Virus record (IMG/VR): IMGVR_UViG_3300044797_000098
Coordinates: 310,001 to 374,000 of that record
Length of the DNA: 64,000 nt
Strand: one strand, 5' to 3'
The notes under the pieces are model-generated. The model did no database searches, was not told the DNA's origin, and saw only the letters and a list, made by a program, of their open reading frames with translations. This document shows positions 1 through 64,000 of this stretch, piece after piece. Positions within the stretch are counted from its first letter, which is position 1. The number at the start of each line of letters is the position of its first letter. The translations under genes and the position numbers were made by a program.

Positions 1-79
1 TTATATCACCAAGTTTTTCGATTGATGCTACGAATTGTGAGGTTTTAGTTAGTAAATCCATTAGTAAAATACTGAATTA

Positions 80-742
80 TTAGATATCGATTACTCTCAC
101 TGGATTGACAACTTCGTATTTGGCATTCAAAATTGCACAATTAGCGAATACGATATCGTTAATTACTTTAACCCCGCTGCTTGGATGACAATGCCCGAAA
201 AGATGAGCCTTCAATGATTTTAATTGTTGGATGCGTTTTGCAAGCATTTCGCATCCGATATTACGAATAATCTCTTCTCCAAACCAAACCTCTCCTGTTG
301 GAACCCGATCGAGAATGTCATATGGCGGTGAATGTGTTATGAGTATATCAACATCATTAGGGATAGCATTCCATCTTTTTGCAATATCTTCACCTCTCGA
401 AGCCATGAACCAATACTCACCATATGCAGGTGTCCAAGGCGAACCATAAAACTTTACTCCATCAATTACATCTTCGTTATCTTCCAGATATGTGATGCCA
501 GCATCTTGTAAGTATGCCAGAGCCGTATCACGATAGTATGATTGTGCTTGGAACCGATCATGATTACCGAATATGACATACTTCTTTTTATGAGGAAGTT
601 CTCCCATCCATTCTGCAAAATCATTCATAATTTTTAATTGACCGCTAATGGTAATATCACCACAACACACCGCAACATCTCCATCGGGAACATCAATACC
701 CCTATGATGTCCATGCATATCTGAAAAACTACATATTCTCAT
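80..742 (-). CDS. Calcineurin-like metallophosphoesterase (MPPED/239FB-like)
   Basis: Motifs SDMH, CGD, GNHD, THSPP, GHCH in canonical order. Confidence 0.9.
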   Translation of the reverse strand: MRICSFSDMHGHHRGIDVPDGDVAVCCGDITISGQLKIMNDFAEWMGELPHKKKYVIFGNHDRFQAQSYYRDTALAYLQDAGITYLEDNEDVIDGVKFYGSPWTPAYGEYWFMASRGEDIAKRWNAIPNDVDILITHSPPYDILDRVPTGEVWFGEEIIRNIGCEMLAKRIQQLKSLKAHLFGHCHPSSGVKVINDIVFANCAILNAKYEVVNPVRVIDI

Positions 743-1416
743 TATACACCAAAAAACATTTTTATTTTTTCAATAATTTCATTACGAAACTCTAACGTTA
801 TTTTTTTCCATTTTATGCGTAAAATAATCCAACCATTATCTATTAAAAATCTATCTTTCTTTTCATCTGAAAGCTTTCGTTCTAATATTTCGTGTTGTTT
901 TCCGTCAATTTCCATCGCTAATTTTTTATCTATATTGGCAAAATCAATAAACCATTTCCCTACTTTGTATTCACGTTGATATGAAACATTAAGTTCGTCC
1001 AACATAGATATAATATATTTTTCTGGGTAGGATGGTTCTATTTTAGATCTTGATGTCCATCCAGTATGGGTTCCATTAGCCACACGTTCTTTGGCTTTAA
1101 TTGAAAGACGTTTTCTAGTTTCTGGGTTTGTAGGAGCTTGTGATTTACACTTGGTAGAGCAGTATTGTTGTGTTTTTCTATGTTTAATAACGAAGACTTT
1201 ATTACAAAATAAACAGTTTCTTTCTTGTTTTGGTTTCTGCAACGCTAATGATGTTTTTAATTTGGATGAATCTGTATGTCGTAAGTTAGAAAAATATGTA
1301 TTAGAACATCCTAATGAACATGTTGTTTTCTCTTTCGGACTACCTTGTGTAGTAGTAAATACTTTATCGCAGACTGGACAGTTTTTATTTATTAATTTAT
1401 ATTTTCTTACACCCAT
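742..1416 (-). CDS. Zinc-finger + DUF559/Vsr-like PD-(D/E)xK endonuclease (probable homing endonuclease)
   Basis: CPVC..CSxxC repeats then YQREY..FIDFAN..LAMEIDGKQH..D..L...GW.ILRI; start placed at MGVRKY (1416) downstream of a terminator. Confidence 0.75.
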   Translation of the reverse strand: MGVRKYKLINKNCPVCDKVFTTTQGSPKEKTTCSLGCSNTYFSNLRHTDSSKLKTSLALQKPKQERNCLFCNKVFVIKHRKTQQYCSTKCKSQAPTNPETRKRLSIKAKERVANGTHTGWTSRSKIEPSYPEKYIISMLDELNVSYQREYKVGKWFIDFANIDKKLAMEIDGKQHEILERKLSDEKKDRFLIDNGWIILRIKWKKITLEFRNEIIEKIKMFFGV

Positions 1417-1433
1417 TAATTCCAATATAGTAT

Positions 1434-1468
1434 AAAAACTCACCCAGCATTTTGACATACTGGGTGAG
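1434..1468 (-). terminator. Intrinsic terminator
   Basis: 9-bp stem CTCACCCAG/CTGGGTGAG followed by TTTTT on the minus strand. Confidence 0.75.
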
Positions 1469-1525
1469 CAGACCAACGAACAACACAACTAACAACGAAA
1501 GGAAACAAACAATGAAACGAACGAA

Positions 1526-1867
1526 TTAAACTTTTGGAAGATTAATCTTCGATGCTACCCATTGATAGATAGTTTCGAATGATTGAACTGGGCAGAAAAA
1601 CAAGTTTTGAAGAAAGGCTTCGAGATATTGTAATTTATTTGGCATGAATGGTGTTTTATCGATGAACAATGATTTTAGTGTAAGTGCAACACCGAGACAA
1701 CCACCAACGAGAAAATATAAACCTGTGTGGAACAATACACCAAACGCTCCACCAAGAACAACTACTGCATGGGCAAGCAACCAAGGAATTGGTTTTGAGC
1801 GATCTACCATGAAAAATACATAAACTGCGTATAATGCAAGGAAAACGAAGTGAAGGATGTTAGGCAT
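1526..1867 (-). CDS. Hypothetical membrane protein
   Basis: Three hydrophobic N-terminal segments; GGAG RBS. Confidence 0.65.
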   Translation of the reverse strand: MPNILHFVFLALYAVYVFFMVDRSKPIPWLLAHAVVVLGGAFGVLFHTGLYFLVGGCLGVALTLKSLFIDKTPFMPNKLQYLEAFLQNLFFCPVQSFETIYQWVASKINLPKV

Positions 1868-1936
1868 TGATTTGACTCCCTGTATATTTTGGGATTAGTC
1901 CCAGATTACTAATGTATGCAGGATTATGCCTATTTA

Positions 1937-3031
1937 CTATTGCCCTTTTTTAAAGAATGACTTTATACAAGGCAATATATCATCATCAGATCCGATTGTT
2001 GCGACATTGATTTGATCATTATCCCCGAAGTCTTTTTCGAGATATCTGGCAAAATCACCGCTACCAGCATTGGTTTTTGTTTCACCAAAATTGAACGCAT
2101 TACAATTTGGCAAAATACGATCTCTTAATAATTGACCACACAAACGATTGTCTTCATCACTAAAATTATCTCCATCACCCCCAGCGAATACATAAGAATT
2201 ATATTCCGAAAACGGAAACTCTTCTTCAAGTAATTTCGCTACCAATTTGAATGCGGAAGATATTTGAGTTCCGCCGGAGGAATTGATTTTGAAAAAATCA
2301 TCGCGTTCAACAACCTTGGCTTTCGTGTCATGAATAATAAAAATACTTTCGATGTTTTTATATGTTTTACCGAGAATGAGATCAATCCAAAAACATATTT
2401 TTTGAAACCTTTGACGGGCCTCATCACTCATGGAACCGCTACAATCGAGAGTGTATGCGATGAAACAAGATGTTTCTGGTTTAGGCTGAACACTGGAAGT
2501 TTTATATCTCACATCTTTTCTAATAGGAATTACAATCGATGTGTCTGGTGAATAAATGCCAGACGCAATAGATCTCTGCAATGCGTTTTTATATGTTCTT
2601 TTAAAATTCCGAATGACGCCGTTGTCTCCAACTTTATTGTATTTTGCTTTTTCTGAATTGACCCCGCCTTTACCTTTTGGTAAAAGATCGGGTAATTGTA
2701 ATTCCTCTCGGATCATGTCTGCCAATTCATCCCTATCAAACTCAATGTATGAATGCTCTCCTTCATCATCCCCGGCCTCTTTACCGCCTTTTCCTTTGCC
2801 TTTACCTTGTCCGGGCATCGGATCGCCGATTTCTCCATCACCGCTTCCAGCCCCACCATTCTGCCCGCCAAACGAAAATCTCGGTAAGTCAATGCTTGCT
2901 AACGGCACTTTAATAATTTTGCCTGAAACTTGTGCTGTCATAGCGTCTGATGTAGCAAACTTTTTGAGATCTTTTCGAACTTTACCTTTAATAATCGAGT
3001 GAAACCGATCAACATCATTACCGATTTTCAT
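1937..3031 (-). CDS. yeaH: YeaH/YhbH (DUF444) family vWA-domain protein
   Basis: N-terminal D.DRF..IIKGKVR..LKKF, Gly-rich linker GSGDGEIGD, EL.LP.L.PKG, MIDAS LDCSGSM, GGTQISSA, DGDN. Confidence 0.88.
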   Translation of the reverse strand: MKIGNDVDRFHSIIKGKVRKDLKKFATSDAMTAQVSGKIIKVPLASIDLPRFSFGGQNGGAGSGDGEIGDPMPGQGKGKGKGGKEAGDDEGEHSYIEFDRDELADMIREELQLPDLLPKGKGGVNSEKAKYNKVGDNGVIRNFKRTYKNALQRSIASGIYSPDTSIVIPIRKDVRYKTSSVQPKPETSCFIAYTLDCSGSMSDEARQRFQKICFWIDLILGKTYKNIESIFIIHDTKAKVVERDDFFKINSSGGTQISSAFKLVAKLLEEEFPFSEYNSYVFAGGDGDNFSDEDNRLCGQLLRDRILPNCNAFNFGETKTNAGSGDFARYLEKDFGDNDQINVATIGSDDDILPCIKSFFKKGQ

Positions 3032-3055
3032 AGCAGCATCCTTTGGTTAAATGCT

Positions 3056-3084
3056 ATAATAATCACCGCCAGCCAACCTGTCAA
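3056..3084 (-). promoter_or_regulatory. Sigma70-type promoter for yeaH
   Basis: TTGACA-17 bp-TATTAT. Confidence 0.75.
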
Positions 3085-3097
3085 GGCTTACATTGTC

Positions 3098-3433
3098 CTA
3101 CATCAGCAACTGATATTTATCCCATTCTTCTTGTGGTAAAAACACATACCCATCATTTTGTAATTCTTTATCAAGCAAGTTCTGTAAATCTACTAGTGAG
3201 TTAGAATAATCCCTGTGCCCGCCAAACACTGTTATACCTTCATTTGGCCAAACAACTCTTCCCTCATATGAAAATCCACTTAAATGCCCGTCAGGATTCG
3301 GCGATACCCAACACAATGTCGTTCTCATATTTTTATTTTTTCTATACCTAATATGATATCTTCGCCATCTTACAATTCCCCTGATTTCTTCGGGTGTCCA
3401 AGGCGACACTAATTTTGTTATATCCATAATCAC
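3098..3433 (-). CDS. Small protein, family A (LSPW/LTPY), C-terminal tag DKYQLLM
   Basis: Paralog of the next five ORFs: L.SPW...DKEL...GY.F. Confidence 0.75.
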   Translation of the reverse strand: MIMDITKLVSPWTPEEIRGIVRWRRYHIRYRKNKNMRTTLCWVSPNPDGHLSGFSYEGRVVWPNEGITVFGGHRDYSNSLVDLQNLLDKELQNDGYVFLPQEEWDKYQLLM

Positions 3434-3660
3434 ACCAGCAACCTATACTTATCAAACCCATCTTCCGAAGAACACAATTTATACCCGGCACTTATTAGTT
3501 CCCTATCTATACTACCCATAACAATCCAAAACTCATGATTGGAATTATGCCCCACAATATGTTCTGCTCGAATGATATTATTTAACGATATTCTGTAATA
3601 TCGCGTGTAATAGTCAAACTTTCGTGCTCGCCAAGGTGATAGTATATAACTTTCTTTCAT
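3430..3660 (-). CDS. Small protein, family A, C-terminal tag DKYRLLV
   Basis: ILSPW...DRELISAGY; ATGA coupling. Confidence 0.75.
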   Translation of the reverse strand: MKESYILSPWRARKFDYYTRYYRISLNNIIRAEHIVGHNSNHEFWIVMGSIDRELISAGYKLCSSEDGFDKYRLLV

Positions 3661-3971
3661 ATCAATAACGAATACTTATCCCATTGTTCCTGATCGCATA
3701 ATATATAACCAAGATCAGTTAGTTCTTTATCAATCAGATTCTGTCCCTCTTGTATAGAGGAAAAATCAATCATCCTATTATGAGATGAGCGTATTATATA
3801 ATGTATCGCACGACTAAATGATTTATCAAAACCGTAATAAGCCACCCACGCACCCCACAACTCTGGCTGTAAATCGTTTCCACCAACTCTCCATCTAACA
3901 AAAATATTTGCATCGATCTGTTGTTCATCAACAAAAACTGACCAAGGTGATAGTAATTTACTTTCTTTCAT
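3657..3971 (-). CDS. Small protein, family A, C-terminal tag DKYSLLI
   Basis: LLSPW...DKELTDLGY; ATGA coupling. Confidence 0.75.
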   Translation of the reverse strand: MKESKLLSPWSVFVDEQQIDANIFVRWRVGGNDLQPELWGAWVAYYGFDKSFSRAIHYIIRSSHNRMIDFSSIQEGQNLIDKELTDLGYILCDQEQWDKYSLLI

Positions 3972-4231
3972 ATCAACAACACCTGCTCTTCTGTCAAAAG
4001 AATATAATCATTATTGACTAACATTTTATCCATGCTCGTCATTGCGCTTTCCATTGTATTGAAAATCCTTCTATCGTGGTATTTTTGATTGAACTTATCA
4101 CCTATATAGGTATGAGACCACTCGTTAGAGACTAATTCATATACTAATCCAATACACACGTTATCCAACGAATATCTTGCATAACTATCATCTAATTTAT
4201 AATAGGGTGTTAGACATTTTCCTTTATTCAT
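3968..4231 (-). CDS. Small protein, family A, C-terminal tag EEQVLLI
   Basis: LTPY...DKMLVNNDYILLTEEQ. Confidence 0.75.
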   Translation of the reverse strand: MNKGKCLTPYYKLDDSYARYSLDNVCIGLVYELVSNEWSHTYIGDKFNQKYHDRRIFNTMESAMTSMDKMLVNNDYILLTEEQVLLI

Positions 4232-4476
4232 TAGATTAATAACATTTGTTCTTCTGTCAAAAGAATATAACCTTTATTCACAAGCAATGTATCCATACTT
4301 GTAATCGCGCCTTCTTTTGTGTCAAAATATCTTTGCTTCTCAGTATAAAATGAATGCGTCCATTCTTTACCTATTGTTTGATACACTACACAAACAAAAC
4401 TATAATTTTCTAAATTGCGTCTGCGATGATATCCATCTATCGAACTATATGGCGTGAGGTATCTGGATTTGTCCAT
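4231..4476 (-). CDS. Small protein, family A, C-terminal tag EEQMLLI
   Basis: YLTPY...DTLLVNKGYILLTEEQ. Confidence 0.75.
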   Translation of the reverse strand: MDKSRYLTPYSSIDGYHRRRNLENYSFVCVVYQTIGKEWTHSFYTEKQRYFDTKEGAITSMDTLLVNKGYILLTEEQMLLI

Positions 4477-4477
4477 T

Positions 4478-4777
4478 TTATATTAACAATGCTTGTTCTT
4501 CTGTCAGAATGACATAACCAAGTTTAATTAGATTCTTATCTAAATCTACCATTGCTTCTCGTAATGAATAATATTGTTTATGTCTACAAGGTGTTATAAA
4601 CCAGTATTTTCCTATGTCAAACTTTGTCGAATATAATATATGCCCATCATATATTGGATCTAATTCTTTTCCTGATAAAAACCTACGAATATATCTATGC
4701 GTATCGAGCTTTTTATCAAGTGAAAATTGAACTTTTTCATATGGCAACAAGTATTTAGAACGACTCATCTGTTTCAA
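4478..4777 (-). CDS. Small protein, family A, C-terminal tag EEQALLI
   Basis: YLLPY...DKNLIKLGYVILTEEQ. Confidence 0.75.
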   Translation of the reverse strand: MKQMSRSKYLLPYEKVQFSLDKKLDTHRYIRRFLSGKELDPIYDGHILYSTKFDIGKYWFITPCRHKQYYSLREAMVDLDKNLIKLGYVILTEEQALLI

Positions 4778-4973
4778 TAACCTTTTTTAATTCAATCTTT
4801 GCCAACCATTCTTTTTGCCAAGATTTTGTTTCTTCAATGTATTGTAATGCTTCTTCTTTTGAATCGAAGTGTTTCGTTCTGGCAGTTCGATCGTCAAGAT
4901 CATTTGTTATATTGCCAAGACTATCTGGAAGCCAACATATAAAATATACTTTATAGTAAGTTTTAGTATCCAT
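4755..4973 (-). CDS. Hypothetical protein
   Basis: ORF tiling the minus-strand run. Confidence 0.6.
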   Translation of the reverse strand: MDTKTYYKVYFICWLPDSLGNITNDLDDRTARTKHFDSKEEALQYIEETKSWQKEWLAKIELKKVIETDESF

Positions 4974-5220
4974 AGTATTCTGCTGTTGCCTCTTTACACA
5001 TAGTTATATAATTCGCCATATGCGTTAGCGCTTCTTCCAAGCCAATACATCCGTCGAAGTCATCACCAACTTCCATTCCGCATTCGGTTTTACCATCGAT
5101 ATCCAACCGAAGATACCCGCCACGGTATCTAATATAAATATCGTGGTCATCAACTGTTTTTCCTTCCCATTGTGATGGGCAACCAAAACAAGTCTGTTTT
5201 ATTGTTTTTATTTGATACAT
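4963..5220 (-). CDS. Hypothetical phage protein (TCxxCPSQWEG...YIRYR)
   Basis: Cys-containing motif seen in uncharacterised phage proteins; tiling. Confidence 0.65.
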   Translation of the reverse strand: MYQIKTIKQTCFGCPSQWEGKTVDDHDIYIRYRGGYLRLDIDGKTECGMEVGDDFDGCIGLEEALTHMANYITMCKEATAEYYGY

Positions 5221-5522
5221 TCTGTTTTAATCTCCGTGTATAATTTATCGTATTCTTTTCCGAATACCTTTTTTGCTTCGCCAATCAATAACTCCAAAAA
5301 CTTTTCTTCATCCTTTGGTTTTGCCACGGTATGTTTGTTTTTAGTTATATGCTGGATGAACCGCTCTTGTTCAATAATAAATCTAAATACCGCATCAACT
5401 GCAAACTTATTTTTTTGTTCTTCGAGATTGGAACGAAACTGTTCCAATGATATTTTACGATTGTAAAAATAGTTTTCTCGATGAAGAACTATATCAATGG
5501 GGTCTGCTCCGCCTTGTTTCAT
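5208..5522 (-). CDS. Hypothetical protein
   Basis: Start at MKQGG overlaps upstream stop (ATGA). Confidence 0.6.
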   Translation of the reverse strand: MKQGGADPIDIVLHRENYFYNRKISLEQFRSNLEEQKNKFAVDAVFRFIIEQERFIQHITKNKHTVAKPKDEEKFLELLIGEAKKVFGKEYDKLYTEIKTECIK

Positions 5523-5698
5523 TTGTGTTCGGGGCAAAATGCTTTGATTACTTTGGCATCTTCCATATCAAGTTTCCAACCAGCATCATACAACGCTTTA
5601 ATTAGATCTCCCCAAGTTTCCTCAAACTGATCGAATCCAATTGATTGACATAATTTGCAGCCATCATGATCGCATACGACATTTATATGTATTGCCAT
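5519..5698 (-). CDS. Small putative Zn-binding protein (59 aa, not in ORF track)
   Basis: MAIHINVVCDHDGC...AGW...FCPEHK; fills the gap exactly with ATGA coupling. Confidence 0.7.
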   Translation of the reverse strand: MAIHINVVCDHDGCKLCQSIGFDQFEETWGDLIKALYDAGWKLDMEDAKVIKAFCPEHK

Positions 5699-5699
5699 C

Positions 5700-6218
5700 T
5701 TATACTCCGAGATATTCGTTCAACATAGTATCAATTTGCAATTTGACAAAAGAATCACTAATTAATTCTGCTGGTAAATCATAACCTTGGAATGGATTCA
5801 TCCATAAATATATTGCAGAATGAAAATTGTAATCGACTATTTCTTTCCAATTAGCAACAACATCAAAACTTGGATTTATTCTTTTATTAGCATAACATTG
5901 CGCCAAGTATGCTTTCTTTTCATAATTGGCACGAAACAAAAATGGAAACGGCAAAAGGTATAAAAACGAATAGAATATGTTCCTGCTACGATCCATTACA
6001 TGAACGCTCTCATGCAATATTCTGGCTGGGTCTTGTTCAACTTGGTCGAGTGATACCACATAAATTGTATTTCCGATTGTTGTCCAATAATTGGTCATAA
6101 ATGCATTTGTTTGCCAAAACATTATTGCTGCAATGGCTTTCATGAACCACGAAGATTTTTTCTCAACTATATTCACTTGTGGGAAGTGTTCCTTCACAAT
6201 ATTAACTATTGATGCCAT
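5700..6218 (-). CDS. Putative HExxH zinc metallopeptidase-like protein
   Basis: TTIGNTIY...ILHESVHVMD...YEKKAY. Confidence 0.6.
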   Translation of the reverse strand: MASIVNIVKEHFPQVNIVEKKSSWFMKAIAAIMFWQTNAFMTNYWTTIGNTIYVVSLDQVEQDPARILHESVHVMDRSRNIFYSFLYLLPFPFLFRANYEKKAYLAQCYANKRINPSFDVVANWKEIVDYNFHSAIYLWMNPFQGYDLPAELISDSFVKLQIDTMLNEYLGV

Positions 6219-6229
6219 AATAGTTTCCT

Positions 6230-6619
6230 TTATTTCAATATCTCTAATCTATCCACATTAGAAAACTTCTTTAAATCTTCTAAATCAATTTTAAATCTTG
6301 CTGTTTTATTCATTGTATAATGGTCTTCAATATATGGTATTTCGCTATTATCTAATTCTTGTCTAATATAAGGAAGCATCTGATCATATACGCTGGTTCT
6401 TTCATGAGGCGGGTAATTACCAGAATATGATGATACAATAAAATCATCAACAACTATTTCTTTTCTACCTGATTTTATCGCAGACTTGCAACTATCGAAT
6501 ATATTTTTCCACATCACGCGAATAAAATTAGCAACGAACTTATTATCGATATAAGCATACTCGTATTTGGTTTCGGAAAATATCTTTATTAATTCTAATT
6601 TAGCGTCTCTTTTTTCCAC
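6230..6619 (-). CDS. Hypothetical protein
   Basis: Tiling ORF. Confidence 0.6.
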   Translation of the reverse strand: MEKRDAKLELIKIFSETKYEYAYIDNKFVANFIRVMWKNIFDSCKSAIKSGRKEIVVDDFIVSSYSGNYPPHERTSVYDQMLPYIRQELDNSEIPYIEDHYTMNKTARFKIDLEDLKKFSNVDRLEILK

Positions 6620-6620
6620 A

Positions 6621-6938
6621 TTATCCTAATATAAAAAATATCTTACTATCCTTTACGCATAATTTATATAATTTATTTTTTGGTAATTTAGATTTCTTCA
6701 CAATAGAATTAATAATCGCCATCGCAATTTTCAATTCCTCATCTGGAAGAAAAAAATTATTCGTTTTATATCTTAATATTTTTTCTTTATTATGAGGGTA
6801 TTCAAGACTTGGATTATAGCAAACTGCTTCAATTATTAATGATTTACCACGAATGAACTCTAAATTAAGCACACGAAACTCGAAGCGCTGCTTCTGGTAG
6901 CGACATTCGCCAGATGATGCTGTGCTCGGTGAGTTCAT
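6621..6938 (-). CDS. Hypothetical protein
   Basis: Tiling ORF. Confidence 0.55.
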   Translation of the reverse strand: MNSPSTASSGECRYQKQRFEFRVLNLEFIRGKSLIIEAVCYNPSLEYPHNKEKILRYKTNNFFLPDEELKIAMAIINSIVKKSKLPKNKLYKLCVKDSKIFFILG

Positions 6939-6959
6939 AATAATTATGCCATTTTATTG

Positions 6960-7003
6960 TTAGTAATTAACTTTATTTTACTTAGTAATTAACTTTATTT
7001 TAC
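6960..7003. repeat. 22-bp tandem duplication over the NRDE stop codon
   Basis: TTAGTAATTAACTTTATTTTAC x2 (6960-6981, 6982-7003). Confidence 0.9.
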
Positions 7004-7859
7004 TTAGACATTTATCTAAGAACTCTAATGCAGCGAATGGTGAGGCCGTTTCTTCCTTGTCCTCATCCTCATCGTCTATTTCTTCTGAAACTTGTTTTTC
7101 ATTTGAGTTTCTGAAAAGATCGATGTAATCTTTGTATTTTGGAATACTTGGTTCATCTGGCTTTCTTGGCAATCGTTGTATGGTTCTATCATAGAGTTTA
7201 TATCTTGCTAATCCTTGTTCTGAAAAGGCTAATATAGACGATGATTTTGTGCATACACCAGTGATTTTGTCATCTTTTTTAGATGGTTTTATTCTTAAAT
7301 AATCTTTATTTGCAAGAGTTCTTTTTAATATTTTGTAATATGCAAGCCAATCTTTATCTGTGATTGCATCAAGTTTAGAATGGACATATTGATTTTTTGC
7401 TGGTATTCTACTAAATACCATATCATTTGATATGACATGCACCCCATGAGTTAATTCTTTTATTACCATTGAATGCAAAATATATGAATGTGCTATGAAA
7501 ACTTTATCCTGATTCCCGAATATTAAATTGAAACCGTTATACAACAACGGATCAATTTCTTCAACGAACTGAATAAGATCATTAAGCTTTGTGGATTTCA
7601 ACGCTTCCATTACAATTTTACCGCGAGTTTCTAATACCGGATTTGTATTACCTTGGTTAGTTATTCCAACGAATAAGGAATGACCATTTACCGCAAGCCA
7701 AGTTCCACCTTTTAATTCGTCTCTTCCGCCCATAATCAACGGGTTTGTTGATAGTAATTGAACACCGGATGATGGGCGTGCAATATCTTCATCCCGATTG
7801 GACGCGATTACGAGCGGAAAACCTTTGTAGTGATGATTTATTACTATGATGGAACACAT
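6978..7859 (-). CDS. NRDE/TANGO2 family protein (Ntn-hydrolase-like)
   Basis: N-terminal MC; LVIASNRDE...RP; GRDELKGGTWL; TNQ; YNGFNLIFG. Confidence 0.88.
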   Translation of the reverse strand: MCSIIVINHHYKGFPLVIASNRDEDIARPSSGVQLLSTNPLIMGGRDELKGGTWLAVNGHSLFVGITNQGNTNPVLETRGKIVMEALKSTKLNDLIQFVEEIDPLLYNGFNLIFGNQDKVFIAHSYILHSMVIKELTHGVHVISNDMVFSRIPAKNQYVHSKLDAITDKDWLAYYKILKRTLANKDYLRIKPSKKDDKITGVCTKSSSILAFSEQGLARYKLYDRTIQRLPRKPDEPSIPKYKDYIDLFRNSNEKQVSEEIDDEDEDKEETASPFAALEFLDKCLSKIKLITK

Positions 7860-7869
7860 TATGTTCGGA

Positions 7870-8097
7870 TTAGCCTCGTGTTGCTTGTATTACTTTATTA
7901 CCTTCAATGATGAGATTGACTCTGTCTGAACGATGTTCCGCAGTATATGGTGCTTTTGGATCTTTCATAACTCTGATATTATCGACGCCGTTCAATTTTA
8001 ATGTCCTAACTGCTTGTTCTTCTGTCATACCGACAATATGATCAATTACATCATCGTGTGATGCTTTTACTGTTGTTGTGTGTTTAATTGTTGTCAT
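7870..8097 (-). CDS. Peptidase inhibitor I78-like protein
   Basis: VGM...RV.....T.EHRSDRVNLIIE.NKV..A.RG. Confidence 0.7.
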   Translation of the reverse strand: MTTIKHTTTVKASHDDVIDHIVGMTEEQAVRTLKLNGVDNIRVMKDPKAPYTAEHRSDRVNLIIEGNKVIQATRG

Positions 8098-8900
8098 TAT
8101 GCTACCCTCTTTAATACCATATCAACTCTACTGGATTTCAGTTTTATTAAATGATCTCTTACTTTGTTCAGAAAATAACTTCTCTCTTTTAGATTTTCTA
8201 AATCTTTTGTTGCTTCGAGCAGACTAACCATAACTGGTATATTGATTTTATCGATCATAATCATACGCAACGCATCATCTACTATTGATTGTTTGTTTTC
8301 TTTATTCATTTTACTTACTGTTTCAGATATAAAATCTGTTGCTTGTGCGGTTTTATTTGCTTTTACAAGATCGTTTATTTTATCAATGAATGCTTCGCGT
8401 TCCTTATATGCTGGGCTCCCGTAATAATTGTTATTATTATAGGTTTGCGTTTGGTGTGATTGTTGTGATTGATATGGTTTATCATACGGCGCATATGATT
8501 GCGTGGACTTTGGTCTATCGTTATATTGTTGGGAATATGGATATGTGGCGTTTGACAATTCTTTTATATTCAATGCGAAAAAATTATAGATACTACTTTC
8601 TACTTCTTTACACCATTCTATAATGCCAGTGGATTCATTTATTCTATCGCCAGTGATATAGTCTTTGATGTCAAAAGAATAAAACTGAACTTTTCTATTA
8701 ATAACATCCACATGAACATAAAACTCTTCCTTTGTATAATGCTTATGATATACAAGTGGAAGTGATTTTAGTTTTTCACCCATAACAATGAACTTCTTGG
8801 CTTCATCGAAGAAAAAATAATTTACATCCTTTTTAGGATGTTCTTTGATTAAATCAAGAAAATTAAGTATCTTGTTGTAATTTGTCAGATCATTAATCAT
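8097..8900 (-). CDS. Hypothetical protein with Q/Y/N-rich linker
   Basis: 267-aa tiling ORF. Confidence 0.7.
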   Translation of the reverse strand: MINDLTNYNKILNFLDLIKEHPKKDVNYFFFDEAKKFIVMGEKLKSLPLVYHKHYTKEEFYVHVDVINRKVQFYSFDIKDYITGDRINESTGIIEWCKEVESSIYNFFALNIKELSNATYPYSQQYNDRPKSTQSYAPYDKPYQSQQSHQTQTYNNNNYYGSPAYKEREAFIDKINDLVKANKTAQATDFISETVSKMNKENKQSIVDDALRMIMIDKINIPVMVSLLEATKDLENLKERSYFLNKVRDHLIKLKSSRVDMVLKRVA

Positions 8901-9385
8901 TGTGTTGGCTCTGGTGGTGTTTCTGGTTTAATTTCTGGCTCTGTTGTTTCTTGTGCTACCGGTGTTTCTTCCTCGATATCTTCCTCAACATCTTCTTCAC
9001 TGTCTTCGTCTTGTGTAAATTTAACCAATTTAAGATGCGTTGCCTTAGCCTTTTTTGTGGATGAACCAATATCTGTTTTTGCTGATGTGCTTTGGGTCGA
9101 CCAAGCAAAACGCGATCCTCCAACGCTAACTGAAACAATGAATGTATAAAAAGGAATGTTGCTCTCGACTAACATAGATACCAATGTTGTTCTAATTTCT
9201 TCTGCATCTATATTGTCATTGGAACTAACCAATAATGCGAATAGTGCCGTTGGACAATTTTGATCTGTAAGCAGATGGCTTTTGCCGAATGGCGCAATAC
9301 CATATCCAGCCCTGAAAATCAGCGCAACAACTTTATCTATTGATGTATCGTTTGGCACACACATAAAAACTGCACAAGTATTCAT
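8897..9385 (-). CDS. Hypothetical protein, acidic tail; probable paralog of 9387-9761
   Basis: IDKVVALIFRAGY vs VDKAIVAFVKKGY; HLKLVK vs YLKVLK. Confidence 0.6.
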   Translation of the reverse strand: MNTCAVFMCVPNDTSIDKVVALIFRAGYGIAPFGKSHLLTDQNCPTALFALLVSSNDNIDAEEIRTTLVSMLVESNIPFYTFIVSVSVGGSRFAWSTQSTSAKTDIGSSTKKAKATHLKLVKFTQDEDSEEDVEEDIEEETPVAQETTEPEIKPETPPEPTQ

Positions 9386-9386
9386 T

Positions 9387-9761
9387 TTAGTTTTCCAACT
9401 TTTCTTCTTTTGTTTCTGGTTTCAATACTTTGAGATATGGAATATCTCGTTTTATTTTTGGTTTTCGTGTTAGTGTTATATTTGAACGGATGATGGCGTG
9501 GAAACTTCCATCTATATAATAGATGGAATGATATTTAGTATCACTAAGCATTTGCTTTATTTCAATTAAAGTTTTGTCAGCATTTTCTTGATTATTTGTC
9601 AACTGGTTTTCTAACAAAAACTCAATAACATATGAGGGTGAATTGGACTGATCTTTAATAAATAATTGTTTTGAAACCTTATATCCTTTTTTAACAAAAG
9701 CAACAATTGCTTTATCTACATAACTTTCTAATAAAAAAGTTATCGTTAATCTTATTTGCAT
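9387..9761 (-). CDS. Hypothetical protein; probable paralog of 8897-9385
   Basis: Shared motifs as above. Confidence 0.6.
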   Translation of the reverse strand: MQIRLTITFLLESYVDKAIVAFVKKGYKVSKQLFIKDQSNSPSYVIEFLLENQLTNNQENADKTLIEIKQMLSDTKYHSIYYIDGSFHAIIRSNITLTRKPKIKRDIPYLKVLKPETKEEKLEN

Positions 9762-9764
9762 AGT

Positions 9765-10520
9765 TTAATTGCTTTCTCTAATACAAGATGATTTTATCGC
9801 ATCCAGCATAGCAACCGGATCACATCCATATATACCAGATGCATATATTGGATTTTCTTCAATGATAGTATATCTATCTTTGTCGAACCTGCCAACATCA
9901 ATGGTGCAACTATTCACACATTCAACCCTATCATCTTTTAGCATTTTATTCACAAAATTAACTACATCGTGAAATTTGTTATCATAATTTTTAGAAAGAT
10001 TAAGTTCTGCTGCTTGGTTTAAGTTTTGCATTTGTTTTGTATGAAGCCAATAACAACACGATGATATAACTTGTCTGTTTTTTACAATACACCTATATTC
10101 CGAAGTAAAACTCATTACATCCGATATTAAAACCGGTATATTATCCTCTAATGAATTAGTTAACTCACTCCCAGAATTATATATTTTAGCCTGAAACAAT
10201 TTATTATCTGCTGGCTTGATGAACTTTCTTTCTGTTAACCTTCTTGCTTCGCCTAAATTAGTGAAAACAACTTTACGATTGACATATTCTTCTGGAAGTT
10301 TTGCAAGCCAATTTAATGGATTTCTTTGCAACTTATATCCTGTTTGTTCTGCAACGGTTTCGCAAAACAACCATTCACCATAAATTGCTATATCTGTATT
10401 GGTTTTCAACCGATCTGGAATACGCCAACTATCATTATACACCGCCCAACCTAATCCTTGGGCAGCGTTAATTATTTTTCTTGTTTCTGATTTTACATTT
10501 GGTGTTGTAATTAATAGCAT
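9765..10520 (-). CDS. ATP-grasp domain protein (DUF4343/R2K-like)
   Basis: KFIKPADNKLF, ISD..SF.SEYRC.V, TIDVG, IIEEN....SGIYG. Confidence 0.82.
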   Translation of the reverse strand: MLLITTPNVKSETRKIINAAQGLGWAVYNDSWRIPDRLKTNTDIAIYGEWLFCETVAEQTGYKLQRNPLNWLAKLPEEYVNRKVVFTNLGEARRLTERKFIKPADNKLFQAKIYNSGSELTNSLEDNIPVLISDVMSFTSEYRCIVKNRQVISSCCYWLHTKQMQNLNQAAELNLSKNYDNKFHDVVNFVNKMLKDDRVECVNSCTIDVGRFDKDRYTIIEENPIYASGIYGCDPVAMLDAIKSSCIRESN

Positions 10521-10528
10521 TTATTTAC

Positions 10529-10903
10529 TCATACTAATAGCAGATACTTTTCTATTTCATCCGCATACTTTGCGTATTTTTCTGGATTTCCTGTTTGACA
10601 CTCAAAACTTGCATATTTAATGTTATAGTCAGTATAATTAAAATTATTAATTAGGTAATCCACATACCATTTTAATACTCTGATTATATTTTTAGCAACT
10701 GGAAGATTACGTTTTTCATACGTATCAAAACATGAATACCATATCCCTATCCCATATTCTATGCCTTCTTCTGTAAAATCATCATCAACAATTTTATATT
10801 TCCATCTATTAATATGATTTTCAGGATCCTCACCGAGGTTCTCAATATATTCATAACGAATGAACATAACTATACCAAGTGGGAAAATGTCGGCGAACTC
10901 CAT
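10529..10903 (-). CDS. Small protein, family B (DDDF), tag EKYLLLV
   Basis: IVDDDFTE...IW....YEKRNLPVAKN. Confidence 0.75.
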   Translation of the reverse strand: MEFADIFPLGIVMFIRYEYIENLGEDPENHINRWKYKIVDDDFTEEGIEYGIGIWYSCFDTYEKRNLPVAKNIIRVLKWYVDYLINNFNYTDYNIKYASFECQTGNPEKYAKYADEIEKYLLLV

Positions 10904-11607
10904 ACAAACTCACTCATTGCTTTTTTATCGAGGTAATGCGTATGGATTTCTTTCTGCTGGAATGTTTTATCTATAAAACAATCATACGATTTAGATTGAC
11001 CGTTGATTGAAACGCTTCGGATTGGATCTCCATTAACGAAGTGAAGCGCTGCATGATCATCAATTGCATATCCACTTCCGATACGGCCAATAACCATTTC
11101 TTTTTCGTATGCTTCTCGTCGTTTATCTGAACTATAATGAGGACAATTGCTAAATGGCAAAATACCAAGGCAAGGCATCACACTTAATTTTCCGGGCACG
11201 CTATCAGTGATGCATTCTTTGAACCATACTACGCTACCAGCGCTTCCACCTGATAGGATGACGCCGTTGTCATAAGCCTTGCGAAGTATGACATCAAGTC
11301 CCCAAGATTTCCATAAAACTAATGCGTTGCGTGAATGTCCGCCCGATACGAAAACAATATCGTTCTCTAATACAATGCTTTCTAAGTCTTTATTTGGCGG
11401 GCTGAACAATGAAAGATATGATGGCTCGCAAGAAAAACGATCGAAGTATTCCATAAAATATTTTATGTAGCCACCGTCATCTCCTGACGGCGTTCCAAGG
11501 AATAATATTTTTGGATTTTGCTTCTTTGTTTGTGCCAATATGTATAATTCGATGGATGGATTTTTACCGTCCATTCCACCAGAACCGATTGCAATTATTT
11601 GCTTCAT
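10870..11607 (-). CDS. Peptidase S51 family (dipeptidase E/cyanophycinase-like)
   Basis: IAIGSGG, IVFVSGGH, nucleophile elbow GGSAGS, CPHY; start at MKQII. Confidence 0.88.
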   Translation of the reverse strand: MKQIIAIGSGGMDGKNPSIELYILAQTKKQNPKILFLGTPSGDDGGYIKYFMEYFDRFSCEPSYLSLFSPPNKDLESIVLENDIVFVSGGHSRNALVLWKSWGLDVILRKAYDNGVILSGGSAGSVVWFKECITDSVPGKLSVMPCLGILPFSNCPHYSSDKRREAYEKEMVIGRIGSGYAIDDHAALHFVNGDPIRSVSINGQSKSYDCFIDKTFQQKEIHTHYLDKKAMSEFVWSSPTFSHLV

Positions 11608-11617
11608 TTGATTTCTT

Positions 11618-11914
11618 TCATAGCAATACCATGTTCTTAACAATCTTATCTAAATACTCACGTAAGTCTTGTGGAACGAATACACTGATCATACCTTGCT
11701 CATCTCGTTCCTTATTTTCCCAATAAATTATACCTGCAATAGGATCATAGTATGGTGCTATTGCATATACTCTGTCATCACCTGAACCATCATCACGACA
11801 TCTGATTGGATCGCCTTTTATGATTTCAAGGTAAAATCTATTATCTTCCAACCAAGAATATCTTCTGTTGAAGTCTGCTTTGTATGTGCGACCATTGGAA
11901 GACTTAAAAATCAT
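11618..11914 (-). CDS. Small hypothetical protein, tag KNMVLL
   Basis: Tiling ORF. Confidence 0.65.
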   Translation of the reverse strand: MIFKSSNGRTYKADFNRRYSWLEDNRFYLEIIKGDPIRCRDDGSGDDRVYAIAPYYDPIAGIIYWENKERDEQGMISVFVPQDLREYLDKIVKNMVLL

Positions 11915-12035
11915 AATAGATTAGAATGGCTTCCTATTCAATAGGTGTTTCCTAACAAGATTACTCGTGCGAATATAATACACCGCCGAATATTTCATTA
12001 GATATTTACGAACAATCAACACAAAATATGTCGGA

Positions 12036-12335
12036 CTATATTTTGGTGGGTTCGGTAGCAATGACTGTCCGTGTTTCTGTTGGTTTTGTAAGTCGTGCAT
12101 CGTGCTCATCCTTAATCCTTTGTAAATCAACCACAATCGTGTCTATTGACTTTGACGCATTAATGAATGTTGCTCCCCACGAATGAGCAACTTTGTCTTG
12201 TGTTGTGAAGGCGTAATCTTGCCACTCTTTACCAAGGGTTTTCAATACACTCGAAACTGTATCGAAAAATCCCACAAAACTATTATGAAAACGAACCATG
12301 TAAGAACGCATAATTAGGTGATCAATCATCGTCAT
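12036..12335 (-). CDS. Hypothetical protein (start uncertain)
   Basis: Open frame in the minus-strand run. Confidence 0.45.
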   Translation of the reverse strand: MTMIDHLIMRSYMVRFHNSFVGFFDTVSSVLKTLGKEWQDYAFTTQDKVAHSWGATFINASKSIDTIVVDLQRIKDEHDARLTKPTETRTVIATEPTKI

Positions 12336-12396
12336 AATATAATGACGGAATCTGCCCGTGTCAAGGTGCGTGCTGGTAATACAACGGCATACATAT

Positions 12397-12618
12397 GCGA
12401 TGGATGATCTTCTAAAACTTGCCGATCTATTCAATAAGGAAGTATCTAAGGATATGTTCGGAACCGTTTCATATGCCGATGAGGCGAAACAATTATCCTT
12501 ATTGGCAGGGAAACTTCATTATCGTTCGGCTGAACAAGCAGATCCTGAAAAGAAAAAACAACTGGGACATATTGCTAAATTGGTATTGGAAGCAAGTGAT
12601 ATGTTGAAGAGGGTGTAG
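12397..12618 (+). CDS. Small helical hypothetical protein on the opposite strand
   Basis: MDDLLKLADLF...; convergent with the helicase stop. Confidence 0.55.
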   Translation, partial: AMDDLLKLADLFNKEVSKDMFGTVSYADEAKQLSLLAGKLHYRSAEQADPEKKKQLGHIAKLVLEASDMLKRV

Positions 12619-12621
12619 TGA

Positions 12622-15117
12622 TTATTTTACTAAGAATAATTTAGATTTACTGCGGGTTATTGCCACATATTCGCAATTTTTCTCTTCTTGACTCATATCT
12701 CTGCGAAGCGTTCTTGTCAAAAGAAACACGCGTTCTCTCTCATCTCCCTTGGCACGATGAATACTACTAAGGATTACCATATCTTGATCTTCACCATCTG
12801 TAAATAATTCTTTTAGATTATTTTTTACTTCTTCCAAACTTTTTGCATCATTTAATAATGCTCGCAAACACGATGCTTTATCGGTGCTTATTATTGGGTC
12901 TCGTCCTTTTTCTTGAAGTCTTTTTATCTCGTTTCGCTCCCATTTATCAAGCCATTCTTTAAACTCTGGTATAGTTTTAGCCTCTGATTTTTTAATCATA
13001 TAAGATAGGCTTGCCCCAATATCTCTTCCTTTTATATTTGCTCTAACGCCTTTTTTAAGTAAGGTTAAACAATGGTATATTAGTGGGGCATTTATTCTTG
13101 ACAATATAAAATCACCAGTCTTTACTTCATCTAAAAAATCATCCTCTGATATGGATATAATTTCACCTTCTTTGGCATCTGAATGATATTCAATTTCTGG
13201 CACAAGTTTTTGCGCAAGTCTAACTATATTTTTTGCACATCTATATGATATAGATAGTGGTAAAACTTTTGCATTTAATTGTTTAATTACATTATTAACT
13301 GCATTACTATCTGCTCCACGAAACGCATATAATGAATTATGACTTAATATATCATTGCCAATAAAATTATGAGTATCTGCTACTTCAATATCGTAAAAAA
13401 CTCCATTTATTTTTTCTATATTTATGATTTCATCATCAATTATTTCGCCATTAATATTTGACAAAACTTTCATACCAATAAATAATCCTGATGCGGTTAT
13501 TAACTTAAAATCTCTTTCCGGTGCATTTCTAATGTTTATATTTTCGGTTAAATTTGCTCCAAGCAAGCTACTTATTCTCTGCGCAATATCTAAAATAACT
13601 GAATAATTTTTATTACATTTTCTATAACTAAAATGCTCTCTGTCAGTTTCTCGTCTTTTATATCTTTTAAAATTATTAAATCCATTATCCATCAATAATT
13701 GATATGTTGCCGGATCACTAAATTCAAAGTTAATTGTAGAATATCGTTTTGATATTGTATGAGCATTAATTCTTACTACATATCTACTATGTTCTGCAAC
13801 TGATGAGTTTCTTTGTGTCCAATGAGGATACTCTAATAATAATCCCTTGTATTCTAAAACTTTAAAGCCATTATGACCAAAAACTTTAAATATCATATTA
13901 ATTCTATCTTGATTTAATCCTCTTTCTGTTCCATTAAAAACCGCCGTTGGCACACCAAAGCTTAATGAGTACCATTCCTCAAACCATATTGCTTCTTCAT
14001 TTGAATCTACAACCTCCAAAACCCATAATTTATCTGCTTGTTCACTGACTGCTCTATTACCAAGTGGGGCAGTTTTTGCTTTCCATTTATTAGTTTTTCC
14101 AACCCTGAACCCCAAGTCTGATCTATACATTAAATAAACTAAAAACTTTCCATCAACACATTGTTGCTCTGCCCATATTTTATGATTCGGGCTCATTGTT
14201 AATGACTTACCTAATTTTGTAGTTATCTTTATGCCGTTTTCCCACGAGCTCTTTACTTTATTAACGACTGGTTTAAAAACTAAATTACCATTTTCATATG
14301 ATAAAATCTTTTCACCAACTTCAATATCTTTTATTAGTTTTGTTCCGTCCTCTATTTGTAGAATTGTATTTTCATCCACACATTGTTTTGGGTCTCCCAC
14401 CGCTAATATACGACCACCCGTTTTACACGCTGACAATGCCATATGTATTTGTGAGGCATTTAAATCCTGAGTCTCATCGATGCAAACTCTATGCCATTTA
14501 CCAACTGGTAAATTGAATATAAACGGAAAATATACCATATCATCATAATCGATTACGTTTTTTATATTTTTACATTCCCTTAATGTTTGACAAACATTTC
14601 GTATAAATACATCTCTATCAAGCAATCCATTATCAATATCGAAACGATCCATCAATTCATCTATTTTTGATGGAATATCGAAAAGATATCCTTTACACAA
14701 TGATACCGTTCGTTTTAATGAATTGATGGTATCGAATGTATTTTTGTCGGTTCCTTTATATCCTTGTGTTGCAAGAATAGATTTTATTATATCTTGTGTT
14801 TTATCAGGATTTAACTTGACGTCTTTACCGAATGAGTTTTTTATTGCCCTAAATCCCAGCGAATGAAGTGTCATACAATCAACATAACTCGGTGCTCGTT
14901 CGCGTAATTCATCTGCTACGCTTTTATTGAAAGCAATCATTAGCGTTTTTACACGCTCATTACCTATCTTTTTAGGAATATGTTTGAACCCTTCAACAAG
15001 TGTTGAAGTTTTACCCGATCCAGCGACTGCTATAACAACGGTATGACCTTGTCCTTCACGAATGTCTTTGAATATATTTTCTTGATATGACGACCAAACT
15101 CTTTTAGGCTTTTGCAT
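12622..15117 (-). CDS. uvrD: UvrD/Rep-like SF1 helicase interrupted by an intein
   Basis: Walker A AVAGSGKTS, IDETQD, GDPKQ/SLYAFRGA, SYRC, SIHRAKGDE, YVAITR. Confidence 0.92.
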   Translation of the reverse strand: MQKPKRVWSSYQENIFKDIREGQGHTVVIAVAGSGKTSTLVEGFKHIPKKIGNERVKTLMIAFNKSVADELRERAPSYVDCMTLHSLGFRAIKNSFGKDVKLNPDKTQDIIKSILATQGYKGTDKNTFDTINSLKRTVSLCKGYLFDIPSKIDELMDRFDIDNGLLDRDVFIRNVCQTLRECKNIKNVIDYDDMVYFPFIFNLPVGKWHRVCIDETQDLNASQIHMALSACKTGGRILAVGDPKQCVDENTILQIEDGTKLIKDIEVGEKILSYENGNLVFKPVVNKVKSSWENGIKITTKLGKSLTMSPNHKIWAEQQCVDGKFLVYLMYRSDLGFRVGKTNKWKAKTAPLGNRAVSEQADKLWVLEVVDSNEEAIWFEEWYSLSFGVPTAVFNGTERGLNQDRINMIFKVFGHNGFKVLEYKGLLLEYPHWTQRNSSVAEHSRYVVRINAHTISKRYSTINFEFSDPATYQLLMDNGFNNFKRYKRRETDREHFSYRKCNKNYSVILDIAQRISSLLGANLTENINIRNAPERDFKLITASGLFIGMKVLSNINGEIIDDEIINIEKINGVFYDIEVADTHNFIGNDILSHNSLYAFRGADSNAVNNVIKQLNAKVLPLSISYRCAKNIVRLAQKLVPEIEYHSDAKEGEIISISEDDFLDEVKTGDFILSRINAPLIYHCLTLLKKGVRANIKGRDIGASLSYMIKKSEAKTIPEFKEWLDKWERNEIKRLQEKGRDPIISTDKASCLRALLNDAKSLEEVKNNLKELFTDGEDQDMVILSSIHRAKGDERERVFLLTRTLRRDMSQEEKNCEYVAITRSKSKLFLVK
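13336..14382 (-). mobile_element. Intein (349 aa) in helicase motif III
   Basis: Starts with Cys after GDPKQ, ends DIEV..THNFIGNDILSHN followed by Ser; removal restores GDPKQ-SLYAFRGA. Confidence 0.93.
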
Positions 15118-15176
15118 CACAACAATATAAACCCACCACCATTTTCGCACAACCCACAACAAAATAATTTAATATC

Positions 15177-15440
15177 TCACATCAACAATAAATATTTTGC
15201 AATATCTTCTCTATATGGATCTAATTTTTGGGTCCTCGGTAATCCGTGTCTTTGAAAATAAAAATGTTTATATGCCAATACGAAGTTAGCCGCAACATCT
15301 AATCCACGAGATTTGTATAATTCAATGAATTCATCTGTCCATGAATCCCAAAAATCATCTTTACATTTAATTAATTCCGTAAAATTAGTATCTACTATTT
15401 CATATGTATGCGATCCAATATAAATACTGTTTTTAAACAT
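15177..15440 (-). CDS. Small protein, family B, tag AKYLLLM
   Basis: IVDTNFTE..W....LYKSRGLDVAANF. Confidence 0.75.
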   Translation of the reverse strand: MFKNSIYIGSHTYEIVDTNFTELIKCKDDFWDSWTDEFIELYKSRGLDVAANFVLAYKHFYFQRHGLPRTQKLDPYREDIAKYLLLM

Positions 15441-15446
15441 ATGATC

Positions 15447-15746
15447 TCATACCAATATTAAATACTTTTCAATATCATCTTTATATTTAAATAAATCTTC
15501 ACTATCAAGTAATTGTCGCAATTGCGAAAGATTAAGTTCTTTCATCCATCCTGATTTTTTCAATGCAAAAAATACATTTTTAACAACACTATCTGGCGTA
15601 TGTGTTTCATATGCATGAACAATCCCACCCCATACCATTTCACTTGTAAGGTCTTCTGCTCTCCTACAATTTTTTACAATACACATAGTAAAATCACTAT
15701 CTACCATAAATAAATCTCCATTGTTTTCAACTGTATGACTAAACAT
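15447..15746 (-). CDS. Small protein, family B, tag EKYLILV
   Basis: VDSDFT...VW...KYKDDIEKY. Confidence 0.7.
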   Translation of the reverse strand: MFSHTVENNGDLFMVDSDFTMCIVKNCRRAEDLTSEMVWGGIVHAYETHTPDSVVKNVFFALKKSGWMKELNLSQLRQLLDSEDLFKYKDDIEKYLILV

Positions 15747-16074
15747 CTTCTAATTCCTCATACAAGAAAACTTCACTTTCAACAAGGTCTCTCATCACGA
15801 GTAATCCTTTATCGAGCAATTCTCCCTCATTCTCCTCGGGAATGTTCCACAACCCGGCGCTAATTGCCCTAACCAATTTTGGATTTCTCGTATCTTTCAG
15901 TTCAATTAGATATTCGCCAAGCGTTTTATTCAACTTTGTTTTATCAATCCAAAAATTGCGGAATGTTGGAAGATAGATATTTAGAATATGAAAAATATCA
16001 TTCCAATAAGCATCTACTATATTCCAATACTCTGTGGGATTTGTGGGACTTCTATATATCTTTTCGCTCGTCAT
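15739..16074 (-). CDS. Hypothetical protein
   Basis: Tiling ORF. Confidence 0.6.
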   Translation of the reverse strand: MTSEKIYRSPTNPTEYWNIVDAYWNDIFHILNIYLPTFRNFWIDKTKLNKTLGEYLIELKDTRNPKLVRAISAGLWNIPEENEGELLDKGLLVMRDLVESEVFLYEELEDV

Positions 16075-16240
16075 AGTATCTGTTCATATAATTTATATAC
16101 GTATCCTGTAAATCTTTTATTAATTGATTTAGATACTCTTCTTCATTATTTTCATTTATATCTTTAACGATGGCAATTAAATCCTCTAATATTCTTTGCA
16201 TACCATAATTATAGATTAATTTTTTAATATCTTTTCTCAT
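16052..16240 (-). CDS. Hypothetical protein
   Basis: Tiling ORF. Confidence 0.55.
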   Translation of the reverse strand: MRKDIKKLIYNYGMQRILEDLIAIVKDINENNEEEYLNQLIKDLQDTYINYMNRYYDERKDI

Positions 16241-16428
16241 ACATCAATCTTCTTCTTTTTGCCAGCGGTTTTCATTTTTACAATTTCCGCCATCAATGTA
16301 TCTGTTATGGTATTAGCGAACTCTTGTATCCACGCTTTATATTGCTCGGGCGTGATATTGATTTCTTGTTTTACTGGTTTTGTTTCTTTGATTGATTTTT
16401 TAGATTTTATCGTTTTCTTTTTGGGCAT
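16237..16428 (-). CDS. Small basic hypothetical protein
   Basis: Lys-rich ends; ATGA coupling. Confidence 0.55.
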   Translation of the reverse strand: MPKKKTIKSKKSIKETKPVKQEINITPEQYKAWIQEFANTITDTLMAEIVKMKTAGKKKKIDV

Positions 16429-16437
16429 ATTAGTCTT

Positions 16438-16746
16438 TCACATCAATAGTAATATATTTTCAATTTGTTGTTTTGCTTTTTCTAAATCGAAACTAATCCA
16501 TTTGTTCAGTTCAACTTCGTGTCGTTTCTTATTTGGATTAAATATAACAATACGACATTTATTATTATGACTAAACCAAGTGGTAGGATATTTAAAATGC
16601 AGGCTGGAAAGATTATCGTAATAATAAAAACTATTACTACGCTTAACTAGATCTAACCCACAATCACAACCATACCATTCGTAAGATTGTTCTTTCTCAT
16701 TTTTCTCTGACCACTCAATATTACATCGTGGGCAGTGAGTTTCCAT
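16438..16746 (-). CDS. Small Zn-ribbon protein, family C, tag ENILLLM
   Basis: CPRC...CDC. Confidence 0.7.
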   Translation of the reverse strand: METHCPRCNIEWSEKNEKEQSYEWYGCDCGLDLVKRSNSFYYYDNLSSLHFKYPTTWFSHNNKCRIVIFNPNKKRHEVELNKWISFDLEKAKQQIENILLLM

Positions 16747-17466
16747 TTACTTCTTGTCTGGTGTGCCAATTACGACTGGTGGAACAACTACTGCTGGTGT
16801 TTGCGTTGTTTGATCGAGATTGAAAAACCCAACACCTTCGCTAATTTCATTAGCGCTCAATGATGAGGATCTATAACTTGTTATATTACGGCGCAACGAG
16901 TTATACATTTGACCAACACCAGCGCTTGTCGGGGCGAACTTCATTGTGTTGCTTGCATACATACCAAGTGATTTAGCATTAGAGAATGCATCAATTCCTG
17001 ATGAACCTATGAATACGAATAGCCAACTATATTTATTGGTTTGATGCTCAATCATTTCTTTGATTTTTGCTAAATTATATTCTGTTCCGAAGTGATGACT
17101 ATAATTTTCCTCACCATCTGTGATCAGGACATTTAAGACACGTGATGGCCTATCTTCTTCTGGTAATGCTGCTAATTTTTGACCAACGGAAGTAATAAGA
17201 TTTGAGGCCGAATATAACAACGCCGTGTTTCCATTTGTTCTATATGATAGTGATGTTAGTTCTGGAACGCTTTGTAAATCAACGAAGTCATGTATTAGTG
17301 TATAATCACTTGCGAATGTGGCAAGAGATAGTGTTGCTTTTCCATCTAACGCTTTTTGTTCCCGTATGAAACTATTAAACCCACCTATTGTATCATTAGC
17401 AATAGATGTCATTGATCCAGAACGATCAAGTAAAATTGATATATGCGTATAATTTGGATTTGTCAT
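16747..17466 (-). CDS. von Willebrand factor A domain protein
   Basis: MIDAS LDRSGSM, GNTAL, ITDGEEN. Confidence 0.88.
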   Translation of the reverse strand: MTNPNYTHISILLDRSGSMTSIANDTIGGFNSFIREQKALDGKATLSLATFASDYTLIHDFVDLQSVPELTSLSYRTNGNTALLYSASNLITSVGQKLAALPEEDRPSRVLNVLITDGEENYSHHFGTEYNLAKIKEMIEHQTNKYSWLFVFIGSSGIDAFSNAKSLGMYASNTMKFAPTSAGVGQMYNSLRRNITSYRSSSLSANEISEGVGFFNLDQTTQTPAVVVPPVVIGTPDKK

Positions 17467-17488
17467 TGTGTATATTTTCCTTTATAGT

Positions 17489-17791
17489 TTAAATTATATG
17501 TCGAATATTTTTCGCGATGCCAGAAAATCTGCTTGGCTCCCCCAATATATATCCTGCTTGTTTTTGATCAACTGCAAAATAATCATTTGAGTTTCCAACG
17601 GTGCAGACTAAAAAATCGGAATAAAACGCTTCCCATATAATCTTTTCAATTTGAACAACCGAAAGATCAATGGATAGTTTATCGAATATCTTTTTCGCAG
17701 CACGATCATATTGATTATGGTCTGCTCCTGCTTTTATGAAACCGAGGACATCGGCGTCTTCGAGCAATTCTTGTATGATTTGTAATGACAT
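17489..17791 (-). CDS. Hypothetical protein
   Basis: Tiling ORF. Confidence 0.6.
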   Translation of the reverse strand: MSLQIIQELLEDADVLGFIKAGADHNQYDRAAKKIFDKLSIDLSVVQIEKIIWEAFYSDFLVCTVGNSNDYFAVDQKQAGYILGEPSRFSGIAKNIRHII

Positions 17792-18019
17792 TAGATTAGC
17801 ACCATTAGTTTGTCAAGTTTTTCAATTAGATGAGGTCTCGTTGTTTTGATTGAATAATATAGAGGTTCAATTGCATCTCTGTCTTTTAGAGCAATTTGCA
17901 CAAAATCTTTTATTACTTCTTCATCACTATCTTTTGATCGGCTTCCAATTTTTAAAAACCTATCTAAAAGACAAAAATTAATATAATCGACTTGACAAGC
18001 CTTACGATTTCCGTAGCAA

Positions 18020-19397
18020 GAAAGCCCCAATGATTTATCTTGGGGATGAATTGCGTTATTAGAAATATTTTCGTAGTAATGTCGATTTTCTTAAAAAACT
18101 ATACATAATCTGATATATACTATAAGATGTATAATAAAACATATTCCATTCGCCTCTTTCCAACCGCTGATCAACAAAATCAACTAATGGAACTTATTGC
18201 TATTCGCAATGACATTTGGAATACACTAATCGATGTAGCAAACGCGTTTTATACTGATACAAAGAAAACGCTAAATAATTATGCAATGCATAAAGAAATA
18301 ACAATTCTAAAACAAACAATAGAAAAACAACACTGGTCAAAACTAAACGCAAAAGCAGCACAACGAGTGGCAACAGGGTTATTCGCTTCATATCAACAAT
18401 TTTTCAACAATATCAAAAAGAATAAACCAGCATCGCTTCCGAATAAACTTGAACCAACAGTCAAAAAATCAATCATATTCAATCAGTCAGGTTGGAATAT
18501 TTTGAAACAAAATAATTCAATCGATGGCAACATAATCGTAATAAATAAAATACCGTTTCAATATAAATCACATATCAAAAATCTCGATGAACTGAATGTC
18601 AAAGAATTAAAAATAAAATACAGAAACGATAAGTGGTTATGTGATTTATGCGTTGAATATAACGAAACCTATCCAGAAACTATCGAACCTAAACGAGTAT
18701 TAGCCATTGATCTCGGATTGAAAAATCTTGGAACAGGTATCGACAGTAATGGCACCATTGTAATAATTCCAAACAAAGCAAAGAAAGTATCCAAACACTT
18801 TGGAGAACAAATAGCAAAAATAGATACAAAAATATCAAAAAAGAAAAAAGGTAGCAGACGATATAAAAAATTGAGAGCAATACGAAGAAAATTATTCAAT
18901 AAAAAGAACGCACAGGTAAAACAAACTCTACATATTCAGAGTAAAAGAATTGTGAATATGAACTATCATACGATAGTAATTGGTGATCTATCCGTAAAAG
19001 AACTAATGAACAAGCAGAACAATAATAAAAAAGGTGTAAGAAAATCTTTCGGTCAATCGAATGTCAGTATGTTTCTAACATATCTATCATATAAAAGCAT
19101 TGGCAAAACCAATATCATAAAAATAGATGAGCGACATACGACGCAACTAAACTCGCTAACAGGTAAGAAGTTTCCAGAAAAAATTGAATTAAAAGATCGA
19201 ACAGTAAAACTAACGGATAGTATTGAGATCGATCGTGATCTCAACTCGGCTATAAATATCTATAACAGATGGTATAGCAACCAAATTGTGCCACTGACAG
19301 CGCCACTGGATTTATTCAGTGTGCTTGAAAAGAGTAATCTTTTCAAGAAAACTTGAAACATAAGAACCCCCGAACATTTATGTCGGGGAGTATGTCA
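18020..19397 (+). mobile_element. Non-autonomous IS200/IS605/IS607-type element carrying tnpB only
   Basis: Left hairpin CCCCAA..TTGGGG (18025-18045), right hairpin CCCCGA..TCGGGG-AGTATGTCA; no TnpA; junctions ambiguous by a shared GA. Confidence 0.88.
18127..19356 (+). CDS. tnpB: RNA-guided endonuclease TnpB
   Basis: HTH start IRLFPT..Q; RuvC LAIDLGLK, VIGDL, IDERHTTQ, IDRDLNSAINI. Confidence 0.92.
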   Translation: MYNKTYSIRLFPTADQQNQLMELIAIRNDIWNTLIDVANAFYTDTKKTLNNYAMHKEITILKQTIEKQHWSKLNAKAAQRVATGLFASYQQFFNNIKKNKPASLPNKLEPTVKKSIIFNQSGWNILKQNNSIDGNIIVINKIPFQYKSHIKNLDELNVKELKIKYRNDKWLCDLCVEYNETYPETIEPKRVLAIDLGLKNLGTGIDSNGTIVIIPNKAKKVSKHFGEQIAKIDTKISKKKKGSRRYKKLRAIRRKLFNKKNAQVKQTLHIQSKRIVNMNYHTIVIGDLSVKELMNKQNNNKKGVRKSFGQSNVSMFLTYLSYKSIGKTNIIKIDERHTTQLNSLTGKKFPEKIELKDRTVKLTDSIEIDRDLNSAINIYNRWYSNQIVPLTAPLDLFSVLEKSNLFKKT

Positions 19398-19425
19398 GAT
19401 AATCTTATATTTGCACCTGCACATT

Positions 19426-19701
19426 TCATATCAATACCATCAACTTATCTATTTTTTCAATTAGGTGAGGGCGGTCAATTTTAATTGCATTGTATAAAAA
19501 ATATAATAACTCACTATGAATACCAAGTGATTTTAGTTCATCAAAATAACATTTCATTATTTCCGCATCTCTAAAAGATTTAATATATTCTCTCTGACCT
19601 TTAAAATAACATCCTTCATATTCATCTGAACCATAATTTTCGCACGCGAGACATATATCTAATCCTGATTCAACGCAGTCTTCTATTGCTATAAAACTCA
19701 A
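19426..19701 (-). CDS. Small protein, family D, tag DKLMVLI
   Basis: Cys-rich start; RPHLIEKIDKLMVLI. Confidence 0.75.
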   Translation of the reverse strand: MSFIAIEDCVESGLDICLACENYGSDEYEGCYFKGQREYIKSFRDAEIMKCYFDELKSLGIHSELLYFLYNAIKIDRPHLIEKIDKLMVLI

Positions 19702-20045
19702 AACAACACCATCAATTTATCAAAACGCTTTATGAAAGTATCCTTATCAAAATTATCTAATGAATAGATTGTATTCTGTTTTGTTGTGTGTATGAAACGA
19801 TTTTCTTTTGTCATTGCGAAGAATGTATTCTCATCATCATAATTTACATCAACAACATATCCAATATCATTTACAACATTATACACCATAACTTCTTCCG
19901 AAAACAATGCTCCATTATCTTTTATGATGATTGAATAATTGTGATCTGCTGGAAGAATGAAAATATCATTTCCAGCGCAAGACATTAGATTTTTTGACAA
20001 TGCTGATAGTTCTTTATTACATACCTTGCAGGTATATGTTTTCAT
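19698..20045 (-). CDS. Small Zn-ribbon protein, family C, tag DKLMVLF
   Basis: CKVC...C. Confidence 0.7.
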   Translation of the reverse strand: MKTYTCKVCNKELSALSKNLMSCAGNDIFILPADHNYSIIIKDNGALFSEEVMVYNVVNDIGYVVDVNYDDENTFFAMTKENRFIHTTKQNTIYSLDNFDKDTFIKRFDKLMVLF

Positions 20046-20176
20046 ATAAGTAATAGATATTTTTCTAATTGTTCAGATGTAAATTGCGTCCTATGGATGA
20101 AGTTATATATTTCAATAAAATCATTCAGTGATGTTATGATGCTTGTTGCTTTATATGTTTCCAATAAATGTTTCAT
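20042..20176 (-). CDS. 44-aa protein (not in track), duplicate of the 3' half of the next gene, tag EKYLLLI
   Basis: MKHLLETY...FIEIYNFIHRTQFTSEQLEKYLLLI; ATGA-coupled on both sides. Confidence 0.65.
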   Translation of the reverse strand: MKHLLETYKATSIITSLNDFIEIYNFIHRTQFTSEQLEKYLLLI

Positions 20177-20397
20177 GTTAGTAATAGATATTTTTCCAAT
20201 TGTTCGACTGTAAAATGTGTATGACGAATAAAATTATATGTTTCAATAAATGTTTCTGTCTTAACGTATAAATGTTTTGATACAACATAAGTATCCACTA
20301 ATAATTTGATTTCGTGTTTTAGATTTGTCATATCGTTGTTTAGATCTACACCTAATTCACCAGCAATAAACGCTATATATAATGCCACAAAATACAT
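20173..20397 (-). CDS. Small protein, tag EKYLLLT
   Basis: FIETYNFIRHTHFTVEQLEKY. Confidence 0.7.
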   Translation of the reverse strand: MYFVALYIAFIAGELGVDLNNDMTNLKHEIKLLVDTYVVSKHLYVKTETFIETYNFIRHTHFTVEQLEKYLLLT

Positions 20398-20403
20398 TTA
20401 TTT

Positions 20404-21354
20404 TTATGGATTATCACCTAAATAATATGATTTTACAATTTCTGAAACAAACCTCATTGTATCTCGTGCTTCTGATATTTCAATATATTCGTTAGTCTGC
20501 GCTCCGCGCGAATTATGGTATCCGCATGTAAGATTAACTGCATTCTTTGCGTATCCATTCTTGTATAACGCATACACATCAGTGCTCAATCCGCATACAA
20601 TTTCTCGTGGCATTCCTAAATTAAAAGCAAGTTCGAGCATATGCACAACCTTTTCGTATGTGCATATTACTGTGTTGCTAATTTTTGGAACCAATTGATT
20701 GCTATGATTTCCACGATCGACCTGAACCAATAACTCAAACTCCTTCAATTTATCCATTTTGCAAGCACTTGCGCTTTGCAACCCAATCTCTTCATCGGTC
20801 GGGAAAAACAATCCCATATCATATCCAGTATTCAGCGCAATCCAAGTATTGATTGCGACACCAAGCCTGTCATCACCGCCAACTTGCAATTTGCAGTCTT
20901 TATCCTGAATAATTCTTCGTATCTCACCCTCGTGTTCAATCATTTTGATCACTGGTTCAACTTTTTGGCTGGACAATTGGCTTCGATTTTCAATCGTGCT
21001 TTCTTCCTTATCCGTTAGCCAAGAATACTCGCCAAGCATACTGTATCGACTACTCTCATGATCACGACAAACATCTGTATGTGCAACGAGGCAAACTTTC
21101 GGCTCGCCTCTAATTGCAAGCATATTATGCACCGTCGAATAACGCTTGTCTTTCTTTACGCGATCCGTCTGATACCCATCTTCGTAGATAGTGAAACCTG
21201 CTCGTCCAAGGACTTTATGTAGCCATTTTCTCAGCGTCCATTCATCTGATTTGCAGCATTGAATGATATGGTATTCAAACGCTGACATATCTTTTGATTT
21301 CATTTCTTCTTTAACAATTTGTTCAACTTGTTCGCTACCTGATGAATATGACAT
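20404..21354 (-). CDS. M20/M28/M42-clan zinc peptidase
   Basis: AHTD, GGDDRLG, DEEIG, QVDR, GYHN metal ligands. Confidence 0.85.
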   Translation of the reverse strand: MSYSSGSEQVEQIVKEEMKSKDMSAFEYHIIQCCKSDEWTLRKWLHKVLGRAGFTIYEDGYQTDRVKKDKRYSTVHNMLAIRGEPKVCLVAHTDVCRDHESSRYSMLGEYSWLTDKEESTIENRSQLSSQKVEPVIKMIEHEGEIRRIIQDKDCKLQVGGDDRLGVAINTWIALNTGYDMGLFFPTDEEIGLQSASACKMDKLKEFELLVQVDRGNHSNQLVPKISNTVICTYEKVVHMLELAFNLGMPREIVCGLSTDVYALYKNGYAKNAVNLTCGYHNSRGAQTNEYIEISEARDTMRFVSEIVKSYYLGDNP

Positions 21355-21430
21355 TTGTTTTTCTTAACTTTCTTCCCGCTTTGGGAATGGTTTTTCACGC
21401 TACCCAAAACACCTGTTCAGGGCAACCACT

Positions 21431-21459
21431 AATGTAAGGCTTCCGACGCACGAAGTCAA
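21431..21459 (-). promoter_or_regulatory. Sigma70-type promoter
   Basis: TTGACT-17 bp-TACATT. Confidence 0.75.
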
Positions 21460-21587
21460 GCCTACATCCACTTATACAATACTACATCAACTTTATGCAA
21501 TTCATTTGCAATAATCTCGAAGTTTTCGAGCATCTTATAGTAATGTTCCCAATTACCATTTGCTAAACCGCAACCTATGTATAATTT

Positions 21588-22310
21588 TTGCATAACGATA
21601 TGCAATACTTAATATATAAAATAACCAACACAATCAACAATAAAATATATATCGGGCAGACTAAAAATTTAAAAATGAGAATTGCAAGGCATAAATCCGA
21701 AGCATTAAAAATACATAACACTAAACCTTTATATAGAAGTATAAGAAAAAACGGATTTAAAACTTTTTTATTTTCTATAATAGAGGAATGTAGCAACGCT
21801 AATGTTGATGAACGAGAGATATTTTGGATTAATTATTATAAATCGACTAATAAAAAATATGGTTATAATCTTAGCACAGGCGGTAAAGGGTATGTTGGCA
21901 CAATAAAACCACGAATTTCACCAATGAAAGGCAAAAAACACTCGAAAAAAACTAAAAGAAAAATGTCCGAACAAAGAAAAGGATCTAAAAATCCATTTTA
22001 TGGAAAAACACACACACAAGAAGTGAAAGAAAAATTATCAAAAAATCCTAATAGGAAACATTTTGGAGAGGAAAATCCATTTTACGGTAAAAAACATTCG
22101 AAAAAAACAAAAAATGCTATATCGAAAATGGCATCAAAAAGAGTGGGTGAAAAAAATCCATTCGCAAAATTAAATGCAGTCACCGTATTAGAGATACGGG
22201 AAAAATTTAAAAATAATAAAATATATATGGCCCAGTTAGCAATAGATTATAATATCAGTGAAACAACCGTGGCTAACATAATCAAAAGACGAACTTGGAA
22301 ACATATATAA
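21588..22310 (+). CDS. GIY-YIG homing endonuclease with NUMOD3 repeats and C-terminal HTH
   Basis: LIYKITN..NNKIYIGQT..R; GYN; repeated NPFYGKKHS. Confidence 0.9.
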   Translation: MHNDMQYLIYKITNTINNKIYIGQTKNLKMRIARHKSEALKIHNTKPLYRSIRKNGFKTFLFSIIEECSNANVDEREIFWINYYKSTNKKYGYNLSTGGKGYVGTIKPRISPMKGKKHSKKTKRKMSEQRKGSKNPFYGKTHTQEVKEKLSKNPNRKHFGEENPFYGKKHSKKTKNAISKMASKRVGEKNPFAKLNAVTVLEIREKFKNNKIYMAQLAIDYNISETTVANIIKRRTWKHI

Positions 22311-22312
22311 AA

Positions 22313-22777
22313 TTATAATTTATAAATAACAACATTTGTTTTTTGTTTATCATAAACAATTTGATCAAACCATTCTAACATTTTATAGTATTTTCCCCAG
22401 TTTCCAGCAGAAAGTCCACAACCTATACGGAACGGGAATGCTATGCTTTCCAAGTTTTCAATCTTTGCAATCTGACGAAGACATTGCCAAAAATATCCTT
22501 CTCTAACAATTGAACTATCAATCAATGATTTTTCATTGGATCGTCCGGGGTAATATTGGGCTAATAATCCTATTACATTGCCTCTAATAACTATATGTCC
22601 GGGCAAGTCATCACCTTTTGCGACATAAGGATATGGTCGATGCGAGTATATATTTGACTGTGGAAAGCGGTCGAATAAACTCTTCGCCAATCCTAATGCT
22701 CCTCGTGAAACACAATTACATTGATGTCCAATAAATTGTTCTTTTGCGTCCAGTATATTGCCATTGATTGTTTTCAT
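22313..22777 (-). CDS. Macro domain protein (ADP-ribose hydrolase-like)
   Basis: GNIL..IGHQCNC...GLAK; FPFRIGCGLSAGNW. Confidence 0.85.
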   Translation of the reverse strand: MKTINGNILDAKEQFIGHQCNCVSRGALGLAKSLFDRFPQSNIYSHRPYPYVAKGDDLPGHIVIRGNVIGLLAQYYPGRSNEKSLIDSSIVREGYFWQCLRQIAKIENLESIAFPFRIGCGLSAGNWGKYYKMLEWFDQIVYDKQKTNVVIYKL

Positions 22778-22784
22778 TTTATAC

Positions 22785-23057
22785 CTATACTAAAATTAAA
22801 TACCTCTCTAATTTATCCGTATTTATTCCCAAGTCTTCATTTATATATTTTAACATATGTGGAATATTTCCTTCTTTGCAATAATTAATAAAACAACGAG
22901 CAAAATTACTCCACACATCCAATTCTCTTTTAGAATAAACTTCAATCATTGCTTCCCATATAGAACTTACACGTCTACTATCTACATGCTCTACAAAATC
23001 ATCATCTATTATCGTAAATAATTTATCATACGGATCATGTGAAAAAGACTTGAACAT
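22785..23057 (-). CDS. Small protein, family B, tag ERYLILV
   Basis: IIDDDFVE..IWEAMIEVYSKRELDVWSN. Confidence 0.78.
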   Translation of the reverse strand: MFKSFSHDPYDKLFTIIDDDFVEHVDSRRVSSIWEAMIEVYSKRELDVWSNFARCFINYCKEGNIPHMLKYINEDLGINTDKLERYLILV

Positions 23058-23062
23058 TTTAT

Positions 23063-23395
23063 TTATACCAACATTAAATATTTTTCAACTTCATCAATGT
23101 TTATATTTAAATCTGAATAATGTTTATCAGTGGCAAGCATACGGATCATATCTTCATATATTGAAAATTTATTTTCAATACAATATTTTTTTAACGCAAT
23201 TGCTAAGTTTCCATATACGTTTAATTCTTTTTTAGAATAAACATGAAAAATAGCGTGCCATATTGAATACCCTTCCCAATCATCAGTAAAATCTGAATCA
23301 GTTATTACATAATGATACGGGGCAATATATAATGGATCGTCCTCATCAGAATATGATATTCCATCAATATATTTGGATTCGAATTTAATAAACAT
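23063..23395 (-). CDS. Small protein, family B, tag EKYLMLV
   Basis: ITDSDFTD..IWHAIFHVYSKKELNVYGN. Confidence 0.78.
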   Translation of the reverse strand: MFIKFESKYIDGISYSDEDDPLYIAPYHYVITDSDFTDDWEGYSIWHAIFHVYSKKELNVYGNLAIALKKYCIENKFSIYEDMIRMLATDKHYSDLNINIDEVEKYLMLV

Positions 23396-23673
23396 TATTC
23401 TCTAATCAATCTCTGTAAAACAATATCCACAATATAACTAACACTTGCCCCAGCCAATCCGAATAATATAAAATCGCGAAAACTAAATTGATCGAATGAT
23501 AGCAGATATACTAAATATCCTGCATGGAATCCAACACATGCGTAGCAAGAAAATAATTGGTAAAATAGTGGGTGCTGACGGATTAACCATATACGAGGCT
23601 TATCAAAAAGACTACTGTCTTTTATAATAAATGTCAATCCATAGAACGCGAATAAAATTATTACTATATTCAT
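23395..23673 (-). CDS. Small membrane protein (DUF1360-like)
   Basis: TM segments around LF..PR..L...CYAC.GF. Confidence 0.65.
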   Translation of the reverse strand: MNIVIILFAFYGLTFIIKDSSLFDKPRIWLIRQHPLFYQLFSCYACVGFHAGYLVYLLSFDQFSFRDFILFGLAGASVSYIVDIVLQRLIRE

Positions 23674-23675
23674 TT

Positions 23676-23891
23676 TTACATCAACACAAGTAAATGTTCC
23701 ACTTCTTCAAGTTTTATATTATGCAATTGTCTTCCGGTTCTAACAAGTCTATGTGCTTCAATCCATAAATCACCATTGAAAATTTCAATCAATGTTTTTA
23801 TTGGGAATAGGTATTCTTCATTTAGTCTCGCCGTAGTCCATACAAGATCAACAAAATCTAAAAACTCTTTGATTTCTTCTGGCGTGCTCAT
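23676..23891 (-). CDS. Small protein, tag EHLLVLM
   Basis: Tiling ORF. Confidence 0.65.
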   Translation of the reverse strand: MSTPEEIKEFLDFVDLVWTTARLNEEYLFPIKTLIEIFNGDLWIEAHRLVRTGRQLHNIKLEEVEHLLVLM

Positions 23892-24222
23892 ATTAGCATC
23901 AAGTATTTCTGCACATCGTCTGCATATTTTTTATATTTTACACAACGATCTATATTGAATTTAATTAAATCATTCATATTATTCATATGAGTTTTACAAA
24001 AATATCTAAACGCTCTTACTAAATTGGCACCAACATTTAGATTTCGTTTTTCATATACCTCTATAACCGCTTCGCCAATACCACCGCTCCCGACCCAATG
24101 AAGTATAATGTTTTCCACAAAATCTGTATCAATTATCGTATAACGAATACATTTATTTACCTCGTAAATGGAACGATCTGTATCATTATATTTATGTAGA
24201 TCATCAGCACGAAAAAGAACAT
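23888..24222 (-). pseudogene. Family B gene with a frameshift in a T5 run just after the ATG
   Basis: ATG at 24222 is out of frame with RADD...IIDTDFVE...YEKRNLNVGAN...QKYLMLI; no in-frame start upstream of the DTDF motif. Confidence 0.6.
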
Positions 24223-24231
24223 ATAAATACT

Positions 24232-24378
24232 AATGGGAAGTTCTCTTCAATAGAAATTAAATTAATTAGAAATGATTATGCTACTGGCAAATACACTTAT
24301 TCTGATTTAAACGAAAAATATAATACGACAAATGCATATAATATAGTTAATAAATTAGCCTATGCACATATAATATAA
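24232..24378 (+). pseudogene. Relic C-terminal HTH of a homing endonuclease
   Basis: Startless NGKFSSIEIKLIRNDY..YTYSDLNEKYN..IV...YAHII-stop, similar to the ends of 21588-22310 and 51508-51888. Confidence 0.6.
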
Positions 24379-25179
24379 CTATATATAAATGGTTTCATCT
24401 TCGGATATTTTATAGTATGATCCGCGACCAACACGACATTCTACATTACGTTTTATTGTTGTGCTTGGTGTATGTATGTGTCCCGTTAGCAGAATTAGAT
24501 TTCTCTTTTTATGTTTTTCCATAACCTTCTCTAACTCTTCTCCCAAAATTAGATTACAATTATATGGTTCCCAAAACTTTTCAGGCAACCAACCATCTGA
24601 TCTGTTCGCACTTCTGACCGTCGGGTAATGAGTTAAGCAAAATATTGTCTTATGTGTTTCGATTGCTTTTTCTAATTTTGCAACTGCTTTTTTAGCACTT
24701 TGTTCTGCCATACTTTGAAACATTTCAATTCTGTGTTTCATTGTTGGAAGATCTCTCAACTCTTTAATAAATATCCAATCCAATGTGTATGTTAGATATC
24801 GTGAATCACCTACCCTTGCATCATACCAGCCCTCCACTCCAATACAAGCAGTTTCTTCATTTAATGATATAACGCCCTCATCTTCCATCCATATGAGATT
24901 TTTATATTGTTTGCATAATTCTCTAACTTTTTTATATATTTCTTGGAAAGAAGAAAACCATATGCAATGATTTCCGAGATTAAAATAGAATGGGCAATTA
25001 ATATTTTTTCCAATATATTCAAGATCAGATATGGCTGTTAGCCCTGACTGAGATATATCCCCAGTATGAAAAACACCTTTTGAGGCTTCATCAAGAATGA
25101 TATTTAATACTTTACGCCTATCGAATGGCGTAGTAATATGTGTATCTGTTAACCATATGTATTTTGATTTTTGTTTCAT
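24379..25179 (-). CDS. Calcineurin-like metallophosphoesterase
   Basis: TDTH, TGDI, LGNH, THYP, GHIH. Confidence 0.88.
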   Translation of the reverse strand: MKQKSKYIWLTDTHITTPFDRRKVLNIILDEASKGVFHTGDISQSGLTAISDLEYIGKNINCPFYFNLGNHCIWFSSFQEIYKKVRELCKQYKNLIWMEDEGVISLNEETACIGVEGWYDARVGDSRYLTYTLDWIFIKELRDLPTMKHRIEMFQSMAEQSAKKAVAKLEKAIETHKTIFCLTHYPTVRSANRSDGWLPEKFWEPYNCNLILGEELEKVMEKHKKRNLILLTGHIHTPSTTIKRNVECRVGRGSYYKISEDETIYI

Positions 25180-25200
25180 ACAATTATTCCAATTTAGTAA

Positions 25201-25470
25201 TCACAACAACATCAACAATGCTTCTAATTGTTCTAATGTTATATCATAAGGAAACTTAATGTTTGTTGATATAAATCCTATATAATCTTCCCAGACTGTA
25301 CATCTATCATCAGCATACCAATATATAGTATATTTAGTGCCACCCAATCTTCTATGAATACATTCTGCGTTTTTGTTTATATAAATAAAATGAGTGATTT
25401 CGCAATTGACACAATACAGTCCGTTGTATTGCCAATCTTTATTGCATACTGGACAATTATGGAAAAACAT
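25201..25470 (-). CDS. Small Zn-ribbon protein, family C, tag EALLMLL
   Basis: CPVC...CVNC; start MFFHN. Confidence 0.7.
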   Translation of the reverse strand: MFFHNCPVCNKDWQYNGLYCVNCEITHFIYINKNAECIHRRLGGTKYTIYWYADDRCTVWEDYIGFISTNIKFPYDITLEQLEALLMLL

Positions 25471-25471
25471 T

Positions 25472-25756
25472 TTAGTATAATGCCCTATACTTCTCGCAAT
25501 AAAACATAGCCGTTTCATTAAGATTATTGGCTACACATATTCTATATTCTTTTTCCGATCCACCATATCGTCCAAGGATTATCATAATATCACATATTTT
25601 ACATTTTAAATCCATACGACATCGATATGAATCATTAAATGAATATTCGGTTTTATAATTGAGAACTAAACTGTGTCCATACTTCTGTAAAAATTCAATC
25701 GCTTCATTAGCGTCTTCTGTATATGGAATTGAAGCCCAAGTAATCATTTTGACCAA
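25472..25756 (-). CDS. Hypothetical Cys-containing protein
   Basis: CKIC; tiling. Confidence 0.6.
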   Translation of the reverse strand: MVKMITWASIPYTEDANEAIEFLQKYGHSLVLNYKTEYSFNDSYRCRMDLKCKICDIMIILGRYGGSEKEYRICVANNLNETAMFYCEKYRALY

Positions 25757-25953
25757 CCAATAATAACACCATCAATTATAATAAAATTATTATCAGAATG
25801 ATCGGATGGGTATGCGTAATCATGTTCGATTACTTCACCAAGTAAATTAATAAATTCATCATAACCAATGAGTATCTTTTTTGGCTTATTTCCAGTTCCA
25901 CTATGGAAGTTAGATATCATTGTGCGAATGGCGAGTAAGATTGTGTTGTTCAT
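25744..25953 (-). CDS. Hypothetical protein
   Basis: Tiling ORF. Confidence 0.55.
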   Translation of the reverse strand: MNNTILLAIRTMISNFHSGTGNKPKKILIGYDEFINLLGEVIEHDYAYPSDHSDNNFIIIDGVIIGWSK

Positions 25954-25994
25954 CTTTTATACCAATGTTTAATATTGGGCTGGAAACCGAATGG

Positions 25995-27875
25995 CTATTC
26001 CTCAATCATTGACATTAGTTCGTTTTCACTAATAATTTTAACACCAGCAGATCGTGCTTTATTTGTTTTCAATGATGTGCTGTCTTCCGAGGCGCATACT
26101 AAATGTGTGCTTGCTTTTCCAATTGTTTTAGCATATTTACCGCCAGCCTCTTCAATCATAATTGCAAGATCATCTCGTTTCACCGAAGTTTTTCCAGTTA
26201 TGGTTATAACAAACCCATTCAGTTTTCCAGTATTACTCATCGTCTTTACCTTTATTCCTAATTCTAATAACTCTTCAATAATTTTTCTATTCTTTTTTAA
26301 TCCATCAAAAAGATTTTTAGCCTTCACAACTCCAAGCCCTTTCACTGCTTGCAAGCAATTTTCAGGCGCGTTCATAATTTTGTCAAGCGTATCCAAACCA
26401 GCATTCATTACCATTTTAATCGAGGATTTTCCAACAATTGGAATGCTCAAACTTCCAAGGAATGTATCTAATGGTATTTCCGTAATGCTCCACAATGACT
26501 TATAAACATTCTCTGCCGACTTCTTGCCCATCCGTTCCAGCCCTGCCAAGTCGTCCAGCGTCAATTTATACAAGTCCGCGGGCGTGGCAACGAGACCTGC
26601 CTCGACCAACTTGTCAATCAATCCATCACCAACTTCCAAGACATTCAATCCGCTAATCCAATTAGATATACGACCTTTTATTTGGGCAGGGCAATTATCA
26701 ACATTCGTGCATTGAAGATTTTCACCATTCATTACCAAGTCGCCATTGCAAGTCGGGCAATGTTTTGGTGCTTTGAATACTGTTCCAGTTCCTTCAATCA
26801 CTTCTTTAACGCTTGGTATGACATCGTTATTTCTTGCAACAATTACTCTTGCTCCAATATCGATTTCCATAGTTTCAAGAAACGACATATTGTAGCAACT
26901 TGCGTTAGTAATTTTTGCACCAGCAAGTTCTACTTCATCGAAAACTGCTACCGGTGTTATACGACCCGAGTTCCCGCACTGTGGGCGAATGTCTCTAACT
27001 GTTGTTTCTGCTTCTTCGTTTTCAAACTTTGCTGCTATGGCTGCTTTTGGCTTGTTATTCGTCATACCATAACTATCAAACTTATCCATATTATTATTTG
27101 ATATAACCAATCCATCAAGATCATATGGTATAGTATCTCTTATCTCATTTTGAAAACGAGTGAAGTATGCATATGTATCTTTGGCAGTATCGAATAATGA
27201 ATAATCAGGGATATTAAATCCTAATTGTCTTAATCTAACAAACTGATCTACCAATGTTTTATTGTCGAGATCATCTGTCTGTATTTGATATGTTAGGATT
27301 TCTAAATACTTGCAGCCTTCACCGTCATAGGCTCTGGCAATACCACTTGCACTATTTCGTGCATTAGAATAATTTTGGAAGTATTTTTGGTGATTTTCTT
27401 TTGATAGGACTATTTCACCACGAACTGTTGCAGTAATTTTATTAGGAAGTGTTTTTGGAACACCTTGCATTTTTAATACATTGACCGTGATATCTTCTCC
27501 AATCCCTGACTTTCCTCCACGTGTTGCAGCAACAACTAATTTTCCGTCCTCATACACAAGACTTACACTCAATCCATCAATTTTCCAAGTCGTAAAAAAC
27601 TGTTCATCGGAACAATAATCATTAGCCCATTTCAAAAACTGCTGTTCTGTATTACATTTGTTCAATGAACCGAGCGGGGATTTATGTTGATACTTTTTCC
27701 ATTCACTAACTGGCTCTGCTCCAATATCAACTATCTCGTCATCATTTGGATCAAGTTTTTCAATTTCATCGTGAAGCGCATCGTATGTAGCATCTGAAAC
27801 AATCGGTTCATCGTTGTAATATGCAATACGATACTTACGAAGTAAGTCTTTCTTCGCTTTAATACTATCTGACAT
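25995..27875 (-). CDS. ligA: NAD-dependent DNA ligase
   Basis: YY...P.VSDA.YD, KIDGLS, RGEIV, N.RN.ASG, DGLV, Zn finger CPTC..C, HhH repeats, C-terminal BRCT. Confidence 0.97.
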   Translation of the reverse strand: MSDSIKAKKDLLRKYRIAYYNDEPIVSDATYDALHDEIEKLDPNDDEIVDIGAEPVSEWKKYQHKSPLGSLNKCNTEQQFLKWANDYCSDEQFFTTWKIDGLSVSLVYEDGKLVVAATRGGKSGIGEDITVNVLKMQGVPKTLPNKITATVRGEIVLSKENHQKYFQNYSNARNSASGIARAYDGEGCKYLEILTYQIQTDDLDNKTLVDQFVRLRQLGFNIPDYSLFDTAKDTYAYFTRFQNEIRDTIPYDLDGLVISNNNMDKFDSYGMTNNKPKAAIAAKFENEEAETTVRDIRPQCGNSGRITPVAVFDEVELAGAKITNASCYNMSFLETMEIDIGARVIVARNNDVIPSVKEVIEGTGTVFKAPKHCPTCNGDLVMNGENLQCTNVDNCPAQIKGRISNWISGLNVLEVGDGLIDKLVEAGLVATPADLYKLTLDDLAGLERMGKKSAENVYKSLWSITEIPLDTFLGSLSIPIVGKSSIKMVMNAGLDTLDKIMNAPENCLQAVKGLGVVKAKNLFDGLKKNRKIIEELLELGIKVKTMSNTGKLNGFVITITGKTSVKRDDLAIMIEEAGGKYAKTIGKASTHLVCASEDSTSLKTNKARSAGVKIISENELMSMIEE

Positions 27876-27896
27876 TTTGTCTTACTGCTTTCTAAA

Positions 27897-28301
27897 TTAT
27901 AGCAATCGTAATCGATTTATCGATTTACTAACACTACTTTTCAACATAGGCGATAGACTTGCGCAGGTTTCAGTTCCCGGTTCGAGTTTGCCGTTATCTT
28001 TCACAACAAAAAAATTATCTTTTCCGAACTCTGCCTTTAACTCTTCCCACTCTTTTTCGGTCGCCTTCAATATAATCTTGGTCGAGCCGTTTGTCAACCA
28101 GCGCGTAGTTAGTTCCGTATGATTTATTTCGTTTTGCGGAAGACAATGTAATTTTGCGTTTATTGCAAGGGCTTTAAAATAATGAATCAACGCATACTGA
28201 ATCGAATGACCTATCTGTTCCCCAGTCTTTCCGATGCTCATATTCAGTTCTTCTCTTACAATAACATACATAACCACTGGGTCGTAATTATTTTCAGGCA
28301 T
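27897..28301 (-). CDS. Peptidyl-tRNA hydrolase 2 (Pth2) family
   Basis: MYVIVR.EL.MS.GK...Q.GH, KIILK, V.D.G...PG..T. Confidence 0.8.
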   Translation of the reverse strand: MPENNYDPVVMYVIVREELNMSIGKTGEQIGHSIQYALIHYFKALAINAKLHCLPQNEINHTELTTRWLTNGSTKIILKATEKEWEELKAEFGKDNFFVVKDNGKLEPGTETCASLSPMLKSSVSKSINRLRLL

Positions 28302-28348
28302 TGTTTTCTACCTTCGTTTTTACATTCTATTCTTATGTGTTGGAATGC

Positions 28349-28645
28349 CTAAATTAGCATTAAATACTTTTCAATATCTTTTGCATACTTCTCATATAAT
28401 GGATTATATACTTTATTGTCTTCAATAATTTCTTCTATTGTAAGTTCATCATCGGGATAGGAACGTTCTTTTGCCCAATGTTTGAATGCTAATGCCATAT
28501 TAGCACCGACATTTAATCCTCTGTGTTCATATATACGAAACATTCCATACCATCCGCCAATCCCATTACCGGGATTTGGTATTCGACTATATTCTTCAAC
28601 AAAATCTGTATCTATAATACAACCATTATCCGTTTTTATGAACAT
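28349..28645 (-). CDS. Small protein, family B, tag EKYLMLI
   Basis: IIDTDFVE..YEHRGLNVGAN. Confidence 0.78.
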   Translation of the reverse strand: MFIKTDNGCIIDTDFVEEYSRIPNPGNGIGGWYGMFRIYEHRGLNVGANMALAFKHWAKERSYPDDELTIEEIIEDNKVYNPLYEKYAKDIEKYLMLI

Positions 28646-28646
28646 A

Positions 28647-30293
28647 TTAATTACTCTTCTTGATCATTGCTTTACAATCAGCAAGAAAATAACCCTTCAT
28701 CTGTACAAAAATCATTTCGAAAAACCTCTCACCAGATTTGGGGAAAGATTTCATCCACGATCCTTGCAAAAACTTCTTATGCGCCTCTTCTTTTACGCTC
28801 TTTGGGTTTTTCAGGAATGTCATTAGATACTTGCGATGATATTCTTCTTTGCTAATGTATTCCATATTTTCTGCGACAATGATGTTATCCAAAAATAGTT
28901 TGGCGAACGCTGTGCCTGCGTGTCCTTTTCCGTGTCGTTTTTCAATATGTGATAGCAAGTTTATTATTCCTCCACCACCGAATGCCCTTAATTCGTCATC
29001 AATTCTTGGCTGAACCATATCGAACGGTGCTAAAATTGGCTTATCTCCACCATCCGGTTCCCACTCTTGTAAGTAAGCGTTTTCTTTTTCCCATTTATTT
29101 TTTGCAGCATAATAGCCAACACTAAGTTCTGCAACTCGTTTTTCTGCTGCTTCATATAGTTCTTTCTTTACATTGATCATATTATCGAGATCGACGCATA
29201 CTTTTTTCTTGAACTCTTCTGTTAGCGTTTTTACATTTGCTGGAATAACTTTGATCGAAGATAGGTGTTCTTTTATTTCAATAGGAAAATCAGCGTATGA
29301 TGTTTCCCCTTGTTTTAGCAATTTTCTCGAAGGCTCATCTGGTATGTAATAATCTGTTGCTTTAATTTCTTGTGTAGAAAATGTATCGAGGCCAGATTTA
29401 TCTTTTAGGACCTTCTTGAATGTTGCCATTGTATCCGTATTCATATTCGGATACATATTGTCAATCAGTAATGCTGGTTTTTTAGTGGTTCTATTAATTA
29501 CGAAACGAACCATACAACGATTGAGCATCTTGCTACCATAACCCGGAACCTCATCTTTATCGGATGATATATAAATAACTCCTACATATCTTGATGATAT
29601 TGATCCTATTAATCCTCTTGATTGAGGCGCATTCCACGCTTGACACGATACAATACCACGCATAGATATAGTTCCGATATCCCAAGCGCCTTCTTCTCCA
29701 TATGAAGAAAAATTAACCATATATTTTTTATTCGGGATATTTACACGAGAAAAGTTTTTGAACTCTTGGTATTGGTCTAATTTCATTAGATTGACGCCAA
29801 GAGGCTCTAACTCCGTCCATATTTTTCCAGCAAGACGAAGAATTGCTTCATCTTTGCGGAATGTTGGGTTTTTATCACCATTGAATACATCTGATTGTAA
29901 TCTTAAAACTACTTTACCGTCTTCTACTTTGACACAATTAGCCTGTTTCATTGTATATTGAACGGTTTGTAGCAGGCTGATCATAGATTGTATTTTACAA
30001 CACAATTCGTTTCTATTTTTTTCTGTTGATTTTAATGCTGCTTCGAGAATGGGATATAATCTGCTTTGTGCTGCATACATCTCATTAAGTATTTTATTAT
30101 TGAGACGAGTTCCTTCCGTTGTTGCCTCAGCGGTATTCATAATTGTGCAAGGCTCTCGGAAGTTTGCAAGCCCAATCTTTGGAAAGACTTTATCTATTTT
30201 AGATAGGGATTTAAATACTTCGTGGTTTTTTATCCACTCTGGGAATGGTCGTTTAGTATTAACTATGTATTCGATACCTTTTGCGTTATTCAT
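28647..30293 (-). CDS. Large uncharacterised protein, family F copy 5
   Basis: EGAWDIGTISMRGIVSCQAW core. Confidence 0.85.
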   Translation of the reverse strand: MNNAKGIEYIVNTKRPFPEWIKNHEVFKSLSKIDKVFPKIGLANFREPCTIMNTAEATTEGTRLNNKILNEMYAAQSRLYPILEAALKSTEKNRNELCCKIQSMISLLQTVQYTMKQANCVKVEDGKVVLRLQSDVFNGDKNPTFRKDEAILRLAGKIWTELEPLGVNLMKLDQYQEFKNFSRVNIPNKKYMVNFSSYGEEGAWDIGTISMRGIVSCQAWNAPQSRGLIGSISSRYVGVIYISSDKDEVPGYGSKMLNRCMVRFVINRTTKKPALLIDNMYPNMNTDTMATFKKVLKDKSGLDTFSTQEIKATDYYIPDEPSRKLLKQGETSYADFPIEIKEHLSSIKVIPANVKTLTEEFKKKVCVDLDNMINVKKELYEAAEKRVAELSVGYYAAKNKWEKENAYLQEWEPDGGDKPILAPFDMVQPRIDDELRAFGGGGIINLLSHIEKRHGKGHAGTAFAKLFLDNIIVAENMEYISKEEYHRKYLMTFLKNPKSVKEEAHKKFLQGSWMKSFPKSGERFFEMIFVQMKGYFLADCKAMIKKSN

Positions 30294-30300
30294 TTTAGCC

Positions 30301-31881
30301 TCAATTTATCACTTTCGCTAATTCGAGTTTGATGAACTCTGTCATTGTTGAATATAAAAACTCTGTGAATGTTTCCATATTGACTGTTCTCGATGTGTTT
30401 GCTGACACAATCGCTTTAACATTTGCTAATACTCTTGGGAACGCCTTTCTTCTATTCATCATAAGGTCCATTAAGTATCTTCTGTAATAAGATTTACTAT
30501 CAGTAAATCCTTTACTATCTGTTTGCGGAATGTTTGTTAACATATGTAAAACTATGTTTTCACATAACGGCGTGAATGGTGTATTCATTCGTATATTTTT
30601 AATTGTTTTTTGTATTTCATCATCAACAATAAGATTACCATCATAGATATCTTCCATCTTTTTAGCGAAAAACAATGGAAGACCTACACGAAAACTTTTA
30701 ACATTTCGTTCGATTTCCTCTTTATTATTATTGAGAAAATAAAACACATTTAGATCGTGTCGTGATTTTAGCGGTGTGTCCTGATATGACCAATCTCTAT
30801 TAGATATTTGATCTCTAATTTTTTCTGGTGGTGAATAGATATGTCTTATCTTATTACCGAGTTCTGGTGCATAATACACCGGAAGTTTTGTTCTTGATTG
30901 AAGCGATTTTGTGAAAATCGTGCATACTTCTTTATCATATTCAGGATACATTTTATCGATTAAAATACACGGTGATTTTTCATCTGCATCGATTGCATAT
31001 CTAACAACACAACGACGGATCATCTTGGTTCCAAGATTAGAATAACTTGGGTGATCTTCTGATTTAACTCCTGATGTGAGGTAAATAATACCAACGAACC
31101 TCGATAGGATCGATCCTACAAGGCAACGAGGATATTCACCATCCCATCGCTGACAAGACTTTATTCCTCGCATTGACATTGTTGCAATATCCCAAGCGCC
31201 TTCTTTTCCTTCGGAAGAGAATATAACACTATACTCTTTGTTTGGCATATTTTCTTTGCTGAAAACTTTGAACTGCGTTGTTTGTTCGAGATTTATGAAT
31301 GGTATTCCAAAAGCACCACATTTATCCTTTATTGCATTCATTATGCGCAATAATGGCTCTCCCTTACGGAAAACATTCTTGCCTTTATCATCGACAATAT
31401 CACCAATTAATTTCAATACGATTTTACCATCAGCCGAAACGACTGAACCATTTATGACATTGCCATCATACGGATCCATATATGTATGAAGTCGTTTCAT
31501 AATATCAGAAAATAAGTATAAATCATTCATTCTGATTTTATTTGTTGCTCTATCTTCTTTTGAATATAGATACTGTATAGTATCAGCCATATTAAATGAT
31601 GCGTCTCTTGCTTGGGCAACCGCATCAGCCATTATTGCCATCAGATTAAATACATAACTTCCTTCTTTTTTAACATTTTCAAAAGGCTTATCGATTATTG
31701 TTTTATCAATAAAATTAGGAAGCCCAACATTACGGAAAACTTTTTTGACCTTTGTTGGATTTTTAAATAATGTATGCTCTTTTAGAAACGGTGGAATGTT
31801 TTTATCCTTAAAAAGATCTGTTGAAAGAATAACTTTACTGTCTGTGGTTTCAGACTTTTTAATTTTTGCTTCGTCTTTCAT
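30301..31881 (-). CDS. Large uncharacterised protein, family F copy 4
   Basis: EGAWDIATMSMRGIKSCQRW core. Confidence 0.85.
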   Translation of the reverse strand: MKDEAKIKKSETTDSKVILSTDLFKDKNIPPFLKEHTLFKNPTKVKKVFRNVGLPNFIDKTIIDKPFENVKKEGSYVFNLMAIMADAVAQARDASFNMADTIQYLYSKEDRATNKIRMNDLYLFSDIMKRLHTYMDPYDGNVINGSVVSADGKIVLKLIGDIVDDKGKNVFRKGEPLLRIMNAIKDKCGAFGIPFINLEQTTQFKVFSKENMPNKEYSVIFSSEGKEGAWDIATMSMRGIKSCQRWDGEYPRCLVGSILSRFVGIIYLTSGVKSEDHPSYSNLGTKMIRRCVVRYAIDADEKSPCILIDKMYPEYDKEVCTIFTKSLQSRTKLPVYYAPELGNKIRHIYSPPEKIRDQISNRDWSYQDTPLKSRHDLNVFYFLNNNKEEIERNVKSFRVGLPLFFAKKMEDIYDGNLIVDDEIQKTIKNIRMNTPFTPLCENIVLHMLTNIPQTDSKGFTDSKSYYRRYLMDLMMNRRKAFPRVLANVKAIVSANTSRTVNMETFTEFLYSTMTEFIKLELAKVIN

Positions 31882-31904
31882 TTGTCAAGTTTCTCCGATT
31901 ACTA

Positions 31905-33452
31905 CTATATTTTAGCCACTGTTTGATCGTTAGTCAAGTCGTTAGATTTATTAGTTAATAACTCTTTTAATTGCAATTTTATACCAGTCGATATTTGGTT
32001 ATGAGCTGGTTCAAGCAGTTTAGTAAGAATTGCAGAATTAATTCTTTCGTTTTTATTTAAATTGAAGTATTTGTTTATACGCTTAACAAAAGATTGTATA
32101 ACTTTTTTGTTATATTTTTTTGATAGAAAAGAAAAACATAACTGTTTATAGTAATCTGATGAACTATCGAATGTATTTTTGGATACTTCTTTTATTATCG
32201 TATCAGCAATAGAATTAAAATACTCGTCAGTCAGATATTTCATATCATTACAAACAATTATTTTTTGCAATGATTTTTTAATCTTATCGTTTTTTGATAT
32301 GCAAGATATATCTGAATTAAAACTAATTGGTTTGGAATGAGATCTAATTGCATTACGAAGTCTGGTTTCTCTATTTTTTAGATTTGTTTTGAGAGGTGGT
32401 TCTTTAATAGGCAATTTTGTAGCAACCATAGTATCCATATATGATTTTGTGCGTTCTGGAAGACTTTCTCTAATTTTATTAGGTGGAAGATATAGATTTT
32501 TAATCTGGATATAAGTATTATTATACGGATAGGCTACGACTCGTATTTTGTTATTTGTTTTATTTTCTATGAATGCCCTGAATGATTCCATCACTTTACC
32601 ATCATATTCAGGATACATTTTATCAATGAGAATAATCGGTTTTTGAGTTTGAGAATCAATTGTATATCTAACAACTGACCTTCTTATCATTTTTGATCCA
32701 AGACCATCAACATCTTTTCCTGATGTTAAATATATTATACCAACACAAGGATCAATAAGTGAGCCAACTAATTGTGTCTTAAATCTTCCACCCCAACTTT
32801 GACAAGACTTTATTCCACGCATAGACATTGTTGCAATGTCCCATAACCCTTCATTGCCATTTGATGAAAAAACTATTTGATAGTTTTTCATTGGAACATT
32901 ATCGGTGCTAAATCGTTTAAAATCTTTCATTTCTTCGAGTTTTGGAAGCACTTTACCTATGTGCAATGATTTAATTTCATTATATATTTTATTATATACT
33001 TTAAATATGCTTTCGTTTTCTCTGAAAACAATTTTGCCTTGTTGATCGAGAACATCATATGTCAATTTTATCGTTATTTTACCATCATCTGATGTTTTAA
33101 CAAAACTGGATATGTTATAGGTATCTGGCATTCTTTCAACAACATATCTCCAATAATTAAGTCTATTGATTTTTTCGATTGTTTTAGGGTTTTTATTATG
33201 ATTTTTATTTTCTAAAACATACGACTTGGCTCTAATCTTATTAGAAAGAATATAATATATTGACCAAAATAAATTATTACCAGCCTCTTTTGCAATGTCA
33301 GAATTGTCGAACTTACAAGTTTCGGAACAATTAAATAATCCTATTGATGGAAAAACTTTACTTACTTTTGTCAATGATGTAAGTTTTTTATGACTTACAA
33401 GAAACTTCGGAAGTTTTTCATTTTTTAGAAACTCTTGAATGTTAGTCCGCAT
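31905..33452 (-). CDS. Large uncharacterised protein, family F copy 3
   Basis: EGLWDIATMSMRGIKSCQSW core. Confidence 0.85.
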   Translation of the reverse strand: MRTNIQEFLKNEKLPKFLVSHKKLTSLTKVSKVFPSIGLFNCSETCKFDNSDIAKEAGNNLFWSIYYILSNKIRAKSYVLENKNHNKNPKTIEKINRLNYWRYVVERMPDTYNISSFVKTSDDGKITIKLTYDVLDQQGKIVFRENESIFKVYNKIYNEIKSLHIGKVLPKLEEMKDFKRFSTDNVPMKNYQIVFSSNGNEGLWDIATMSMRGIKSCQSWGGRFKTQLVGSLIDPCVGIIYLTSGKDVDGLGSKMIRRSVVRYTIDSQTQKPIILIDKMYPEYDGKVMESFRAFIENKTNNKIRVVAYPYNNTYIQIKNLYLPPNKIRESLPERTKSYMDTMVATKLPIKEPPLKTNLKNRETRLRNAIRSHSKPISFNSDISCISKNDKIKKSLQKIIVCNDMKYLTDEYFNSIADTIIKEVSKNTFDSSSDYYKQLCFSFLSKKYNKKVIQSFVKRINKYFNLNKNERINSAILTKLLEPAHNQISTGIKLQLKELLTNKSNDLTNDQTVAKI

Positions 33453-33460
33453 ATTATGAC

Positions 33461-35053
33461 CTATGGAAGTGGCAAGGGTTCGATTTTCATTTCGTTTCTT
33501 TTATCAACTACTTTTTTCAACTCTTCTTTTATTTCTTTTTCCATCAATGGGAAAACACTTTGCATCAATGGCACGAAGTTTCTTATACCGAAACGATGTC
33601 CTGCTTTTAGATACAACTCACCGTTTAGTTTTTTAATCAGTTCATTCTTTGACGAATGAATGGCTTTATTTCTATGATTGAAAAAACTATAATATACACG
33701 ACGAATATAAGTATCAGAATTAGTAAATTGTGTCTTATCAACATTATCAATTATTTGTTTGGCAAGACTACTACCGATAGCATTCAATGTATGATCATAT
33801 GAATAGTATCTATTTTTATTTGGAAGAATAAGCAATTTCATTGCTGGCTTTATTGTTCTTGGAACTTTTTCTATATCTATTTTTTTAATAGCATCAACAA
33901 ATGCTTTTGAAAAGATTTTTATGAACTTATTCTCTTTTTTCCTGCTATTTTTGTCGAATAAGACTGCTTGTTTGTCTTTTTTATTGCCAGATTGATTTTT
34001 AATTTTACAATCCTGATATGACTGAATCGATTCATATTCATCATACGGACGAGATTTACCTTCCCTGCTGGTGTCTTTTAGTTTCTTTCTAATTGGATTT
34101 AGTGGAAGATATGACTCTTGTAATAATTTGTAATCCATATTTTCAGCATAAAAAACATCGAACTTGTTATTGGTTTTTGTTTCTATAAACTTTTTAAATT
34201 GAGCAATAACTTTATTATCGCCCGATGGATACATTCTGTCGATTAGAATATACGGTTTATGGTTTTTACCATCAATAACGAACCTAACAACGCATCGCCG
34301 AACCATTTTACTACCATATTCATTAAACTTACCATTGGTCGTCATATAAATTATGCCAACGAATGGATCTATGACTGAACCTATTGTGCAATACTTGTAT
34401 TCTCCTCTATCCCAACTTTGGCAGGAAGATATACCACGCATTGACATAGTGCCAATATCCCAAGCACCTTCTGCACCATCGGATGAAAATACTATTTTGA
34501 ACCCATTATTCGGAATGTTGTCCGTGCTAAATGCTTTAAACGAATAAGCGTTCTCCAACGGATCTAATCCAGCAACATTTGCCTCTTGAAGCATTTCGCT
34601 TAATTTATTATATACTCGGAATAGACTTTCATTCTTTCTGAAAACTGGTCTATTATCGCCTTCTATTGTTATGTTGTCGGATAGTTTTAATGAAACTCGA
34701 CCGTTATTAACTTGAATAATATCGTTGGATTTTTTTAATTGATTGAAAACTGCTTGAAGCAGGGTGGAACAATTTTCTGTTTTTTCTTTATTGACTTTGT
34801 TTTTTATTGTCTTTTTATGCCTATTAAGTAATGTAATGCTGTATGATATTATAGCATTAATATCACCAATCAAAATACCAGCAGATTGCTTTGCTTGATC
34901 TATATTATCTACATTCGCATCCTCAATACAATTAGGAAGTCCTATTGACGGAAAGACTTTTTTGATCGTCTTTACTTCCTTGAAAATGGGATGAGACGAA
35001 AACCATTTAGGATATTTTTTGTCTTTAAAGATTTCTTTTATTGGTGTTGCCAT
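33461..35053 (-). CDS. Large uncharacterised protein, family F copy 2
   Basis: EGAWDIGTMSMRGISSCQSW core. Confidence 0.85.
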   Translation of the reverse strand: MATPIKEIFKDKKYPKWFSSHPIFKEVKTIKKVFPSIGLPNCIEDANVDNIDQAKQSAGILIGDINAIISYSITLLNRHKKTIKNKVNKEKTENCSTLLQAVFNQLKKSNDIIQVNNGRVSLKLSDNITIEGDNRPVFRKNESLFRVYNKLSEMLQEANVAGLDPLENAYSFKAFSTDNIPNNGFKIVFSSDGAEGAWDIGTMSMRGISSCQSWDRGEYKYCTIGSVIDPFVGIIYMTTNGKFNEYGSKMVRRCVVRFVIDGKNHKPYILIDRMYPSGDNKVIAQFKKFIETKTNNKFDVFYAENMDYKLLQESYLPLNPIRKKLKDTSREGKSRPYDEYESIQSYQDCKIKNQSGNKKDKQAVLFDKNSRKKENKFIKIFSKAFVDAIKKIDIEKVPRTIKPAMKLLILPNKNRYYSYDHTLNAIGSSLAKQIIDNVDKTQFTNSDTYIRRVYYSFFNHRNKAIHSSKNELIKKLNGELYLKAGHRFGIRNFVPLMQSVFPLMEKEIKEELKKVVDKRNEMKIEPLPLP

Positions 35054-35060
35054 TATGATC

Positions 35061-36464
35061 TCATAGGTATTTAGAATAGATTTTTGCGTATTTTGACTTC
35101 GGTGATTTCGGTTTCTTTGAAAGTTTTGCTAACTCTTTATTTATAATTGGAATTACTTTCTTTGATGCTTCTGATACGATTTTTTTTCTTATATTTTCAG
35201 TCTTTTTTGAAGGTGAAAAAAAACCATACCATACATCACTCATATGGTTGTTTATGGCTTTCTTTACATCTTCCACATCAGATTTAAATTCTGGTTTGGT
35301 TATATACCGCGGATTATCATTCCACAATCTTAAATCATCTAAAACATTAACATAATCGACATCTTTATTTTTTACATCTCTAATAACATTTTTATATTCT
35401 TCGGGAACATCTGCGAGTTTTAATTTTTTCACACACGATATAAAACTTTTTGCTACTGCATTATCAATTCGATCTGATATTTTTTCCAATTCTCTACCGG
35501 TCCTATCATCATAAGTTTCATCATCAGTTTCATCATCATAATCGATCTCATTATCGCGATATGATCTGCAATCGTAATCTAAATTGCTAACTACTTCGCT
35601 TGTCGGTATAACAACATTGGAACGCAACCCATTTTTTAAATCGATTATATCGAACTTGTTTTTAGTTTTTTCTTTTAGAAAAGTAATGAACTCTTTCATT
35701 ACGGCTTTATTATATTCAGGATACATAGTATCTATAACAATGCTTGGTTCTTTGCTTCGTTCTTTTACAACGAACCTAACAATACATCGACGAAGCATCT
35801 TGCTACCATAATCTGTTTTTGTGCCAGAGGTTAGATATATAATACCAGTGAATGGATCGACAATTGATCCGACTAATTTACCACAATACTCCTTACCCCA
35901 GCCCTGACACGAAGATATACCACGCATTGACATCGTAGCAATATCCCATAGTCCTTCCATACCATCGGAAGAAAAACGAACTGTATGTTTAGCGTTTGGT
36001 ATATTTATTGAACTGAATTGCTTAAAAGCACTAATGTTTTCTAACGCTGGAAGATATGATTGGTATTGTTTATGTAATTTATTATATACTTTGAATACAC
36101 CCTCGCCTTGTTTGAACACAATTTTTTTATCTTTATCCGCAATAGGTTTTGTGAGATTGAGGGATATTTTACCATCTTTTTTTACAACCGATTTAACAAG
36201 AGTATTAGATAGATTGCTTATCAATGTATAGTCTTGTTTATAAATAGGAATATAATTATGTAATGCACAACTCATATTTTCAACTAAATTTAACGCAGTT
36301 TCCTTTATTTCTTCTGTGTTATCTATGCTTACAACTTTTTCACAATTAGGAAGTCCAATATCTGGGAAGATTTTCCTTACAACTTTTACTGTTTTGAATA
36401 TAGGATGTTGTCTTATGAAGACAGGAAAATCTTTTTTAGCGAATATCTGTTTTACTGTTGGCAT
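35061..36464 (-). CDS. Large uncharacterised protein, family F copy 1
   Basis: EGLWDIATMSMRGISSCQGW core. Confidence 0.85.
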   Translation of the reverse strand: MPTVKQIFAKKDFPVFIRQHPIFKTVKVVRKIFPDIGLPNCEKVVSIDNTEEIKETALNLVENMSCALHNYIPIYKQDYTLISNLSNTLVKSVVKKDGKISLNLTKPIADKDKKIVFKQGEGVFKVYNKLHKQYQSYLPALENISAFKQFSSINIPNAKHTVRFSSDGMEGLWDIATMSMRGISSCQGWGKEYCGKLVGSIVDPFTGIIYLTSGTKTDYGSKMLRRCIVRFVVKERSKEPSIVIDTMYPEYNKAVMKEFITFLKEKTKNKFDIIDLKNGLRSNVVIPTSEVVSNLDYDCRSYRDNEIDYDDETDDETYDDRTGRELEKISDRIDNAVAKSFISCVKKLKLADVPEEYKNVIRDVKNKDVDYVNVLDDLRLWNDNPRYITKPEFKSDVEDVKKAINNHMSDVWYGFFSPSKKTENIRKKIVSEASKKVIPIINKELAKLSKKPKSPKSKYAKIYSKYL

Positions 36465-36467
36465 AAT

Positions 36468-36680
36468 TTATAGTCCTGTGATTTGTTTTCGATAGATTTC
36501 AATCTGTTCTGTTGTTAATTTATCTGAACTCTCTACACGAACTGCGAATGGAAGCCTTGCAAGTTCCCATTTAGCAACTCCTTCGTGATCATATTCCCAA
36601 TATGCAATGTCTCCACGCGACGAAGTAATCATTAGAAAATATGTTGCCATTTTTCTTCTCCTACGAGGTTTTATTAACAA
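36468..36680 (-). CDS. Hypothetical protein
   Basis: Tiling ORF; start may be MATYF. Confidence 0.55.
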   Translation of the reverse strand: MLIKPRRRRKMATYFLMITSSRGDIAYWEYDHEGVAKWELARLPFAVRVESSDKLTTEQIEIYRKQITGL

Positions 36681-37044
36681 GAAACTCTAAATCATTAAAT
36701 TTCAATAGTAATTCTCGTGTGCGAGACAATCTTGAATTATTCGCTTTGGTTTTTATTTTTTCTTCTATTTTTGTGCGCAATGCTATGTATGCTCTATCAA
36801 TCCAAGGCTGTTCCAATTTTATTCCACCGATATACACATTTGGAAACTTTGATTGTGGCTGTCCGCCAGTTCCCGAATAACTCATAAATCCAGATCGTAA
36901 TAATCTAAAAACTTTTTCTGGTCTGTAATCGCTAACGACTATTTGTTCAGGTATCTTTAAATTGTATGATGGAATTACGAATGAATACTCATTACAATAA
37001 GCCATCATTTTCATTAATTGATCCATTGTTGGCTGTGATATCAT
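36661..37044 (-). CDS. Hypothetical protein
   Basis: Tiling ORF. Confidence 0.6.
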   Translation of the reverse strand: MISQPTMDQLMKMMAYCNEYSFVIPSYNLKIPEQIVVSDYRPEKVFRLLRSGFMSYSGTGGQPQSKFPNVYIGGIKLEQPWIDRAYIALRTKIEEKIKTKANNSRLSRTRELLLKFNDLEFLVNKTS

Positions 37045-37205
37045 TTGATTAATCCAATATGTTTGAACAATTCAACATTAAATTCACCGAATGTTTTTCC
37101 TTTAATAAGGATATCTGGTTCTAACCAACGCACAATGCCTTCATCACTTTCAACTATCGTTCCCGTATATGATTTTGGTGTAAAAACTTTAACGTTCCTA
37201 TCCAT
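37041..37205 (-). CDS. 54-aa hypothetical protein (not in track)
   Basis: MDRNVKVF...IGLIK; fills the gap with ATGA coupling. Confidence 0.55.
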   Translation of the reverse strand: MDRNVKVFTPKSYTGTIVESDEGIVRWLEPDILIKGKTFGEFNVELFKHIGLIK

Positions 37206-37207
37206 AT

Positions 37208-37582
37208 TCATACCAGCGTTAAATACTTTGCTAAGTTTTCTTTGCCATATATTTTCTTGTTATCGAGAGCCTTTATATGTTTGCCATCGATATAGTATTC
37301 TGTTGTTTTGCCATGGTTTCTAATAATTGCCGGACCATCATCACGATGATTGACATATCCGGATGCCACATATTTATTGTATGTTTTTATTCCATGAGAA
37401 TACTCATTAGCATAACCATCTGGTGTTCTCCAACTTTTCGAGATACCATAACCATCTTTTCTATAAGATATGAAAAAATTAGGTAATTTTATTTCTGAGT
37501 TAATTCCGAATCGATCGGCAAGTTTATATATTTGAAACTGCGTTTCTAATACTACATATTTTATATATTCAATAGCGATCAT
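37208..37582 (-). CDS. HRxDGPA-motif protein, tag AKYLTLV
   Basis: NHRDDGPAII..EYYIDGK. Confidence 0.7.
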   Translation of the reverse strand: MIAIEYIKYVVLETQFQIYKLADRFGINSEIKLPNFFISYRKDGYGISKSWRTPDGYANEYSHGIKTYNKYVASGYVNHRDDGPAIIRNHGKTTEYYIDGKHIKALDNKKIYGKENLAKYLTLV

Positions 37583-37585
37583 AAA

Positions 37586-38575
37586 TCAATTCTCTTTACA
37601 CACATTCACATAAAAAACATTACCATCAATTTCAATCTTTTTTGCATCCTTAGGATCATCATTATATGACATCAGTGCAATTTCATTCGCGAGCAGTTCT
37701 TTTTTCAACTTATCTTTATACTTTACGATGACATTAGCGGGTTTTGGCATACAAAAGATTTCGATATATACTCGATCTGTCAATTCCAATTCGAGTTCTT
37801 TACGCACATTTTGCAATGCAGACTTAAAATCAGCAATAAATCCTCTTTCCAATAACTCATCGTTCAAGTTAGTATCAAGAATGATTACCCCTGATTTATT
37901 CGATGAGGAAGCATAACCCGCTTTTGATACGAACTCAACTTCAATATCTGCTAATGTTAGATCAATATCGCACATTCTAACTGCTTCTTTGTTTTCGAGC
38001 AGTTTATACAAGTCTTTACGATCAGCAAAACTCATCTTTGCCAGTTCAATTTTCAACGCATTACCTTGCTTGCCTCGTCCAGTTTTGCCAAGATTTCTAA
38101 AATTAGGCTTCAATACCATATCGGTGAATTGATTTGTGTCTTCGACGAATACAACTTTATCAACATTTAATTCATCGCCAAGCACATTAGCGTAATCGTT
38201 GTTCTTGCAATCAACATACACCATATAATTTTGCACTTGTTTATCTGCGAATAACACATATGCTGTGCTCAATGGTTGTCGATTACGGATTTTAACTTCC
38301 GCACGAACCTTATGTCCCATCTCGCACATATCACGAATTGACCGCATACGATAGATTAGTTCGTAATCGATATCACCAACTGGTGATTTATTTACACTAA
38401 CGATAGCGAAGTTCGGATCGTTTTGATATTCCGCCTGATATTCTTTGATCAACTGATCTGATTTATCATCAATGGAATTGAACGAGGCGAATGCAGTCCA
38501 TTGCTGAACAACACCTTCATCATTTGTGGAATTATAGCGAATTGTGTATTCACGCACGGTTTTTGTTTCCCTCAA
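37586..38575 (-). CDS. Stand-alone C-terminal part of a type-2 isoleucyl-tRNA synthetase (DUF5915-like); no catalytic core
   Basis: ID.EL..RM..IR.....G..VR....IRNRQPL and LDT.L..EL...G...DF..ALQ..RKE..LE.TDR; no HIGH/KMSKS. Confidence 0.75.
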   Translation of the reverse strand: MRETKTVREYTIRYNSTNDEGVVQQWTAFASFNSIDDKSDQLIKEYQAEYQNDPNFAIVSVNKSPVGDIDYELIYRMRSIRDMCEMGHKVRAEVKIRNRQPLSTAYVLFADKQVQNYMVYVDCKNNDYANVLGDELNVDKVVFVEDTNQFTDMVLKPNFRNLGKTGRGKQGNALKIELAKMSFADRKDLYKLLENKEAVRMCDIDLTLADIEVEFVSKAGYASSSNKSGVIILDTNLNDELLERGFIADFKSALQNVRKELELELTDRVYIEIFCMPKPANVIVKYKDKLKKELLANEIALMSYNDDPKDAKKIEIDGNVFYVNVCKEN

Positions 38576-38798
38576 TCAGTCCTGTTGCATTCCAGTCTTT
38601 ACCATTGATCCACTGCATAAGATTTGCAATACCAGTTAGATTTTCTACAACACCGGCTTTACGGAAGTTTTTACTTGGTTCTCTTGCTACATAATAGATA
38701 TGACCGCCCCAAAATTGATCGCCCATATAATTGATAGACATTTCTCTACCATTATTTTCTTCTTCCCAAGATATTCCGCCATCCATATCTATAATCAT
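38550..38798 (-). CDS. Hypothetical protein
   Basis: Tiling ORF. Confidence 0.55.
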   Translation of the reverse strand: MIIDMDGGISWEEENNGREMSINYMGDQFWGGHIYYVAREPSKNFRKAGVVENLTGIANLMQWINGKDWNATGLIEGNKNRA

Positions 38799-39277
38799 TA
38801 CAAAATCGCCTTGCTAAATTGTTTATAGTCTTTATATTGTTTAGTAATCCTATTCCAAAATCCCCACGAATTATTTTTTCTACTACCAGTGAAAAACAAT
38901 GTCCAAGGCCCATTATTTTCATCAATAAGTTCAACGCGATGAAAATCATTGTGTGTGAAAAAATTGAATGACAATGGCTTTACAAAACGACGAGTGATTG
39001 TATCATCGGGATTGCGTCGTTCTTCCCAATAACCTTGCGTCAATACGAAACTGAATGCCCACTTTGCAGGATGATGATGCAACAAGTATGTTTTTCCACC
39101 AACACCATCATTAGGATCAGTATCTAAATCGCTACTTCGGAAGTGGTGTAAAAATAGGTTTCCCAACTCTCTATCTTTCAATAATAGGTAATATCTTGTT
39201 AGATACGGATTGCCATCTGGTTTTGGAATTGTGATATTTGGGATATGTTCAATCAACGAACGAAGAATAGTAAGCAT
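38798..39277 (-). CDS. Cupin-fold phage protein
   Basis: LHHF..SD...HHHP..W..SFVL..GYWE...HRVEL...WTLFFTG; GGAG RBS. Confidence 0.65.
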   Translation of the reverse strand: MLTILRSLIEHIPNITIPKPDGNPYLTRYYLLLKDRELGNLFLHHFRSSDLDTDPNDGVGGKTYLLHHHPAKWAFSFVLTQGYWEERRNPDDTITRRFVKPLSFNFFTHNDFHRVELIDENNGPWTLFFTGSRKNNSWGFWNRITKQYKDYKQFSKAIL

Positions 39278-39297
39278 TGTTCTCTCCTAAAAATTGC

Positions 39298-39501
39298 GGG
39301 AATGACCACACTTTTGTGGTTTGGCATTTAACTTTGTCCAGTTTTCACTCTTATGAATAACGCTTTGCTATTCACCGCTTCGGGCACATTCAGCAGCGAG
39401 TGAAAGGGATTTAGTTTATTGCTTGCGGGCACGCCTCTGATGATTGGTTAGATTATCTTTCAACTTTGGACATTTACTTTAAATCTAAAAAATCCATTCC
39501 C
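39298..39501 (-). ncRNA. Candidate ~204-nt structured ncRNA (tmRNA-like topology, non-canonical)
   Basis: No ORF; predicted start site coincides with 5' GGGAATG, which pairs with 3' CATTCCC; several internal stems. Confidence 0.55.
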
Positions 39502-39508
39502 TGTTAAT

Positions 39509-39537
39509 ATTGTAAGCACTAACCCGACACCCGTCAA
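39509..39537 (-). promoter_or_regulatory. Sigma70-type promoter for the candidate ncRNA
   Basis: TTGACG-17 bp-TACAAT. Confidence 0.8.
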
Positions 39538-40037
39538 GGGGCTTTTGACTTTTTGTCCTTATTAGAAACAACTCTTGGCATTTCAACACCGAAGATAGTT
39601 CGATATATATTTGCCAAGCAAGTTTCCGAGCATGCAACTCTATTCGGTAAGTCCTGCGTTTCATATGCCTTGTTCATATTGCCAATGGGTTTTTGGCAAC
39701 TACAACATTTGGCCATACTTTTGAATGTTGATTGTGCCCATCGTTCAAGTTTTTCGAGGTCTTTTTTATTATGTGGACCGAAGTATGTTTTCGTTCCTTT
39801 ACCGTCGTGATTGACAAGTGATATGAGTTTTCGTTCATCCCAATATGAATTATTCCACTCATCTAAAATACGAATAGCAACATTTACTGCATCGATAGGA
39901 CTTAATAGATTTTTTTGTTCCCCCAAAAACTTTGCAGGAAGTATGTCTTTACCAGCATATTTTTTACCACCACAAGATATTTCAACAACTAATTGATTAT
40001 CTTCGTAATATCGTTGGCGACTCGTAAAAAAAGACAA
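39534..40037 (-). CDS. Hypothetical protein with C-terminal Zn finger
   Basis: GGAGGT RBS before TTG at 40037; CCSC...CSETC. Confidence 0.6.
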   Translation of the reverse strand: MSFFTSRQRYYEDNQLVVEISCGGKKYAGKDILPAKFLGEQKNLLSPIDAVNVAIRILDEWNNSYWDERKLISLVNHDGKGTKTYFGPHNKKDLEKLERWAQSTFKSMAKCCSCQKPIGNMNKAYETQDLPNRVACSETCLANIYRTIFGVEMPRVVSNKDKKSKAP

Positions 40038-40106
40038 AATACACCTCCAAAAAATTATCTTTGTCGATATATACATATAACCACATATGAATATATGGAG
40101 ACAAAA

Positions 40107-40949
40107 ATGACAAGAAAACAAAGATCGGATACGATTATTTTAGACAAAAACCAATTACAAAATGACTATAATGAATTAAAAAGTGTAAGGAAGGTTGGTA
40201 AAAAATACGGTATTTCTCGTGAAACGGTAAGAAAATATATACATTTATATAATCTTAATTATATTAAACCAATTAAATATAATTGTAATGAAAATTTTTT
40301 CAATGAAGAAACTGAATCTGCATATTATTTTGCTGGATTTTTAGCAGCCGATGGCTGCCTATTTAAGAAAAAAGGAGAAAGTTATGAAGTCAAACTCACA
40401 CTGAAAGACACCGACAAAGATATTTTATTTAAATTTAAACAATCAATTAATTCTGATGCACCAGTAATTGAGACGAAAAGATTGTGTAGAGTTTTTACTA
40501 GATATTTCAATATAACAACAGCGCAATTTAGAATTGCATCTAAAATTGTGTTCAATAATCTAAAACAAAAGTTTCAATTAACTCCTCGTAAATCATTAAC
40601 TCTTAAATTTCCGATAAAACTAAAAAACAACGAGTTAATTAGACATTTCATTCGTGGTTATTTCGATGGTGATGGGTCGATTTATATCAATCATACAGAT
40701 AAAAAAAGTGGTATAAAACATATGCGAATTAGTATTGTAGGAACAAAACATATGTTGGAAAACATTAGATATGTATTAATGCGTGAATGCATAATAAAAA
40801 AGGGAACAATTATAAAAATTAATAATATTTATGAACTTCGATATGGCGGTAATAATATTGTGTATGCTATATATAAATATTTATATAAAGATGCTACATT
40901 ATTTCTTGAACGAAAAAAACTTAAATTTGAATATATCTCACCAAGATAG
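40107..40949 (+). CDS. LAGLIDADG homing endonuclease with N-terminal HTH
   Basis: AYYFAGFLAADGC and HFIRGYFDGDGSI; GGAG RBS before ATG 40107. Confidence 0.9.
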   Translation: MTRKQRSDTIILDKNQLQNDYNELKSVRKVGKKYGISRETVRKYIHLYNLNYIKPIKYNCNENFFNEETESAYYFAGFLAADGCLFKKKGESYEVKLTLKDTDKDILFKFKQSINSDAPVIETKRLCRVFTRYFNITTAQFRIASKIVFNNLKQKFQLTPRKSLTLKFPIKLKNNELIRHFIRGYFDGDGSIYINHTDKKSGIKHMRISIVGTKHMLENIRYVLMRECIIKKGTIIKINNIYELRYGGNNIVYAIYKYLYKDATLFLERKKLKFEYISPR

Positions 40950-40951
40950 TT

Positions 40952-41791
40952 TTACCTCAATCTTTCGAATGTTTCAACGAACCTGTTCCAATACTTCTTT
41001 TCAAGAATGGTTTCGAACTCCATCCACTCGAACTCTTCCTTCAATGCATCAAAATCAATTTCATATTCCGAAAACTCTAATTCTTCATCTTCAATGATTT
41101 TAAACTCGACTAATTGCTTATTCAGGGAATAGTTCGCCCTGTTCTCTTCTTTGGAAAGAAACTCTGCTAACTTTTCTGGATCACTTGCAATTGCAATAGC
41201 CTTCTTCTTGCTAATCAGCGAGGGAATGTTGTCGCTCGTATCACCATTCAATGTTAGGAATGTTAGGAAGTGATAGTCTGGCGGGACAACATATGCTTTG
41301 AGTGCGTGGCTATATACTTTTAGATTATCATAACCTTTTTGCAATAACTGAATATAATCTTTATCCGACGATATGACAATTAGTTCTTCGTCTCGTAATG
41401 TAGAAACTAATGTTGCAATAACATCGTCTGCTTCGTATCTATTTGATTTTACTTGTGTAATTGGAAGATATTTTAGTAATTTTAGAATGATATTATATTG
41501 GCGAAGGAAGTCATCTCGTTTCTTTTGCTTATCATCCGATCCTACTTTGATGATACGGTTTGCTTTATATTCGGAAAATAATTCATATCGGAAGCACGAA
41601 TTGCCCTCGGTCGCAAAAAACACTTTATCGGGATCGAACTGCTCAATCAATGCACGGGTGTTGCGGAAAAAATTATATACTGCCGTGAAACTTTCTTTGT
41701 CTTCATCTTCTGGTTTTGGTTTTCCGAATGTTATATTACTGCGATATCCGAAGTTAAGTCCATCGATCAGTAATATCTTGTCTTTGCTCAT
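40952..41791 (-). CDS. 5'-3' exonuclease / T4 RNase H-like (FEN family)
   Basis: LLIDG.N, YKANR, YEADDVIA, SSDKDYIQL, GDTSDNIP. Confidence 0.92.
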   Translation of the reverse strand: MSKDKILLIDGLNFGYRSNITFGKPKPEDEDKESFTAVYNFFRNTRALIEQFDPDKVFFATEGNSCFRYELFSEYKANRIIKVGSDDKQKKRDDFLRQYNIILKLLKYLPITQVKSNRYEADDVIATLVSTLRDEELIVISSDKDYIQLLQKGYDNLKVYSHALKAYVVPPDYHFLTFLTLNGDTSDNIPSLISKKKAIAIASDPEKLAEFLSKEENRANYSLNKQLVEFKIIEDEELEFSEYEIDFDALKEEFEWMEFETILEKKYWNRFVETFERLR

Positions 41792-41908
41792 TATGATGAT
41801 GTCTCTTTACTTTCCTAACATACCCTTCAACCGACAATATAATAATAACTAACAATCCAGCGAATGCAAGTGGATGCCGTCGAATAAAATTAACCATCTA
41901 TTAGAATG

Positions 41909-42130
41909 CTACATTAGCAATAGATATTTTTCTATGCCTTCTCTGTATTTGGAATACCAATCACATTGCCTTATATAATCTAATGGCTCGTGCCCATATT
42001 CTTTCCTAATGAAAACTATCAGTCTAACAACTTCGCGTGAAACATCTAATCTCTGTTCCTCACATAATTTAATTATTTCAGACCAAGTGTTGGTTTTACA
42101 TAACTGTTTGTAATCAAGCACAATATACAA
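41909..42130 (-). CDS. Small family B-like protein, tag EKYLLLM
   Basis: W....EEQRLDV; KYREGIEKY. Confidence 0.65.
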   Translation of the reverse strand: MYIVLDYKQLCKTNTWSEIIKLCEEQRLDVSREVVRLIVFIRKEYGHEPLDYIRQCDWYSKYREGIEKYLLLM

Positions 42131-42896
42131 TCTTTCTCAACCCAAGCAATAACTCATTCTTTTTCTCATCGTCAAGTTTTTCCAATACAACATTTACCGC
42201 AATTCCAGCCCAACCAGTATTTTCATTCAAGCCTTTTGCAATAGCATTTTCGAATGCAATTTTAGACCGCTCGTCATTCCACATTGACGCCATCAGATAT
42301 GCGCCCTTGTCATAATTTCTTTCAATCAATTTAGGCAATTCTTTTGCTGCCAATTCAGGATTAGAAACACGCATACCCAAGAATGCAGGGCTCCACCAAA
42401 ATACTGAACTATTCGACCATACATTGAACCACCATTGTTCAATGGCTTCTTGTCGAGTTTGGATATATGCGAATGCAATCATACCGTCTCGATATGTTGT
42501 TTTCCATTTAAGATCTTCGCAAAACATAGCGTCTTTTTTTGCCAATAACCATTTATACAATAATGTTTCGCAACGCTTTATTCGCGAATTGGCAATTATA
42601 GAAAACACTCCCCGCAATAATTCGTGGCTTTCTTTTTCTTTGTCGTGCAAAAGATTGTGCAATAACAAGCCAACCGCAGGAACAATGACATCATTTACAC
42701 CTTTATCAATGAATGTATTGATGATATCTGTTGGTTCCTCACCATTATGATGTCTAACATATGGCCCATTTACACCCGGACTAACTATTCTTTTTTTAAG
42801 CAGTTCAACAATTTCTTCTGGTGAATTGGTTTTTTTCATACCTTTCACCCAAGGATCTCGTTTTACATAACTGTCTGTTAAATCTTGCTGATACAT
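42114..42896 (-). CDS. Hypothetical helical protein
   Basis: 260-aa tiling ORF. Confidence 0.7.
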   Translation of the reverse strand: MYQQDLTDSYVKRDPWVKGMKKTNSPEEIVELLKKRIVSPGVNGPYVRHHNGEEPTDIINTFIDKGVNDVIVPAVGLLLHNLLHDKEKESHELLRGVFSIIANSRIKRCETLLYKWLLAKKDAMFCEDLKWKTTYRDGMIAFAYIQTRQEAIEQWWFNVWSNSSVFWWSPAFLGMRVSNPELAAKELPKLIERNYDKGAYLMASMWNDERSKIAFENAIAKGLNENTGWAGIAVNVVLEKLDDEKKNELLLGLRKIVYCA

Positions 42897-42904
42897 ATCT
42901 TCCT

Positions 42905-43201
42905 CTAATAATTTTTAGTTTCTGCTTCTTTTTTAGCAAAATCAATTAAAACTTCGAGTTCTTGCGGAATTGAACTGTTCAATACACTAAAATCAATACA
43001 ACCGCCACAAGCACAACCGGCATTAAGTTTCCCATTCTTTATTAGAAAATCTTCTGCTAATTTATATGCTGGTTCTTCGGGTTTGATATAATTTTTAAGT
43101 TTTGCCGGATTTAAAATTAAATCCTTATACATAAGAATTAAAGCATCTCTTATAGCCTGAACCTTATCTGGTTCTGAAAGGTGTATATAGGCTGCCATCA
43201 A
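42905..43201 (-). CDS. Hypothetical protein, paralog of 43198-43494
   Basis: CACGGC..D...ELEVLID.AK..AE. Confidence 0.65.
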   Translation of the reverse strand: MMAAYIHLSEPDKVQAIRDALILMYKDLILNPAKLKNYIKPEEPAYKLAEDFLIKNGKLNAGCACGGCIDFSVLNSSIPQELEVLIDFAKKEAETKNY

Positions 43202-43494
43202 TAACTTTTCTTTTCTGCATTCGAACGAGCAACATCAAGCAATGGTTCAAGTTCTGGATCAATCGGAACCATTTTGATTTTTGTTGGATCGAACCGTCTG
43301 CAACATACGCAAGTTTTGGAATTGAACCTATTTACAAAATTGAGTATGGATTTTGATTGAGCGTTATCGATGAACTTTTGTGCTACATAAGTTTTTAATA
43401 CTTCTGGTGTATCAAAAATAGATTTGATCACTGCTGAAAACTCTTGTTTTAATACTGTAATTTTATCATTTGGTGAAAAATCTGAATAATGCAT
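43198..43494 (-). CDS. Hypothetical protein, paralog of 42905-43201
   Basis: CVCC...D...ELEPLLD.AR..AE. Confidence 0.65.
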   Translation of the reverse strand: MHYSDFSPNDKITVLKQEFSAVIKSIFDTPEVLKTYVAQKFIDNAQSKSILNFVNRFNSKTCVCCRRFDPTKIKMVPIDPELEPLLDVARSNAEKKSY

Positions 43495-43495
43495 T

Positions 43496-43789
43496 TTAGT
43501 TCATCTCTTTTTTGTTGTCGCTATATTCGGCGCGAACAATTAGGTTTTGACTGTCTTTTGCGGAAACGAATATGATTTTGTTTGGAAGATTAATGCGAAG
43601 TGATTTGATACGCTTATCGAGAATAAAATCGGAACATCGAATAAGGATTTTTGATCCGATATCCTCATCTGGTGCTGATACCTCGATTGAGTTATTCAAC
43701 ATAACTGCATCCTGACCAATTAATTTGAATGATACTGGTTCGTTCATCACATTATCCTCGAATACAATGTAAGGCTCGACAAGCCCCAA
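43496..43789 (-). CDS. Hypothetical protein
   Basis: Tiling ORF. Confidence 0.55.
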   Translation of the reverse strand: MGLVEPYIVFEDNVMNEPVSFKLIGQDAVMLNNSIEVSAPDEDIGSKILIRCSDFILDKRIKSLRINLPNKIIFVSAKDSQNLIVRAEYSDNKKEMN

Positions 43790-43820
43790 GTCAATGTGGA
43801 TACTTAGCTACTGATGTGTG

Positions 43821-44243
43821 CTACCGTCCTACAACCAGCGCGCCAGCAATAATCAATACCATCCCAATAACTTTCATCATCGTTATTTGCTCTCTGAAAA
43901 ATATCGAAGTCAAAATCAATGTTATTACGATTGGCATTGTTGTTGATATAGCATACAATGTAGCAACATTATTGCTATATTTTACGCCATATATGAATGC
44001 AAGTCCTGCCATCGTTGCTGATAGCGTTGCAAGCATTGCCCACATCACGCCAGTTATATTGAATGGTTGTGCTGAAACTTTCGTATTCAATATATGTAAA
44101 TATATTGGCAACAAGCATATTCCAACACAACAATTTACAATGTGGATTTGGAATGGATGTATGTGTTTTACTGCAAGTTTTAAAAAGAAACTCCAACATC
44201 CATATCCTATAATAGATAGGATTATTAGATATTTGCTATTCAT
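43821..44243 (-). CDS. EamA/DMT-family small membrane transporter
   Basis: Five TM segments; ends E.IT..K.IG.VLIIAG. Confidence 0.8.
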   Translation of the reverse strand: MNSKYLIILSIIGYGCWSFFLKLAVKHIHPFQIHIVNCCVGICLLPIYLHILNTKVSAQPFNITGVMWAMLATLSATMAGLAFIYGVKYSNNVATLYAISTTMPIVITLILTSIFFREQITMMKVIGMVLIIAGALVVGR

Positions 44244-44244
44244 A

Positions 44245-44958
44245 TCACGACCACAAGTATTTTCTAATTTTCAGCAATCGAATAAGCATCTCTTCCAATT
44301 TATCTTCGTTTCTTTTATCGATGTTTTTTAATTCTTCCCATAGTATTTTTGTGTATGGGGATTTGGATTTTTTAGCATTGTGCCATTTTGTTAATGCTTC
44401 GTCGCCTTCTTTACATTCGAGTTTTCGACCCTTATTCCACCAATTATAGATCGCAATGATTTCATTATTCTGATCTAATTGATGTTGCAAGTGCGGTTCT
44501 TTTGCAATATCTTCTTGCGTCGGAAAATACATATGCACAAGTTGTTCTTCTACGAAGTTAGTCAATAGATTGAACATCGCATATATCATTTTGGTATCCG
44601 TATCAATATATCCAGATCGATAGCAATCAACATCGAATTGCTTATTGCGTTTTGGCTGGCGAAGATCGAGCATATGATCTCGACGAATAATGAAAGATAG
44701 GAACCAGTATTTGAACTCTCGAAGTTTCCATCCAATTAATTTTAGCCAAGTATGATAAATGAACTCGGGAAGCGTTGAGGCGAAGAAAAACTTTACGGGG
44801 TAAGTCTTTTTGAGATAGTTATAGTAATAAGCCCAAGTTTTTTCACCATGATCGTCTTCTTCCTCGTCATCCCAATCCATTGCCATAGCATTGCAGTGCT
44901 TCGACATTCCTAATTGTTTAGGATTGGGGAACTTGAAAATCTTTTGGAAGTATAGCAT
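44245..44958 (-). CDS. Hypothetical phage protein (ends L.RL..IR..LWS)
   Basis: Tiling ORF; start may be at MSKHC or later. Confidence 0.7.
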   Translation of the reverse strand: MLYFQKIFKFPNPKQLGMSKHCNAMAMDWDDEEEDDHGEKTWAYYYNYLKKTYPVKFFFASTLPEFIYHTWLKLIGWKLREFKYWFLSFIIRRDHMLDLRQPKRNKQFDVDCYRSGYIDTDTKMIYAMFNLLTNFVEEQLVHMYFPTQEDIAKEPHLQHQLDQNNEIIAIYNWWNKGRKLECKEGDEALTKWHNAKKSKSPYTKILWEELKNIDKRNEDKLEEMLIRLLKIRKYLWS

Positions 44959-45228
44959 TTATGCTCTCTCACACAAAACATTTTCTTTGGCTAACCTTAT
45001 TAGACATTTTACTCCACGAACCTCATTTTCAATATATGCTTCACTTACTTTTACTTCCCACGGTGATCCCATATCACTAATAGTGTAGGAATGGTTCTTT
45101 ACAACAACTGTTTCTGTTGTTTCATCTCCATTAGCCCAACGAACTAATAATAGTTCGCCGTTTTTCAATGGTTTTTCATCCAATCGATCAATATAACACC
45201 AATTACTATAAATCTCTACCTTTTTCAT
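44959..45228 (-). CDS. Hypothetical protein
   Basis: Tiling ORF. Confidence 0.6.
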   Translation of the reverse strand: MKKVEIYSNWCYIDRLDEKPLKNGELLLVRWANGDETTETVVVKNHSYTISDMGSPWEVKVSEAYIENEVRGVKCLIRLAKENVLCERA

Positions 45229-45590
45229 TTGACCAATTCCTCTCTAATCATAACGCCCAATTCATAAGCAAAATCTTCCTGATCATATTCGGATTTTGGA
45301 TATCCGTCGAAACCTTTTTGGAATGAACGAACCCAATTTACATTTGTTTCCAAAATCTTTTCGATTGAATAACTTCTCCAATTGGTGAGGTGTGCTGGTA
45401 TAACATTTTGTTTTGCCAACATTACACACGCGAGCGCACAACAATTAGCATCCTTCTTTGGCACCCATTGTTCTTTGCCTTTGATTTTTTTGAGTTCGAT
45501 GCCCCAAGATTGAATGCCAAGTTTTACACCATTGGCCGTGATGGTTTTGATTGCATCACGAATAATCTGTTCTCGTTCTCCGTCATTCAT
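45225..45590 (-). CDS. Hypothetical protein
   Basis: Tiling ORF, ATGA coupling. Confidence 0.6.
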   Translation of the reverse strand: MNDGEREQIIRDAIKTITANGVKLGIQSWGIELKKIKGKEQWVPKKDANCCALACVMLAKQNVIPAHLTNWRSYSIEKILETNVNWVRSFQKGFDGYPKSEYDQEDFAYELGVMIREELVK

Positions 45591-45892
45591 AGTAATAGCA
45601 ACAATTTTTCTAATTGTTCCACTGTTTTAGCATCGAATAGTTTCGCCCCATACAATTCAGTTATACAGTGAATGTCGATTGCTAATCCGTTCTCCATTCT
45701 AACCCTGCTAACAATGGTTTTAAAACCTGTGTTTTCCAACTCCCATTCTATTCTATATGTCGCCCCAACTGTGCGGAATGCATACCCATTCCATTGACTA
45801 ATATCGCATTCGTGGCATTTAGAAAATGAACCACCAAAACCATTATCCCATATCAATGGCTGTTTGCAACATATACAATTTTTGTTTATCAT
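45587..45892 (-). CDS. Small Zn-ribbon protein, family C, tag EKLLLLL
   Basis: CICC...CHECDI...IEW...KLFD.KT.EQ. Confidence 0.78.
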   Translation of the reverse strand: MINKNCICCKQPLIWDNGFGGSFSKCHECDISQWNGYAFRTVGATYRIEWELENTGFKTIVSRVRMENGLAIDIHCITELYGAKLFDAKTVEQLEKLLLLL

Positions 45893-46152
45893 AGTAAAAT
45901 CAATAGTTTCTCAATTTGTTCCACTGTTCTAACATCGAATAATTTATACCCAACAAAAGACTTAATCGCTTTTGGTGAGCCACTGTGTCTTGAAAAAATA
46001 AATGTATGATTGTTTGACCACTCAATATCATATGAATATATTTGTCTGATCGAAAAAAGAGTGTAATGATAAATATCACATTGATTACAATACCTTACCA
46101 AGGCGAATGGATCCAGCGGTATATTACAAGCGATACAATTCATACGCCTCAT
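45889..46152 (-). CDS. Small Zn-ribbon protein, family C, tag EKLLILL
   Basis: CIAC...CNQCDI...IEW...KLFD. Confidence 0.78.
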   Translation of the reverse strand: MRRMNCIACNIPLDPFALVRYCNQCDIYHYTLFSIRQIYSYDIEWSNNHTFIFSRHSGSPKAIKSFVGYKLFDVRTVEQIEKLLILL

Positions 46153-46460
46153 ATCAAAATCAACAATTTTTCTAATTGTTCTTTCGTCTTTATATCGAAC
46201 AATTTCCAGCCATCGATTACTTTGATTTCATCTGGATACCATTGTTTTATGGATTCGAACCACTTATCCTTGAGTATGGCAGTTATTGGATCTGCACTAT
46301 ATTCATCCCTATTCCATTGGATCACATAATTCTCTATGTATCTTCCGCAATCATTACCATCATAATTCATATCACCAAAATATATTATATCACATTCATC
46401 ACATTTGTTTGTGGTTTGTGTTGCGTTTCGTGTTGGTTTCTTGCAAGATATACATCTCAT
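46149..46460 (-). CDS. Small Zn-ribbon protein, family C, tag EKLLILI
   Basis: CISC...CDECDI...IQW...KLFD. Confidence 0.78.
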   Translation of the reverse strand: MRCISCKKPTRNATQTTNKCDECDIIYFGDMNYDGNDCGRYIENYVIQWNRDEYSADPITAILKDKWFESIKQWYPDEIKVIDGWKLFDIKTKEQLEKLLILI

Positions 46461-47146
46461 ATTAATATAAACAATCTTTCAATCTCTTCTGGCGTTTTAG
46501 TCTTTGCCAATTTCAATATCATATCAATATGATTTATTGTTTTTACCCAAAACAATTTTAGACCATCGAATGATATAATCTCATCCCATATCTCTCTTGT
46601 GCTTTCCGGACTATCATTAATATCTTCCTGAATAACTGTTCGTATAGGTTCTCCATCGTGCCATAGCCAAGTTATTTGTAGATATTCTACTGATCGTTCT
46701 GCTTGCCCACCACCTTTTAGATAGGCAATATCGCAACTATAACACCAAGTATAACGATATTTTTCATTGAACTCAATTTTATTTCCACAACATATGCAAT
46801 CAAAACTCGTCATCGTCATCATCAATCCCACCACCAGTATTATCTTCCTTTGTTCATCTGTTAGTGATTGAAGGAGCCCCGGAGCATTTGCTATTTTCTC
46901 TACCATATCGTCATAATGCTTTTTGAACTCTGGATTTTTCATTTGTTCATCGAACCATTTAGCGAAGCCGGTTTCGTCTTCTTTATCTTCTTCCACTTCT
47001 TCGAGCAGTTCTCGCTGTTCATTCTTTTGACCACCGCGAGGTGCGTTCTTTGATTTCATTGGTGCCATTCCTGCCACACGCGAGCGCGCTGACATAACAT
47101 TGGAATTGCGAGGAACGGATTTGGTTTTCTTTTTATTTTTTGACAT
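46457..47146 (-). CDS. Composite protein: basic/acidic N-terminus fused to a family C Zn-ribbon, tag ERLFILI
   Basis: Family C module starts at MTSFDCICC. Confidence 0.65.
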   Translation of the reverse strand: MSKNKKKTKSVPRNSNVMSARSRVAGMAPMKSKNAPRGGQKNEQRELLEEVEEDKEDETGFAKWFDEQMKNPEFKKHYDDMVEKIANAPGLLQSLTDEQRKIILVVGLMMTMTSFDCICCGNKIEFNEKYRYTWCYSCDIAYLKGGGQAERSVEYLQITWLWHDGEPIRTVIQEDINDSPESTREIWDEIISFDGLKLFWVKTINHIDMILKLAKTKTPEEIERLFILI

Positions 47147-47151
47147 AATTT

Positions 47152-47547
47152 TTATATTGTTTGATTGATGCTATCCATGTCTTCAATTTTTTTATTAAGA
47201 CCGAAGTCTTTTAGGAACATTTCCACTGCATCACGGTCGTTAGAAAACACCGCATAATCATGTTCTCCAACATCCGAGTATTCGTCCGTATTAATGAGAC
47301 ATACTTCTTTACCGTTTTTTGTAGCATAATCTCCGAATAGTCTATTCCTCTTGCCTTCATGACGCATAGGTTTTTCGGCATACGCAAATGCAGCGTCGGC
47401 ATACGCAAATGCAGCGATAGTCCATCCATTACCGAGATCGCAATCTCTACCGATGTTATCAGCGTCCTCATATAGATCGATCATAGGACGAAACTTTCCA
47501 AGCATTGCTACATTTTTTACGATGTCTGAATATGTATGTCTGCTCAT
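47152..47547 (-). CDS. Hypothetical protein with an in-frame 21-bp duplication
   Basis: AGGAG RBS; AAFAYAD-AAFAYAE. Confidence 0.7.
   Translation of the reverse strand: MSRHTYSDIVKNVAMLGKFRPMIDLYEDADNIGRDCDLGNGWTIAAFAYADAAFAYAEKPMRHEGKRNRLFGDYATKNGKEVCLINTDEYSDVGEHDYAVFSNDRDAVEMFLKDFGLNKKIEDMDSINQTI
47375..47416. repeat. 21-bp perfect tandem duplication
   Basis: TCGGCATACGCAAATGCAGCG x2. Confidence 0.9.
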
Positions 47548-47613
47548 TTTTTTGCTCCTATGTAGGGAAAACTGCGAGAAACGGCTACCGCTTTGGCGCC
47601 GTTTCCTGCTCTA

Positions 47614-47642
47614 ACAATAGCCATCGATCACCGCTTCGTCAA
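47614..47642 (-). promoter_or_regulatory. Sigma70-type promoter
   Basis: TTGACG-17 bp-TATTGT. Confidence 0.7.
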
Positions 47643-47812
47643 GCCCATATTAACTTAATCTTTTATATCATAACATATGGATATTATTGCATAATAGTAT
47701 GCAAAAATATAATTATAAAATTTAATATATTATCCAAACAATAAATTATCTTTGCAACGAAAACTCGAAAAATCTCAAAAAATACTTTATTTTAGAAAAA
47801 ATATGAAAACAC

Positions 47813-47844
47813 GGGGCAACGTGTTGCTTTAACACGCGTGCCCC
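47813..47844 (-). terminator. Probable intrinsic terminator
   Basis: GGGGCA/TGCCCC plus CGTGTT/AACACG stem followed by a T-rich tract on the minus strand. Confidence 0.6.
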
Positions 47845-48155
47845 ATTTCTATATCAATAGACTATTGACTTATTATTCATGAAAACTTTTCATCTTTAAT
47901 ACTATTAGATATATCGCCTGTTTTTTGACAAAATCCCTTCCATGGATCATTTGGCTTTACTCGGATGGTTAATCCGTCTGGCGAGGTTGCATCTCTGCGA
48001 GCAGAATACCATTCTGCGTTTTTCGTGTTTTGAATGCCGTCGCATTATTTTGTTGTCGAGTCAATGCCCTTTGAGTTTATGCTCTTGGGTTCATTGCCAG
48101 CCCACAATCGGAGATACATTACATATCAAGCGATTGCGCCCGACATCTGGGTAAG

Positions 48156-48350
48156 TCAATAATCATTTCCTCTTTCAAGAGATTTTACTCTATCCCGTAA
48201 GCAATCTAACTCATTACACAAAAACCTTACACAATCTTTTATGTTTTCGTGGTCAATTTCTTTGTATCTTGGATATCCGTGAAAATCATTGTCTGGATTT
48301 TCTATCACCTGACTACACACGCTACATATTATTCCGGGCTTCGGTTTCAT
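48156..48350 (-). CDS. Small Cys-containing hypothetical protein
   Basis: CSVC...H..C; tiling. Confidence 0.6.
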   Translation of the reverse strand: MKPKPGIICSVCSQVIENPDNDFHGYPRYKEIDHENIKDCVRFLCNELDCLRDRVKSLERGNDY

Positions 48351-49051
48351 TATGGTTTCGTGCTAACCTTTTTGATTGGTTTCATTTTCTTTGTTGGGGT
48401 TGGAACTGGATTTGCTGGCATTGGAACTGGAACTGTTTTTGTTCCACTGCCACCAATATATTGTCCTGATCCTGCTGGCGGTGTAGCAGAAATACTTTGC
48501 GTTGGTTTAGTTGTTTTCAATGTTTTCAGTTGATTTACCGCATTCTTCATCTTCTCTTCGAGCGTTTTCTTTGCTTCCTTTTTCACTGTTGGCTTGGAAG
48601 ATAGATCAATTTTCTTCGGTGTATAACCGATGCTCTTATACATATCTTCTCTTGGGAACCTATAATACTTTACGTTATCTTGTTCTGCGTTTTCTGGTTG
48701 TGATATATTATCACGCACCCGAATGATTGCGTTTCCATTCTTTACATCTTTACCAATTAGCCACACTGCTTTTTGCAGCACATAATCTTTGCCCGGTGCG
48801 CTGTGATCGAATGTGCTTGGCATATCCCACATAGCATCAATCTCTGCGAGGACAATAAAAACATCCGTTGGATCAAGTGATTTAGCAATGTTTTCCATAT
48901 CGGTTAAATTTAAATCACCAGCACCAATTCGCTCGCCCGCACCATTATACCAGCCAGCATTTTTTATTATGCTGTTCCAGCGCATTTGGTTATTAGATAG
49001 ACCGAATGCTTTGCATTTGAGATCGCCGAACATTGATTTTGTGAGTTTCAT
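48350..49051 (-). CDS. Hypothetical protein with Lys/Pro/Thr-rich tail
   Basis: ATGA-coupled to gltX. Confidence 0.7.
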   Translation of the reverse strand: MKLTKSMFGDLKCKAFGLSNNQMRWNSIIKNAGWYNGAGERIGAGDLNLTDMENIAKSLDPTDVFIVLAEIDAMWDMPSTFDHSAPGKDYVLQKAVWLIGKDVKNGNAIIRVRDNISQPENAEQDNVKYYRFPREDMYKSIGYTPKKIDLSSKPTVKKEAKKTLEEKMKNAVNQLKTLKTTKPTQSISATPPAGSGQYIGGSGTKTVPVPMPANPVPTPTKKMKPIKKVSTKP

Positions 49052-50475
49052 AGTTGTGCCTTTATTCTATTCAATACTGTTTCTTTTCCGAGCACGCCCA
49101 TTACTTGGAATAGTTCAGGGCTTTGAGTTCGGCCGTATAGTGCCACACGAGTGCTTTGTCCAACATCGCGGATTGTTAGATTGTTTTGTGTTAGCCAATC
49201 ATTCGTTGCTGTCCGAAGATTGGTTTCCGTCCAATCATTTACGGATTGTAGGAATGTATTGAATGCGGATAGTTTCGTTTTGGCTTCCGGTGTTAGTATT
49301 TTTTCTACTGCGGATTGGTCAATGGAGATGTCGGAACGGAGAACTGGCTCTAACTCTACGCTGGCTTCCCGAAAATTTTTTGAACGCGTTCTGACGAGAT
49401 TAGTTAGGGAAGCAAGACGATCGCGGGAAACATCAAGCCCCAATTCTGCAACGAACGGATGTAAGTGTTTTGCATACACATCGTCAGGCGTAAGCGTCGA
49501 TGACTTTAAGTGTTCATAGTTAATGACACTGAATTTCTTGAAATCATATTTGCCGTCATTACGACCCACTGCTTCTAATGAAAACTTTTCGATCAGTTCA
49601 TCAATGCTAAATACCTCTTGGGACTTCCATCCCCATCCAAACCTTACAAGATAATTTAAAACTGCATTTGGAGTAAAACCTAATTGCCTAAATTCAGCAA
49701 CGCTTACTGCACCATCGCGTTTCGAGAGCTTCCCGCCATTGCTATTTAATAATAATGGCAGATGACAATATGTCGCACGATCAATTCCTAATGCCTCGTA
49801 TAACATCAGTTGGCTGGGTAGATTTTTTAAATGGTCAGATCCCCTGATAATATGCGTTATATGATCTATAACGCCGTCATCTATGGCGTTTGCGAAGTTG
49901 AAGAGAGGGATACCATTTTGTCTAAAAATTACGAAGTCAAAATTTTCCTTGTTTGGAATTGCTCGCTTACCAAACGCTATATCATTAAATTCGATTACAC
50001 CATCTGTTGGAGCTTTGAAACGAACAACATAATCTTTGCTTAATTGTTTCGTTATATTTCTACAAGTTCCGGGATACTTCCAAGGATTTTTAGGATTTTT
50101 CGCAAGCGCTTCTTCGCGTTGCTTATTTAGATCTTCCTCGGAACAATAGCATAAATAAGCTTTACCGCTTGCTATTAGTTCTTCTGCATACTTCTTGTAT
50201 ATTGGAAGGCGTTCCATTTGTGTATAAACACCAGCAGGCTTATTATTCGTTCCATAACCCATCGTTGGGATTAGTCCGAGCCATTTAAGATCTTCAAGTA
50301 TTTTATCTGCGCCACCTTCAACAACACGAGCCTGATCGGTATCTTCTATTCTTAATAGGAATTCGGCATTATATTTTTTGCTGAATAACCAATTGAACAA
50401 AAAACTTTTTGCATTTCCGCAATGTAAGGTGCCACTGGGCGACGGAGCACATCTAACACGAAGATTATTTGACAT
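49048..50475 (-). CDS. gltX: Glutamate--tRNA ligase
   Basis: RVRCAPSPSGTLHCGN (HIGH), LRIEDTD, AYLCYC, IIRGSDH, KLSKRDG (KMSKS), anticodon-binding C-terminus. Confidence 0.95.
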   Translation of the reverse strand: MSNNLRVRCAPSPSGTLHCGNAKSFLFNWLFSKKYNAEFLLRIEDTDQARVVEGGADKILEDLKWLGLIPTMGYGTNNKPAGVYTQMERLPIYKKYAEELIASGKAYLCYCSEEDLNKQREEALAKNPKNPWKYPGTCRNITKQLSKDYVVRFKAPTDGVIEFNDIAFGKRAIPNKENFDFVIFRQNGIPLFNFANAIDDGVIDHITHIIRGSDHLKNLPSQLMLYEALGIDRATYCHLPLLLNSNGGKLSKRDGAVSVAEFRQLGFTPNAVLNYLVRFGWGWKSQEVFSIDELIEKFSLEAVGRNDGKYDFKKFSVINYEHLKSSTLTPDDVYAKHLHPFVAELGLDVSRDRLASLTNLVRTRSKNFREASVELEPVLRSDISIDQSAVEKILTPEAKTKLSAFNTFLQSVNDWTETNLRTATNDWLTQNNLTIRDVGQSTRVALYGRTQSPELFQVMGVLGKETVLNRIKAQL

Positions 50476-50662
50476 TTTTATTGTCCTTTTTATTATTGTT
50501 TTCTGTTGCTTTTTTGCATTGTGTTTCTAATATGGCACGAATATATTCTGCCTTCGTGATATACTTGTTGGTCTTTTTGAGATACAAAAAAAACGCTTCG
50601 TCAATCATCTTCATTAGTTCAGGGGTTAGCCGAAGAACTAATTGTTTAGTCTTTTTTTTCAT
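50465..50662 (-). CDS. Ribbon-helix-helix DNA-binding protein
   Basis: KQLVLRLTPEL..MID...TKAEYIRAIL. Confidence 0.75.
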   Translation of the reverse strand: MKKKTKQLVLRLTPELMKMIDEAFFLYLKKTNKYITKAEYIRAILETQCKKATENNNKKDNKNVK

Positions 50663-50675
50663 TTTTTACCTACTA

Positions 50676-50704
50676 ATGATATAGCATACTTGTATGCAGT
50701 GCAA
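50676..50704 (-). promoter_or_regulatory. Promoter with a palindromic operator in its spacer
   Basis: TTGCAC-17 bp-TATCAT containing GCATAC-TT-GTATGC (50684-50697). Confidence 0.6.
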
Positions 50705-50735
50705 TGCATAGTTTTATTTGTGAAAAGGATTTTCG

Positions 50736-51545
50736 ATGAGCCATTATGTATATATATTGCAAAATAAAATTAACTTGAAGATTTATGTCGGATATTCCGC
50801 AAATCCAAAAATAAGATGGAATAGTCATAAAAACACCGCGAATAACCCAAAACATAAAAATCATCACGAACTAATATATAATGCAATACGCAAACACGGT
50901 TGGGAAAATTTTGACAAACAAATTATTGAAGAATGGGAAACTAAAAAAGAAGCGCTAGAAGCAGAGATGTTTTGGATAGAATTTTTTCGAACCAATATTC
51001 ATATTTATGGAAAAGAATATGGGTATAATCTTGGCCCAGGTGGAACTGGCGGTCGCGTAAAAGGTGGAAAACTTTCTATTGAACATAGGCGCAAATTAAG
51101 TGAAGCGCATAAAGGAAGAACCGCGTGGAATAAAGGGAAACCGTCCCCACTAAAAGGTCGAAAAAGAACAACACCGCTTACTGAAAATGAAAAACAAAAC
51201 CTTGCAAGACTTGCTGATTTTCATAGAGGTAGAAAACATTCACCAGAACGAATAGAAAAATCAAGACAATCACGCTTAGGAAAGAAAACAAAACCACATA
51301 CGGAAGAACATAAGCGCAAAATAAGTGAGGCTCAAAAAGGAAAAAAGAAACCAAAACACATATTTTCAGAAATAATTGAAAAACAAATTGTTCAAGAATA
51401 TAAATCTGGTAAATCTATAAATAAATTAAAAATTGAATATAAATGTAGTTGGACTGCAATCAAATCAATATTACTTATGTATATAGCGGAAAACGATATA
51501 AGAAAAGATGATGGTAAAAAAACGAGAAAAATTATTCGAAAATAA
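50736..51545 (+). CDS. GIY-YIG homing endonuclease with NUMOD3 repeats
   Basis: YVYILQN..N.KIYVG, GYN, HRRKLSEAHKG repeats. Confidence 0.9.
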   Translation: MSHYVYILQNKINLKIYVGYSANPKIRWNSHKNTANNPKHKNHHELIYNAIRKHGWENFDKQIIEEWETKKEALEAEMFWIEFFRTNIHIYGKEYGYNLGPGGTGGRVKGGKLSIEHRRKLSEAHKGRTAWNKGKPSPLKGRKRTTPLTENEKQNLARLADFHRGRKHSPERIEKSRQSRLGKKTKPHTEEHKRKISEAQKGKKKPKHIFSEIIEKQIVQEYKSGKSINKLKIEYKCSWTAIKSILLMYIAENDIRKDDGKKTRKIIRK

Positions 51546-51888
51546 CTCAACCATTGAGCAAAAAATAATAAACGATTATCTTTCTGGAAAGAGCATAAAC
51601 TATATATCAAAAATATATAAATGTTCTTGGAATGTTGTAAATAGAATAATAAAAGACGCAATAAATAATAATCTAATTATTTATAAAAAAATACGAGGCG
51701 GGGCACAGTCTAAATTGACTGAACATGATGTGTATCAAATACTAATTGAATATAATTCAACCGAAATATCACAAGAAAAACTTGCTAAAAAATATAATAT
51801 TGAAAGAAGCACTGTAAGAAATATAGTAAATGGAAAAACATGGAAAGATATTTATCTCAAATATGTTAGTGCCACCAAGACAACCTAA
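51508..51888 (+). CDS. HTH-module protein, probably the frameshifted 3' part of the GIY-YIG gene
   Basis: Repeats the Y.SGKSIN..YKCSW module; overlap spans an A7 run. Confidence 0.65.
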   Translation: MMVKKREKLFENNSTIEQKIINDYLSGKSINYISKIYKCSWNVVNRIIKDAINNNLIIYKKIRGGAQSKLTEHDVYQILIEYNSTEISQEKLAKKYNIERSTVRNIVNGKTWKDIYLKYVSATKTT

Positions 51889-51910
51889 TCATTCCACCGC
51901 ACCCCGTCAA
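51882..51910 (-). promoter_or_regulatory. Sigma70-type promoter (weak -10)
   Basis: TTGACG-17 bp-TAGGTT. Confidence 0.5.
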
Positions 51911-51912
51911 GC

Positions 51913-52125
51913 CTAACCGTTTTCTTTTCTGCCAGCCCAAACATATTGTCCCAGTAAAAACAAAACAGTCATTACAATTCCAGCGGGAAAACCAAACATA
52001 AATAACACTTCATTTATATCATGTGATGAATAGCACATACATAATATGAATAGCACGCCTAATCCAACGATAGAACTTAAAATTAAACTGCTGTCTCTAA
52101 TAACTTTTCGTTGTTCGTTATTCAT
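51913..52125 (-). CDS. Small two-TM membrane protein
   Basis: Two hydrophobic segments. Confidence 0.65.
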   Translation of the reverse strand: MNNEQRKVIRDSSLILSSIVGLGVLFILCMCYSSHDINEVLFMFGFPAGIVMTVLFLLGQYVWAGRKENG

Positions 52126-52185
52126 TGTTCTTCATCCATTCTCTACCAACAACCTTCCACCAACGAACGCGAATGTTATTACTCA

Positions 52186-52419
52186 TTATGCTTTTCTCCA
52201 ATCATAACTTTGATCTGGTAATCTCGTGTATTTTACCTTATTCCAATAACCTAACATATTAGGGTTATCAATCTCCCACTCCTCAATTGAGACAATTCTA
52301 TCACCATTATTCAGTAGATGCTTATCTCCTGCTTGTTTTGCATCATCAAGTGATTGATGAACACTAAGCATGTCATCACATTCGCCATTGCCATGGAATA
52401 ATATAAATACACTATTCAT
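52186..52419 (-). CDS. Small hypothetical protein, paralog of 52416-52667
   Basis: MNS.F...GNG...SLD.A...GD..L....I.EW. Confidence 0.65.
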   Translation of the reverse strand: MNSVFILFHGNGECDDMLSVHQSLDDAKQAGDKHLLNNGDRIVSIEEWEIDNPNMLGYWNKVKYTRLPDQSYDWRKA

Positions 52420-52667
52420 TTTGATATGATTTCTCCAAGTGTAAAAGATGGTTCTGATTTTACCCATTCTCCACCAACAACCTTCCCCCAACTCACATTA
52501 TATCTCACCGCCCCAATATACCATTCAAAAATATTTACATATTTTGATTCCCATCCAGCCAACAATATTTCATCACCATATTTCATAGCCTCATCCAATG
52601 AATAAAAACAAGGCGTATTATTACCCATATAACCATTGCCCGGAACAACTTGAAAGATACTATTCAT
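52416..52667 (-). CDS. Small hypothetical protein, paralog of 52186-52419
   Basis: Same motif pattern. Confidence 0.65.
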   Translation of the reverse strand: MNSIFQVVPGNGYMGNNTPCFYSLDEAMKYGDEILLAGWESKYVNIFEWYIGAVRYNVSWGKVVGGEWVKSEPSFTLGEIISK

Positions 52668-52836
52668 TTTTCATCTCATCCTTTACCCATTCAATCAATT
52701 CTATAATAAAATTACACTTACCATTATTCTCGTGATCGTAATCTGACATTGAGGTAATATAAGGATCGCCAGCGTTTTGAATTGAACGAAGTTCTTCTTG
52801 TAAATGTTCAAGTAATTTTTGCTGGAATGTTATCAT
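52660..52836 (-). CDS. 58-aa hypothetical protein (not in track)
   Basis: MITFQQKL...VKDEMKNE; coupled on both sides. Confidence 0.55.
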   Translation of the reverse strand: MITFQQKLLEHLQEELRSIQNAGDPYITSMSDYDHENNGKCNFIIELIEWVKDEMKNE

Positions 52837-53098
52837 TGTAATATCAATAACTCATTATGTCTTTCACAAACTGCCATCGCTTCTTCTTTTGTGTCAAACT
52901 TACAATCATCTGGCGTGCTATTGCCAAAAATAGTAATATCACTTGTACGAAGATTTTTGGTCAGAAAACGAATATTACCATTATTGACAATATATTATAA
53001 TATAATTCATTTTTTACGGAAGCAACGGAATACTTATATGGCACAAACCAAGTTTCATTCCATTTATGTTGATGCTTACCTCCATATACCCATTCCAT
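52833..53098 (-). pseudogene. Family E member with an internal frameshift
   Basis: MEWVY...; conserved tail CKFDTKEEAMAVCERHNELLILQ lies in another frame; length 266 nt. Confidence 0.7.
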
Positions 53099-53106
53099 AA
53101 TAAATC

Positions 53107-53400
53107 CTATTGCAAAACCAGTCGTTGATTATATCTTTCACAAGCTACCATTGCTTTTTCTTTTGTGGCAAACTTATGATCTGGTCGAAGACCATTGTTA
53201 TTTAGTAATGTTGTAGATACTGAACTTTTATTTAGCCAATGTATTTCGATATCGTCGATATGATTTTGACAAACCATAGTGCACCACCAACCGTTATTTT
53301 CTACACCTTGATACATCACACTGTAAGTATAGGATCCTTCGCGAGCAACAAAATAATGCAAATAACAATTATTCTCTTTTGCTATTGACCATTCTAACAT
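53107..53400 (-). CDS. Family E small protein
   Basis: MLEW...FATKEKAMVACERYNQRLVLQ. Confidence 0.8.
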   Translation of the reverse strand: MLEWSIAKENNCYLHYFVAREGSYTYSVMYQGVENNGWWCTMVCQNHIDDIEIHWLNKSSVSTTLLNNNGLRPDHKFATKEKAMVACERYNQRLVLQ

Positions 53401-53409
53401 ATCATCTCC

Positions 53410-53691
53410 TTATTGTAATATCAATAACTCATAATGTCTTTCACAAACGGCTTTTGCTTCTTCTGGCATCTTGAAAAAACAATCATCTGGCAAACTATCA
53501 ACCCTACTTGTAATACAATGCATATGAAGTCTGTTTGACACATATCCGCCCAAACTTTTTGGCGGAGTATAAACTATATACCACCCACTTTTACTATATT
53601 GTAAATACACAATGTCATACCATCCACGATCTGTATTTGATATGTATCGGTCATCACCACTCAATGCATCACTATCATTTTCCCATTCCAT
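53410..53691 (-). CDS. Family E small protein
   Basis: MEW...EEAKAVCERHYELLILQ. Confidence 0.8.
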   Translation of the reverse strand: MEWENDSDALSGDDRYISNTDRGWYDIVYLQYSKSGWYIVYTPPKSLGGYVSNRLHMHCITSRVDSLPDDCFFKMPEEAKAVCERHYELLILQ

Positions 53692-53699
53692 AATAAATC

Positions 53700-53987
53700 C
53701 TATTGAAGAATAAGCAGTCTATAATGTCTTTCACAAACTGCCATTGCTTCTTCTTTTGTAGCAAACTTATGTTCTTCTTGAATACCAGTGTTAGTATGTA
53801 AATCCGTTTTTATACTCTTTGTTATGTATAAACCGATCTTAGTGGAATTATAATCTGAAAAGAAAATAGAACACCAGCAATCTACACCTACGATATTTTT
53901 GCGAAACAAAATAACCTTATAAGATATATCACCTATATGTGATATATAATCATCTGGATGTCGAGTTCCCTGTTTTATCCAGTTCAT
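53700..53987 (-). CDS. Family E small protein
   Basis: MNW...FATKEEAMAVCERHYRLLILQ. Confidence 0.8.
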   Translation of the reverse strand: MNWIKQGTRHPDDYISHIGDISYKVILFRKNIVGVDCWCSIFFSDYNSTKIGLYITKSIKTDLHTNTGIQEEHKFATKEEAMAVCERHYRLLILQ

Positions 53988-54259
53988 TGTAAAATCAATA
54001 ACCTATAATGTCTTTCGGCGATTGCCATTGCTTCTTCTTTTGTCGCAAAAATAAGTCCAACTGAATTTGCTTGAATGGTATTTGTTCTTCTGGCTTTTAG
54101 ATTTTTAGATATAAATTTACCCATACTTCGAGGCGAATTAGTATGATATCTTATTACCCAGCCGTTATAGGTTCTTCCGTGAAATTCTACATCGTAGCAA
54201 TGAAAATTATCAACTGTTAGACACCAATGATCGAAGGTAGAAAACTGTTCCCAATTCAT
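53984..54259 (-). CDS. Family E small protein
   Basis: Start MNWEQ; FATKEEAMAIAERHYRLLILQ. Confidence 0.8.
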   Translation of the reverse strand: MNWEQFSTFDHWCLTVDNFHCYDVEFHGRTYNGWVIRYHTNSPRSMGKFISKNLKARRTNTIQANSVGLIFATKEEAMAIAERHYRLLILQ

Positions 54260-54522
54260 TGTAAAATCAATAATTTGTGATGGCGTTCGCATATCTCTTG
54301 CGCTTCTTCTTTCGTGGCGAACTCACAATTAGATTGTAGTCCTTGTGCTTCTGCTATTCCATAACCGCATTCTATGTTAAGATTATTAGATAGGAAGCCA
54401 CCAAGCATATCTGGTGGATTATATGATGAACACCACTTGCCATAATAACTGATCACACAATAATCATTTCCATCATCAAGATGAGCTTCCCAATAACCTA
54501 TATCAGTTTCTAACCAATTCAT
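54256..54522 (-). CDS. Family E small protein
   Basis: MNW...FATKEEAQEICERHHKLLILQ. Confidence 0.8.
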   Translation of the reverse strand: MNWLETDIGYWEAHLDDGNDYCVISYYGKWCSSYNPPDMLGGFLSNNLNIECGYGIAEAQGLQSNCEFATKEEAQEICERHHKLLILQ

Positions 54523-54532
54523 TTTATAAACC

Positions 54533-54796
54533 TTATTGTAAAATCAATAATTTGTAATGTCTTTCAGCAGCGCTGATTGCTTCTTCTTTCGTATGAAACT
54601 TATGTTCATCCAAAAAATGACCATAATTTGTGCTCAATGGCTTTGAGTTTTTGTCAAGCCAGTTTATTGGTAATCCGTTTCCATCTGAATATAAAACGCT
54701 CCAAGTCATATTTGATTGTAAGTAAATTACATTATATCTGTAATCACTTCCTATTGCAAGAAACTCTTTGCTTTCTATTTGTTTCCATTCTAACAT
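54533..54796 (-). CDS. Family E small protein
   Basis: MLEW...FHTKEEAISAAERHYKLLILQ. Confidence 0.8.
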   Translation of the reverse strand: MLEWKQIESKEFLAIGSDYRYNVIYLQSNMTWSVLYSDGNGLPINWLDKNSKPLSTNYGHFLDEHKFHTKEEAISAAERHYKLLILQ

Positions 54797-55047
54797 AGGA
54801 TTAGTAATTTGTGATATCGCTCACAAACCTCCATTGCTTCTTCTTTTGTTTTGAATTGACATTCTGGTAAGTTTGTAATCATTCTTCTGTTTTCTTCCAT
54901 TATATGTAAGTTTTTAGGTATCCATGCTCCACTTGGTTCTCTTCGTAAGGCTCCCCAACAACCTACAATATATGAAGCACTATATCTATGTAAGCCATCT
55001 ATATTAGCAGTTATAGTATAGGGTGATATAATCTTCCATTCCAACAT
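54790..55047 (-). CDS. Family E small protein
   Basis: MLEW...FKTKEEAMEVCERYHKLLILC. Confidence 0.8.
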   Translation of the reverse strand: MLEWKIISPYTITANIDGLHRYSASYIVGCWGALRREPSGAWIPKNLHIMEENRRMITNLPECQFKTKEEAMEVCERYHKLLILC

Positions 55048-55054
55048 ATGAATC

Positions 55055-55336
55055 CTACTGCAAAATCAGTAATCTATAATGTCGTTCTACAACTATTATC
55101 GCTTCTTCTTTTGTAGCAAAAAGATGCTTCGATGATATCAAGCCATCATTATAATCCAAGTCTATCGCCAATGAGTTTTTAGTTAACCATAATGATTTAT
55201 TGAACCTATTTCCATCTGTAATATTTACACACCAACAATTCTCTTGTTTTGAAAATCCTACTAAATACCTTATATTACCTGCTTGCGCAATAATTTCGCC
55301 ATATTTATTTGTTTCTATATTTCTCCATTTTAACAT
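55055..55336 (-). CDS. Family E small protein
   Basis: MLKW...FATKEEAIIVVERHYRLLILQ. Confidence 0.8.
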   Translation of the reverse strand: MLKWRNIETNKYGEIIAQAGNIRYLVGFSKQENCWCVNITDGNRFNKSLWLTKNSLAIDLDYNDGLISSKHLFATKEEAIIVVERHYRLLILQ

Positions 55337-55345
55337 ATTATGAAC

Positions 55346-55612
55346 CTATTGCAACAATAATAATTTGTAATGTCGCTCACAAACCTTCATGGCTTCTTCT
55401 TTTGTGGGAAACTTGCAATTATCTTTCAATTTATCGCCGTAATAAGATTCTATGCGAAGATTGCTTGATAGATAGCCAGCATACCTATTTAGATTTGGAG
55501 TATAATTAGCAACCCAGATATTATTTTTATCTTTCTCAAAAACTCTATAATTATGATCGATATCTGTGAATGGATGAGCGTAAAAATATGTAGGCTTGGA
55601 TTTCCATTCCAT
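55346..55612 (-). CDS. Family E small protein
   Basis: MEW...FPTKEEAMKVCERHYKLLLLQ. Confidence 0.8.
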   Translation of the reverse strand: MEWKSKPTYFYAHPFTDIDHNYRVFEKDKNNIWVANYTPNLNRYAGYLSSNLRIESYYGDKLKDNCKFPTKEEAMKVCERHYKLLLLQ

Positions 55613-55623
55613 GTGTTAGAATC

Positions 55624-55893
55624 CTATTGCAACAATAATAATTTGTAATGTCTCTCGCATATTGCGAACGCTTCTTCTTTTGTAGAAAATCGGCAATTTG
55701 TCGGCACACCATATCCATAATAACTTTCTAATTTCAACTTATTTGATAAGTATCTTCTTATTTTATTGTTCTCGGAATATTCTGAACTCCAAGGTATATT
55801 ATTGCCGGATGCGTAAGATACCCGATAAAATCTGTTATCGATATATGCTATGAATATTTCGTCCCCATTGCCATATGGATCAAACTTCAACAT
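55624..55893 (-). CDS. Family E small protein
   Basis: MLKF...FSTKEEAFAICERHYKLLLLQ. Confidence 0.8.
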   Translation of the reverse strand: MLKFDPYGNGDEIFIAYIDNRFYRVSYASGNNIPWSSEYSENNKIRRYLSNKLKLESYYGYGVPTNCRFSTKEEAFAICERHYKLLLLQ

Positions 55894-55967
55894 TGTATTA
55901 GAAACCTATACACTGTGCGGTGGGAAGACGGGCTTTCATAATTTTTACTGCGTCGGGGTTAGTAGTG

Positions 55968-55996
55968 AATATAAGGATGGGTGGGGCGGTTGTCAA
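55968..55996 (-). promoter_or_regulatory. Sigma70-type promoter heading the family E array
   Basis: TTGACA-17 bp-TATATT. Confidence 0.75.
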
Positions 55997-56217
55997 GCAT
56001 CCACGATAGAAAGTAATTTTTTGATTTCCTTGATTTCAAGGTTCGATGAACACACTTTGTTATAGAACGCGGTGAAACGATCTATTGTTGTGTTTTTGTA
56101 AAACTTGAATGGCTCCCAGCCAGTCAATCGAAGCACGAGACATTTACAATCTTGTGCTTCGGATCTATGTTCGATATATTGTCGAAGGCATTCGGAATAT
56201 GAAGGCTTGATTTTCAT
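55993..56217 (-). CDS. Hypothetical protein
   Basis: Tiling ORF. Confidence 0.55.
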   Translation of the reverse strand: MKIKPSYSECLRQYIEHRSEAQDCKCLVLRLTGWEPFKFYKNTTIDRFTAFYNKVCSSNLEIKEIKKLLSIVDA

Positions 56218-56519
56218 TTATTGAATTTAGGATATTTAGTAGGGTTTAGCCCATATGTTCCTCTATCATAAACTCCACCTTTGAAGGAACCATTAGTAAT
56301 CAATACGCCCCCATATGAGGCAAAATCAGTATCAATTTTATCCAGATCTCCCCTAATGACTTGTAGAAGACTTGCTTCTGGTGAAGCTGCCTTTTTTACG
56401 GCAGGCTTGTGGTTAGCATATCCTAACTGCTTCATGCGTTTCCATATATCATTATAGTTCAATGGCTGATTGGCTCTAATCAAAACTTCAATAGCAAACT
56501 CTCTCATAGTGGTTATCAT
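56214..56519 (-). CDS. HARE-HTH (winged-helix) domain protein
   Basis: A.EVL....QPL.Y.DIW......GY...PEASL...I....GTYGL. Confidence 0.65.
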   Translation of the reverse strand: MITTMREFAIEVLIRANQPLNYNDIWKRMKQLGYANHKPAVKKAASPEASLLQVIRGDLDKIDTDFASYGGVLITNGSFKGGVYDRGTYGLNPTKYPKFNK

Positions 56520-56534
56520 TTATTATTTTCCTTT

Positions 56535-57491
56535 CTATTTTTCATAGTTTTTATTCAAAAACTTTTTTGCATTTTCAAAATCTTCTATACTACGAATAGT
56601 AATTTCTAAATCATCTGGACAAAAATCTTTACTTACATCTTTCGTAAAACCCTCTATTAGGGGAAGATTAGTATTAGATTTGGTATATATTTTTATTATT
56701 TTTGTTTTAGCGTCAATCGCTATTGATGCAAAATTATCTAACCCGCGCTTGAATATAAAATATAATTCAATTTCTTTTTCTTGTAAATCATTTCCAAGAT
56801 TTAATATATAAGATTTTATATTATCGAAAAGATCTTTGATATTTTTATCCGCTTCGTGTAATTGAATATTGAATGTTTTCGGACTACTATCATCTATTGA
56901 TGCAATATCGTTTCTAATTTCTTGAAGATCGGGTATGGTAGGAGGCAGAATACTTTTCGCCATTTTCGAAGGGCGGTCATTATCAATCGCATTTATTAGT
57001 TCAAGGATCATAAACCCTTCATCGTATTTTTTATACCTAATCAGTTCTATGTTATATTGACTAATCATTTCTGCTGAACGAAGATCATATTTGGTAAAAT
57101 CCTCTGCAATACATAAAATACGCGGACTTTTCCAGTCAATATCATTTATTGAATGATCGGCTAATTGTTCTCTAACAAGTATTTTGAAGTCGCTTTTATG
57201 ATCTAATAGCCATCCTAAATAATATAACCCTTGACTAATTACATTTTCATTTATTGAACGCTTATATTCAATAATAACTGGACATCCGTTTCTGTCTATA
57301 CCAAGCGTATCAATACGACATTTATGTAGTTTCTCTTTTGGATATTCGGTAGCAAGAAACCTAACCCCAAGAAACCCTTCTAAATTAGCTTCAATTGAGG
57401 ACTGTAATGATCTTTCTAACTGAACCGATTTTCCTGTCAATTCTATTATTGAATTATCATCTTTGAACTGGAATAACTTGATATTACTCAT
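56535..57491 (-). CDS. NucS-like PD-(D/E)xK nuclease fused to DUF5655-like domain
   Basis: LE..LQ..IE.N....LGV.FL..EY...IDTLG.D....PVIIEYKR...VISQGL.Y. Confidence 0.8.
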   Translation of the reverse strand: MSNIKLFQFKDDNSIIELTGKSVQLERSLQSSIEANLEGFLGVRFLATEYPKEKLHKCRIDTLGIDRNGCPVIIEYKRSINENVISQGLYYLGWLLDHKSDFKILVREQLADHSINDIDWKSPRILCIAEDFTKYDLRSAEMISQYNIELIRYKKYDEGFMILELINAIDNDRPSKMAKSILPPTIPDLQEIRNDIASIDDSSPKTFNIQLHEADKNIKDLFDNIKSYILNLGNDLQEKEIELYFIFKRGLDNFASIAIDAKTKIIKIYTKSNTNLPLIEGFTKDVSKDFCPDDLEITIRSIEDFENAKKFLNKNYEK

Positions 57492-57553
57492 ATTTTTGAT
57501 GCCATTAGTGCCACAAAAAGATTAATCATTTGACTTAAAAATTAAATAACAAC

Positions 57554-57582
57554 ATTGGGTTATATAAAAAATATAACCCAAT
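57554..57582. terminator. 12-bp perfect inverted repeat (terminator or operator)
   Basis: ATTGGGTTATAT-AAAAA-ATATAACCCAAT. Confidence 0.6.
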
Positions 57583-57610
57583 AATAATTACTATTTTATA
57601 AAATCTCTCC

Positions 57611-57979
57611 CTACGATATCTTCGCTAAATCTTCAACACTCACATACATCTCAATCGCATTCTTTGCGCCTTTGATTAGATCACGCGATATCTTTTCATC
57701 TATTGCATACGAAAGATCTATCATGTATTTTTCAGTCAATCTCCAACCACCATCATTTTCTTTGCTAAACTCATACATAACTTCTTCTTCGGTAGGATCT
57801 CTTCGCAACCACCAACACCAACGACTGTTCATCCGCTTCTTCAATGATGCCCTAATCTTATCCATCGTCTCTTTATATCGTGTTTCTTTTCTTGCTTTCG
57901 CCCAAGCAAGATATTTTTCCGCAACATGAACAACTTCCTTCGGATCCATCTTCACGAGCGATTGATTTGGACAAGTCAT
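57611..57979 (-). CDS. Hypothetical protein
   Basis: GAGG RBS before MTCPN. Confidence 0.65.
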   Translation of the reverse strand: MTCPNQSLVKMDPKEVVHVAEKYLAWAKARKETRYKETMDKIRASLKKRMNSRWCWWLRRDPTEEEVMYEFSKENDGGWRLTEKYMIDLSYAIDEKISRDLIKGAKNAIEMYVSVEDLAKIS

Positions 57980-58110
57980 TTTATTTTCCTCGCAATTTTT
58001 CTCTGATGAAACGGTTCCGTTATCGTTATCCAAAATCCTATTCCACAAAATACCATTGATACAAAAAACCAAGTATTGACAATACTCATTAATATTGTAT
58101 ATATCATAAT

Positions 58111-58302
58111 TTATCCACCAAGCATTGTGGCACTAACTGCCATTGCTATCCATAGCACTAATGTTGCAATCGCAGTTAGCAATGTGAAACCTCCTAACAC
58201 AATTGAAACTTTGTCCTTATTTACAATAGATCGGCTCAACCAAAAAATAGTTGTTGCTAACGCAATTGAATACAAAACAATCATACATATGATCAAAAAC
58301 AT
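58111..58302 (-). CDS. Small membrane protein
   Basis: Two hydrophobic segments. Confidence 0.6.
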   Translation of the reverse strand: MFLIICMIVLYSIALATTIFWLSRSIVNKDKVSIVLGGFTLLTAIATLVLWIAMAVSATMLGG

Positions 58303-58310
58303 TTTTTACC

Positions 58311-58679
58311 TCATTTCAATAACACGCATACATCACATTCACATCGAAGCCAATAATTATTTTGTCTAATCTCGCCCGGTCTTCCGCATCTTTCACAAGT
58401 CTTTGCGCTTTGTGCTTCTGCTTCGTGTATTGCATCATACATCTCTGATGTGCCTGCCGAAAGATAGAAACGAAGCGTTGCAAACTTGGACTTGCATTGG
58501 CTTGCTCTGTGTTTTAATCGTTCTACTTCTGGTAGCGCCAGTATCATCGTTTCAAGTTTCTTACTTAACGCTTCGATCAACAAAAACCAACCATCGCCAA
58601 TACCTTCAAACCCATATCGTAGTTCTGAATATAGATTGGGATATGTTTTGATTAGTTCTTGTTCAAGTTCTTTTTTCAT
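58311..58679 (-). CDS. Conserved hypothetical phage protein with C-terminal Zn finger
   Basis: YP.LY...GDGW..LI...Q.K.KF..LRFY...CERCG.PG...C. Confidence 0.7.
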   Translation of the reverse strand: MKKELEQELIKTYPNLYSELRYGFEGIGDGWFLLIEALSKKLETMILALPEVERLKHRASQCKSKFATLRFYLSAGTSEMYDAIHEAEAQSAKTCERCGRPGEIRQNNYWLRCECDVCVLLK

Positions 58680-58960
58680 TTTGTATCTTTCATATATTCT
58701 TTTCCAATTGCATGCAAGTTCTTTGTTAGCAATTGATCTTGCGTATCATAACTTATATCGATACGAGTAAGTTTTCCTGTGTTCAACTCTCCGCGAGAAA
58801 CACAAAAATAATAACTATAACCTAAATCCTCATCATATTCTTCTTCCAACCAAGCCTTTGCGCCATCAATAACCAGTTCTGGTGAGGAATAAAATCCAAT
58901 ACTAAAATTATCAACTATTCTACTGTCGTCAATAACATCAACCCATAAATAATAAATCAT
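58676..58960 (-). CDS. Hypothetical acidic protein
   Basis: Tiling ORF. Confidence 0.6.
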   Translation of the reverse strand: MIYYLWVDVIDDSRIVDNFSIGFYSSPELVIDGAKAWLEEEYDEDLGYSYYFCVSRGELNTGKLTRIDISYDTQDQLLTKNLHAIGKEYMKDTK

Positions 58961-59562
58961 TGTAGTAAATACCCCGTTCCGTTTTGTCCAACCTTCACCG
59001 TCATCAATCGATCTCTCAACTCTGGCACCAATCGACGAATGTTATTTACTCTTCGTCCAATTGCGTCCCACCATCTTGCAGGAAGTTTTGATCCGTATTG
59101 AGGATACACAACCTTATCGCGAAGTTCTTCCAATGTAATTACTTTTTCGGGATTGGAATAAATATATTCGAACACGAAAAAATCATCATCATTCAATGTT
59201 CGCACACCATTTTTCGATCTGACTTGTCTATTGAACTTATTAATCACGAAGTCTTTTTGACATTGCTTCGTTGTATCTTGCGGAATAATTGGGCGAGAAA
59301 CCTTTACAAGTTTTTGGTTATTGATCATAATTGAGGTTTCTGGGTCTTGTATTTTTTGATCGCTCAATCGTATAAGTTTTGTTTTTATTGGGCACTCCAT
59401 ATTATTATCTTTGTATTTCTTTTTGATTTCTGATACTGCTCTTTTAATTGATTTTAGTTTTACTCGTGTAGGATCTTTGCTAAATTGAGCGAGTTCTTCC
59501 CAATATGCCTCTGGCTTATCTTTGAGAAAATTGATTATATTTTGTTCTTGTTGTGTTAGCAT
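58957..59562 (-). CDS. Winged-helix protein (OmpR-like C-terminal effector fold)
   Basis: L....F.VFEYI..NPEKVIT.EEL..KV...RVNNIRR...VKVG..GYLL. Confidence 0.6.
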   Translation of the reverse strand: MLTQQEQNIINFLKDKPEAYWEELAQFSKDPTRVKLKSIKRAVSEIKKKYKDNNMECPIKTKLIRLSDQKIQDPETSIMINNQKLVKVSRPIIPQDTTKQCQKDFVINKFNRQVRSKNGVRTLNDDDFFVFEYIYSNPEKVITLEELRDKVVYPQYGSKLPARWWDAIGRRVNNIRRLVPELRDRLMTVKVGQNGTGYLLQ

Positions 59563-59895
59563 TTAATTCACCGTTATCATATAAATTATGAACCAAACGA
59601 TTTTACAAACGATATGCAAAATCTGATCTGTATGGATGCTATATTTGCCTTCACATTTGAAAAAATCAATCCAATAATGCGCAACTGTTTCTGCAATACC
59701 GAGCCAAACATTCTGTGTGATCAATGCTACTGCACCACCATGTATTAGGGCGTGGCTTCCCAACCAGTAATAAAATGGGACGGCTTTTTGTAATGGCGTA
59801 TTAGCATTACGATTTTTGTTGATTGCTGTGGCATCGCCCTGCAACGGGAAGTCGCATAAGGCATGCGCAGCAATTAGGAAGAATAGTATTATCAT
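59563..59895 (-). CDS. DUF3307 family membrane protein
   Basis: AH.L.DF.LQ, H.LIHG, HYWID, DQ.LH. Confidence 0.82.
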   Translation of the reverse strand: MIILFFLIAAHALCDFPLQGDATAINKNRNANTPLQKAVPFYYWLGSHALIHGGAVALITQNVWLGIAETVAHYWIDFFKCEGKYSIHTDQILHIVCKIVWFIIYMITVN

Positions 59896-59901
59896 CGGGT
59901 T

Positions 59902-59930
59902 AATGTAAGTCTCCGTGGCTCGGCTGTCAA
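59902..59930 (-). promoter_or_regulatory. Sigma70-type promoter
   Basis: TTGACA-17 bp-TACATT. Confidence 0.75.
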
Positions 59931-60952
59931 GGTATAGCGTTCAATCTTTCAACAACTTCAATTAATACCTCTTTTTCCACCGCAAGATTTATCCTAACCT
60001 TACTCGCATCACCAAAACCTTCTCCATCTGCCACATTGATTTTAGCGTGTTGCAACTTTTGATATTCTTTCCCTTTTCTAAACCAACCAAACATCCCCGG
60101 AATATCAACAATATCTTCCGGCACATCAAGAATATCTTTACGAATAGATTTGATGATTGTCTTGTTTTCAATCAATCCTTCTTGGCATCGTTGAATGAAT
60201 ATATCGTATGTCTCTTTTTGTTCAAGATCGGTTAGCAATTCGAGAACAATACTTTGACTAACTGTCGATACACCGACTGTCATCATTTCCATATATTCTT
60301 GGATATCGTGGTGGAATTGTTCATTACTACAAACCGTATAACCAATCCTTAAACCTGACAAACCTAAAAACTTACTCATTGAATAAATCTGAACATCACC
60401 CAATGCAGGGAAGTCCTTATATGTCGGAAGATAGATTGGGTTGTAATACACCGCGTCATGTATGAATGGAACATTGTTGTCCTTGTGCCATTCAACAAGC
60501 GTTTTTATTCGTTCGGGACAATCGAACATATTACCACACGGATTACCCGGAAGCACTGCAAGATATGCATCATAAGATCGATCCACTGTTTCAAGACCGT
60601 GTGCTTTTAGCAACGGAGGAATTAATGGCCAAACTGGTCTCGTCAATGCTACTCGTTTTTTATTCATTTTATTGAGCGCATATGCCACTGCCCCAAGTGC
60701 ATTCTTCGCCCCATTTGTAATTACGACTGGTGCCTGATGCTTATCTTCCAAAAACTTTACAAGCGGTGGATATCCTGTTGGTGGCTGATATTCACATTTG
60801 TTATTTGAGTATAAATCAACGCTCAACTGATTTTGAGATCGATATAGGTCGAGCGTTGTTAGCAATGCATTACGAACAATATGAGCCTCGCCCACTGACA
60901 AGTCAATAAAACCCTCACCTAATTTTGGAATTGCAAGTAATAAATTACTCAT
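59927..60952 (-). CDS. PLP-dependent aminotransferase class I/II
   Basis: PGNPCG, IHDAVY, SMSK.LGLSGLRIGY, G..FG....VRI. Confidence 0.9.
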   Translation of the reverse strand: MSNLLLAIPKLGEGFIDLSVGEAHIVRNALLTTLDLYRSQNQLSVDLYSNNKCEYQPPTGYPPLVKFLEDKHQAPVVITNGAKNALGAVAYALNKMNKKRVALTRPVWPLIPPLLKAHGLETVDRSYDAYLAVLPGNPCGNMFDCPERIKTLVEWHKDNNVPFIHDAVYYNPIYLPTYKDFPALGDVQIYSMSKFLGLSGLRIGYTVCSNEQFHHDIQEYMEMMTVGVSTVSQSIVLELLTDLEQKETYDIFIQRCQEGLIENKTIIKSIRKDILDVPEDIVDIPGMFGWFRKGKEYQKLQHAKINVADGEGFGDASKVRINLAVEKEVLIEVVERLNAIP

Positions 60953-61233
60953 ATTAGCACCAAGTATTTTTCCATTTCTTTATCATACTTACCGTTCGTG
61001 CATCTACTAACGACACCATATAAATGATGTATTTGTTTTCTATCAATGCCATTGGTCATTCCTCGAACTAAATTACGAGCAACATCCAATCCCTTTTCCT
61101 CATATATTAAAACCGTTGCTTCCCAATAATTACTTGCCATTATGGTCTCGGTAAAATCATCATCAACGATTGTAATATAATATGTCTTATTTGATCCAAG
61201 TGGAGTGTATTTCCAATCATATGATTTTAACAT
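60949..61233 (-). CDS. Small protein, family B, tag EKYLVLI
   Basis: IVDDDFTE..YWEA..YEEKGLDVARNL. Confidence 0.8.
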   Translation of the reverse strand: MLKSYDWKYTPLGSNKTYYITIVDDDFTETIMASNYWEATVLIYEEKGLDVARNLVRGMTNGIDRKQIHHLYGVVSRCTNGKYDKEMEKYLVLI

Positions 61234-61535
61234 AACAACATATACTTTTCTATTTCTTTGTCGTATTTCCCGTTTGATTTTGCCATCATAAAATCATAGT
61301 ATTCCGTTTTAGACCATGCTTTGTTACAGAGTTCCATAACAATCTTATATGTCAATACCAAGTTCTTTGCAACATTCAAGTTTCGTTTTTCATATTCTTG
61401 TATTACCGCTTCCCAATAACTATTAGCGCGAACCAAGGCACAAAAATCAGTATCAGTTATTTCAAAACTGAACCTATACTTATCTGGCATAGGAGGGATT
61501 TCACGATCGTCGAGTAATCTAATTGATTTTAGCAT
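61227..61535 (-). CDS. Small protein, family B, tag EKYMLLC
   Basis: ITDTDF..YWEA..EYEKRNLNVAKNL. Confidence 0.8.
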   Translation of the reverse strand: MLKSIRLLDDREIPPMPDKYRFSFEITDTDFCALVRANSYWEAVIQEYEKRNLNVAKNLVLTYKIVMELCNKAWSKTEYYDFMMAKSNGKYDKEIEKYMLLC

Positions 61536-61825
61536 TATAGCAACATCAAGTATTTTTCGATTTCTTCATCATATATACCGCCAGTAAATTGACTGGCAAG
61601 TTTCCTGTTGTCATTAGACGAACCTTTACTGATCCATTTAATGGCACGCGCTAGATTAGCAGCAATGTTCAGGTTTCTTTTTCCATATTCTAAAACTAAC
61701 GCTTCCCACAAATTATTGGCAATCGTTGTCTCGGTAAAATCAGTATCAATAATAGTAATCATGATTGTCTTACCACCATTTACATATCTATTAGGATTAT
61801 AGTCCCAAGTTATAGATTTGAACAT
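61535..61825 (-). CDS. Small protein, family B, tag EKYLMLL
   Basis: IIDTDFTE..LWEA..EYGKRNLNIAANL. Confidence 0.8.
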   Translation of the reverse strand: MFKSITWDYNPNRYVNGGKTIMITIIDTDFTETTIANNLWEALVLEYGKRNLNIAANLARAIKWISKGSSNDNRKLASQFTGGIYDEEIEKYLMLL

Positions 61826-62112
61826 TATAGCAACATCATATATTTTTGGAGTTCGTCTTTGTATGGTTCAACGCTTGGTATATTATGAATAATATGATTA
61901 TATAAATCCGCAGTAGTTATATTGGGATTACTCCAATTAATAATGGCGCGTGCTAAGTTTTTGGCAACATTAAGATTTCGTTTTTTATACTCTATAACTA
62001 TCGTATCCCATACTGTGTGGGAGTCCGATTTTACTTCGAAGTCATCATCAGTAATAATCCATTCTTTCAAACCAGTGGATGTATTTTCTCTTAGGCTGCA
62101 TTTGATATACAT
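61825..62112 (-). CDS. Small protein, family B, tag QKYMMLL
   Basis: ITDDDFE..VWD..EYKKRNLNVAKNL. Confidence 0.8.
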   Translation of the reverse strand: MYIKCSLRENTSTGLKEWIITDDDFEVKSDSHTVWDTIVIEYKKRNLNVAKNLARAIINWSNPNITTADLYNHIIHNIPSVEPYKDELQKYMMLL

Positions 62113-62115
62113 CTG

Positions 62116-62376
62116 TTATACCAGCATCAAGTATTTATCAACTTCACTTGCATACTTTGCAAACTTTTTTTGGGTTTTATAATTATTCCATGTTTCTAAT
62201 ATCAAGCGGGGCTTCGCCCCGCTGGATCGGGCTCAGTCAATAGTCCTAACGGAAGCAATTCCAATGTATCGTCAACGGCAACGTTGGCAGATACAAGCCC
62301 TTGCCTTTAGGCAAGGGTAGTTGACCTCAATTGGAGATGTATTAGTTTTGATGATTGGTTCAGCGCGGAGGAACAT
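62116..62376 (-). pseudogene. Tagged small gene whose middle is replaced by a mini IS-like element
   Basis: 5' MFLRAEPIIKTNTSPIE (62376-62326); 3' LILETW...KYASEVDKYLMLV-stop (62205-62116). Confidence 0.65.
62206..62325. mobile_element. ~120-bp non-coding IS200/IS605-type remnant (omegaRNA/PATE-like)
   Basis: CAAGCCCTTGCC-TTTA-GGCAAGGGTAGTTGAC end; GCGGGGC-TTC-GCCCCGC hairpin at the other end. Confidence 0.7.
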
Positions 62377-62381
62377 TGTGC

Positions 62382-62762
62382 CTAAAATCTAAAATAGGTA
62401 TCAGTGTTGTTATGCGGATACCAACAACCATACTCATTGGGGCTGATAGAATAGAATACTTTCTTTACTCGTTTTGCTTTTAGTGCATTGGCACAATCGG
62501 GACAAGGACGAGCAATAGCAAGCGAATTATCACGGCGAAGTATTCTAACTACATAAAAGGTTCCGTTAAAATCCACTTTTTTCAGCGTCCTGTATTCGGC
62601 GTGGGCTTTACGATCTGGTTCTGCCACTGGCGAATTGGGAGCACCAACAAGCACGCCGTCATTTCTCACACATAGGGCACCTACTTTGAACGAGCGTTTA
62701 TCGTCTTTGGAAAGAGCAATTTTTACTGCCAGATCAAAATAGTAATGAACGGAATTGCGCAT
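62382..62762 (-). CDS. Cytidine/deoxycytidylate deaminase-like protein
   Basis: KVGAL..., HAE and RPCPDC zinc motifs; start uncertain. Confidence 0.85.
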   Translation of the reverse strand: MRNSVHYYFDLAVKIALSKDDKRSFKVGALCVRNDGVLVGAPNSPVAEPDRKAHAEYRTLKKVDFNGTFYVVRILRRDNSLAIARPCPDCANALKAKRVKKVFYSISPNEYGCWYPHNNTDTYFRF

Positions 62763-62830
62763 CAGGGATAGGTAAGGCTCGGACGCTGGTTTGTCAAGTC
62801 CAGTCAAAAAACTCAATGATATCAAGGCAG

Positions 62831-62903
62831 TCGGCGTGGTAGGGGTCGAACCTACTAATCGAAGAATATAAGTCTTCTGTCTTAACCGTTTGACGACACG
62901 CCG
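62831..62903 (-). tRNA. tRNA-Ile (anticodon UAU)
   Basis: Acceptor CGGCGTG/CACGCCG+A; D stem GTC/GAC; anticodon stem GAAGA/TCTTC with loop CT-TAT-AT; T arm GTAGG-TTCGACC-CCTAC; CCA not encoded. Confidence 0.9.
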
Positions 62904-62916
62904 GTATCACGAAACT

Positions 62917-63264
62917 CTAAAACGCCAACACTTCTTCATCAAAACTTTTTACACCAACATCAACCACTTTCTTATACTCACTAAAAACTTCTGGCAACGG
63001 ATTAGCAGCAACTACTTCAACCTTCTTCACCTCATACCCCAACGCCTTCACCAACGCTTGCCTATCCTTCTCCGCAATCTCAACACCATACTTATTCGGC
63101 AATACCTTCAATGTCTCAGCATCAAAAATCACTCTTGTATTCACTGCAAAATCAGTTAGATACAAAACAAACAACGGAGATCCAATTCTTTGCTTTGCCG
63201 AGATTACATACAATCCGTTCGACAACATCATATTGACTTTTCGATTTTGTTGCTTGTTTTTCAT
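62917..63264 (-). CDS. Hypothetical protein
   Basis: Tiling ORF. Confidence 0.6.
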   Translation of the reverse strand: MKNKQQNRKVNMMLSNGLYVISAKQRIGSPLFVLYLTDFAVNTRVIFDAETLKVLPNKYGVEIAEKDRQALVKALGYEVKKVEVVAANPLPEVFSEYKKVVDVGVKSFDEEVLAF

Positions 63265-63265
63265 A

Positions 63266-63490
63266 TCATTTATCCTTCAATAGCAAGATCATGTTTTCTG
63301 TGTCTTCATACACTTTGAGTAATTCAGGATACTTTTCTTCAACGAATGCTCTCCTGTATGGCGACTTGTCATAACTATAAATACCATAATAACGATCTTT
63401 CACCAATGCACGAATAGCGTCTTTTGGCGATAGTCCTGCTTTCTTTGCCAACTCCATATAACTAATCAATCCCTTATATCGATTACACAT
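63266..63490 (-). CDS. Hypothetical protein
   Basis: Tiling ORF. Confidence 0.6.
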   Translation of the reverse strand: MCNRYKGLISYMELAKKAGLSPKDAIRALVKDRYYGIYSYDKSPYRRAFVEEKYPELLKVYEDTENMILLLKDK

Positions 63491-63714
63491 TACGAGACCA
63501 CATTCATTCCATCAAACCAAGGTAATAGATTAGCATGACGTGTTTCCATATGCTTACGGATCATCATCATATTGTGATATATGTTTCCGTGATGGGCTTC
63601 CTTCATACGATTGCGATATGCTGTTTTAACATTGGCATGATTAATCGATAGATCATACTCCATCGCCTTATCAATATTAAGGATATCCACCGTATCCGTA
63701 TCAACAATAATCAT
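63490..63714 (-). CDS. Hypothetical protein
   Basis: Tiling ORF, TAATG coupling. Confidence 0.6.
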   Translation of the reverse strand: MIIVDTDTVDILNIDKAMEYDLSINHANVKTAYRNRMKEAHHGNIYHNMMMIRKHMETRHANLLPWFDGMNVVS

Positions 63715-63741
63715 AACTAAACCGTTTCTACTGGAACTTTC

Positions 63742-64000
63742 TCAACAACACCGGTAGTCTTTGCCAATTTCGCTCGTTGCTTCTTGGCACCTACCCCCGT
63801 CCCAAGTTTTGCGTCGAGCAGAGCAATCTTCTGCGAAGCGGAAAGGGCAAAGGCTCATGCACGCCATACCAACTTTTTCACTGATAGACATAGCAATCGC
63901 TTTCATAACTTGGCCACCATCTAACATACCTAATGGAAAGCAATTAAACAAGTTTAACATTGCCATCCATCCCGCAGCAGCAGCAAGCATTGGTAATCCA
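63742..64000 (-). CDS. Site-2 protease (M50) family, partial at window edge, aberrant C-terminus
   Basis: LNLFNCFPLGMLDGGQV is the NxxP/LDG motif of S2P. Confidence 0.7.
   Translation of the reverse strand, partial: GLPMLAAAAGWMAMLNLFNCFPLGMLDGGQVMKAIAMSISEKVGMACMSLCPFRFAEDCSARRKTWDGGRCQEATSEIGKDYRCC

What the first reader, a model, noticed from the sequence alone, without database searches (positions are those of the whole stretch)
37586..38575. IleRS C-terminal module without the synthetase core
Seen: after about 65 unrelated residues, the protein follows type-2 IleRS from the last anticodon-domain helix (…R…IRNRQPL) through the DUF5915-like end. There is no HIGH, KMSKS or editing domain, yet the ORF is intact and coupled to its neighbours. 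Inference: a repurposed tRNA-binding protein. It could act in trans with host IleRS, protect tRNA, or act as a decoy. The same window encodes the unusual tRNA-Ile(UAU).
Basis: partly seen in the sequence, partly recalled or inferred. Interest (0 to 1): 0.65.

Follow-up and report, generated by a model that had tools for sequence, protein, structure and literature searches.

The report
Phage stand-alone IleRS tRNA-clamp protein
A 406-kb peat phage carries a conserved, enzyme-less copy of only the tRNA-gripping tail of isoleucyl-tRNA synthetase, apparently an undescribed kind of stand-alone tRNA(Ile)-binding protein that travels with the phage's own unusual tRNA-Ile(UAU).

Summary
Window 37586-38557 (-) encodes a 323-aa protein (329 aa from the upstream TTG). 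It matches Pfam DUF5915 (E 7e-31). Its model superposes on the type-2 IleRS C-terminal domains ARD2 + INS + ARD3 (Z 19.8 to PmIleRS2). A new acidic domain of about 60 aa precedes them.

No class-I catalytic core, editing domain or ARD1 exists anywhere in the 406-kb phage genome.

It is not decay:
- At least 35 stand-alone relatives (33-86% identity) form one clade, many on 150-470-kb phage contigs in conserved synteny.
- dN/dS is 0.13.
- The residues shown experimentally to read wobble base 34 (Pm Q961/R964/K965/L969) and to touch the D-loop/elbow (K862/F865) are near-invariant.

The Arg reader accepts G34 or U34, not C34.

All four module-bearing phage records or contigs that I could check for it carry tRNA-Ile(UAU). 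One 485-kb control phage lacks both.

Best reading: a catalytically inert, trans-acting tRNA(Ile) elbow and wobble-base clamp tied to TilS-independent AUA decoding. tRNA binding, and how the clamp helps (charging aid, shield or enzyme-targeting subunit), are untested.

I found no description of it in the literature I searched: a new variant of the free-standing synthetase-domain proteins.

The parts
37586..38557 (-). Gene for the stand-alone IleRS2 C-terminal module. It is 323 aa from the GTG at 38557; the longest ORF runs to a TTG at 38575 (329 aa). The stop is at 37586-37588.
   Evidence: ORF and translation. Public gene call P0002 is 323 aa starting VREYT. DUF5915 at E 6.8e-31. Overlap with the upstream stop and a 3-nt gap to the next gene.
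38372..38557 (-). N-terminal domain (residues 7-68 of P0001). It has a beta-beta-alpha-beta fold, is acidic, is specific to the family, and has no detectable homologue.
   Evidence: Conserved across the family: alignments A1 and A2. pLDDT about 87-90. Best fold matches reach only Z <= 5.7. hhalign against the rest of the protein is negative. Median net charge is -4. In the structural alignment to PmIleRS2, model residues 41-68 lie over Pm 747-786, the end of ARD1.
38129..38371 (-). ARD2 / C-ter A, first part (residues 69-149). It contains the helix with R91 and the KIRNRQPL motif.
   Evidence: Alignment to Pm 787 onwards and to yeast 816 onwards. R91, R99, Q100, P101 and L102 are conserved in both the family and cellular IleRS2. 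Yeast Arg838 is structurally essential: PMC11685878.
37922..38128 (-). INS / C-ter B subdomain (residues ~150-218), the elbow/D-loop clamp. It carries the LKPNFRxLGxKGxGK motif (K156, F159).
   Evidence: The secondary structure (three short helices, a hairpin and a two-stranded sheet) fits the published description of C-ter B. K156 aligns with Pm K862 and F159 with Pm F865. They are kept in 34/35 and 32/35 family members.
37868..37921 (-). ARD2 / C-ter A, second part (residues 219-236), after the INS insertion.
   Evidence: Model strands 221-226 and 229-234. Structural alignment to 8c8w and 8wnd.
37589..37867 (-). ARD3 / C-ter C (residues 237-329), the wobble-base (N34) reader: Q255, R258, K259, L263.
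   Evidence: These residues align with Pm Q961, R964, K965 and L969. Family conservation is 32/35, 33/35, 28 K + 5 R, and 31/35. R964A and yeast R999A abolish aminoacylation. The Arg reads the carbonyl of G, I, U or Psi34. The cellular Arg (Pm R954, 97% conserved) is Ala248 in the family.
62830..62903 (-). tRNA-Ile(UAU), the candidate client. The link is inferred, not shown. It has a GGUUA D-loop and A73.
   Evidence: ARAGORN and Rfam. It co-occurs with the module in G000, G001, G002 and the 298-kb contig of L008/L128. A 485-kb control phage lacks both the module and tRNA-Ile(UAU).

Best explanation
The gene encodes a catalytically inert, free-standing tRNA clamp derived from a type-2 isoleucyl-tRNA synthetase. 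It keeps exactly the three C-terminal domains that, in the enzyme, hold the tRNA(Ile) elbow/D-loop (INS/C-ter B inserted in ARD2/C-ter A) and flip out and read wobble base 34 (ARD3/C-ter C).

The Arg258 side chain would hydrogen-bond the carbonyl of G34 or U34 (or the imine of lysidine) and reject C34. The helical domain that reads A35/U36 and the whole catalytic and editing body are gone. A small acidic, family-specific domain sits where ARD1 used to pack.

The protein therefore cannot charge tRNA. I infer that it binds tRNA(Ile)-type tRNAs in trans. Its most likely job is to support the phage's own TilS-independent AUA decoding through tRNA-Ile(UAU). AUA is as frequent as AUU in this genome, and Ile(UAU) is one of its only two tRNAs. 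The protein would act as a handling or specificity factor for that tRNA, for example presenting it to the host IleRS or another partner, or stabilising it.

Shown here: domain identity, absence of the core, purifying selection, a single origin, conservation of the contact residues, and co-occurrence with the tRNA. Inferred: tRNA binding. Speculative: the downstream benefit.
For: Identity and anatomy:
- DUF5915 at E 6.8e-31.
- AF2 model with pLDDT 88.5.
- Foldseek E 1e-18 and VIA Z 19.8 to PmIleRS2 747-1032; Z 15.5 to the tRNA-bound yeast IleRS 816-1072.

No core:
- No PF00133 in G000, G001 or G002.
- tblastn finds no remnant of the rest of IleRS.

Selection and family:
- 30 stand-alone relatives of 247-416 aa by word search.
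- A search of 1.84 billion representative proteins shows a separate tier of family clusters that match from profile position 1-3. The next hits are fragments of ordinary IleRS2 that carry Anticodon_1 and tRNA-synt_1.
- The family is monophyletic with support 1.0.
- dN/dS is 0.13 against the 82%-identical relative.
- Synteny is conserved across five phage loci.

tRNA contacts:
- The published functional residues are Pm K862/F865 (D-loop) and Q961/R964/K965/L969 (G34 pocket); R964A is dead.
- Yeast Arg999 reads the G/I/U/Psi34 carbonyl, and deleting C-ter B is lethal to charging.
- These map to K156/F159 and Q255/R258/K259/L263, which are kept in 28-34 of 35 family members.

Link to AUA decoding:
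- ATA is used at 33.2 per 1000 codons against ATT at 34.0.
- The genome's only tRNAs are Lys(UUU) and Ile(UAU).
- tRNA-Ile(UAU) is present in all four module-bearing records checked.
- The 485-kb control phage LR745208 has 35 typed tRNAs including Ile(GAU), but neither Ile(UAU) nor the module.
- A type-1 (Trp-reader) IleRS charges tRNA-Ile(UAU) poorly; an Arg or Lys reader is what enables it (PMC3575796).

Capacity for full synthetases:
- The same phage carries a complete GluRS. Keeping only the IleRS tail is therefore not a general inability to carry whole synthetases.
Against: - No binding data exist, and no RNA-protein modelling tool was available.
- Without ARD1, the positively charged anticodon cavity (normally formed by ABD, C-ter A and C-ter C) lacks one wall. 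Affinity and A35/U36 specificity may therefore be low.
- The protein is net acidic (about -8) and the added domain is acidic.
- In a complex with a host IleRS, the module would compete for the same tRNA surface as the enzyme's own C-terminal domains. A simple 'helper' mechanism is hard to draw.
- The most distant family members (P0054, P0057) have changed the Q/R pocket while keeping the INS motif.
- The co-occurrence data amount to about two independent lineages plus one negative control.
- The host and its IleRS type are unknown.
Confidence: 0.5

Rival explanations
1. Anticodon-loop shield or decoy. The module sequesters N34 and the elbow of tRNA(Ile), host or phage, and so protects it from a host tRNA-targeting defence or toxin such as an anticodon nuclease or a tRNA-modifying toxin. 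Alternatively it soaks up such an effector.
For: - The module keeps exactly the parts that bury the flipped-out wobble base and hold the elbow.
- The genome's two tRNAs include Lys(UUU). That tRNA is a classic anticodon-nuclease target; this is my own knowledge and was not tested here.
- Relatives have tRNA genes, an RNA ligase, an RF-1-domain protein and PTH2 in the same block, and G000 has RNA-ligase and PTH2 homologues.
Against: - I did not identify a tRNA(Ile)-specific defence nuclease here.
- There are no PADLOC hits for the protein or its neighbours.
- Stoichiometric shielding would compete with charging and with the ribosome.
- The idea does not explain the association with UAU rather than GAU.
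Confidence: 0.18
2. Targeting subunit of a tRNA-modifying or tRNA-processing enzyme. The module supplies elbow and N34 recognition, and a partner docks where ARD1 was (perhaps on the acidic N-domain) and acts on the anticodon loop. The candidate partner is the CDA-fold deaminase that sits directly after tRNA-Ile(UAU).
For: - The half-open anticodon cavity and a new protein-like (acidic) N-domain sit at the former ARD1 position.
- The deaminase has invariant HAE and PCxxC motifs.
- It is adjacent to tRNA-Ile(tat) in G000, G001, G002, L126 and L128.
- Module, tRNA and deaminase co-occur in all four module-bearing records.
Against: - The deaminase family is far wider than the module family: more than 335 proteins, and it is present in LR745208, which lacks the module.
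- The genes are 17-37 kb apart.
- The deaminase could be an ordinary nucleotide deaminase.
- The wobble base cannot sit in both the ARD3 pocket and a deaminase active site.
Confidence: 0.1
3. Competitive inhibitor. The module titrates host tRNA(Ile), or blocks its access to host IleRS or TilS, to depress host translation or to trigger or avoid a starvation response.
For: A dominant-negative tRNA-binding fragment is the simplest activity of an enzyme-less anticodon reader. The conserved G34-type pocket is shown.
Against: The phage is itself Ile-rich in AUU, AUC and AUA and encodes no tRNA-Ile(GAU). It would starve its own translation.
Confidence: 0.07
4. The fold has been co-opted for a ligand other than tRNA(Ile), such as another RNA, a tRNA-like mRNA element or a protein. 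The conserved residues would then be structural.
For: - Yeast Arg838 and Arg999 also stabilise loops.
- The distant members P0054 and P0057 changed the pocket residues.
- The protein is acidic overall.
Against: Both separate tRNA-contact patches (INS K/F and ARD3 Q/R/K/L) are retained together across 33-86% identity. These include side chains with no obvious structural role.
Confidence: 0.12
5. A decaying remnant of a once full-length phage IleRS with no function.
For: Phages of this clade do carry whole synthetases (GluRS; a class-II aaRS in L130).
Against: - dN/dS is 0.13.
- At least 35 intact members share the same architecture and a shared new N-domain.
- The family is monophyletic.
- No core remnant exists.
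- Gene packing is tight.
Confidence: 0.02

Closest known systems
C-terminal domains of type-2 IleRS: ARD2 + INS + ARD3 of P. megaterium IleRS2 (8C8V/8C8W), equivalent to C-ter A/B/C of yeast IleRS (8WND)
   Same: Homologous in sequence and fold. The order of subdomains is the same. The Arg/Gln/Lys/Leu wobble-base pocket and the Lys/Phe D-loop contacts are the same.
   Different: The phage protein is free-standing. It has no HUP catalytic domain, CP/editing domain or ARD1. A new acidic N-domain takes the place of ARD1. The conserved cellular Arg (Pm R954) is Ala, and KV becomes RN in the K(I/V)R(N/V)RQPL motif. It is encoded by jumbo phages.
Free-standing synthetase-derived tRNA-binding domains (PylSn, Trbp111/CsaA, Arc1p). 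These are cited from my own knowledge and were not tested here.
   Same: They are non-catalytic tRNA-binding modules that also occur fused to a synthetase, are encoded as separate proteins and act in trans.
   Different: Their origins and folds differ (PylRS N-domain; OB-fold of the MetRS C-terminus). None derives from IleRS and none reads the wobble base. The aaRS-paralogue review that I searched lists only IleRS2 and SbzA under IleRS (PMC9437257).
Arg/Lys wobble reader of IleRS in Mycoplasma species that use tRNA-Ile(UAU) (M. mobile Arg865)
   Same: A basic side chain at the N34 reader is what allows the UAU anticodon to be accepted. The phage module carries an invariant Arg reader and co-occurs with tRNA-Ile(UAU).
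   Different: In M. mobile the change is a point substitution inside the Zn-binding domain of a full type-1 enzyme, not a separate protein.
GluQRS/YadB, a truncated GluRS
   Same: It is a naturally truncated synthetase paralogue that was kept for a new tRNA-directed role (cited in PMC9437257).
   Different: It is the mirror image: the catalytic domain is kept and the anticodon-binding domain is lost, and it remains an enzyme.

Membership tests
Pfam PF19302 (DUF5915) | HMM score above the gathering cut-off (27 bits) | tested here: met
   107.8 bits, E 6.8e-31, profile positions 3-194 of 195. 109.1 bits in the genome search.
Isoleucyl-tRNA synthetase (class Ia aaRS) | Rossmann/HUP catalytic domain with HIGH and KMSKS (PF00133) | tested here: not met
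   The protein has no PF00133 hit at E <= 1. The whole genome has none, nor do G001 and G002. tblastn with full-length IleRS2 hits only the C-terminal part.
Isoleucyl-tRNA synthetase (class Ia aaRS) | CP1 editing domain | tested here: not met
   The protein is 323-329 aa. Alignments to IleRS start at Pm 787 and yeast 816. tblastn finds no other IleRS segment in the genome.
Isoleucyl-tRNA synthetase (class Ia aaRS) | Helical anticodon-binding domain ARD1 (PF08264), which reads A35/U36 | tested here: not met
   P0001 has no Anticodon_1 hit, whereas fragments of true IleRS2 show it. Residues 7-68 are unrelated by sequence and by fold.
Type-2 IleRS C-terminal organisation (ARD2 + INS + ARD3) | Three subdomains in order, with INS inserted in ARD2 and ARD3 in place of a Zn-binding domain | tested here: met
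   Z 19.8 over 258 residues to 8c8w, and Z 15.5 to 8wnd_A. The INS secondary structure matches the published C-ter B description.
Type-2 IleRS C-terminal organisation (ARD2 + INS + ARD3) | Arg side-chain reader of N34, with its Gln/Lys/Leu pocket | tested here: met
   R258, Q255, K259 and L263 align to Pm R964, Q961, K965 and L969. They are kept in 33, 32, 33 (K or R) and 31 of 35 family members.
Free-standing, trans-acting tRNA-binding synthetase domains (functional kind) | A separate gene without a catalytic core, maintained by selection | tested here: met
Free-standing, trans-acting tRNA-binding synthetase domains (functional kind) | Demonstrated tRNA binding and an effect in trans | not testable with these tools
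   This needs EMSA, ITC, RIP and aminoacylation assays. No RNA-protein predictor was on hand.

The most novel reading that the evidence does not exclude
The module is a phage-encoded, detachable 'wobble-base identity reader'. It lets a phage run its own TilS-independent AUA-decoding tRNA-Ile(UAU) in a host whose IleRS or modification enzymes would otherwise handle it badly. It would do so either by docking on a host synthetase in trans or by guiding a phage enzyme (possibly the deaminase linked to tRNA-Ile(UAU)) to the anticodon loop. That would be a new class of viral tRNA-identity adaptor.
Probability: 0.13. Interest if true: 0.85.

Novelty: new variant of a known kind. Interest (0 to 1): 0.6.

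Why it matters
Two 2024-2026 structural studies defined how the type-2 IleRS tail reads the wobble base and grips the tRNA elbow. Here nature has cut out exactly that tail and kept it under selection as a separate phage protein.

If it binds tRNA(Ile), it would be:
- the first stand-alone IleRS-derived tRNA-binding protein that I could find;
- a natural minimal system for studying N34 recognition uncoupled from catalysis;
- a new way for jumbo phages to manage a single decoding problem, AUA versus AUG.

It could also serve as a compact protein reagent that tells G34/U34 from C34 in tRNA.

Tried and rejected
- **GenBank 'phages', megablast of the locus:** no match.
- **tblastn of the protein against 'phages':** the hits MT835536 and MT835484 are full-length IleRS genes of 1052 and 1036 aa flanked by bacterial housekeeping genes. 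They are probably bacterial contigs and are not relatives of the module.
- **PHROGs:** nothing for the protein. **PADLOC:** nothing for it or its neighbours.
- **N-domain:**
  - hhalign against ARD2 and ARD3 was negative.
  - The wide PDB fold search gave Z <= 5.7, generic alpha/beta matches.
  - Atlas feature scores were below 0.8.
- **Complex prediction, module plus the deaminase linked to tRNA-Ile:** no verdict (score 0.00). This counts neither for nor against binding.
- **blastn of the tRNA-Ile(UAU) against 'phages':** no match.
- **My recollection that T4 tRNA-Ile is UAU was wrong.** The gene reads CAT.
- **Whole-record searches of the ENA/JGI contigs behind L008, L010 and L011:** Co-occurrence there could be checked only piecemeal.
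- **RNA evidence:** a metatranscriptome run holds only small contigs at 39128-39464, not the gene itself. It shows nothing about expression of the gene.
- **Promoter and terminator scan:** counts no higher than in shuffled sequence.
- **Host identification:** not achieved. The Myxococcota sister position in the tree rests on a pattern-biased sample, and I expect those bacteria to be far more GC-rich than this 35.6% GC phage (own knowledge; their GC was not measured here).
Full report
**Setting.** The window is bases 310001-374000 of a 406,470-bp IMG/VR virus record (35.6% GC, CheckV completeness 95%). The only public runs that hold the locus are peat metagenomes. Genes lie almost entirely on one strand. 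It is a jumbo phage.

**The observation.**
- The ORF at 37586-38575 (-) is open for 329 codons from a TTG.
- Pfam DUF5915 matches residues 131-327 at E 6.8e-31.
- phmmer against PDB sequences aligns residues 72-301 with P. megaterium IleRS2 residues 787-1007 (E 6e-15), and more weakly with yeast and human IleRS.
- NCBIfam hits only the C-terminal ~220 positions of the MupA and MupB (IleRS2) models, far below their cut-offs.
- The first ~65 residues hit nothing.
- The whole genome has no class-I catalytic core (PF00133). tblastn with two complete IleRS2 proteins finds only this ORF's tail.
- The likely start is the GTG at 38557, giving 323 aa. That equals the public gene call, and relatives begin M(R/K)EYT.
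- That GTG overlaps the upstream ORF's stop (GTGCGTGA). The downstream ATG follows 3 nt after the stop.

**Anatomy.**
- An AlphaFold2 model built on 24 family sequences is confident (pLDDT 88.5, pTM 0.69).
- Foldseek puts PmIleRS2 first (E 1e-18).
- VIA-align gives Z 19.8 over 258 residues (model 41-329 on Pm 747-1032) and Z 15.5 to the tRNA-bound yeast IleRS (model 69-328 on 816-1072).
- Two recent papers define these domains as ARD2 with an inserted INS plus ARD3 (PMC13752280), equivalent to C-ter A, B and C (PMC11685878).
- With yeast 816 aligned to model residue 69, phage R91 corresponds to the structural Arg838 of C-ter A. Homology therefore begins at the first helix of ARD2, not inside the helical anticodon domain, and ARD1 is entirely missing.
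- My domain map, in P0001 numbering:

| Domain | Residues |
|---|---|
| N-domain | 7-68 |
| ARD2, first part | 69-149 |
| INS | ~150-218 |
| ARD2, second part | 219-236 |
| ARD3 | 237-329 |

- INS has three short helices, a hairpin and a two-stranded sheet, as described for C-ter B.
- The N-domain has a beta-beta-alpha-beta fold and is consistently acidic, with a median charge of -4.
- It has no sequence relation to ARD2 or ARD3 and no significant fold match (Z <= 5.7).
- In the superposition, its second half lies where the end of ARD1 lies in PmIleRS2.

**Not decay.**
- A word-based search limited to proteins of similar length found 30 stand-alone relatives of 247-416 aa at 38-100% identity. 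All carry DUF5915 only. Several lie on contigs of 196-471 kb.
- An exhaustive profile search of 1.84 billion representatives shows a top tier of clusters that match the profile from position 1-3, so they include the N-domain.
- The next hits match only from position ~60. Ten proteins from these lower tiers were scanned:
  - six carry Anticodon_1, three of them with tRNA-synt_1 as well, so they are fragments of ordinary IleRS2;
  - one (P0046) shows DUF5915 alone;
  - P0054 and P0056, both family members, also show DUF5915 alone.
- The two best of these hits, P0043 and P0044, sit in cellular contexts.
- IMG/VR holds two more records with the module:
  - G001 (157 kb), at 82% identity;
  - G002 (433 kb), whose 327-aa homologue at 33% identity has the same architecture.
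- Neither has a PF00133 core.
- In a tree of the C-terminal region (35 family members and 68 cellular IleRS2 tails), the family is one clade with support 1.0. Its sister is Myxococcota IleRS2, but the cellular sample was drawn by motif and is biased.
- dN/dS against the 82% relative is 0.13.
- Synteny holds across five loci: FEN exonuclease, a ~165-aa protein, a cupin-like 159-aa protein, variable small genes, the module, variable genes, a 127-aa protein, a 70-aa protein, then an array of ~500-aa paralogues.

**What is conserved.**
- Counting along the alignment, the PmIleRS2 residues shown by mutagenesis to matter map as follows:
  - K862 and F865 (INS, near D-loop U20/U21) map to K156 and F159.
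  - Q961, R964, K965 and L969 (the ARD3 pocket for G34; R964A is inactive) map to Q255, R258, K259 and L263.
- Across 35 family members these residues are K in 34, F in 32, Q in 32, R in 33, K or R in 33, and L in 31. They are equally conserved in the cellular tails.
- In yeast the equivalent Arg999 donates hydrogen bonds to the carbonyl of G34, I34, U34 or Psi34 and cannot read C34. Deleting C-ter B abolishes charging and weakens binding.
- Family-specific changes exist:
  - The cellular Arg at Pm 954, 97% conserved and by helical periodicity probably on the same helix face as the pocket, is Ala248.
  - The junction motif K-V-R-Q-P-L becomes R-N-R-Q-P-L.
- The two most distant members, P0054 and P0057, have altered the Q/R pocket but kept the INS motif.
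- My inference is that the protein still binds a tRNA by its elbow and wobble base. Its chemical preference would be G34 or U34 over C34. It has lost the A35/U36 reader and one wall of the basic anticodon cavity.

**Link to tRNA-Ile(UAU).**
- The genome has only two tRNAs, Lys(UUU) and Ile(UAU).
- In a crude gene set, ATA is used at 33.2 per 1000 codons against ATT at 34.0 and ATC at 12.9.
- All four module-bearing records or contigs that could be checked for the tRNA carry tRNA-Ile(tat):
  - G000;
  - G001;
  - G002, with two copies plus Ile(gat) among its 41 tRNA matches;
  - the 298-kb contig that holds both L008 and L128.
- All the phage tRNA-Ile(UAU) genes have the GGUUA D-loop. From my own knowledge, this matches E. 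coli tRNA-Ile.
- As a control, the 485-kb uncultured phage LR745208 has no match to the family profile. Its 35 typed tRNAs include Ile(gat) and a CAT species but no Ile(tat).
- T4's tRNA-Ile gene is CAT, which corrects my own recollection.
- Three of the four positives are one lineage, so this amounts to about two independent co-occurrences and one concordant absence. That is suggestive only.
- The literature gives a rationale. E. coli-type IleRS, with a Trp reader, charges tRNA-Ile(UAU) poorly, and an Arg or Lys reader is what confers UAU acceptance. The type-2 Arg reader accepts U34.
- How a detached reader could help a host enzyme is unclear, because it would occupy the same tRNA surface.

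**Alternatives.**
- A shield or decoy against tRNA-directed defences is plausible. The translation and RNA-repair flavour of the neighbourhood in relatives fits it: tRNA genes flanking the module in L011, an RF-1-domain protein, an RNA ligase and PTH2. Nothing specific supports it, and PADLOC is blank.
- A role as a targeting subunit is suggested by a side finding.
  - A CDA-fold deaminase with invariant HAE and PCxxC motifs lies directly after tRNA-Ile(tat) in G000, G001, G002, L126 and L128.
  - Against it, the deaminase family is much broader than the module family and is present in the module-less control.
  - The complex prediction gave no verdict.
- A host-translation inhibitor is unlikely, because the phage depends on AUU and AUC decoding and encodes no tRNA-Ile(GAU).
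- Decay is effectively excluded.

**Comparison and novelty.**
- The protein is a member of DUF5915 and of the type-2 IleRS C-terminal organisation. It fails every other defining feature of an IleRS.
- In kind, it resembles the free-standing synthetase-derived tRNA-binding proteins PylSn, Trbp111 and Arc1p. That comparison is from my own knowledge.
- Searching full text for 'DUF5915' returned no paper.
- The 2026 study of IleRS C-terminal evolution mentions no phage or stand-alone form.
- A review of synthetase paralogues lists only IleRS2 and SbzA for IleRS.
- JGI annotates several members simply as 'isoleucyl-tRNA synthetase', which is misleading.
- I rate it a new variant of a known kind.

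**Limits.**
- No binding or activity could be tested.
- The host is unknown.
- The whole contigs behind the ENA and JGI loci could not be searched.
- The reads tools showed presence in peat DNA runs but nothing about transcription of the gene itself.
- No alternative genetic code was used.

Noticed in passing
window 62382-62825 (-); also L016 1025-1456 (-), L021 1881-2252 (+), L126 4001-4405, L128 2501-2941: A ~125-147-aa CDA-fold zinc deaminase lies directly downstream of tRNA-Ile(tat) in five phage loci, including the distant G002.
- It has invariant HAE and PCxxC motifs.
- Pfam dCMP_cyt_deam_1 matches at E 8e-11.
- The TadA model scores only 32 bits against a cut-off of 150.
- The family has more than 335 members, many on 380-470-kb contigs.
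- It is usually followed by a class I/II aminotransferase.
Whether it acts on the tRNA or on nucleotides is unknown.
   Followed up: partly
window 49048-50475 (-): A complete bacterial-type glutamyl-tRNA synthetase (TIGR00464, 444 bits against a cut-off of 290; tRNA-synt_1c plus Anticodon_2). It is conserved in the relative L008 (55% identity). The phage therefore keeps one whole synthetase alongside the IleRS tail.
   Followed up: partly
window 27945-28301 (-): A PTH2-type peptidyl-tRNA hydrolase (E 6e-13), with a DNA ligase homologue just beyond it. An RNA-ligase homologue lies outside the window at genome 282807-283445.
   Followed up: no
window 28647-36464 (-): An array of five paralogous ~470-550-aa proteins with a shared ...SSDG.EG.WDI.TMSMRGISSCQ... 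motif. Pfam and PHROGs give no match for the two that were scanned. The array is conserved downstream of the module in all close relatives.
   Followed up: no
window 37041-37211 (-): This 56-aa ORF matches only the C-terminal part (residues 72-126) of a 121-126-aa NUDIX protein that sits beside the module in relatives (L006 9326-9691, L010 11023-11403). It looks truncated in this genome. The 124-aa ORF at 37208-37582 lies where the NUDIX N-terminus would be.
   Followed up: partly
window 39993-40949 (+) and 50736-51545 (+): Two homing-endonuclease genes lie on the opposite strand: a LAGLIDADG type with an HTH, and a GIY-YIG type with NUMOD3. The first is inserted between the FEN exonuclease and the conserved ~165-aa gene, a junction that is contiguous in the relatives L006 and L008. 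The genome also has four TnpB-like copies.
   Followed up: no
window 39128-39537: The only contigs from an RNA library that lie on the 4-kb stretch cover the start of the 159-aa cupin-like gene and 187 nt of the 256-nt intergenic region upstream. One ends in adapter sequence at 39464. The best sigma-70-like match (TTGACG, 17 nt, TACAAT) is at 39537-39509 (-). This may be the promoter and leader of the operon that contains the module, but it is not evidence of transcription.
   Followed up: partly
G002 (IMGVR_UViG_3300010403_000705): L034 1501-1574, L021 1501-1593: The distant 433-kb relative has 41 tRNA matches. They include a CUA-anticodon (amber suppressor or 'Pyl') tRNA and a 93-nt tRNA-Ile(tat) with a long extra segment. 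Recoding of TAG or an intron is possible.
   Followed up: no
L001 (MT835536.1) and L002 (MT835484.1): These GenBank 'Bacteriophage sp.' records carry full-length IleRS genes flanked by glycogen phosphorylase, a methyltransferase, a pseudouridine synthase and an acyl-CoA ligase. They look like bacterial contigs filed as phage.
   Followed up: partly
L046, L050, L091, L096, L119 (Minicystis rosea CP016211), L123: In several Myxococcota genomes, the open frame around the IleRS2 C-terminus is only 480-860 aa. In L123 the IleRS is split into 493-aa and 680-aa ORFs beside two carrier-protein genes. These could be frameshifts, true splits or assembly errors.
   Followed up: no

What the first reader, a model, noticed from the sequence alone, without database searches (positions are those of the whole stretch)
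39298..39537. Promoter-driven ~204-nt RNA with tRNA-like ends and tmRNA-like topology
Seen, minus strand: TTGACG-17-TACAAT puts +1 at 39502/39501, exactly where GGGAATG begins; it pairs with CATTCCC at the 3' end. A 5-bp hairpin (ACCAC-AAAAGT-GTGGT) directly precedes the 3' strand, like a T arm. A stemless ~10-nt loop follows the 5' strand, then a long interrupted helix (ATTTAA/TTAAAT, TGTCC/GGACA). Inside are TTTCACTC/GAGTGAAA, TGAATAGC/GTTATTCA, two copies of GTGCCCG(C)AAGC, and a frame reading TKSLSLAAE..., like an ssrA LAA tag but not followed by a stop. Established: this acceptor/D-loop/helix-2/T-arm order is that of tmRNA. Against a canonical call: no G3-U70, no TTCGA loop, no CCA, short length. 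Inference: a divergent tmRNA or tRNA mimic (for example an SmpB, AlaRS or nuclease decoy) or a new ncRNA class.
Basis: partly seen in the sequence, partly recalled or inferred. Interest (0 to 1): 0.76.

Follow-up and report, generated by a model that had tools for sequence, protein, structure and literature searches.

The report
New structured leader RNA in jumbo phages
A roughly 205-base RNA at the start of an early operon of a 406-kb peat-soil phage folds into a conserved, covariation-supported shape that matches no known RNA family; it is not a tmRNA, and its function is still open.

Summary
The element is real. On the minus strand, a sigma-70-type promoter (39537-39509) is followed from +1 by a 205-nt RNA (39502-39298).

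- **Fold.** It forms a four-way junction (P1, P2, P3, P7). P3 carries a further three-way junction (P4, P5, P6).
- **Homologues.** Seven more occur, all in the same gene neighbourhood on related phage contigs. In the six strongest plus the window, 94.6% of pair cells are standard pairs, against 33-43% when the partners are slid. 34 of 56 pairs show compensatory changes.
- **No known family.** Rfam 15 has no match even at permissive thresholds. ARAGORN finds no tmRNA or tRNA. The "LAA tag" frame is not conserved, G3-U70 and a T-loop are absent, and the phage has no SmpB. The tmRNA reading is rejected.
The promoter survives. So do the 7-bp terminal stem stacked on a 4-6-bp hairpin (a tRNA-minihelix-like geometry) and two internal helices.
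- **Expression.** A peat metatranscriptome covers only this element and the first ~150 nt of the next gene, so the RNA is at least partly a leader.
- **Best guess.** It is a cis-acting regulatory leader of a translationally coupled operon encoding a cupin enzyme and an IleRS C-terminal-domain protein.
- **Main rival.** It is a released tRNA-like stable RNA.

This is a new RNA family of moderate to high interest.

The parts
39509..39537 (-). Early promoter: -35 TTGACG (39537-39532), 17-nt G+C-rich spacer, -10 TACAAT (39514-39509). The stop codon TGA of the upstream gene lies inside the -35.
   Evidence: The promoter is conserved in 7 of 8 homologous loci. It belongs to a class of 41 minus-strand CTTGAC-N17-19-TAnnnT sites, against 6 on the plus strand, most of them between 287 and 406 kb of the genome.
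39298..39502 (-). The structured RNA itself (about 205 nt), from the predicted +1 (A39502/G39501) to the last base of the closing helix P1.
   Evidence: Fold z = -3.45. Covariance model R1 finds 7 homologues. Conserved G-U pairs fix the strand as minus.
39495..39501 (-). P1 5' strand GGGAATG. It pairs with 39298-39304 (CATTCCC).
   Evidence: 7 bp, 100% paired in 7 sequences. Two positions covary (A-U/G-C/G-U and C-G/U-A).
39442..39494 (-). P2: a long hairpin of variable length. It has a basal helix GATT/AATC and an internal AGUA/GAA-type loop. The apical loop carries the conserved UCCAAA(G) at 39464-39472.
   Evidence: helices 2-4 covary. The UCCA motif is present in 6 of 8 members.
39431..39441 (-). 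J2/3 (ATCAGA) plus the P3 5' strand GGCGT (39435-39431). P3 pairs with ATGCC at 39327-39323.
   Evidence: AGAGGCG and AAAUGCC are nearly invariant in all 8 members. P3 never varies, so covariation neither supports nor refutes it (helix 5).
39343..39409 (-). The P4-P5-P6 three-way junction.
- P4: TCC + TTTCACTC (39409-39398) with GAGTGAAA (39350-39343) + GGA (39339-39337).
- P5: 39397-39393 with 39378-39374; loop GAAUGUGCCC.
- P6: 39373-39367 with 39361-39355; invariant loop AAAGC.
   Evidence: Helices 7-10: 17 of 24 pairs have compensatory changes and 90-100% of cells are paired.
39305..39320 (-).
   Evidence: All 4 modelled pairs covary (helix 11). In six members the loop reads R-A-N-N-G-U; in L025 and L087 it differs. 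None matches the T-loop UUCRANY.
39289..39297 (-). 3' tail GCAA followed by a T-run. The consensus is G-N-C-A-A-UUU. It is conserved even where the next ORF is farther away or different.
   Evidence: GCAA, GACAA twice, GACAU, GCCAG, GCCAA, UCCAAC and AUUUU, each followed by a U-run.
39275..39288 (-). Shine-Dalgarno AGGAGAG (39288-39282) and the ATG (39277-39275) of the downstream gene, 20 nt after P1.
   Evidence: The spacing from P1 to the start codon is about 20-24 nt in 6 of 8 members.
38798..39277 (-). First gene of the operon: a 159-aa cupin metalloenzyme (phrog_4786, 'cysteine dioxygenase').
   Evidence: AF2 model pLDDT 93.5. The best PDB matches are thiol dioxygenases, quercetinase and HppE. 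His44, His67, His69 and His113 are invariant.
37586..38798 (-). Translationally coupled downstream genes. An 82-aa ORF (38550-38798) starts in a TAATG overlap. It is followed by a stand-alone protein (37586-38575 as an ORF; about 323 aa) homologous to the C-terminal ~220 residues of type-2 IleRS.
   Evidence: PF19302, 6.8e-31; MupA/MupB residues about 781-1005.
39534..40037 (-). Upstream gene: a ~167-aa protein with four invariant Cys and an invariant C-terminal SNKDKK. Its last codons form the -35 region.
   Evidence: No Pfam family and no PDB fold match.

Best explanation
This is a previously undescribed family of structured RNA. It is about 205 nt long and is transcribed by the host RNA polymerase from a phage early promoter, so that its closing helix P1 starts at +1/+2.

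**Fold (shown).** P1, P2, P3 and P7 form a four-way junction. P3 leads into a P4/P5/P6 three-way junction. The junctions and loops are almost invariant (AGAGGCG, GAAUGUGCC, GCAAAGCG, AAAUGCC).

**Transcript (shown, weakly).** It is co-transcribed with the operon it heads.

**Function (inferred).** It is a cis-acting regulatory leader.
- The folded RNA sits about 20 nt from the start codon of a translationally coupled operon: cupin enzyme, then an 82-aa protein, then an IleRS C-terminal-domain protein.
- Its state is set by an unknown small molecule or protein, and that state tunes ribosome access and/or mRNA survival.
- One concrete route: the pyrimidine-rich 3' strand of P1 (UUCCC) pairs either with the 5' GGGAA (RNA folded, ribosome site free, 5' end protected) or with the GGAG of the ribosome-binding site.
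For: **The structure is real**
- Folding z = -3.45.
- 14 compensatory pairs between two sequences in a structure-blind alignment.
- 94.6% of cells paired against 33-43% in slid controls; 34 of 56 pairs compensatory.
- Indels of 1 and 4 nt, and conserved G-U pairs, argue against coding and fix the strand.

**The family is new**
- No Rfam match in the window or in 7 homologous loci.
- No ARAGORN call.

**The promoter is real**
- It is one of a strand-biased class of 41 early promoters.
- It is conserved in the homologues.

**The RNA is a leader**
- It is always in sense orientation at or near the head of the same operon.
- In L087 a gene has been inserted between promoter and RNA, yet the RNA stays directly upstream of the cupin gene.
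- P1-to-ATG spacing is about 20-24 nt in 6 of 8 members.
- No strong terminator separates the RNA from the ORF.
- An RNA-library contig (39128-39347) bridges the RNA and the ORF, while 3.6 kb of flanks have no coverage.

**Alternative pairing**
- With the 5' strand blocked, the P1 3' strand pairs with the ribosome site in the MFE of L002, L021 and L019.

**Coupling**
- TAATG and 8-nt overlaps link the operon genes.
Against: - No ligand or binding protein is identified.
- The anti-ribosome-site pairing is only 4 bp. It does not appear in the window's own constrained fold, and the ribosome site is mostly open in the native fold.
- In L083 the start codon is about 73 nt away. In L025 a different gene (MORN repeats) follows the RNA.
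- The conserved CAA-UUU tail right after P1 looks like a 3'-end signal belonging to the RNA itself. That, together with the exact +1 placement of P1, fits a released stable RNA equally well.
- RNA-seq evidence is two low-depth contigs from one run that was itself picked because it holds these words. Strand and DNA carry-over are not controlled.
- All 8 members come from one syntenic clade, so gene association is not independent evidence.
Confidence: 0.42

Rival explanations
1. It is a stand-alone stable non-coding RNA with a tRNA-like minihelix end. Transcription starts at P1. The 3' end is made just after P1 by leaky termination or by RNase E-type cleavage in the conserved CAA|UUU tail, possibly followed by trimming and CCA addition. 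The ~205-nt RNA then acts in trans. For example, it could bind or decoy a tRNA-handling protein, such as the IleRS C-terminal-domain protein encoded two genes downstream or a host tRNA-targeting factor.
For: - P1 begins at +1/+2 of a conserved promoter in 7 of 8 loci.
- P1 (6-7 bp) and P7 (4-6 bp) stack with no linker into an 11-12-bp helix, the length of a tRNA acceptor/T minihelix.
- The tail is N-CCA in L022, L019 and L087, and G(N)CAA elsewhere. It is followed by a U-run even in L083 and L025, where the downstream context differs.
- The phage encodes a PolyA_pol/CCA-adding-type enzyme although it has only 2 tRNAs.
- In the metatranscriptome, word depth over the RNA is about twice that of the contig crossing into the ORF, and the flanks are empty.
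- A stand-alone tRNA-anticodon-binding-domain homologue lies in the same operon.
Against: - There is no T-loop, no D-arm equivalent and no tRNA identity elements. ARAGORN and the Rfam tRNA/tmRNA/YrlA models are silent.
- No canonical terminator hairpin abuts the U-run.
- An RNA contig reads through into the ORF.
- In L087 the element has no promoter of its own and lies between two ORFs.
- The IleRS-domain protein family also occurs on other large contigs. Whether those carry the RNA could not be checked.
Confidence: 0.3
2. It is a passive 5' stabiliser and folding module. A compact structure whose first helix sequesters the 5' terminal nucleotides protects the early operon mRNA from 5'-end-dependent host RNases. 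It has no ligand and no switching.
For: - P1 pairs nucleotides +2 to +8 of the transcript.
- The ribosome site stays mostly accessible in the native fold.
- The element is co-transcribed with the operon.
Against: - A simple hairpin would suffice for protection.
- Near-invariant junction and loop nucleotides and seven covarying helices over 205 nt indicate selection for a specific three-dimensional shape.
- In L087 the element is not at the 5' end of the transcript.
Confidence: 0.12
3. It is a divergent tmRNA (ssrA-like), with a tRNA-like domain and an internal tag reading frame.
For: - The order terminal stem / long helix / hairpin before the 3' strand resembles the tmRNA tRNA-like domain.
- A frame reading ...LSLAAE... 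exists in the window.
Against: - ARAGORN gives no tmRNA in the window, the genome or any family member, even at an 80% threshold.
- No Rfam tmRNA hit at E up to 10.
- G3 pairs with C, not U, in all members.
- The P7 loop is not a T-loop.
- The 'tag' lies in helices P4 and P5, is followed by six more codons before a stop, and is not conserved.
- The RNA has no tmRNA-type pseudoknots and is only about 205 nt long.
- The phage has no SmpB.
Confidence: 0.01

Closest known systems
tmRNA tRNA-like domain / tRNA acceptor-T minihelix (also T4 stable RNAs C and D, bacterial YrlA; the last two from my own knowledge, not tested beyond Rfam)
   Same: - A 6-7-bp terminal helix formed by the 5' and 3' ends.
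- A 4-6-bp hairpin stacked on its 3' strand without a linker, giving about 12 bp in all.
- A single-stranded tail that reads N-CCA in 3 of 8 members.
- It is encoded by a phage that carries a CCA-adding-type enzyme.
   Different: - No T-loop, no D-loop partner, no G3-U70 and no conserved CCA.
- No tag ORF and no tmRNA-type pseudoknots.
- The junction linkers differ from tRNA: 0 nt between P1 and P2, 6 nt between P2 and P3.
- It is not recognised by ARAGORN or by any Rfam model.
Large riboswitch aptamers closed by a P1 helix with multi-helix junctions (SAM-I, cobalamin, lysine classes)
   Same: - 5'-leader position in front of an enzyme gene.
- A closing P1 whose 3' strand lies close to the ribosome-binding site.
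- A four-way junction plus a peripheral junction.
- Invariant junction and loop nucleotides with freely covarying stems.
- A possible loop-to-junction pseudoknot.
   Different: - No sequence or structure match to any Rfam riboswitch.
- No clear expression platform (terminator/antiterminator or strong anti-SD).
- No ligand is suggested by the gene context.
- The family is restricted to one phage clade.
tRNA-mimicking translational operators bound by the protein they regulate (E. coli thrS operator and ThrRS; phage T4 RegA/gp32/gp43 operators) - from established knowledge
   Same: - A structured leader lies directly upstream of the ribosome site of an operon.
- That operon encodes a homologue of an aminoacyl-tRNA synthetase tRNA-binding domain.
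- The operon genes are translationally coupled, so control at the first start codon would spread.
   Different: - No anticodon-arm mimic of tRNA-Ile is recognisable in the RNA.
- The synthetase-like gene is third in the operon.
- Binding has not been tested.

Membership tests
tmRNA (ssrA) | Recognised by dedicated detectors or models (ARAGORN; Rfam tmRNA families) | tested here: not met
   ARAGORN gives nothing on the window and the whole genome. It gives nothing on the 8 members at thresholds down to 80%. Rfam has no hit at E up to 10.
tmRNA (ssrA) | G3-U70 wobble in the acceptor stem (alanine identity) | tested here: not met
   The third pair of P1 is G-C in all 7 aligned sequences (columns 5/340).
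tmRNA (ssrA) | T arm with the conserved T-loop, and a 3' ACCA end | tested here: not met
   The P7 loops are AAAAGU, UAAAGGUU, GAUGGU, GAAUGU, CUGAUCC and CAGUA. The tail is N-CCA in only 3 of 8 members.
tmRNA (ssrA) | Conserved internal tag ORF ending in a stop codon, flanked by pseudoknots | tested here: not met
   The LSLAAE frame lies in helices P4 and P5, runs six more codons before UAG, and is not conserved in L019, L025 or L087. No tmRNA-type pseudoknots are present.
tmRNA (ssrA) | SmpB partner encoded by the phage | tested here: not met
   There is no PF01668 match in the 406-kb phage genome. A host SmpB cannot be excluded.
tRNA / tRNA-like structure | Cloverleaf with D and T loops able to form the elbow; recognised by tRNA models | tested here: not met
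   The Rfam tRNA model and ARAGORN find only the genuine tRNA-Ile at 62831-62903. The element has a four-way junction, but with different linkers and no T- or D-loop motifs.
tRNA / tRNA-like structure | Acceptor/T-type 12-bp coaxial minihelix with a single-stranded 3' tail | tested here: met
   P1 (6-7 bp) plus P7 (4-6 bp) with a 0-nt linker in all 8 members, followed by G(N)CA(A) or N-CCA. This is geometry only. Processing and CCA addition are untested.
Riboswitch (any class) | Match to a described aptamer class | tested here: not met
   There is no Rfam hit on the element in 8 loci.
Riboswitch (any class) | Direct ligand binding that changes the fold and downstream expression | not testable with these tools
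   This needs in-line probing or SHAPE with candidate ligands, and reporter assays.
6S RNA / Y RNA-YrlA | Match to the family model (long interrupted helix with a central bubble; Ro-binding stem plus tRNA-like module) | tested here: not met
   There is no Rfam hit. The covariation-supported fold is a branched junction, not a rod.

The most novel reading that the evidence does not exclude
The RNA is the founding member of a new class of phage regulatory RNA. There are two versions of this reading.
- It is a new riboswitch class sensing a metabolite linked to the cupin enzyme.
- It is a tRNA-minihelix-like operator bound by the operon's own IleRS C-terminal-domain protein. This would be a phage analogue of ThrRS/thrS autoregulation, built from a detached synthetase domain.
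Probability: 0.3. Interest if true: 0.8.

Novelty: categorically new. Interest (0 to 1): 0.62.

Why it matters
- Jumbo phages are known to carry tRNAs, tmRNAs and synthetase fragments, but few of their own structured regulatory RNAs have been described.
- A 205-nt RNA with seven covarying helices and invariant junctions is as complex as a large riboswitch or a small ribozyme, yet has no relatives in Rfam.
- It sits at +1 of an early promoter, in front of a metalloenzyme gene and a free-standing tRNA-binding domain of IleRS. This makes two hypotheses directly testable: a new ligand-sensing leader, or a tRNA-like RNA partner for a detached synthetase domain.
- Either result would add a new element to how giant phages control or exploit the host translation apparatus.

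Tried and rejected
**Known families.** These searches gave no hit on the element:
- Rfam at gathering and at permissive E-value thresholds, on the window and on 7 homologous loci.
- ARAGORN at default and relaxed thresholds. Only noise appears at 70%.

**More homologues**
- Exact and gapped DNA patterns in viral contigs found only the L002/L012 contig.
- The metagenome pattern scan gave 54 stretches. 5 are real, and 4 of those are identical to L002. The rest are chance matches inside conserved protein genes, such as a biotin-carboxylase-like gene.
- The genome-contig scan gave 28 stretches and none is real.
- A protein-guided scan of viral contigs with the upstream protein found only L002's contig.

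**Other attempts**
- The P2-loop UCCA to J4/3 UGGA pseudoknot is present in 6 of 8 members, with one G-C to A-U swap. Per sequence it is not above shuffles, so it is kept only as tentative.
- The upstream 167-aa zinc protein has a pLDDT 71 model and no PDB fold match. The atlas leads are below the reliable range.
- Literature searches for DUF5915 and for structured RNAs in huge phages found nothing relevant.
- No tRNA-Ile anticodon-arm mimic was found in the RNA by eye.

Full report
**Setting.** The window is bases 310001-374000 of a 406,470-bp IMG/VR virus record. The record is estimated 95% complete and has 35.6% G+C. Its only tRNA genes are tRNA-Lys(UUU) and tRNA-Ile(UAU), and ARAGORN calls no tmRNA. 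All genes around the finding run on the minus strand.

**The observation.** The features below are on the minus strand.
- TTGACG (39537-39532), a 17-nt spacer, and TACAAT (39514-39509).
- GGGAATG (39501-39495) pairing with CATTCCC (39304-39298).
- A hairpin, ACCAC-AAAAGT-GTGGT (39320-39305), that abuts the 3' strand.
- The helices TTTCACTC/GAGTGAAA and GAATAGC/GTTATTC.

The stop codon of the upstream gene lies inside the -35 hexamer. The next gene starts 20 nt after the terminal stem and is preceded by AGGAGAG.

The 207-nt stretch folds at -55.1 kcal/mol. Shuffles average -39.9, giving z = -3.45, and none of 200 shuffles folds as well.

**The promoter.**
- Across the whole genome there are 47 sites of the form CTTGAC-N17-19-TAnnnT. 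41 are on the minus strand, most between 287 and 406 kb, and many have G+C-rich spacers in an A+T-rich genome.
- The promoter of this element belongs to that class, so it is very probably a genuine early promoter used by the host polymerase.
- The 205 nt downstream of it rank second of 41 in folding z-score.

**Homologues.**
- The downstream 159-aa protein led to a related contig (L002/L012, 82% protein identity). That contig has an alignable intergenic region.
- A covariance model built from the two sequences (R1) then found the element in contigs fetched through homologues of the flanking proteins. These are L021, L022, L019 and L083, plus two weaker matches, L025 and L087.
- All eight loci share one gene order: 5'-3' exonuclease, a ~167-aa zinc protein, the RNA, the cupin gene, and (where the contig reaches that far) a DUF5915 protein.
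- More distant phages keep the cupin gene in another neighbourhood and lack the RNA.
- The element has one copy per genome. None was found in 28 candidate stretches from cellular genomes.

**Structure.**
- The two closest sequences, aligned by MAFFT without reference to structure, already show 14 base pairs changed on both sides and kept.
- On seven sequences aligned to the model, 94.6% of pair cells are standard pairs. The figure is 33-43% when the 3' partners are slid by 1-3 columns.
- 34 of 56 pairs have compensatory changes, and no shuffle out of 500 reaches any of the observed measures.
- That alignment was fitted to the model, which favours the structure. The slid controls and the MAFFT result argue that the signal is real.
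- Conserved G-U pairs (for example in P3, P5 and P6) would be A-C mismatches on the other strand, so the RNA is on the minus strand.
- Indels of 1 and 4 nt between close relatives, with substitutions concentrated as compensatory pairs, exclude a coding region.

**The fold.** It is a four-way junction with a branched third arm.
- P1 is the 7-bp closing helix.
- P2 is a long hairpin of variable length with an AGUA/GAA-type internal loop. Its apical loop carries UCCAAA.
- P3 (GGCGU/AUGCC) is invariant.
- P7 is a 4-6-bp hairpin stacked on P1.
- P3 leads to P4, which branches into P5 (loop GAAUGUGCC) and P6 (invariant loop AAAGC).
- The unpaired stretches AGAGGCG, AUA(A/U)GA and AAAUGCC are almost invariant.
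- The apical UCCA could pair with a conserved UGGA between P4 and P3. It shows one G-C to A-U swap, but it competes with the base of P4 and is not above chance per sequence.

**Not a tmRNA.**
- ARAGORN finds nothing in any member down to an 80% threshold.
- Rfam 15 gives no hit on the element at E up to 10 in the window, or up to 5 in seven other loci.
- The third acceptor pair is G-C throughout.
- The P7 loop reads R-A-N-N-G-U in six members and is never a T-loop.
- The LSLAAE frame lies in helices P4 and P5, is not followed directly by a stop, and is not conserved.
- The phage has no SmpB.
- What survives is geometry. P1 plus P7 form an 11-12-bp stack with no linker. The tail after P1 is N-CCA in three members and G(N)CAA in most others, always followed by a U-run.
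- The phage does carry a PolyA_pol/CCA-adding-type gene.

**Expression.**
- One peat metatranscriptome holds this sequence.
- Over 4 kb it has only two contigs, 39128-39347 and 39321-39464, both 100% identical. They cover most of the RNA and the first ~150 nt of the cupin gene. The flanks are empty.
- This fits a transcript starting at the promoter and reading into the operon, with somewhat higher word depth over the RNA (5.2 against 2.5).
- The evidence is weak. It comes from one low-depth run, chosen because it holds these words, with no strand information.

**Gene context.**
- The first gene encodes a cupin with four invariant histidines. Its confident model resembles thiol dioxygenases, quercetinase and HppE.
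- Its stop overlaps the start of an 82-aa ORF (TAATG). That ORF overlaps the start of a ~323-aa protein homologous to the last ~220 residues of type-2 IleRS.
- Control at the first start codon would therefore reach the whole operon.
- In L087 a small lipoprotein-like gene lies between promoter and RNA, and the RNA stays next to the cupin gene.
- In L025 a MORN-repeat gene lies between the RNA and the cupin gene.
- In L083 an extra ~50 nt with a hairpin precedes the ribosome site.

**Mechanism.**
- I favour a cis-acting leader (0.42) because of four points:
  - the constant sense orientation at or near the operon head;
  - the tight spacing to the start codon in six of eight loci;
  - the read-through contig;
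  - the L087 arrangement.
- A possible switch is P1's UUCCC strand pairing with GGAG of the ribosome site when the 5' GGGAA is unavailable. This appears in constrained folds of three members, but it is only 4 bp and is absent in the window's own fold.
- A released tRNA-like stable RNA (0.30) explains the +1 placement of P1, the conserved tail and the minihelix geometry better.
- A passive 5' stabiliser (0.12) is possible, but it does not explain the invariant junctions.
- The two leading models are not exclusive. A leader can be cleaved off and persist.

**Novelty.**
- No described family matches, and the function is unknown, so I file it as a new RNA family.
- It is rare: eight distinct sequences from peat, soil and forest metagenomes, all in one phage clade. 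That limits both the statistics and the immediate reach of the finding.

Noticed in passing
window 39993-40949 (+): A LAGLIDADG homing-endonuclease gene with an HTH domain lies on the opposite strand, between the 5'-3' exonuclease gene and the 167-aa gene. Its start overlaps the start of the 167-aa gene. Relatives L021, L022 and L087 have the two genes adjacent without it, so it looks like a recent mobile insertion.
   Followed up: partly
whole genome G000, mostly 287-406 kb (window 1-64000 included), minus strand: There is a class of about 41 strand-biased promoters, (C/G)CTTGAC(A/G)-N17-19-TA(C/T)ATT, with G+C-rich spacers in a 35.6% G+C genome. This is probably the phage's early promoter set. 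The 205 nt after the one at genome position 301200 (outside the window) fold even better (z = -3.4) than this element and were not examined.
   Followed up: partly
window 37586-38575 (-): A stand-alone protein is homologous to the C-terminal ~220 residues of type-2 isoleucyl-tRNA synthetase (DUF5915; matches MupA/MupB residues about 781-1005). It has no catalytic domain. About 30 related proteins of 250-420 aa exist, several on contigs of 195-470 kb. This appears to be a jumbo-phage family of detached synthetase domains.
   Followed up: partly
window 62831-62903 (-): tRNA-Ile with anticodon UAU. With tRNA-Lys(UUU) it is one of only two tRNAs in a 406-kb phage genome. The genome also carries a PolyA_pol/CCA-adding-type gene (G000 214930-215340).
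   Followed up: no
L025 2171-2473 and L087 2060-2284: Two relatives carry different small genes inserted next to the RNA. L025 has a MORN-repeat protein between the RNA and the cupin gene. L087 has a 74-aa lipoprotein-like ORF between the promoter and the RNA. The spot seems to tolerate moron insertion on either side of the RNA.
   Followed up: partly
window 39534-40037 (-): The upstream ~167-aa protein has four invariant cysteines (CxxC...CxxxC) and an invariant C-terminal SNKDKK tail. It has no Pfam family and no PDB fold match. Its last three codons (GCC CCT TGA) double as the extended -35 region of the RNA's promoter in most relatives.
   Followed up: partly
window 43821-44243 (-): This is an EamA-type transporter gene. 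In more distant giant phages, EamA and an isochorismatase-family gene lie directly upstream of the cupin gene and an M50 peptidase gene lies downstream. The block from the exonuclease gene to the RNA therefore looks like an insertion into an older gene cluster.
   Followed up: no

What the first reader, a model, noticed from the sequence alone, without database searches (positions are those of the whole stretch)
52833..55996. Eleven-gene cassette-like array with hypervariable bodies and a conserved 20-aa tail
Seen: one consensus promoter drives 11 paralogs of 85-97 aa (the last one frameshifted). Only M(L)(E/N/K)W, a central Y.V..., (F/Y/W)L.(K/N)N(L/S) and the tail F.TKEEA...CERHY.LL.LQ-stop are kept. 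The ~60-bp tail DNA is similar between copies, and the stop is often fused to the next RBS (CAA-TAG-GAT-T). Variation includes indels and all four bases. Inference: a repertoire of specificity variants on one small fold, expanded and reshuffled by recombination between the conserved tails. It would suit a panel of receptor-, defence- or partner-specific inhibitors.
Basis: partly seen in the sequence, partly recalled or inferred. Interest (0 to 1): 0.7.

Follow-up and report, generated by a model that had tools for sequence, protein, structure and literature searches.

The report
Shuffled small-protein cassette array in jumbo phage
An uncultured 406-kb peat phage carries a row of eleven old, diverged copies of one small, undescribed protein, and related phages hold different selections of the same copies swapped at the shared tail; this looks like a kit of binding proteins, but its function is untested.

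Summary
On the minus strand, 55893 to 52833, lie 10 intact genes (85-97 aa) and one broken gene of a single family. One near-consensus sigma-70-type promoter precedes them. Spacers run from a 7-nt overlap to 11 nt.

- **Family:** phage-only and unnamed, with no Pfam, PHROG, NCBIfam, PADLOC or PDB match. There are 46 representatives among 1.84 billion proteins. It occurs as tandem arrays wherever it could be inspected (2 to 11 copies).
- **Structure:** an AlphaFold model (pLDDT 92) gives a six-stranded sheet plus a C-terminal helix, and that helix is the conserved tail. Conservation alternates along the strands, which fits one conserved sheet face under the helix and one variable open face.
- **Age and selection:** the copies share only 31-56% identity with their nearest copy in the array. 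Nine of eleven have a closer relative in another phage, up to 99%. Most orthologous pairs give dN/dS of 0.07-0.4. The bodies are therefore not hypervariable, and the array is not a recent amplification.
- **Shuffling:** related phages carry different subsets and orders. Breakpoints cluster inside the tail or at its end, and cassette blocks are 95-97% identical on a 66-84% backbone. Reshuffling through the tails is supported.
- **Function:** a panel of inhibitors or binders is plausible but untested. No RNA run was listed.

The parts
55968..55996 (-). Sigma-70-type promoter TTGACA-17 nt-TATATT in front of the array
   Evidence: It matches 11 of 12 positions. The pattern occurs 3 times in the window, all on the coding strand, against 0.12 expected. 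The -35 hexamer and the G+C-rich spacer are kept in L010 and L018.
55898..55960 (-). 3' remnant of an N6/N4 DNA methyltransferase gene (last ~20 codons plus stop) between the promoter and c1
   Evidence: It aligns with the end of the full-length methyltransferase gene that directly precedes the array in L011, L009 and L020. Searches identify that gene as Pfam N6_N4_Mtase.
55624..55893 (-). c1, 89 aa
   Evidence: It has a 90% ortholog in L009.
55346..55612 (-). c2, 88 aa (the copy that was modelled)
   Evidence: It has a 69-70% ortholog in L011 and L012.
55055..55336 (-). c3, 93 aa
   Evidence: It has a 69% ortholog in L009.
54790..55047 (-). c4, 85 aa; ends in C rather than Q, and its last codons overlap the c5 start
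54533..54796 (-). c5, 87 aa
   Evidence: It is 76% identical to P0013 from an 83.5-kb contig.
54256..54522 (-). c6, 88 aa, acidic (pI 4.3)
   Evidence: It has a 99% ortholog in L011 and a 94% ortholog in L018.
53984..54259 (-). c7, 91 aa; its start overlaps the c6 stop (ATGA)
   Evidence: It has a 77% ortholog in L009. It is absent from the L011-type phage (joint 53701>54258).
53700..53987 (-). c8, 95 aa
   Evidence: It is absent from the L011-type phage.
53410..53691 (-). c9, 93 aa, acidic (pI 4.8)
   Evidence: It has a 96% ortholog in L011.
53107..53400 (-). c10, 97 aa; the most divergent tail (..ERYNQRLVLQ)
   Evidence: It has 97-98% orthologs in L011 and L018.
52833..53098 (-). c11, a pseudogene. 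A 7-nt deletion (one unit of a tandem 7-mer, beside window position 52988) shifts the frame after codon 37. The tail survives in another frame.
   Evidence: (7 letters 'put in behind 52988' in runs X3 and X16). The intact 90-aa ortholog is at L011 7144-7416.
52186..52836 (-). Three further small genes on the same strand with no gap (58, 83 and about 78 aa). They are not family members and probably belong to the same transcription unit. Two of them belong to a second small paralog family.
   Evidence: One search reports no terminator-like hairpin between c11 and these genes; its one minus-strand hairpin inside the array lies in the c8 tail.

Best explanation
What it is. This is a tandem, co-directional array of old paralogs of one undescribed, phage-only small protein. 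It sits in a plastic region of an uncultured jumbo phage from peat (about 406 kb, 33% G+C).

Shown:
- The conserved 20-aa tail is the protein's C-terminal helix.
- Along the strands, conserved residues alternate with highly variable ones.
- Each copy is kept by purifying selection.
- The family was found in tandem arrays at every locus that could be inspected.
- Related phages hold different subsets and orders of the same cassette types.
- Exchange points fall inside the tail-coding DNA or at its very end.

Inferred from these:
- The alternation means that one sheet face packs under the helix and the opposite face and the loops form a variable surface.
- The unit that moves is the 3' end of the preceding tail, plus the spacer or start overlap, plus the body, plus the 5' part of the cassette's own tail.

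How it most likely works (inferred). The tail plays two parts. As protein it is the core helix of the fold. As DNA it supplies 14-29-nt stretches of identity between otherwise unalignable genes. Homologous or microhomology-driven recombination can act on these, and the phage encodes a RecA/UvsX-like protein. Such events would delete, insert and reorder whole cassettes in frame, and would pass cassettes between co-infecting relatives. The last tail codons also carry the ribosome-binding site or the start of the next gene. All copies are therefore probably read from one transcript by coupled translation.

Function (inferred, untested). The copies are a set of small binding proteins, each with its own target. 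The most likely targets are host takeover or anti-defence factors. A phage's complement of cassettes would then reflect the hosts and defences it meets.
For: Array and family.

Fold: (pLDDT 92.4; strands 3-57, helix 71-87).

Alternating conservation along strands. Column entropies at 21/22/23/24/25 are 3.8/0/3.8/1.0/3.4. At 32 to 38 they are 3.2/1.1/3.1/2.3/3.3/2.5/3.5.

Varied surface chemistry: pI runs from 4.3 to 9.1 among copies.

Old paralogs with closer orthologs elsewhere.

Purifying selection. dN/dS is 0.07-0.44 in 15 of 19 pairs and is raised only for c11 pairs and one c9 pair.

Different cassette sets in relatives:
- L011: c2', c6, c9, c10, c11
- L018: x8, xA, c6, c9, c10, c11', c9b
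- L010: x8, xA, c11', xB, c6b
- L009: c1, c3, c7
- L019: 3 copies
- L020: 5 copies

Distant relatives also form arrays: L024 has 9 copies at 48% G+C, and L026 has at least 5.

Breakpoints in tails:
- Three unrelated cassettes that precede c6 become near-identical from the E-R-H codons onward. There are 15 mismatches in the first 38 nt against 2 in the next 47 nt, p=6e-5.
- The xA copies of L018 and L010 differ at 5 of their last 25 nt against 3 of 245 elsewhere, p=2e-4.
- The tail end of c11 in L018 matches the window's c8 tail (51 of 60) rather than the L011 c11 tail (33 of 60), and a c9-type cassette follows it as in the window.
- In runs X3 and X16 a joint 53701>54258 removes exactly c7+c8, with 4 shared letters.

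Mosaic tail halves within the window: the c11 tail is c8-like in its 5' half (31 of 36) and c9-like in its 3' half (34 of 36).

Lateral exchange: cassette blocks are 95-97% identical on a 66-84% backbone. dS is about 0.05 for the cassettes and about 2.3 for gltX.

Recombinase.

Context: a DNA methyltransferase gene, or its remnant, lies upstream at nearly every locus where that flank could be read. In L019 a methyltransferase plus a BglII-type endonuclease gene sit there. A HARE-HTH gene is next door in the window.
Against: - There is no evidence of function. Nothing matched in Pfam, PHROGs, NCBIfam, PADLOC or PDB sequences. No fold match rose above background: the best Z was 5.8 and all Foldseek E-values were 0.02 or higher.
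- There is no evidence of expression. No RNA run was listed, and the promoter is only a consensus match.
- The surface reading rests on alternating conservation plus a predicted model, not on coordinates or a solved structure.
- The dN/dS values rest on few substitutions.
- L010 and L018 have contig names typical of long-read assemblers, and gltX is split in L018. Single-base frameshifts in them should not be trusted. The cassette order and the breakpoints do not depend on such errors.
- Within one lineage the array looks stable. The L011 type is the same in four contigs, and about 20 runs hold a similar share of the window's words. The window type is the same in two peat samples. Shuffling is therefore occasional, not a programmed switch.
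Confidence: 0.5

Rival explanations
1. The copies are sequence-specific nucleic-acid-binding proteins, a set of small regulators or DNA-end or DNA-site binders. They would use an AP2/WGR-like sheet-plus-helix fold, with the variable sheet face reading different sequences.
For: AP2 domains (2gcc, 6sy0, 7wq5), WGR domains (2cr9, 2eoc, 7s68), dsRBDs and the DNA-binding N-terminal domain of the ASFV ligase recur among the weak structural matches. In AP2 domains the sheet contacts DNA and the helix backs it (own knowledge). That arrangement matches the conserved-helix, variable-sheet pattern seen here.
Against: All these matches lie below the tool's stated background (Z 4.1-5.8; Foldseek E of 0.5 or higher). 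The Pfam AP2 and WGR profiles find nothing in the genome even at E=10. Half of the copies are acidic or neutral, with pI down to 4.3, which is unusual for DNA binders.
Confidence: 0.15
2. The copies are virion-packaged, ejected proteins like the T-even internal proteins. The conserved tail would be a shared packaging or targeting signal and the bodies would be diverse injected effectors.
For: The logic is the same as for T4 internal proteins: diverse small proteins that share only a short conserved targeting sequence, one of which is an anti-restriction inhibitor (PMC3012670). The very C-terminal L-x-L-Q is kept in 85% or more of members.
Against: In a confident model the tail is an integral helix, not a free peptide. 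The array follows a sigma-70-type promoter among small genes, DNA-methylase genes and tRNA-synthetase genes, not head genes. The terminal CAA codon is also explained by the overlap with the next gene's start or ribosome-binding site.
Confidence: 0.1
3. The copies are immunity- or antitoxin-like proteins. The stockpile would protect against varied toxins or nucleases of competing phages or bacteria, or of the phage itself.
For: One copy gives a weak Imm12 hit (E=0.054). Immunity proteins (6u08_B, 7zhm_D, 8owu_B), the RecA inhibitor PsiB and an Imm61 cluster are among the weak fold matches. Arrays of diverse immunity genes are known in bacteria (own knowledge). In L019 a restriction endonuclease gene lies directly upstream.
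Against: All matches are at noise level. No toxin partner genes sit within or beside the arrays. This reading overlaps with the best explanation, since both describe specific small binders.
Confidence: 0.1
4. The array is functionless duplicated filler DNA in a large genome, drifting neutrally.
For: One copy is broken. Copy number varies freely from 2 to 11. Jumbo phages tolerate arrays of duplicated genes (PMC13282480).
Against: Ten of eleven frames are open. Orthologs show dN/dS well below 1. The core residues and the tail are kept across phages with 32-48% G+C. The translational coupling signals are kept at every junction.
Confidence: 0.05

Closest known systems
Hyperplastic regions of T4-type phages shuffled through PeSL cassettes (Arbiol et al. 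2010, PMC2839356; Comeau et al. 2014, PMC4122927)
   Same: Small, non-essential genes of unknown function sit in a plastic region. Insertions, deletions and replacements between close relatives are mediated by recombination between short conserved sequences that flank each gene.
   Different: PeSLs are intergenic promoter-plus-terminator stem-loops. Here the repeated sequence is the coding 3' end of each gene. There is one promoter for the whole array, no conserved hairpin, and all the genes are paralogs of one family.
Internal-protein (IP) loci of T-even phages with a conserved capsid targeting sequence (PMC3012670)
   Same: A polymorphic set of small, diverse proteins shares only a short conserved terminal segment. 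At least one of them (IPI*) is a specific inhibitor of a host restriction enzyme.
   Different: In the IP proteins the conserved segment is N-terminal, cleaved off, and serves packaging. Here it is a C-terminal structural helix, and there is no sign of packaging or of a head-gene context.
Arrays of many similar genes in jumbo phages (review PMC13282480, section 'Jumbo phage evolution')
   Same: Tandem arrays of homologous genes in genomes over 200 kb.
   Different: [quoted passage not shown] Here the copies are 27-56% identical and old, each has orthologs elsewhere, and they are exchanged as cassettes.
Orphan toxin/immunity cassettes of CDI and Rhs loci, and silent pilin cassettes (own knowledge, not tested here)
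   Same: Variable modules are bounded by a short conserved coding segment that serves as the recombination site for swapping modules.
   Different: Those are silent or partial cassettes that are moved into one expression site. Here every cassette is a complete gene with its own start, and all are probably expressed together.
Poxvirus 'gene accordions' (own knowledge)
   Same: Copy number of a host-interaction gene changes by recombination in a tandem array.
   Different: Accordions are recent, near-identical amplifications. These copies are ancient and diverged.

Membership tests
Tandem paralog arrays of jumbo phages | Several homologous genes head to tail on one strand in a phage genome over 200 kb | tested here: met
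   Eleven profile matches lie in a row and nowhere else in the 406-kb record.
PeSL mobile regulatory cassettes (T4-type) | A sigma-70-like early promoter plus a terminator stem-loop between the shuffled genes | tested here: not met
   Spacers run from a 7-nt overlap to 11 nt. The one strong promoter lies upstream only. The consensus fold of the 11 tails plus spacers is -1.8 kcal/mol.
T-even internal proteins | An N-terminal capsid targeting sequence of about 10 aa that is removed by the prohead protease | tested here: not met
   At the N-terminus only M-(L)-E-W is shared. The conserved segment is C-terminal and forms part of the fold.
T-even internal proteins | Presence in the virion | not testable with these tools
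   No proteome exists for this uncultured phage.
Diversity-generating retroelement targets | A reverse transcriptase and a template repeat, with adenine-specific variation | tested here: not met
   The RVT_1 profile finds nothing in the genome. Differences involve all four bases and indels.
Gene accordion (recent amplification) | Near-identical copies whose closest relatives lie within the same array | tested here: not met
   The best paralog within the array is 31-56% identical. The best relative elsewhere is 69-99% identical for nine copies.
AP2 / WGR nucleic-acid-binding domains | A match to the family profile, or a structural match above background | tested here: not met
   The Pfam AP2 and WGR profiles give no match at E=10. 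Structural Z is 4.1-4.8, below the tool's stated background of 7-8.
Known defence or anti-defence protein families | A profile match | tested here: inconclusive
   PADLOC gives one stray hit in 54 members. Pfam, PHROGs and NCBIfam give nothing. No dedicated anti-defence library was available.

The most novel reading that the evidence does not exclude
The array is a phage-borne cassette library. One compact scaffold (a sheet with a variable open face, clamped by an invariant helix) has diversified into dozens of specificities that neutralise different host defences or takeover targets. The invariant helix's coding sequence doubles as the in-frame recombination site and as the translational coupling element. 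Co-infecting jumbo phages can therefore trade whole, ready-to-express inhibitors, in a recombinase-independent analogue of an integron built into a gene family.
Probability: 0.3. Interest if true: 0.7.

Novelty: new variant of a known kind. Interest (0 to 1): 0.45.

Why it matters
If the copies are specific inhibitors or binders, this one family offers more than 40 natural variants of a single 90-residue scaffold. Their variable surface is mapped, and each is short enough to synthesise and screen against laboratory defence-system libraries.

The locus also shows, with breakpoints resolved to a few tens of bases, how a conserved coding segment can act as the exchange point for whole genes. That extends the picture drawn from T4-type PeSL cassettes to uncultured jumbo phages.

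If the function proves mundane, it remains a clean example of birth-and-death and cassette exchange in a phage gene family.

Tried and rejected
- **Profile libraries.** Pfam, PHROGs, NCBIfam and PADLOC were run on all copies and on 54 family members. Only stray sub-threshold hits came up.
- **PDB by sequence profile.** Only antibody-like noise.
- **Fold searches** (PDB Foldseek, BFVD, VIA wide, AFDB clusters, ESM Atlas). The best matches are uncharacterised phage proteins. Named matches (AP2, WGR, DUF1508, immunity proteins, PsiB) are all at background level.
- **Homodimer prediction for c2.** No verdict (score 0.12). It is not evidence either way.
- **Cultured phages.** No DNA match and no credible protein match among 50,697 phage records.
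- **Cellular genomes.** No relative among the GTDB species representatives.
- **RNA evidence.** No RNA run was listed.
- **DGR.** No reverse transcriptase.
- **A conserved RNA hairpin or terminator in the tails.** None.
- **Strong gene-conversion homogenisation of the tails.** Rejected. Third-position identity is 0.57 and the excess of identical codons is modest.
- **Kinship with the second small array at 60949-62112,** which also has a conserved hydrophobic C-terminal tail. Rejected (hhalign probability 0.2%).
- **P0043,** a 714-aa repeat protein that matches only the F-x-T-K-E-E-A motif. Set aside as not a family member.
- **A Cys/His metal site** (C or H at position 66, C78, H81). Noticed but not universal, since c3, c5 and c7 lack C78. 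Left as an idea.


Full report
**1. The observation**

From 55893 down to 52833 there are ten intact ORFs of 85-97 aa and an eleventh that is broken. All eleven match one profile, and the 406,470-bp virus record that holds the window has no other copy. That record is rated 95% complete, and the window is its bases 310001-374000.

The promoter at 55996-55968 (TTGACA, 17 nt, TATATT) matches 11 of 12 positions. The pattern TTGACA-N17-TATAWT occurs three times in the window, always on the coding strand and always as TATATT, against 0.12 expected.

At every junction one of two things is true. Either the stop is fused to a Shine-Dalgarno-like sequence (CAA-TAG-GAT, CAA-TAA-GG), or it overlaps the next start (CAATGA; in c4/c5 the start lies inside the last codons).

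The eleventh copy lacks one unit of a 7-nt tandem repeat that is present in the intact 90-aa ortholog of a related phage.

The array is not an assembly artefact. One 42.9-kb contig spans it at even depth. A second peat sample gives identical pieces across the c10/c9, c9/c8, c8/c7 and c7/c6 junctions and across the c11 deletion.

**2. What the protein is**

No library names it. Pfam, PHROGs, NCBIfam, PADLOC and PDB sequences give nothing credible.

An exhaustive profile search of 1.84 billion representative proteins finds only 46 representatives. All those traced come from metagenomic, phage-like contigs. Nothing was found in 50,697 phage records or in the GTDB species genomes.

An AlphaFold2 model built on a 54-sequence alignment is confident (pLDDT 92.4). 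It has six strands between residues 3 and 57 and a helix at 71-87. The conserved tail is therefore the C-terminal helix of the fold.

Column entropies alternate along the strands. Y22, V24, W33, A35 and Y37 are conserved, while residues 21, 23, 25, 32, 34, 36 and 38 are among the most variable in the family. I read this as one sheet face packed under the helix and the opposite face, with the loops, free to vary.

The copies range from pI 4.3 to 9.1.

Structural searches give only background-level matches. The best Z is 5.8 where the tool states 7-8 as typical background, and all Foldseek E-values are 0.02 or higher. AP2, WGR, DUF1508, immunity proteins and PsiB are among them. The Pfam AP2 and WGR profiles find nothing in the genome.

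**3. Old paralogs, individually conserved**

Within the array, the nearest paralog of each copy is only 31-56% identical. Nine of the eleven copies have a much closer relative in another phage:
- c6 99%, c10 98%, c9 96%, c1 90%
- c7 77%, c5 76%, c2 70%, c3 69%
- the surviving part of c11 100%

c4 has only a 57% partial match elsewhere, and c8 has none closer than its paralogs (41%).

Orthologous pairs give dN/dS of 0.07-0.44 in 15 of 19 comparisons. Values are higher only for c11, whose tail has been swapped and which is broken in the window, and for one c9 pair with nine substitutions.

So the bodies are not hypervariable, and the array is not a recent amplification. It is a collection of long-diverged types, each under purifying selection.

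The genome has no reverse transcriptase, so a diversity-generating retroelement is excluded.

**4. The array differs between relatives, and the joints lie in the tails**

The locus is syntenic in related contigs. It lies downstream of an N6/N4 DNA methyltransferase gene, or a remnant of one, and upstream of a glutamyl-tRNA-synthetase-like gene.

The content differs from contig to contig:
- The window has c1 to c11.
- L011 has c2', c6, c9, c10 and an intact c11. The same array is seen in L013, L015 and L016.
- L018 has x8, xA, c6, c9, c10, c11' and a second c9-like copy.
- L010 has x8, xA, c11', xB and a c6-like copy.
- L009 begins c1, c3, c7.
- L019 has three copies and L020 has five.

More distant relatives are arrays too. 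L024 has nine copies at 48% G+C, and L026 has at least five.

Three junction comparisons place the exchange points:
- **Junction into c6.** Whatever cassette precedes c6 (c5 in the window, xA in L018, c2' in L011), the sequence becomes near-identical from the E-R-H codons of that cassette's tail onward. There are 15 mismatches in the first 38 nt of the tail against 2 in the next 47 nt, p=6e-5.
- **xA in two contexts.** xA is followed by c6 in L018 and by c11' in L010. The two xA genes differ at 3 of 245 positions, and then at 5 of the last 25, p=2e-4.
- **c11 in L018.** It carries a tail end that matches the window's c8 tail (51 of 60) rather than the L011 c11 tail (33 of 60). As with c8 in the window, a c9-type cassette follows it.

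In two rhizosphere runs the dominant phage (245x and 77x) has a joint from 53701 to 54258. This removes exactly c7 and c8, with four letters shared by both sides. One of these runs also holds a 2x contig with the c7/c8 junction.

Inside the window the tails are themselves mosaics. The c11 tail is c8-like in its first half (31 of 36) and c9-like in its second half (34 of 36).

Exact shared runs between tails have a median of 14 nt and reach 29 nt, against 8 and 12 nt in the bodies.

The moving unit is therefore offset from the gene. It consists of the end of the preceding tail (with the ribosome-binding site or start overlap), the body, and the first part of the cassette's own tail.

**5. Exchange between lineages**

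Between the window and L011 the syntenic backbone is 66-84% identical. Against this, c6 is 96.8% identical and the block from the c8/c9 tail through c11 and the next small genes is 94.6% identical. Synonymous divergence is about 0.05 for these cassettes and about 2.3 for the neighbouring gltX gene.

Cassette blocks have therefore moved between phages that are otherwise well diverged. The genome encodes a RecA/UvsX-like protein, which could catalyse such exchange. That it does so is an inference.

Within a lineage the array is stable. The L011 type is the same in four contigs, about 20 runs hold a similar share of the window's words, and the window type is the same in two peat samples.

**6. 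Why the tail is conserved**

Within the window, conservation is mainly at the protein level. Third-position identity in the tail is 0.57. Identical codons make up 0.62 of same-residue pairs against 0.48 expected from codon usage. Homogenisation by gene conversion is therefore weak.

There is no conserved RNA hairpin.

The terminal CAA (Gln) and the stop are also constrained by their overlap with the next gene's ribosome-binding site or start codon.

A homodimer prediction gave no verdict and is not used.

**7. Function**

Nothing here tests function. The following fit a set of small, specific binding proteins of the host-takeover or anti-defence kind:
- a sigma-70-type promoter and tight coupling between genes;
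- small size and a single fold with a variable open face;
- widely varying charge among copies;
- tandem organisation at every inspected locus, with free copy number;
- lateral exchange faster than the backbone;
- a neighbourhood of DNA methyltransferase genes, in one relative a methyltransferase plus a BglII-type endonuclease gene, and a HARE-HTH gene.

I put about 0.4-0.5 on that reading. The rivals are nucleic-acid binders, packaged or ejected proteins, immunity-like proteins, and junk. They are listed separately with the results that would decide between them. No RNA run was listed for the locus.

**8. Comparison with what is known**

The closest described mechanism is modular shuffling in the hyperplastic regions of T4-type phages through PeSL cassettes (PMC2839356, PMC4122927). 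The PeSL definition (intergenic promoter plus stem-loop) is not met here.

The closest described logic is that of the T-even internal proteins. They are diverse small proteins that share only a short conserved targeting segment, and one of them is an anti-restriction inhibitor (PMC3012670). Their defining N-terminal cleaved signal is also not met here.

Arrays of similar genes are known in jumbo phages (PMC13282480), but those are described as highly similar duplicates.

I therefore file this as a new variant of a known kind: an undescribed family whose conserved coding tail serves as the cassette exchange point.

**9. Verdict**

Interest is moderate.

Noticed in passing
window 60949-62112 (-): A second tandem array: four paralogs of about 95 aa from an unrelated family (hhalign probability 0.2%). 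It has its own conserved C-terminal tail (G-K-Y-D-K-E-I-E-K-Y-L-x-L-L). Homologs lie on both sides of the array region in L011 (2645-2950 and 9938-10222).
   Followed up: partly
window 52186-52667 (-); L010 9645-10676: A third small paralog family sits directly downstream of the array, with motifs S-L-D-D-A-K and E-W-x-I-G. It has two copies in the window and four in L010.
   Followed up: partly
window 28647-36464 (-): Five tandem ORFs of 467-548 aa on one strand have no Pfam match and look like another paralog array. Their homology to each other was not checked.
   Followed up: no
window 55898-55996 (-): The strong promoter lies just upstream of a roughly 20-codon remnant of the 3' end of a DNA methyltransferase gene. 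That gene is full-length in front of the array in L011, L009 and L020. The same promoter-plus-remnant junction is present in L010 and L018, although the L018 flank further upstream is different.
   Followed up: partly
window 50736-51888 (+): A GIY-YIG/NUMOD3 homing-endonuclease gene and an HTH gene lie on the opposite strand, between the small-gene region and gltX. They are absent from this position in L011 and L010. A related GIY-YIG gene sits between two methyltransferase genes in L019.
   Followed up: partly
window 57610-57984 (-) vs L011 4241-4615: Another isolated patch of 97% identity on a backbone of about 70%. Lateral exchange of small genes is therefore not confined to the array.
   Followed up: no
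window 18127-19356 (+): A 409-aa ORF on the opposite strand matches a transposase family (phrog_506). Genes carrying IS605 OrfB / TnpB-type domains also sit next to the array region in L010 and L020.
   Followed up: no
P0055 (212 aa) and P0043 (714 aa): P0055 is a natural fusion of two domains of this family in one polypeptide. P0043 is a repeat protein in which only the F-F-D-T-K-E-E-A-Y-E-V-I motif recurs about ten times, and it is probably unrelated.
   Followed up: no
family alignment A2, positions 66, 78, 81 of c2: Position 66 is Cys or His in most copies. C78 is kept in 76% and H81 in 93% of members, and these two lie one helical turn apart. Every window copy with C66 also has C78. This could be a metal site or a packing pair, but c3, c5 and c7 lack C78.
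   Followed up: no
L018 385-760: The first cassette (x8) of L018 shows a short head duplication and a frameshift in a T-run. gltX is also split in this contig. These may be long-read assembly errors rather than real pseudogenes.
   Followed up: no
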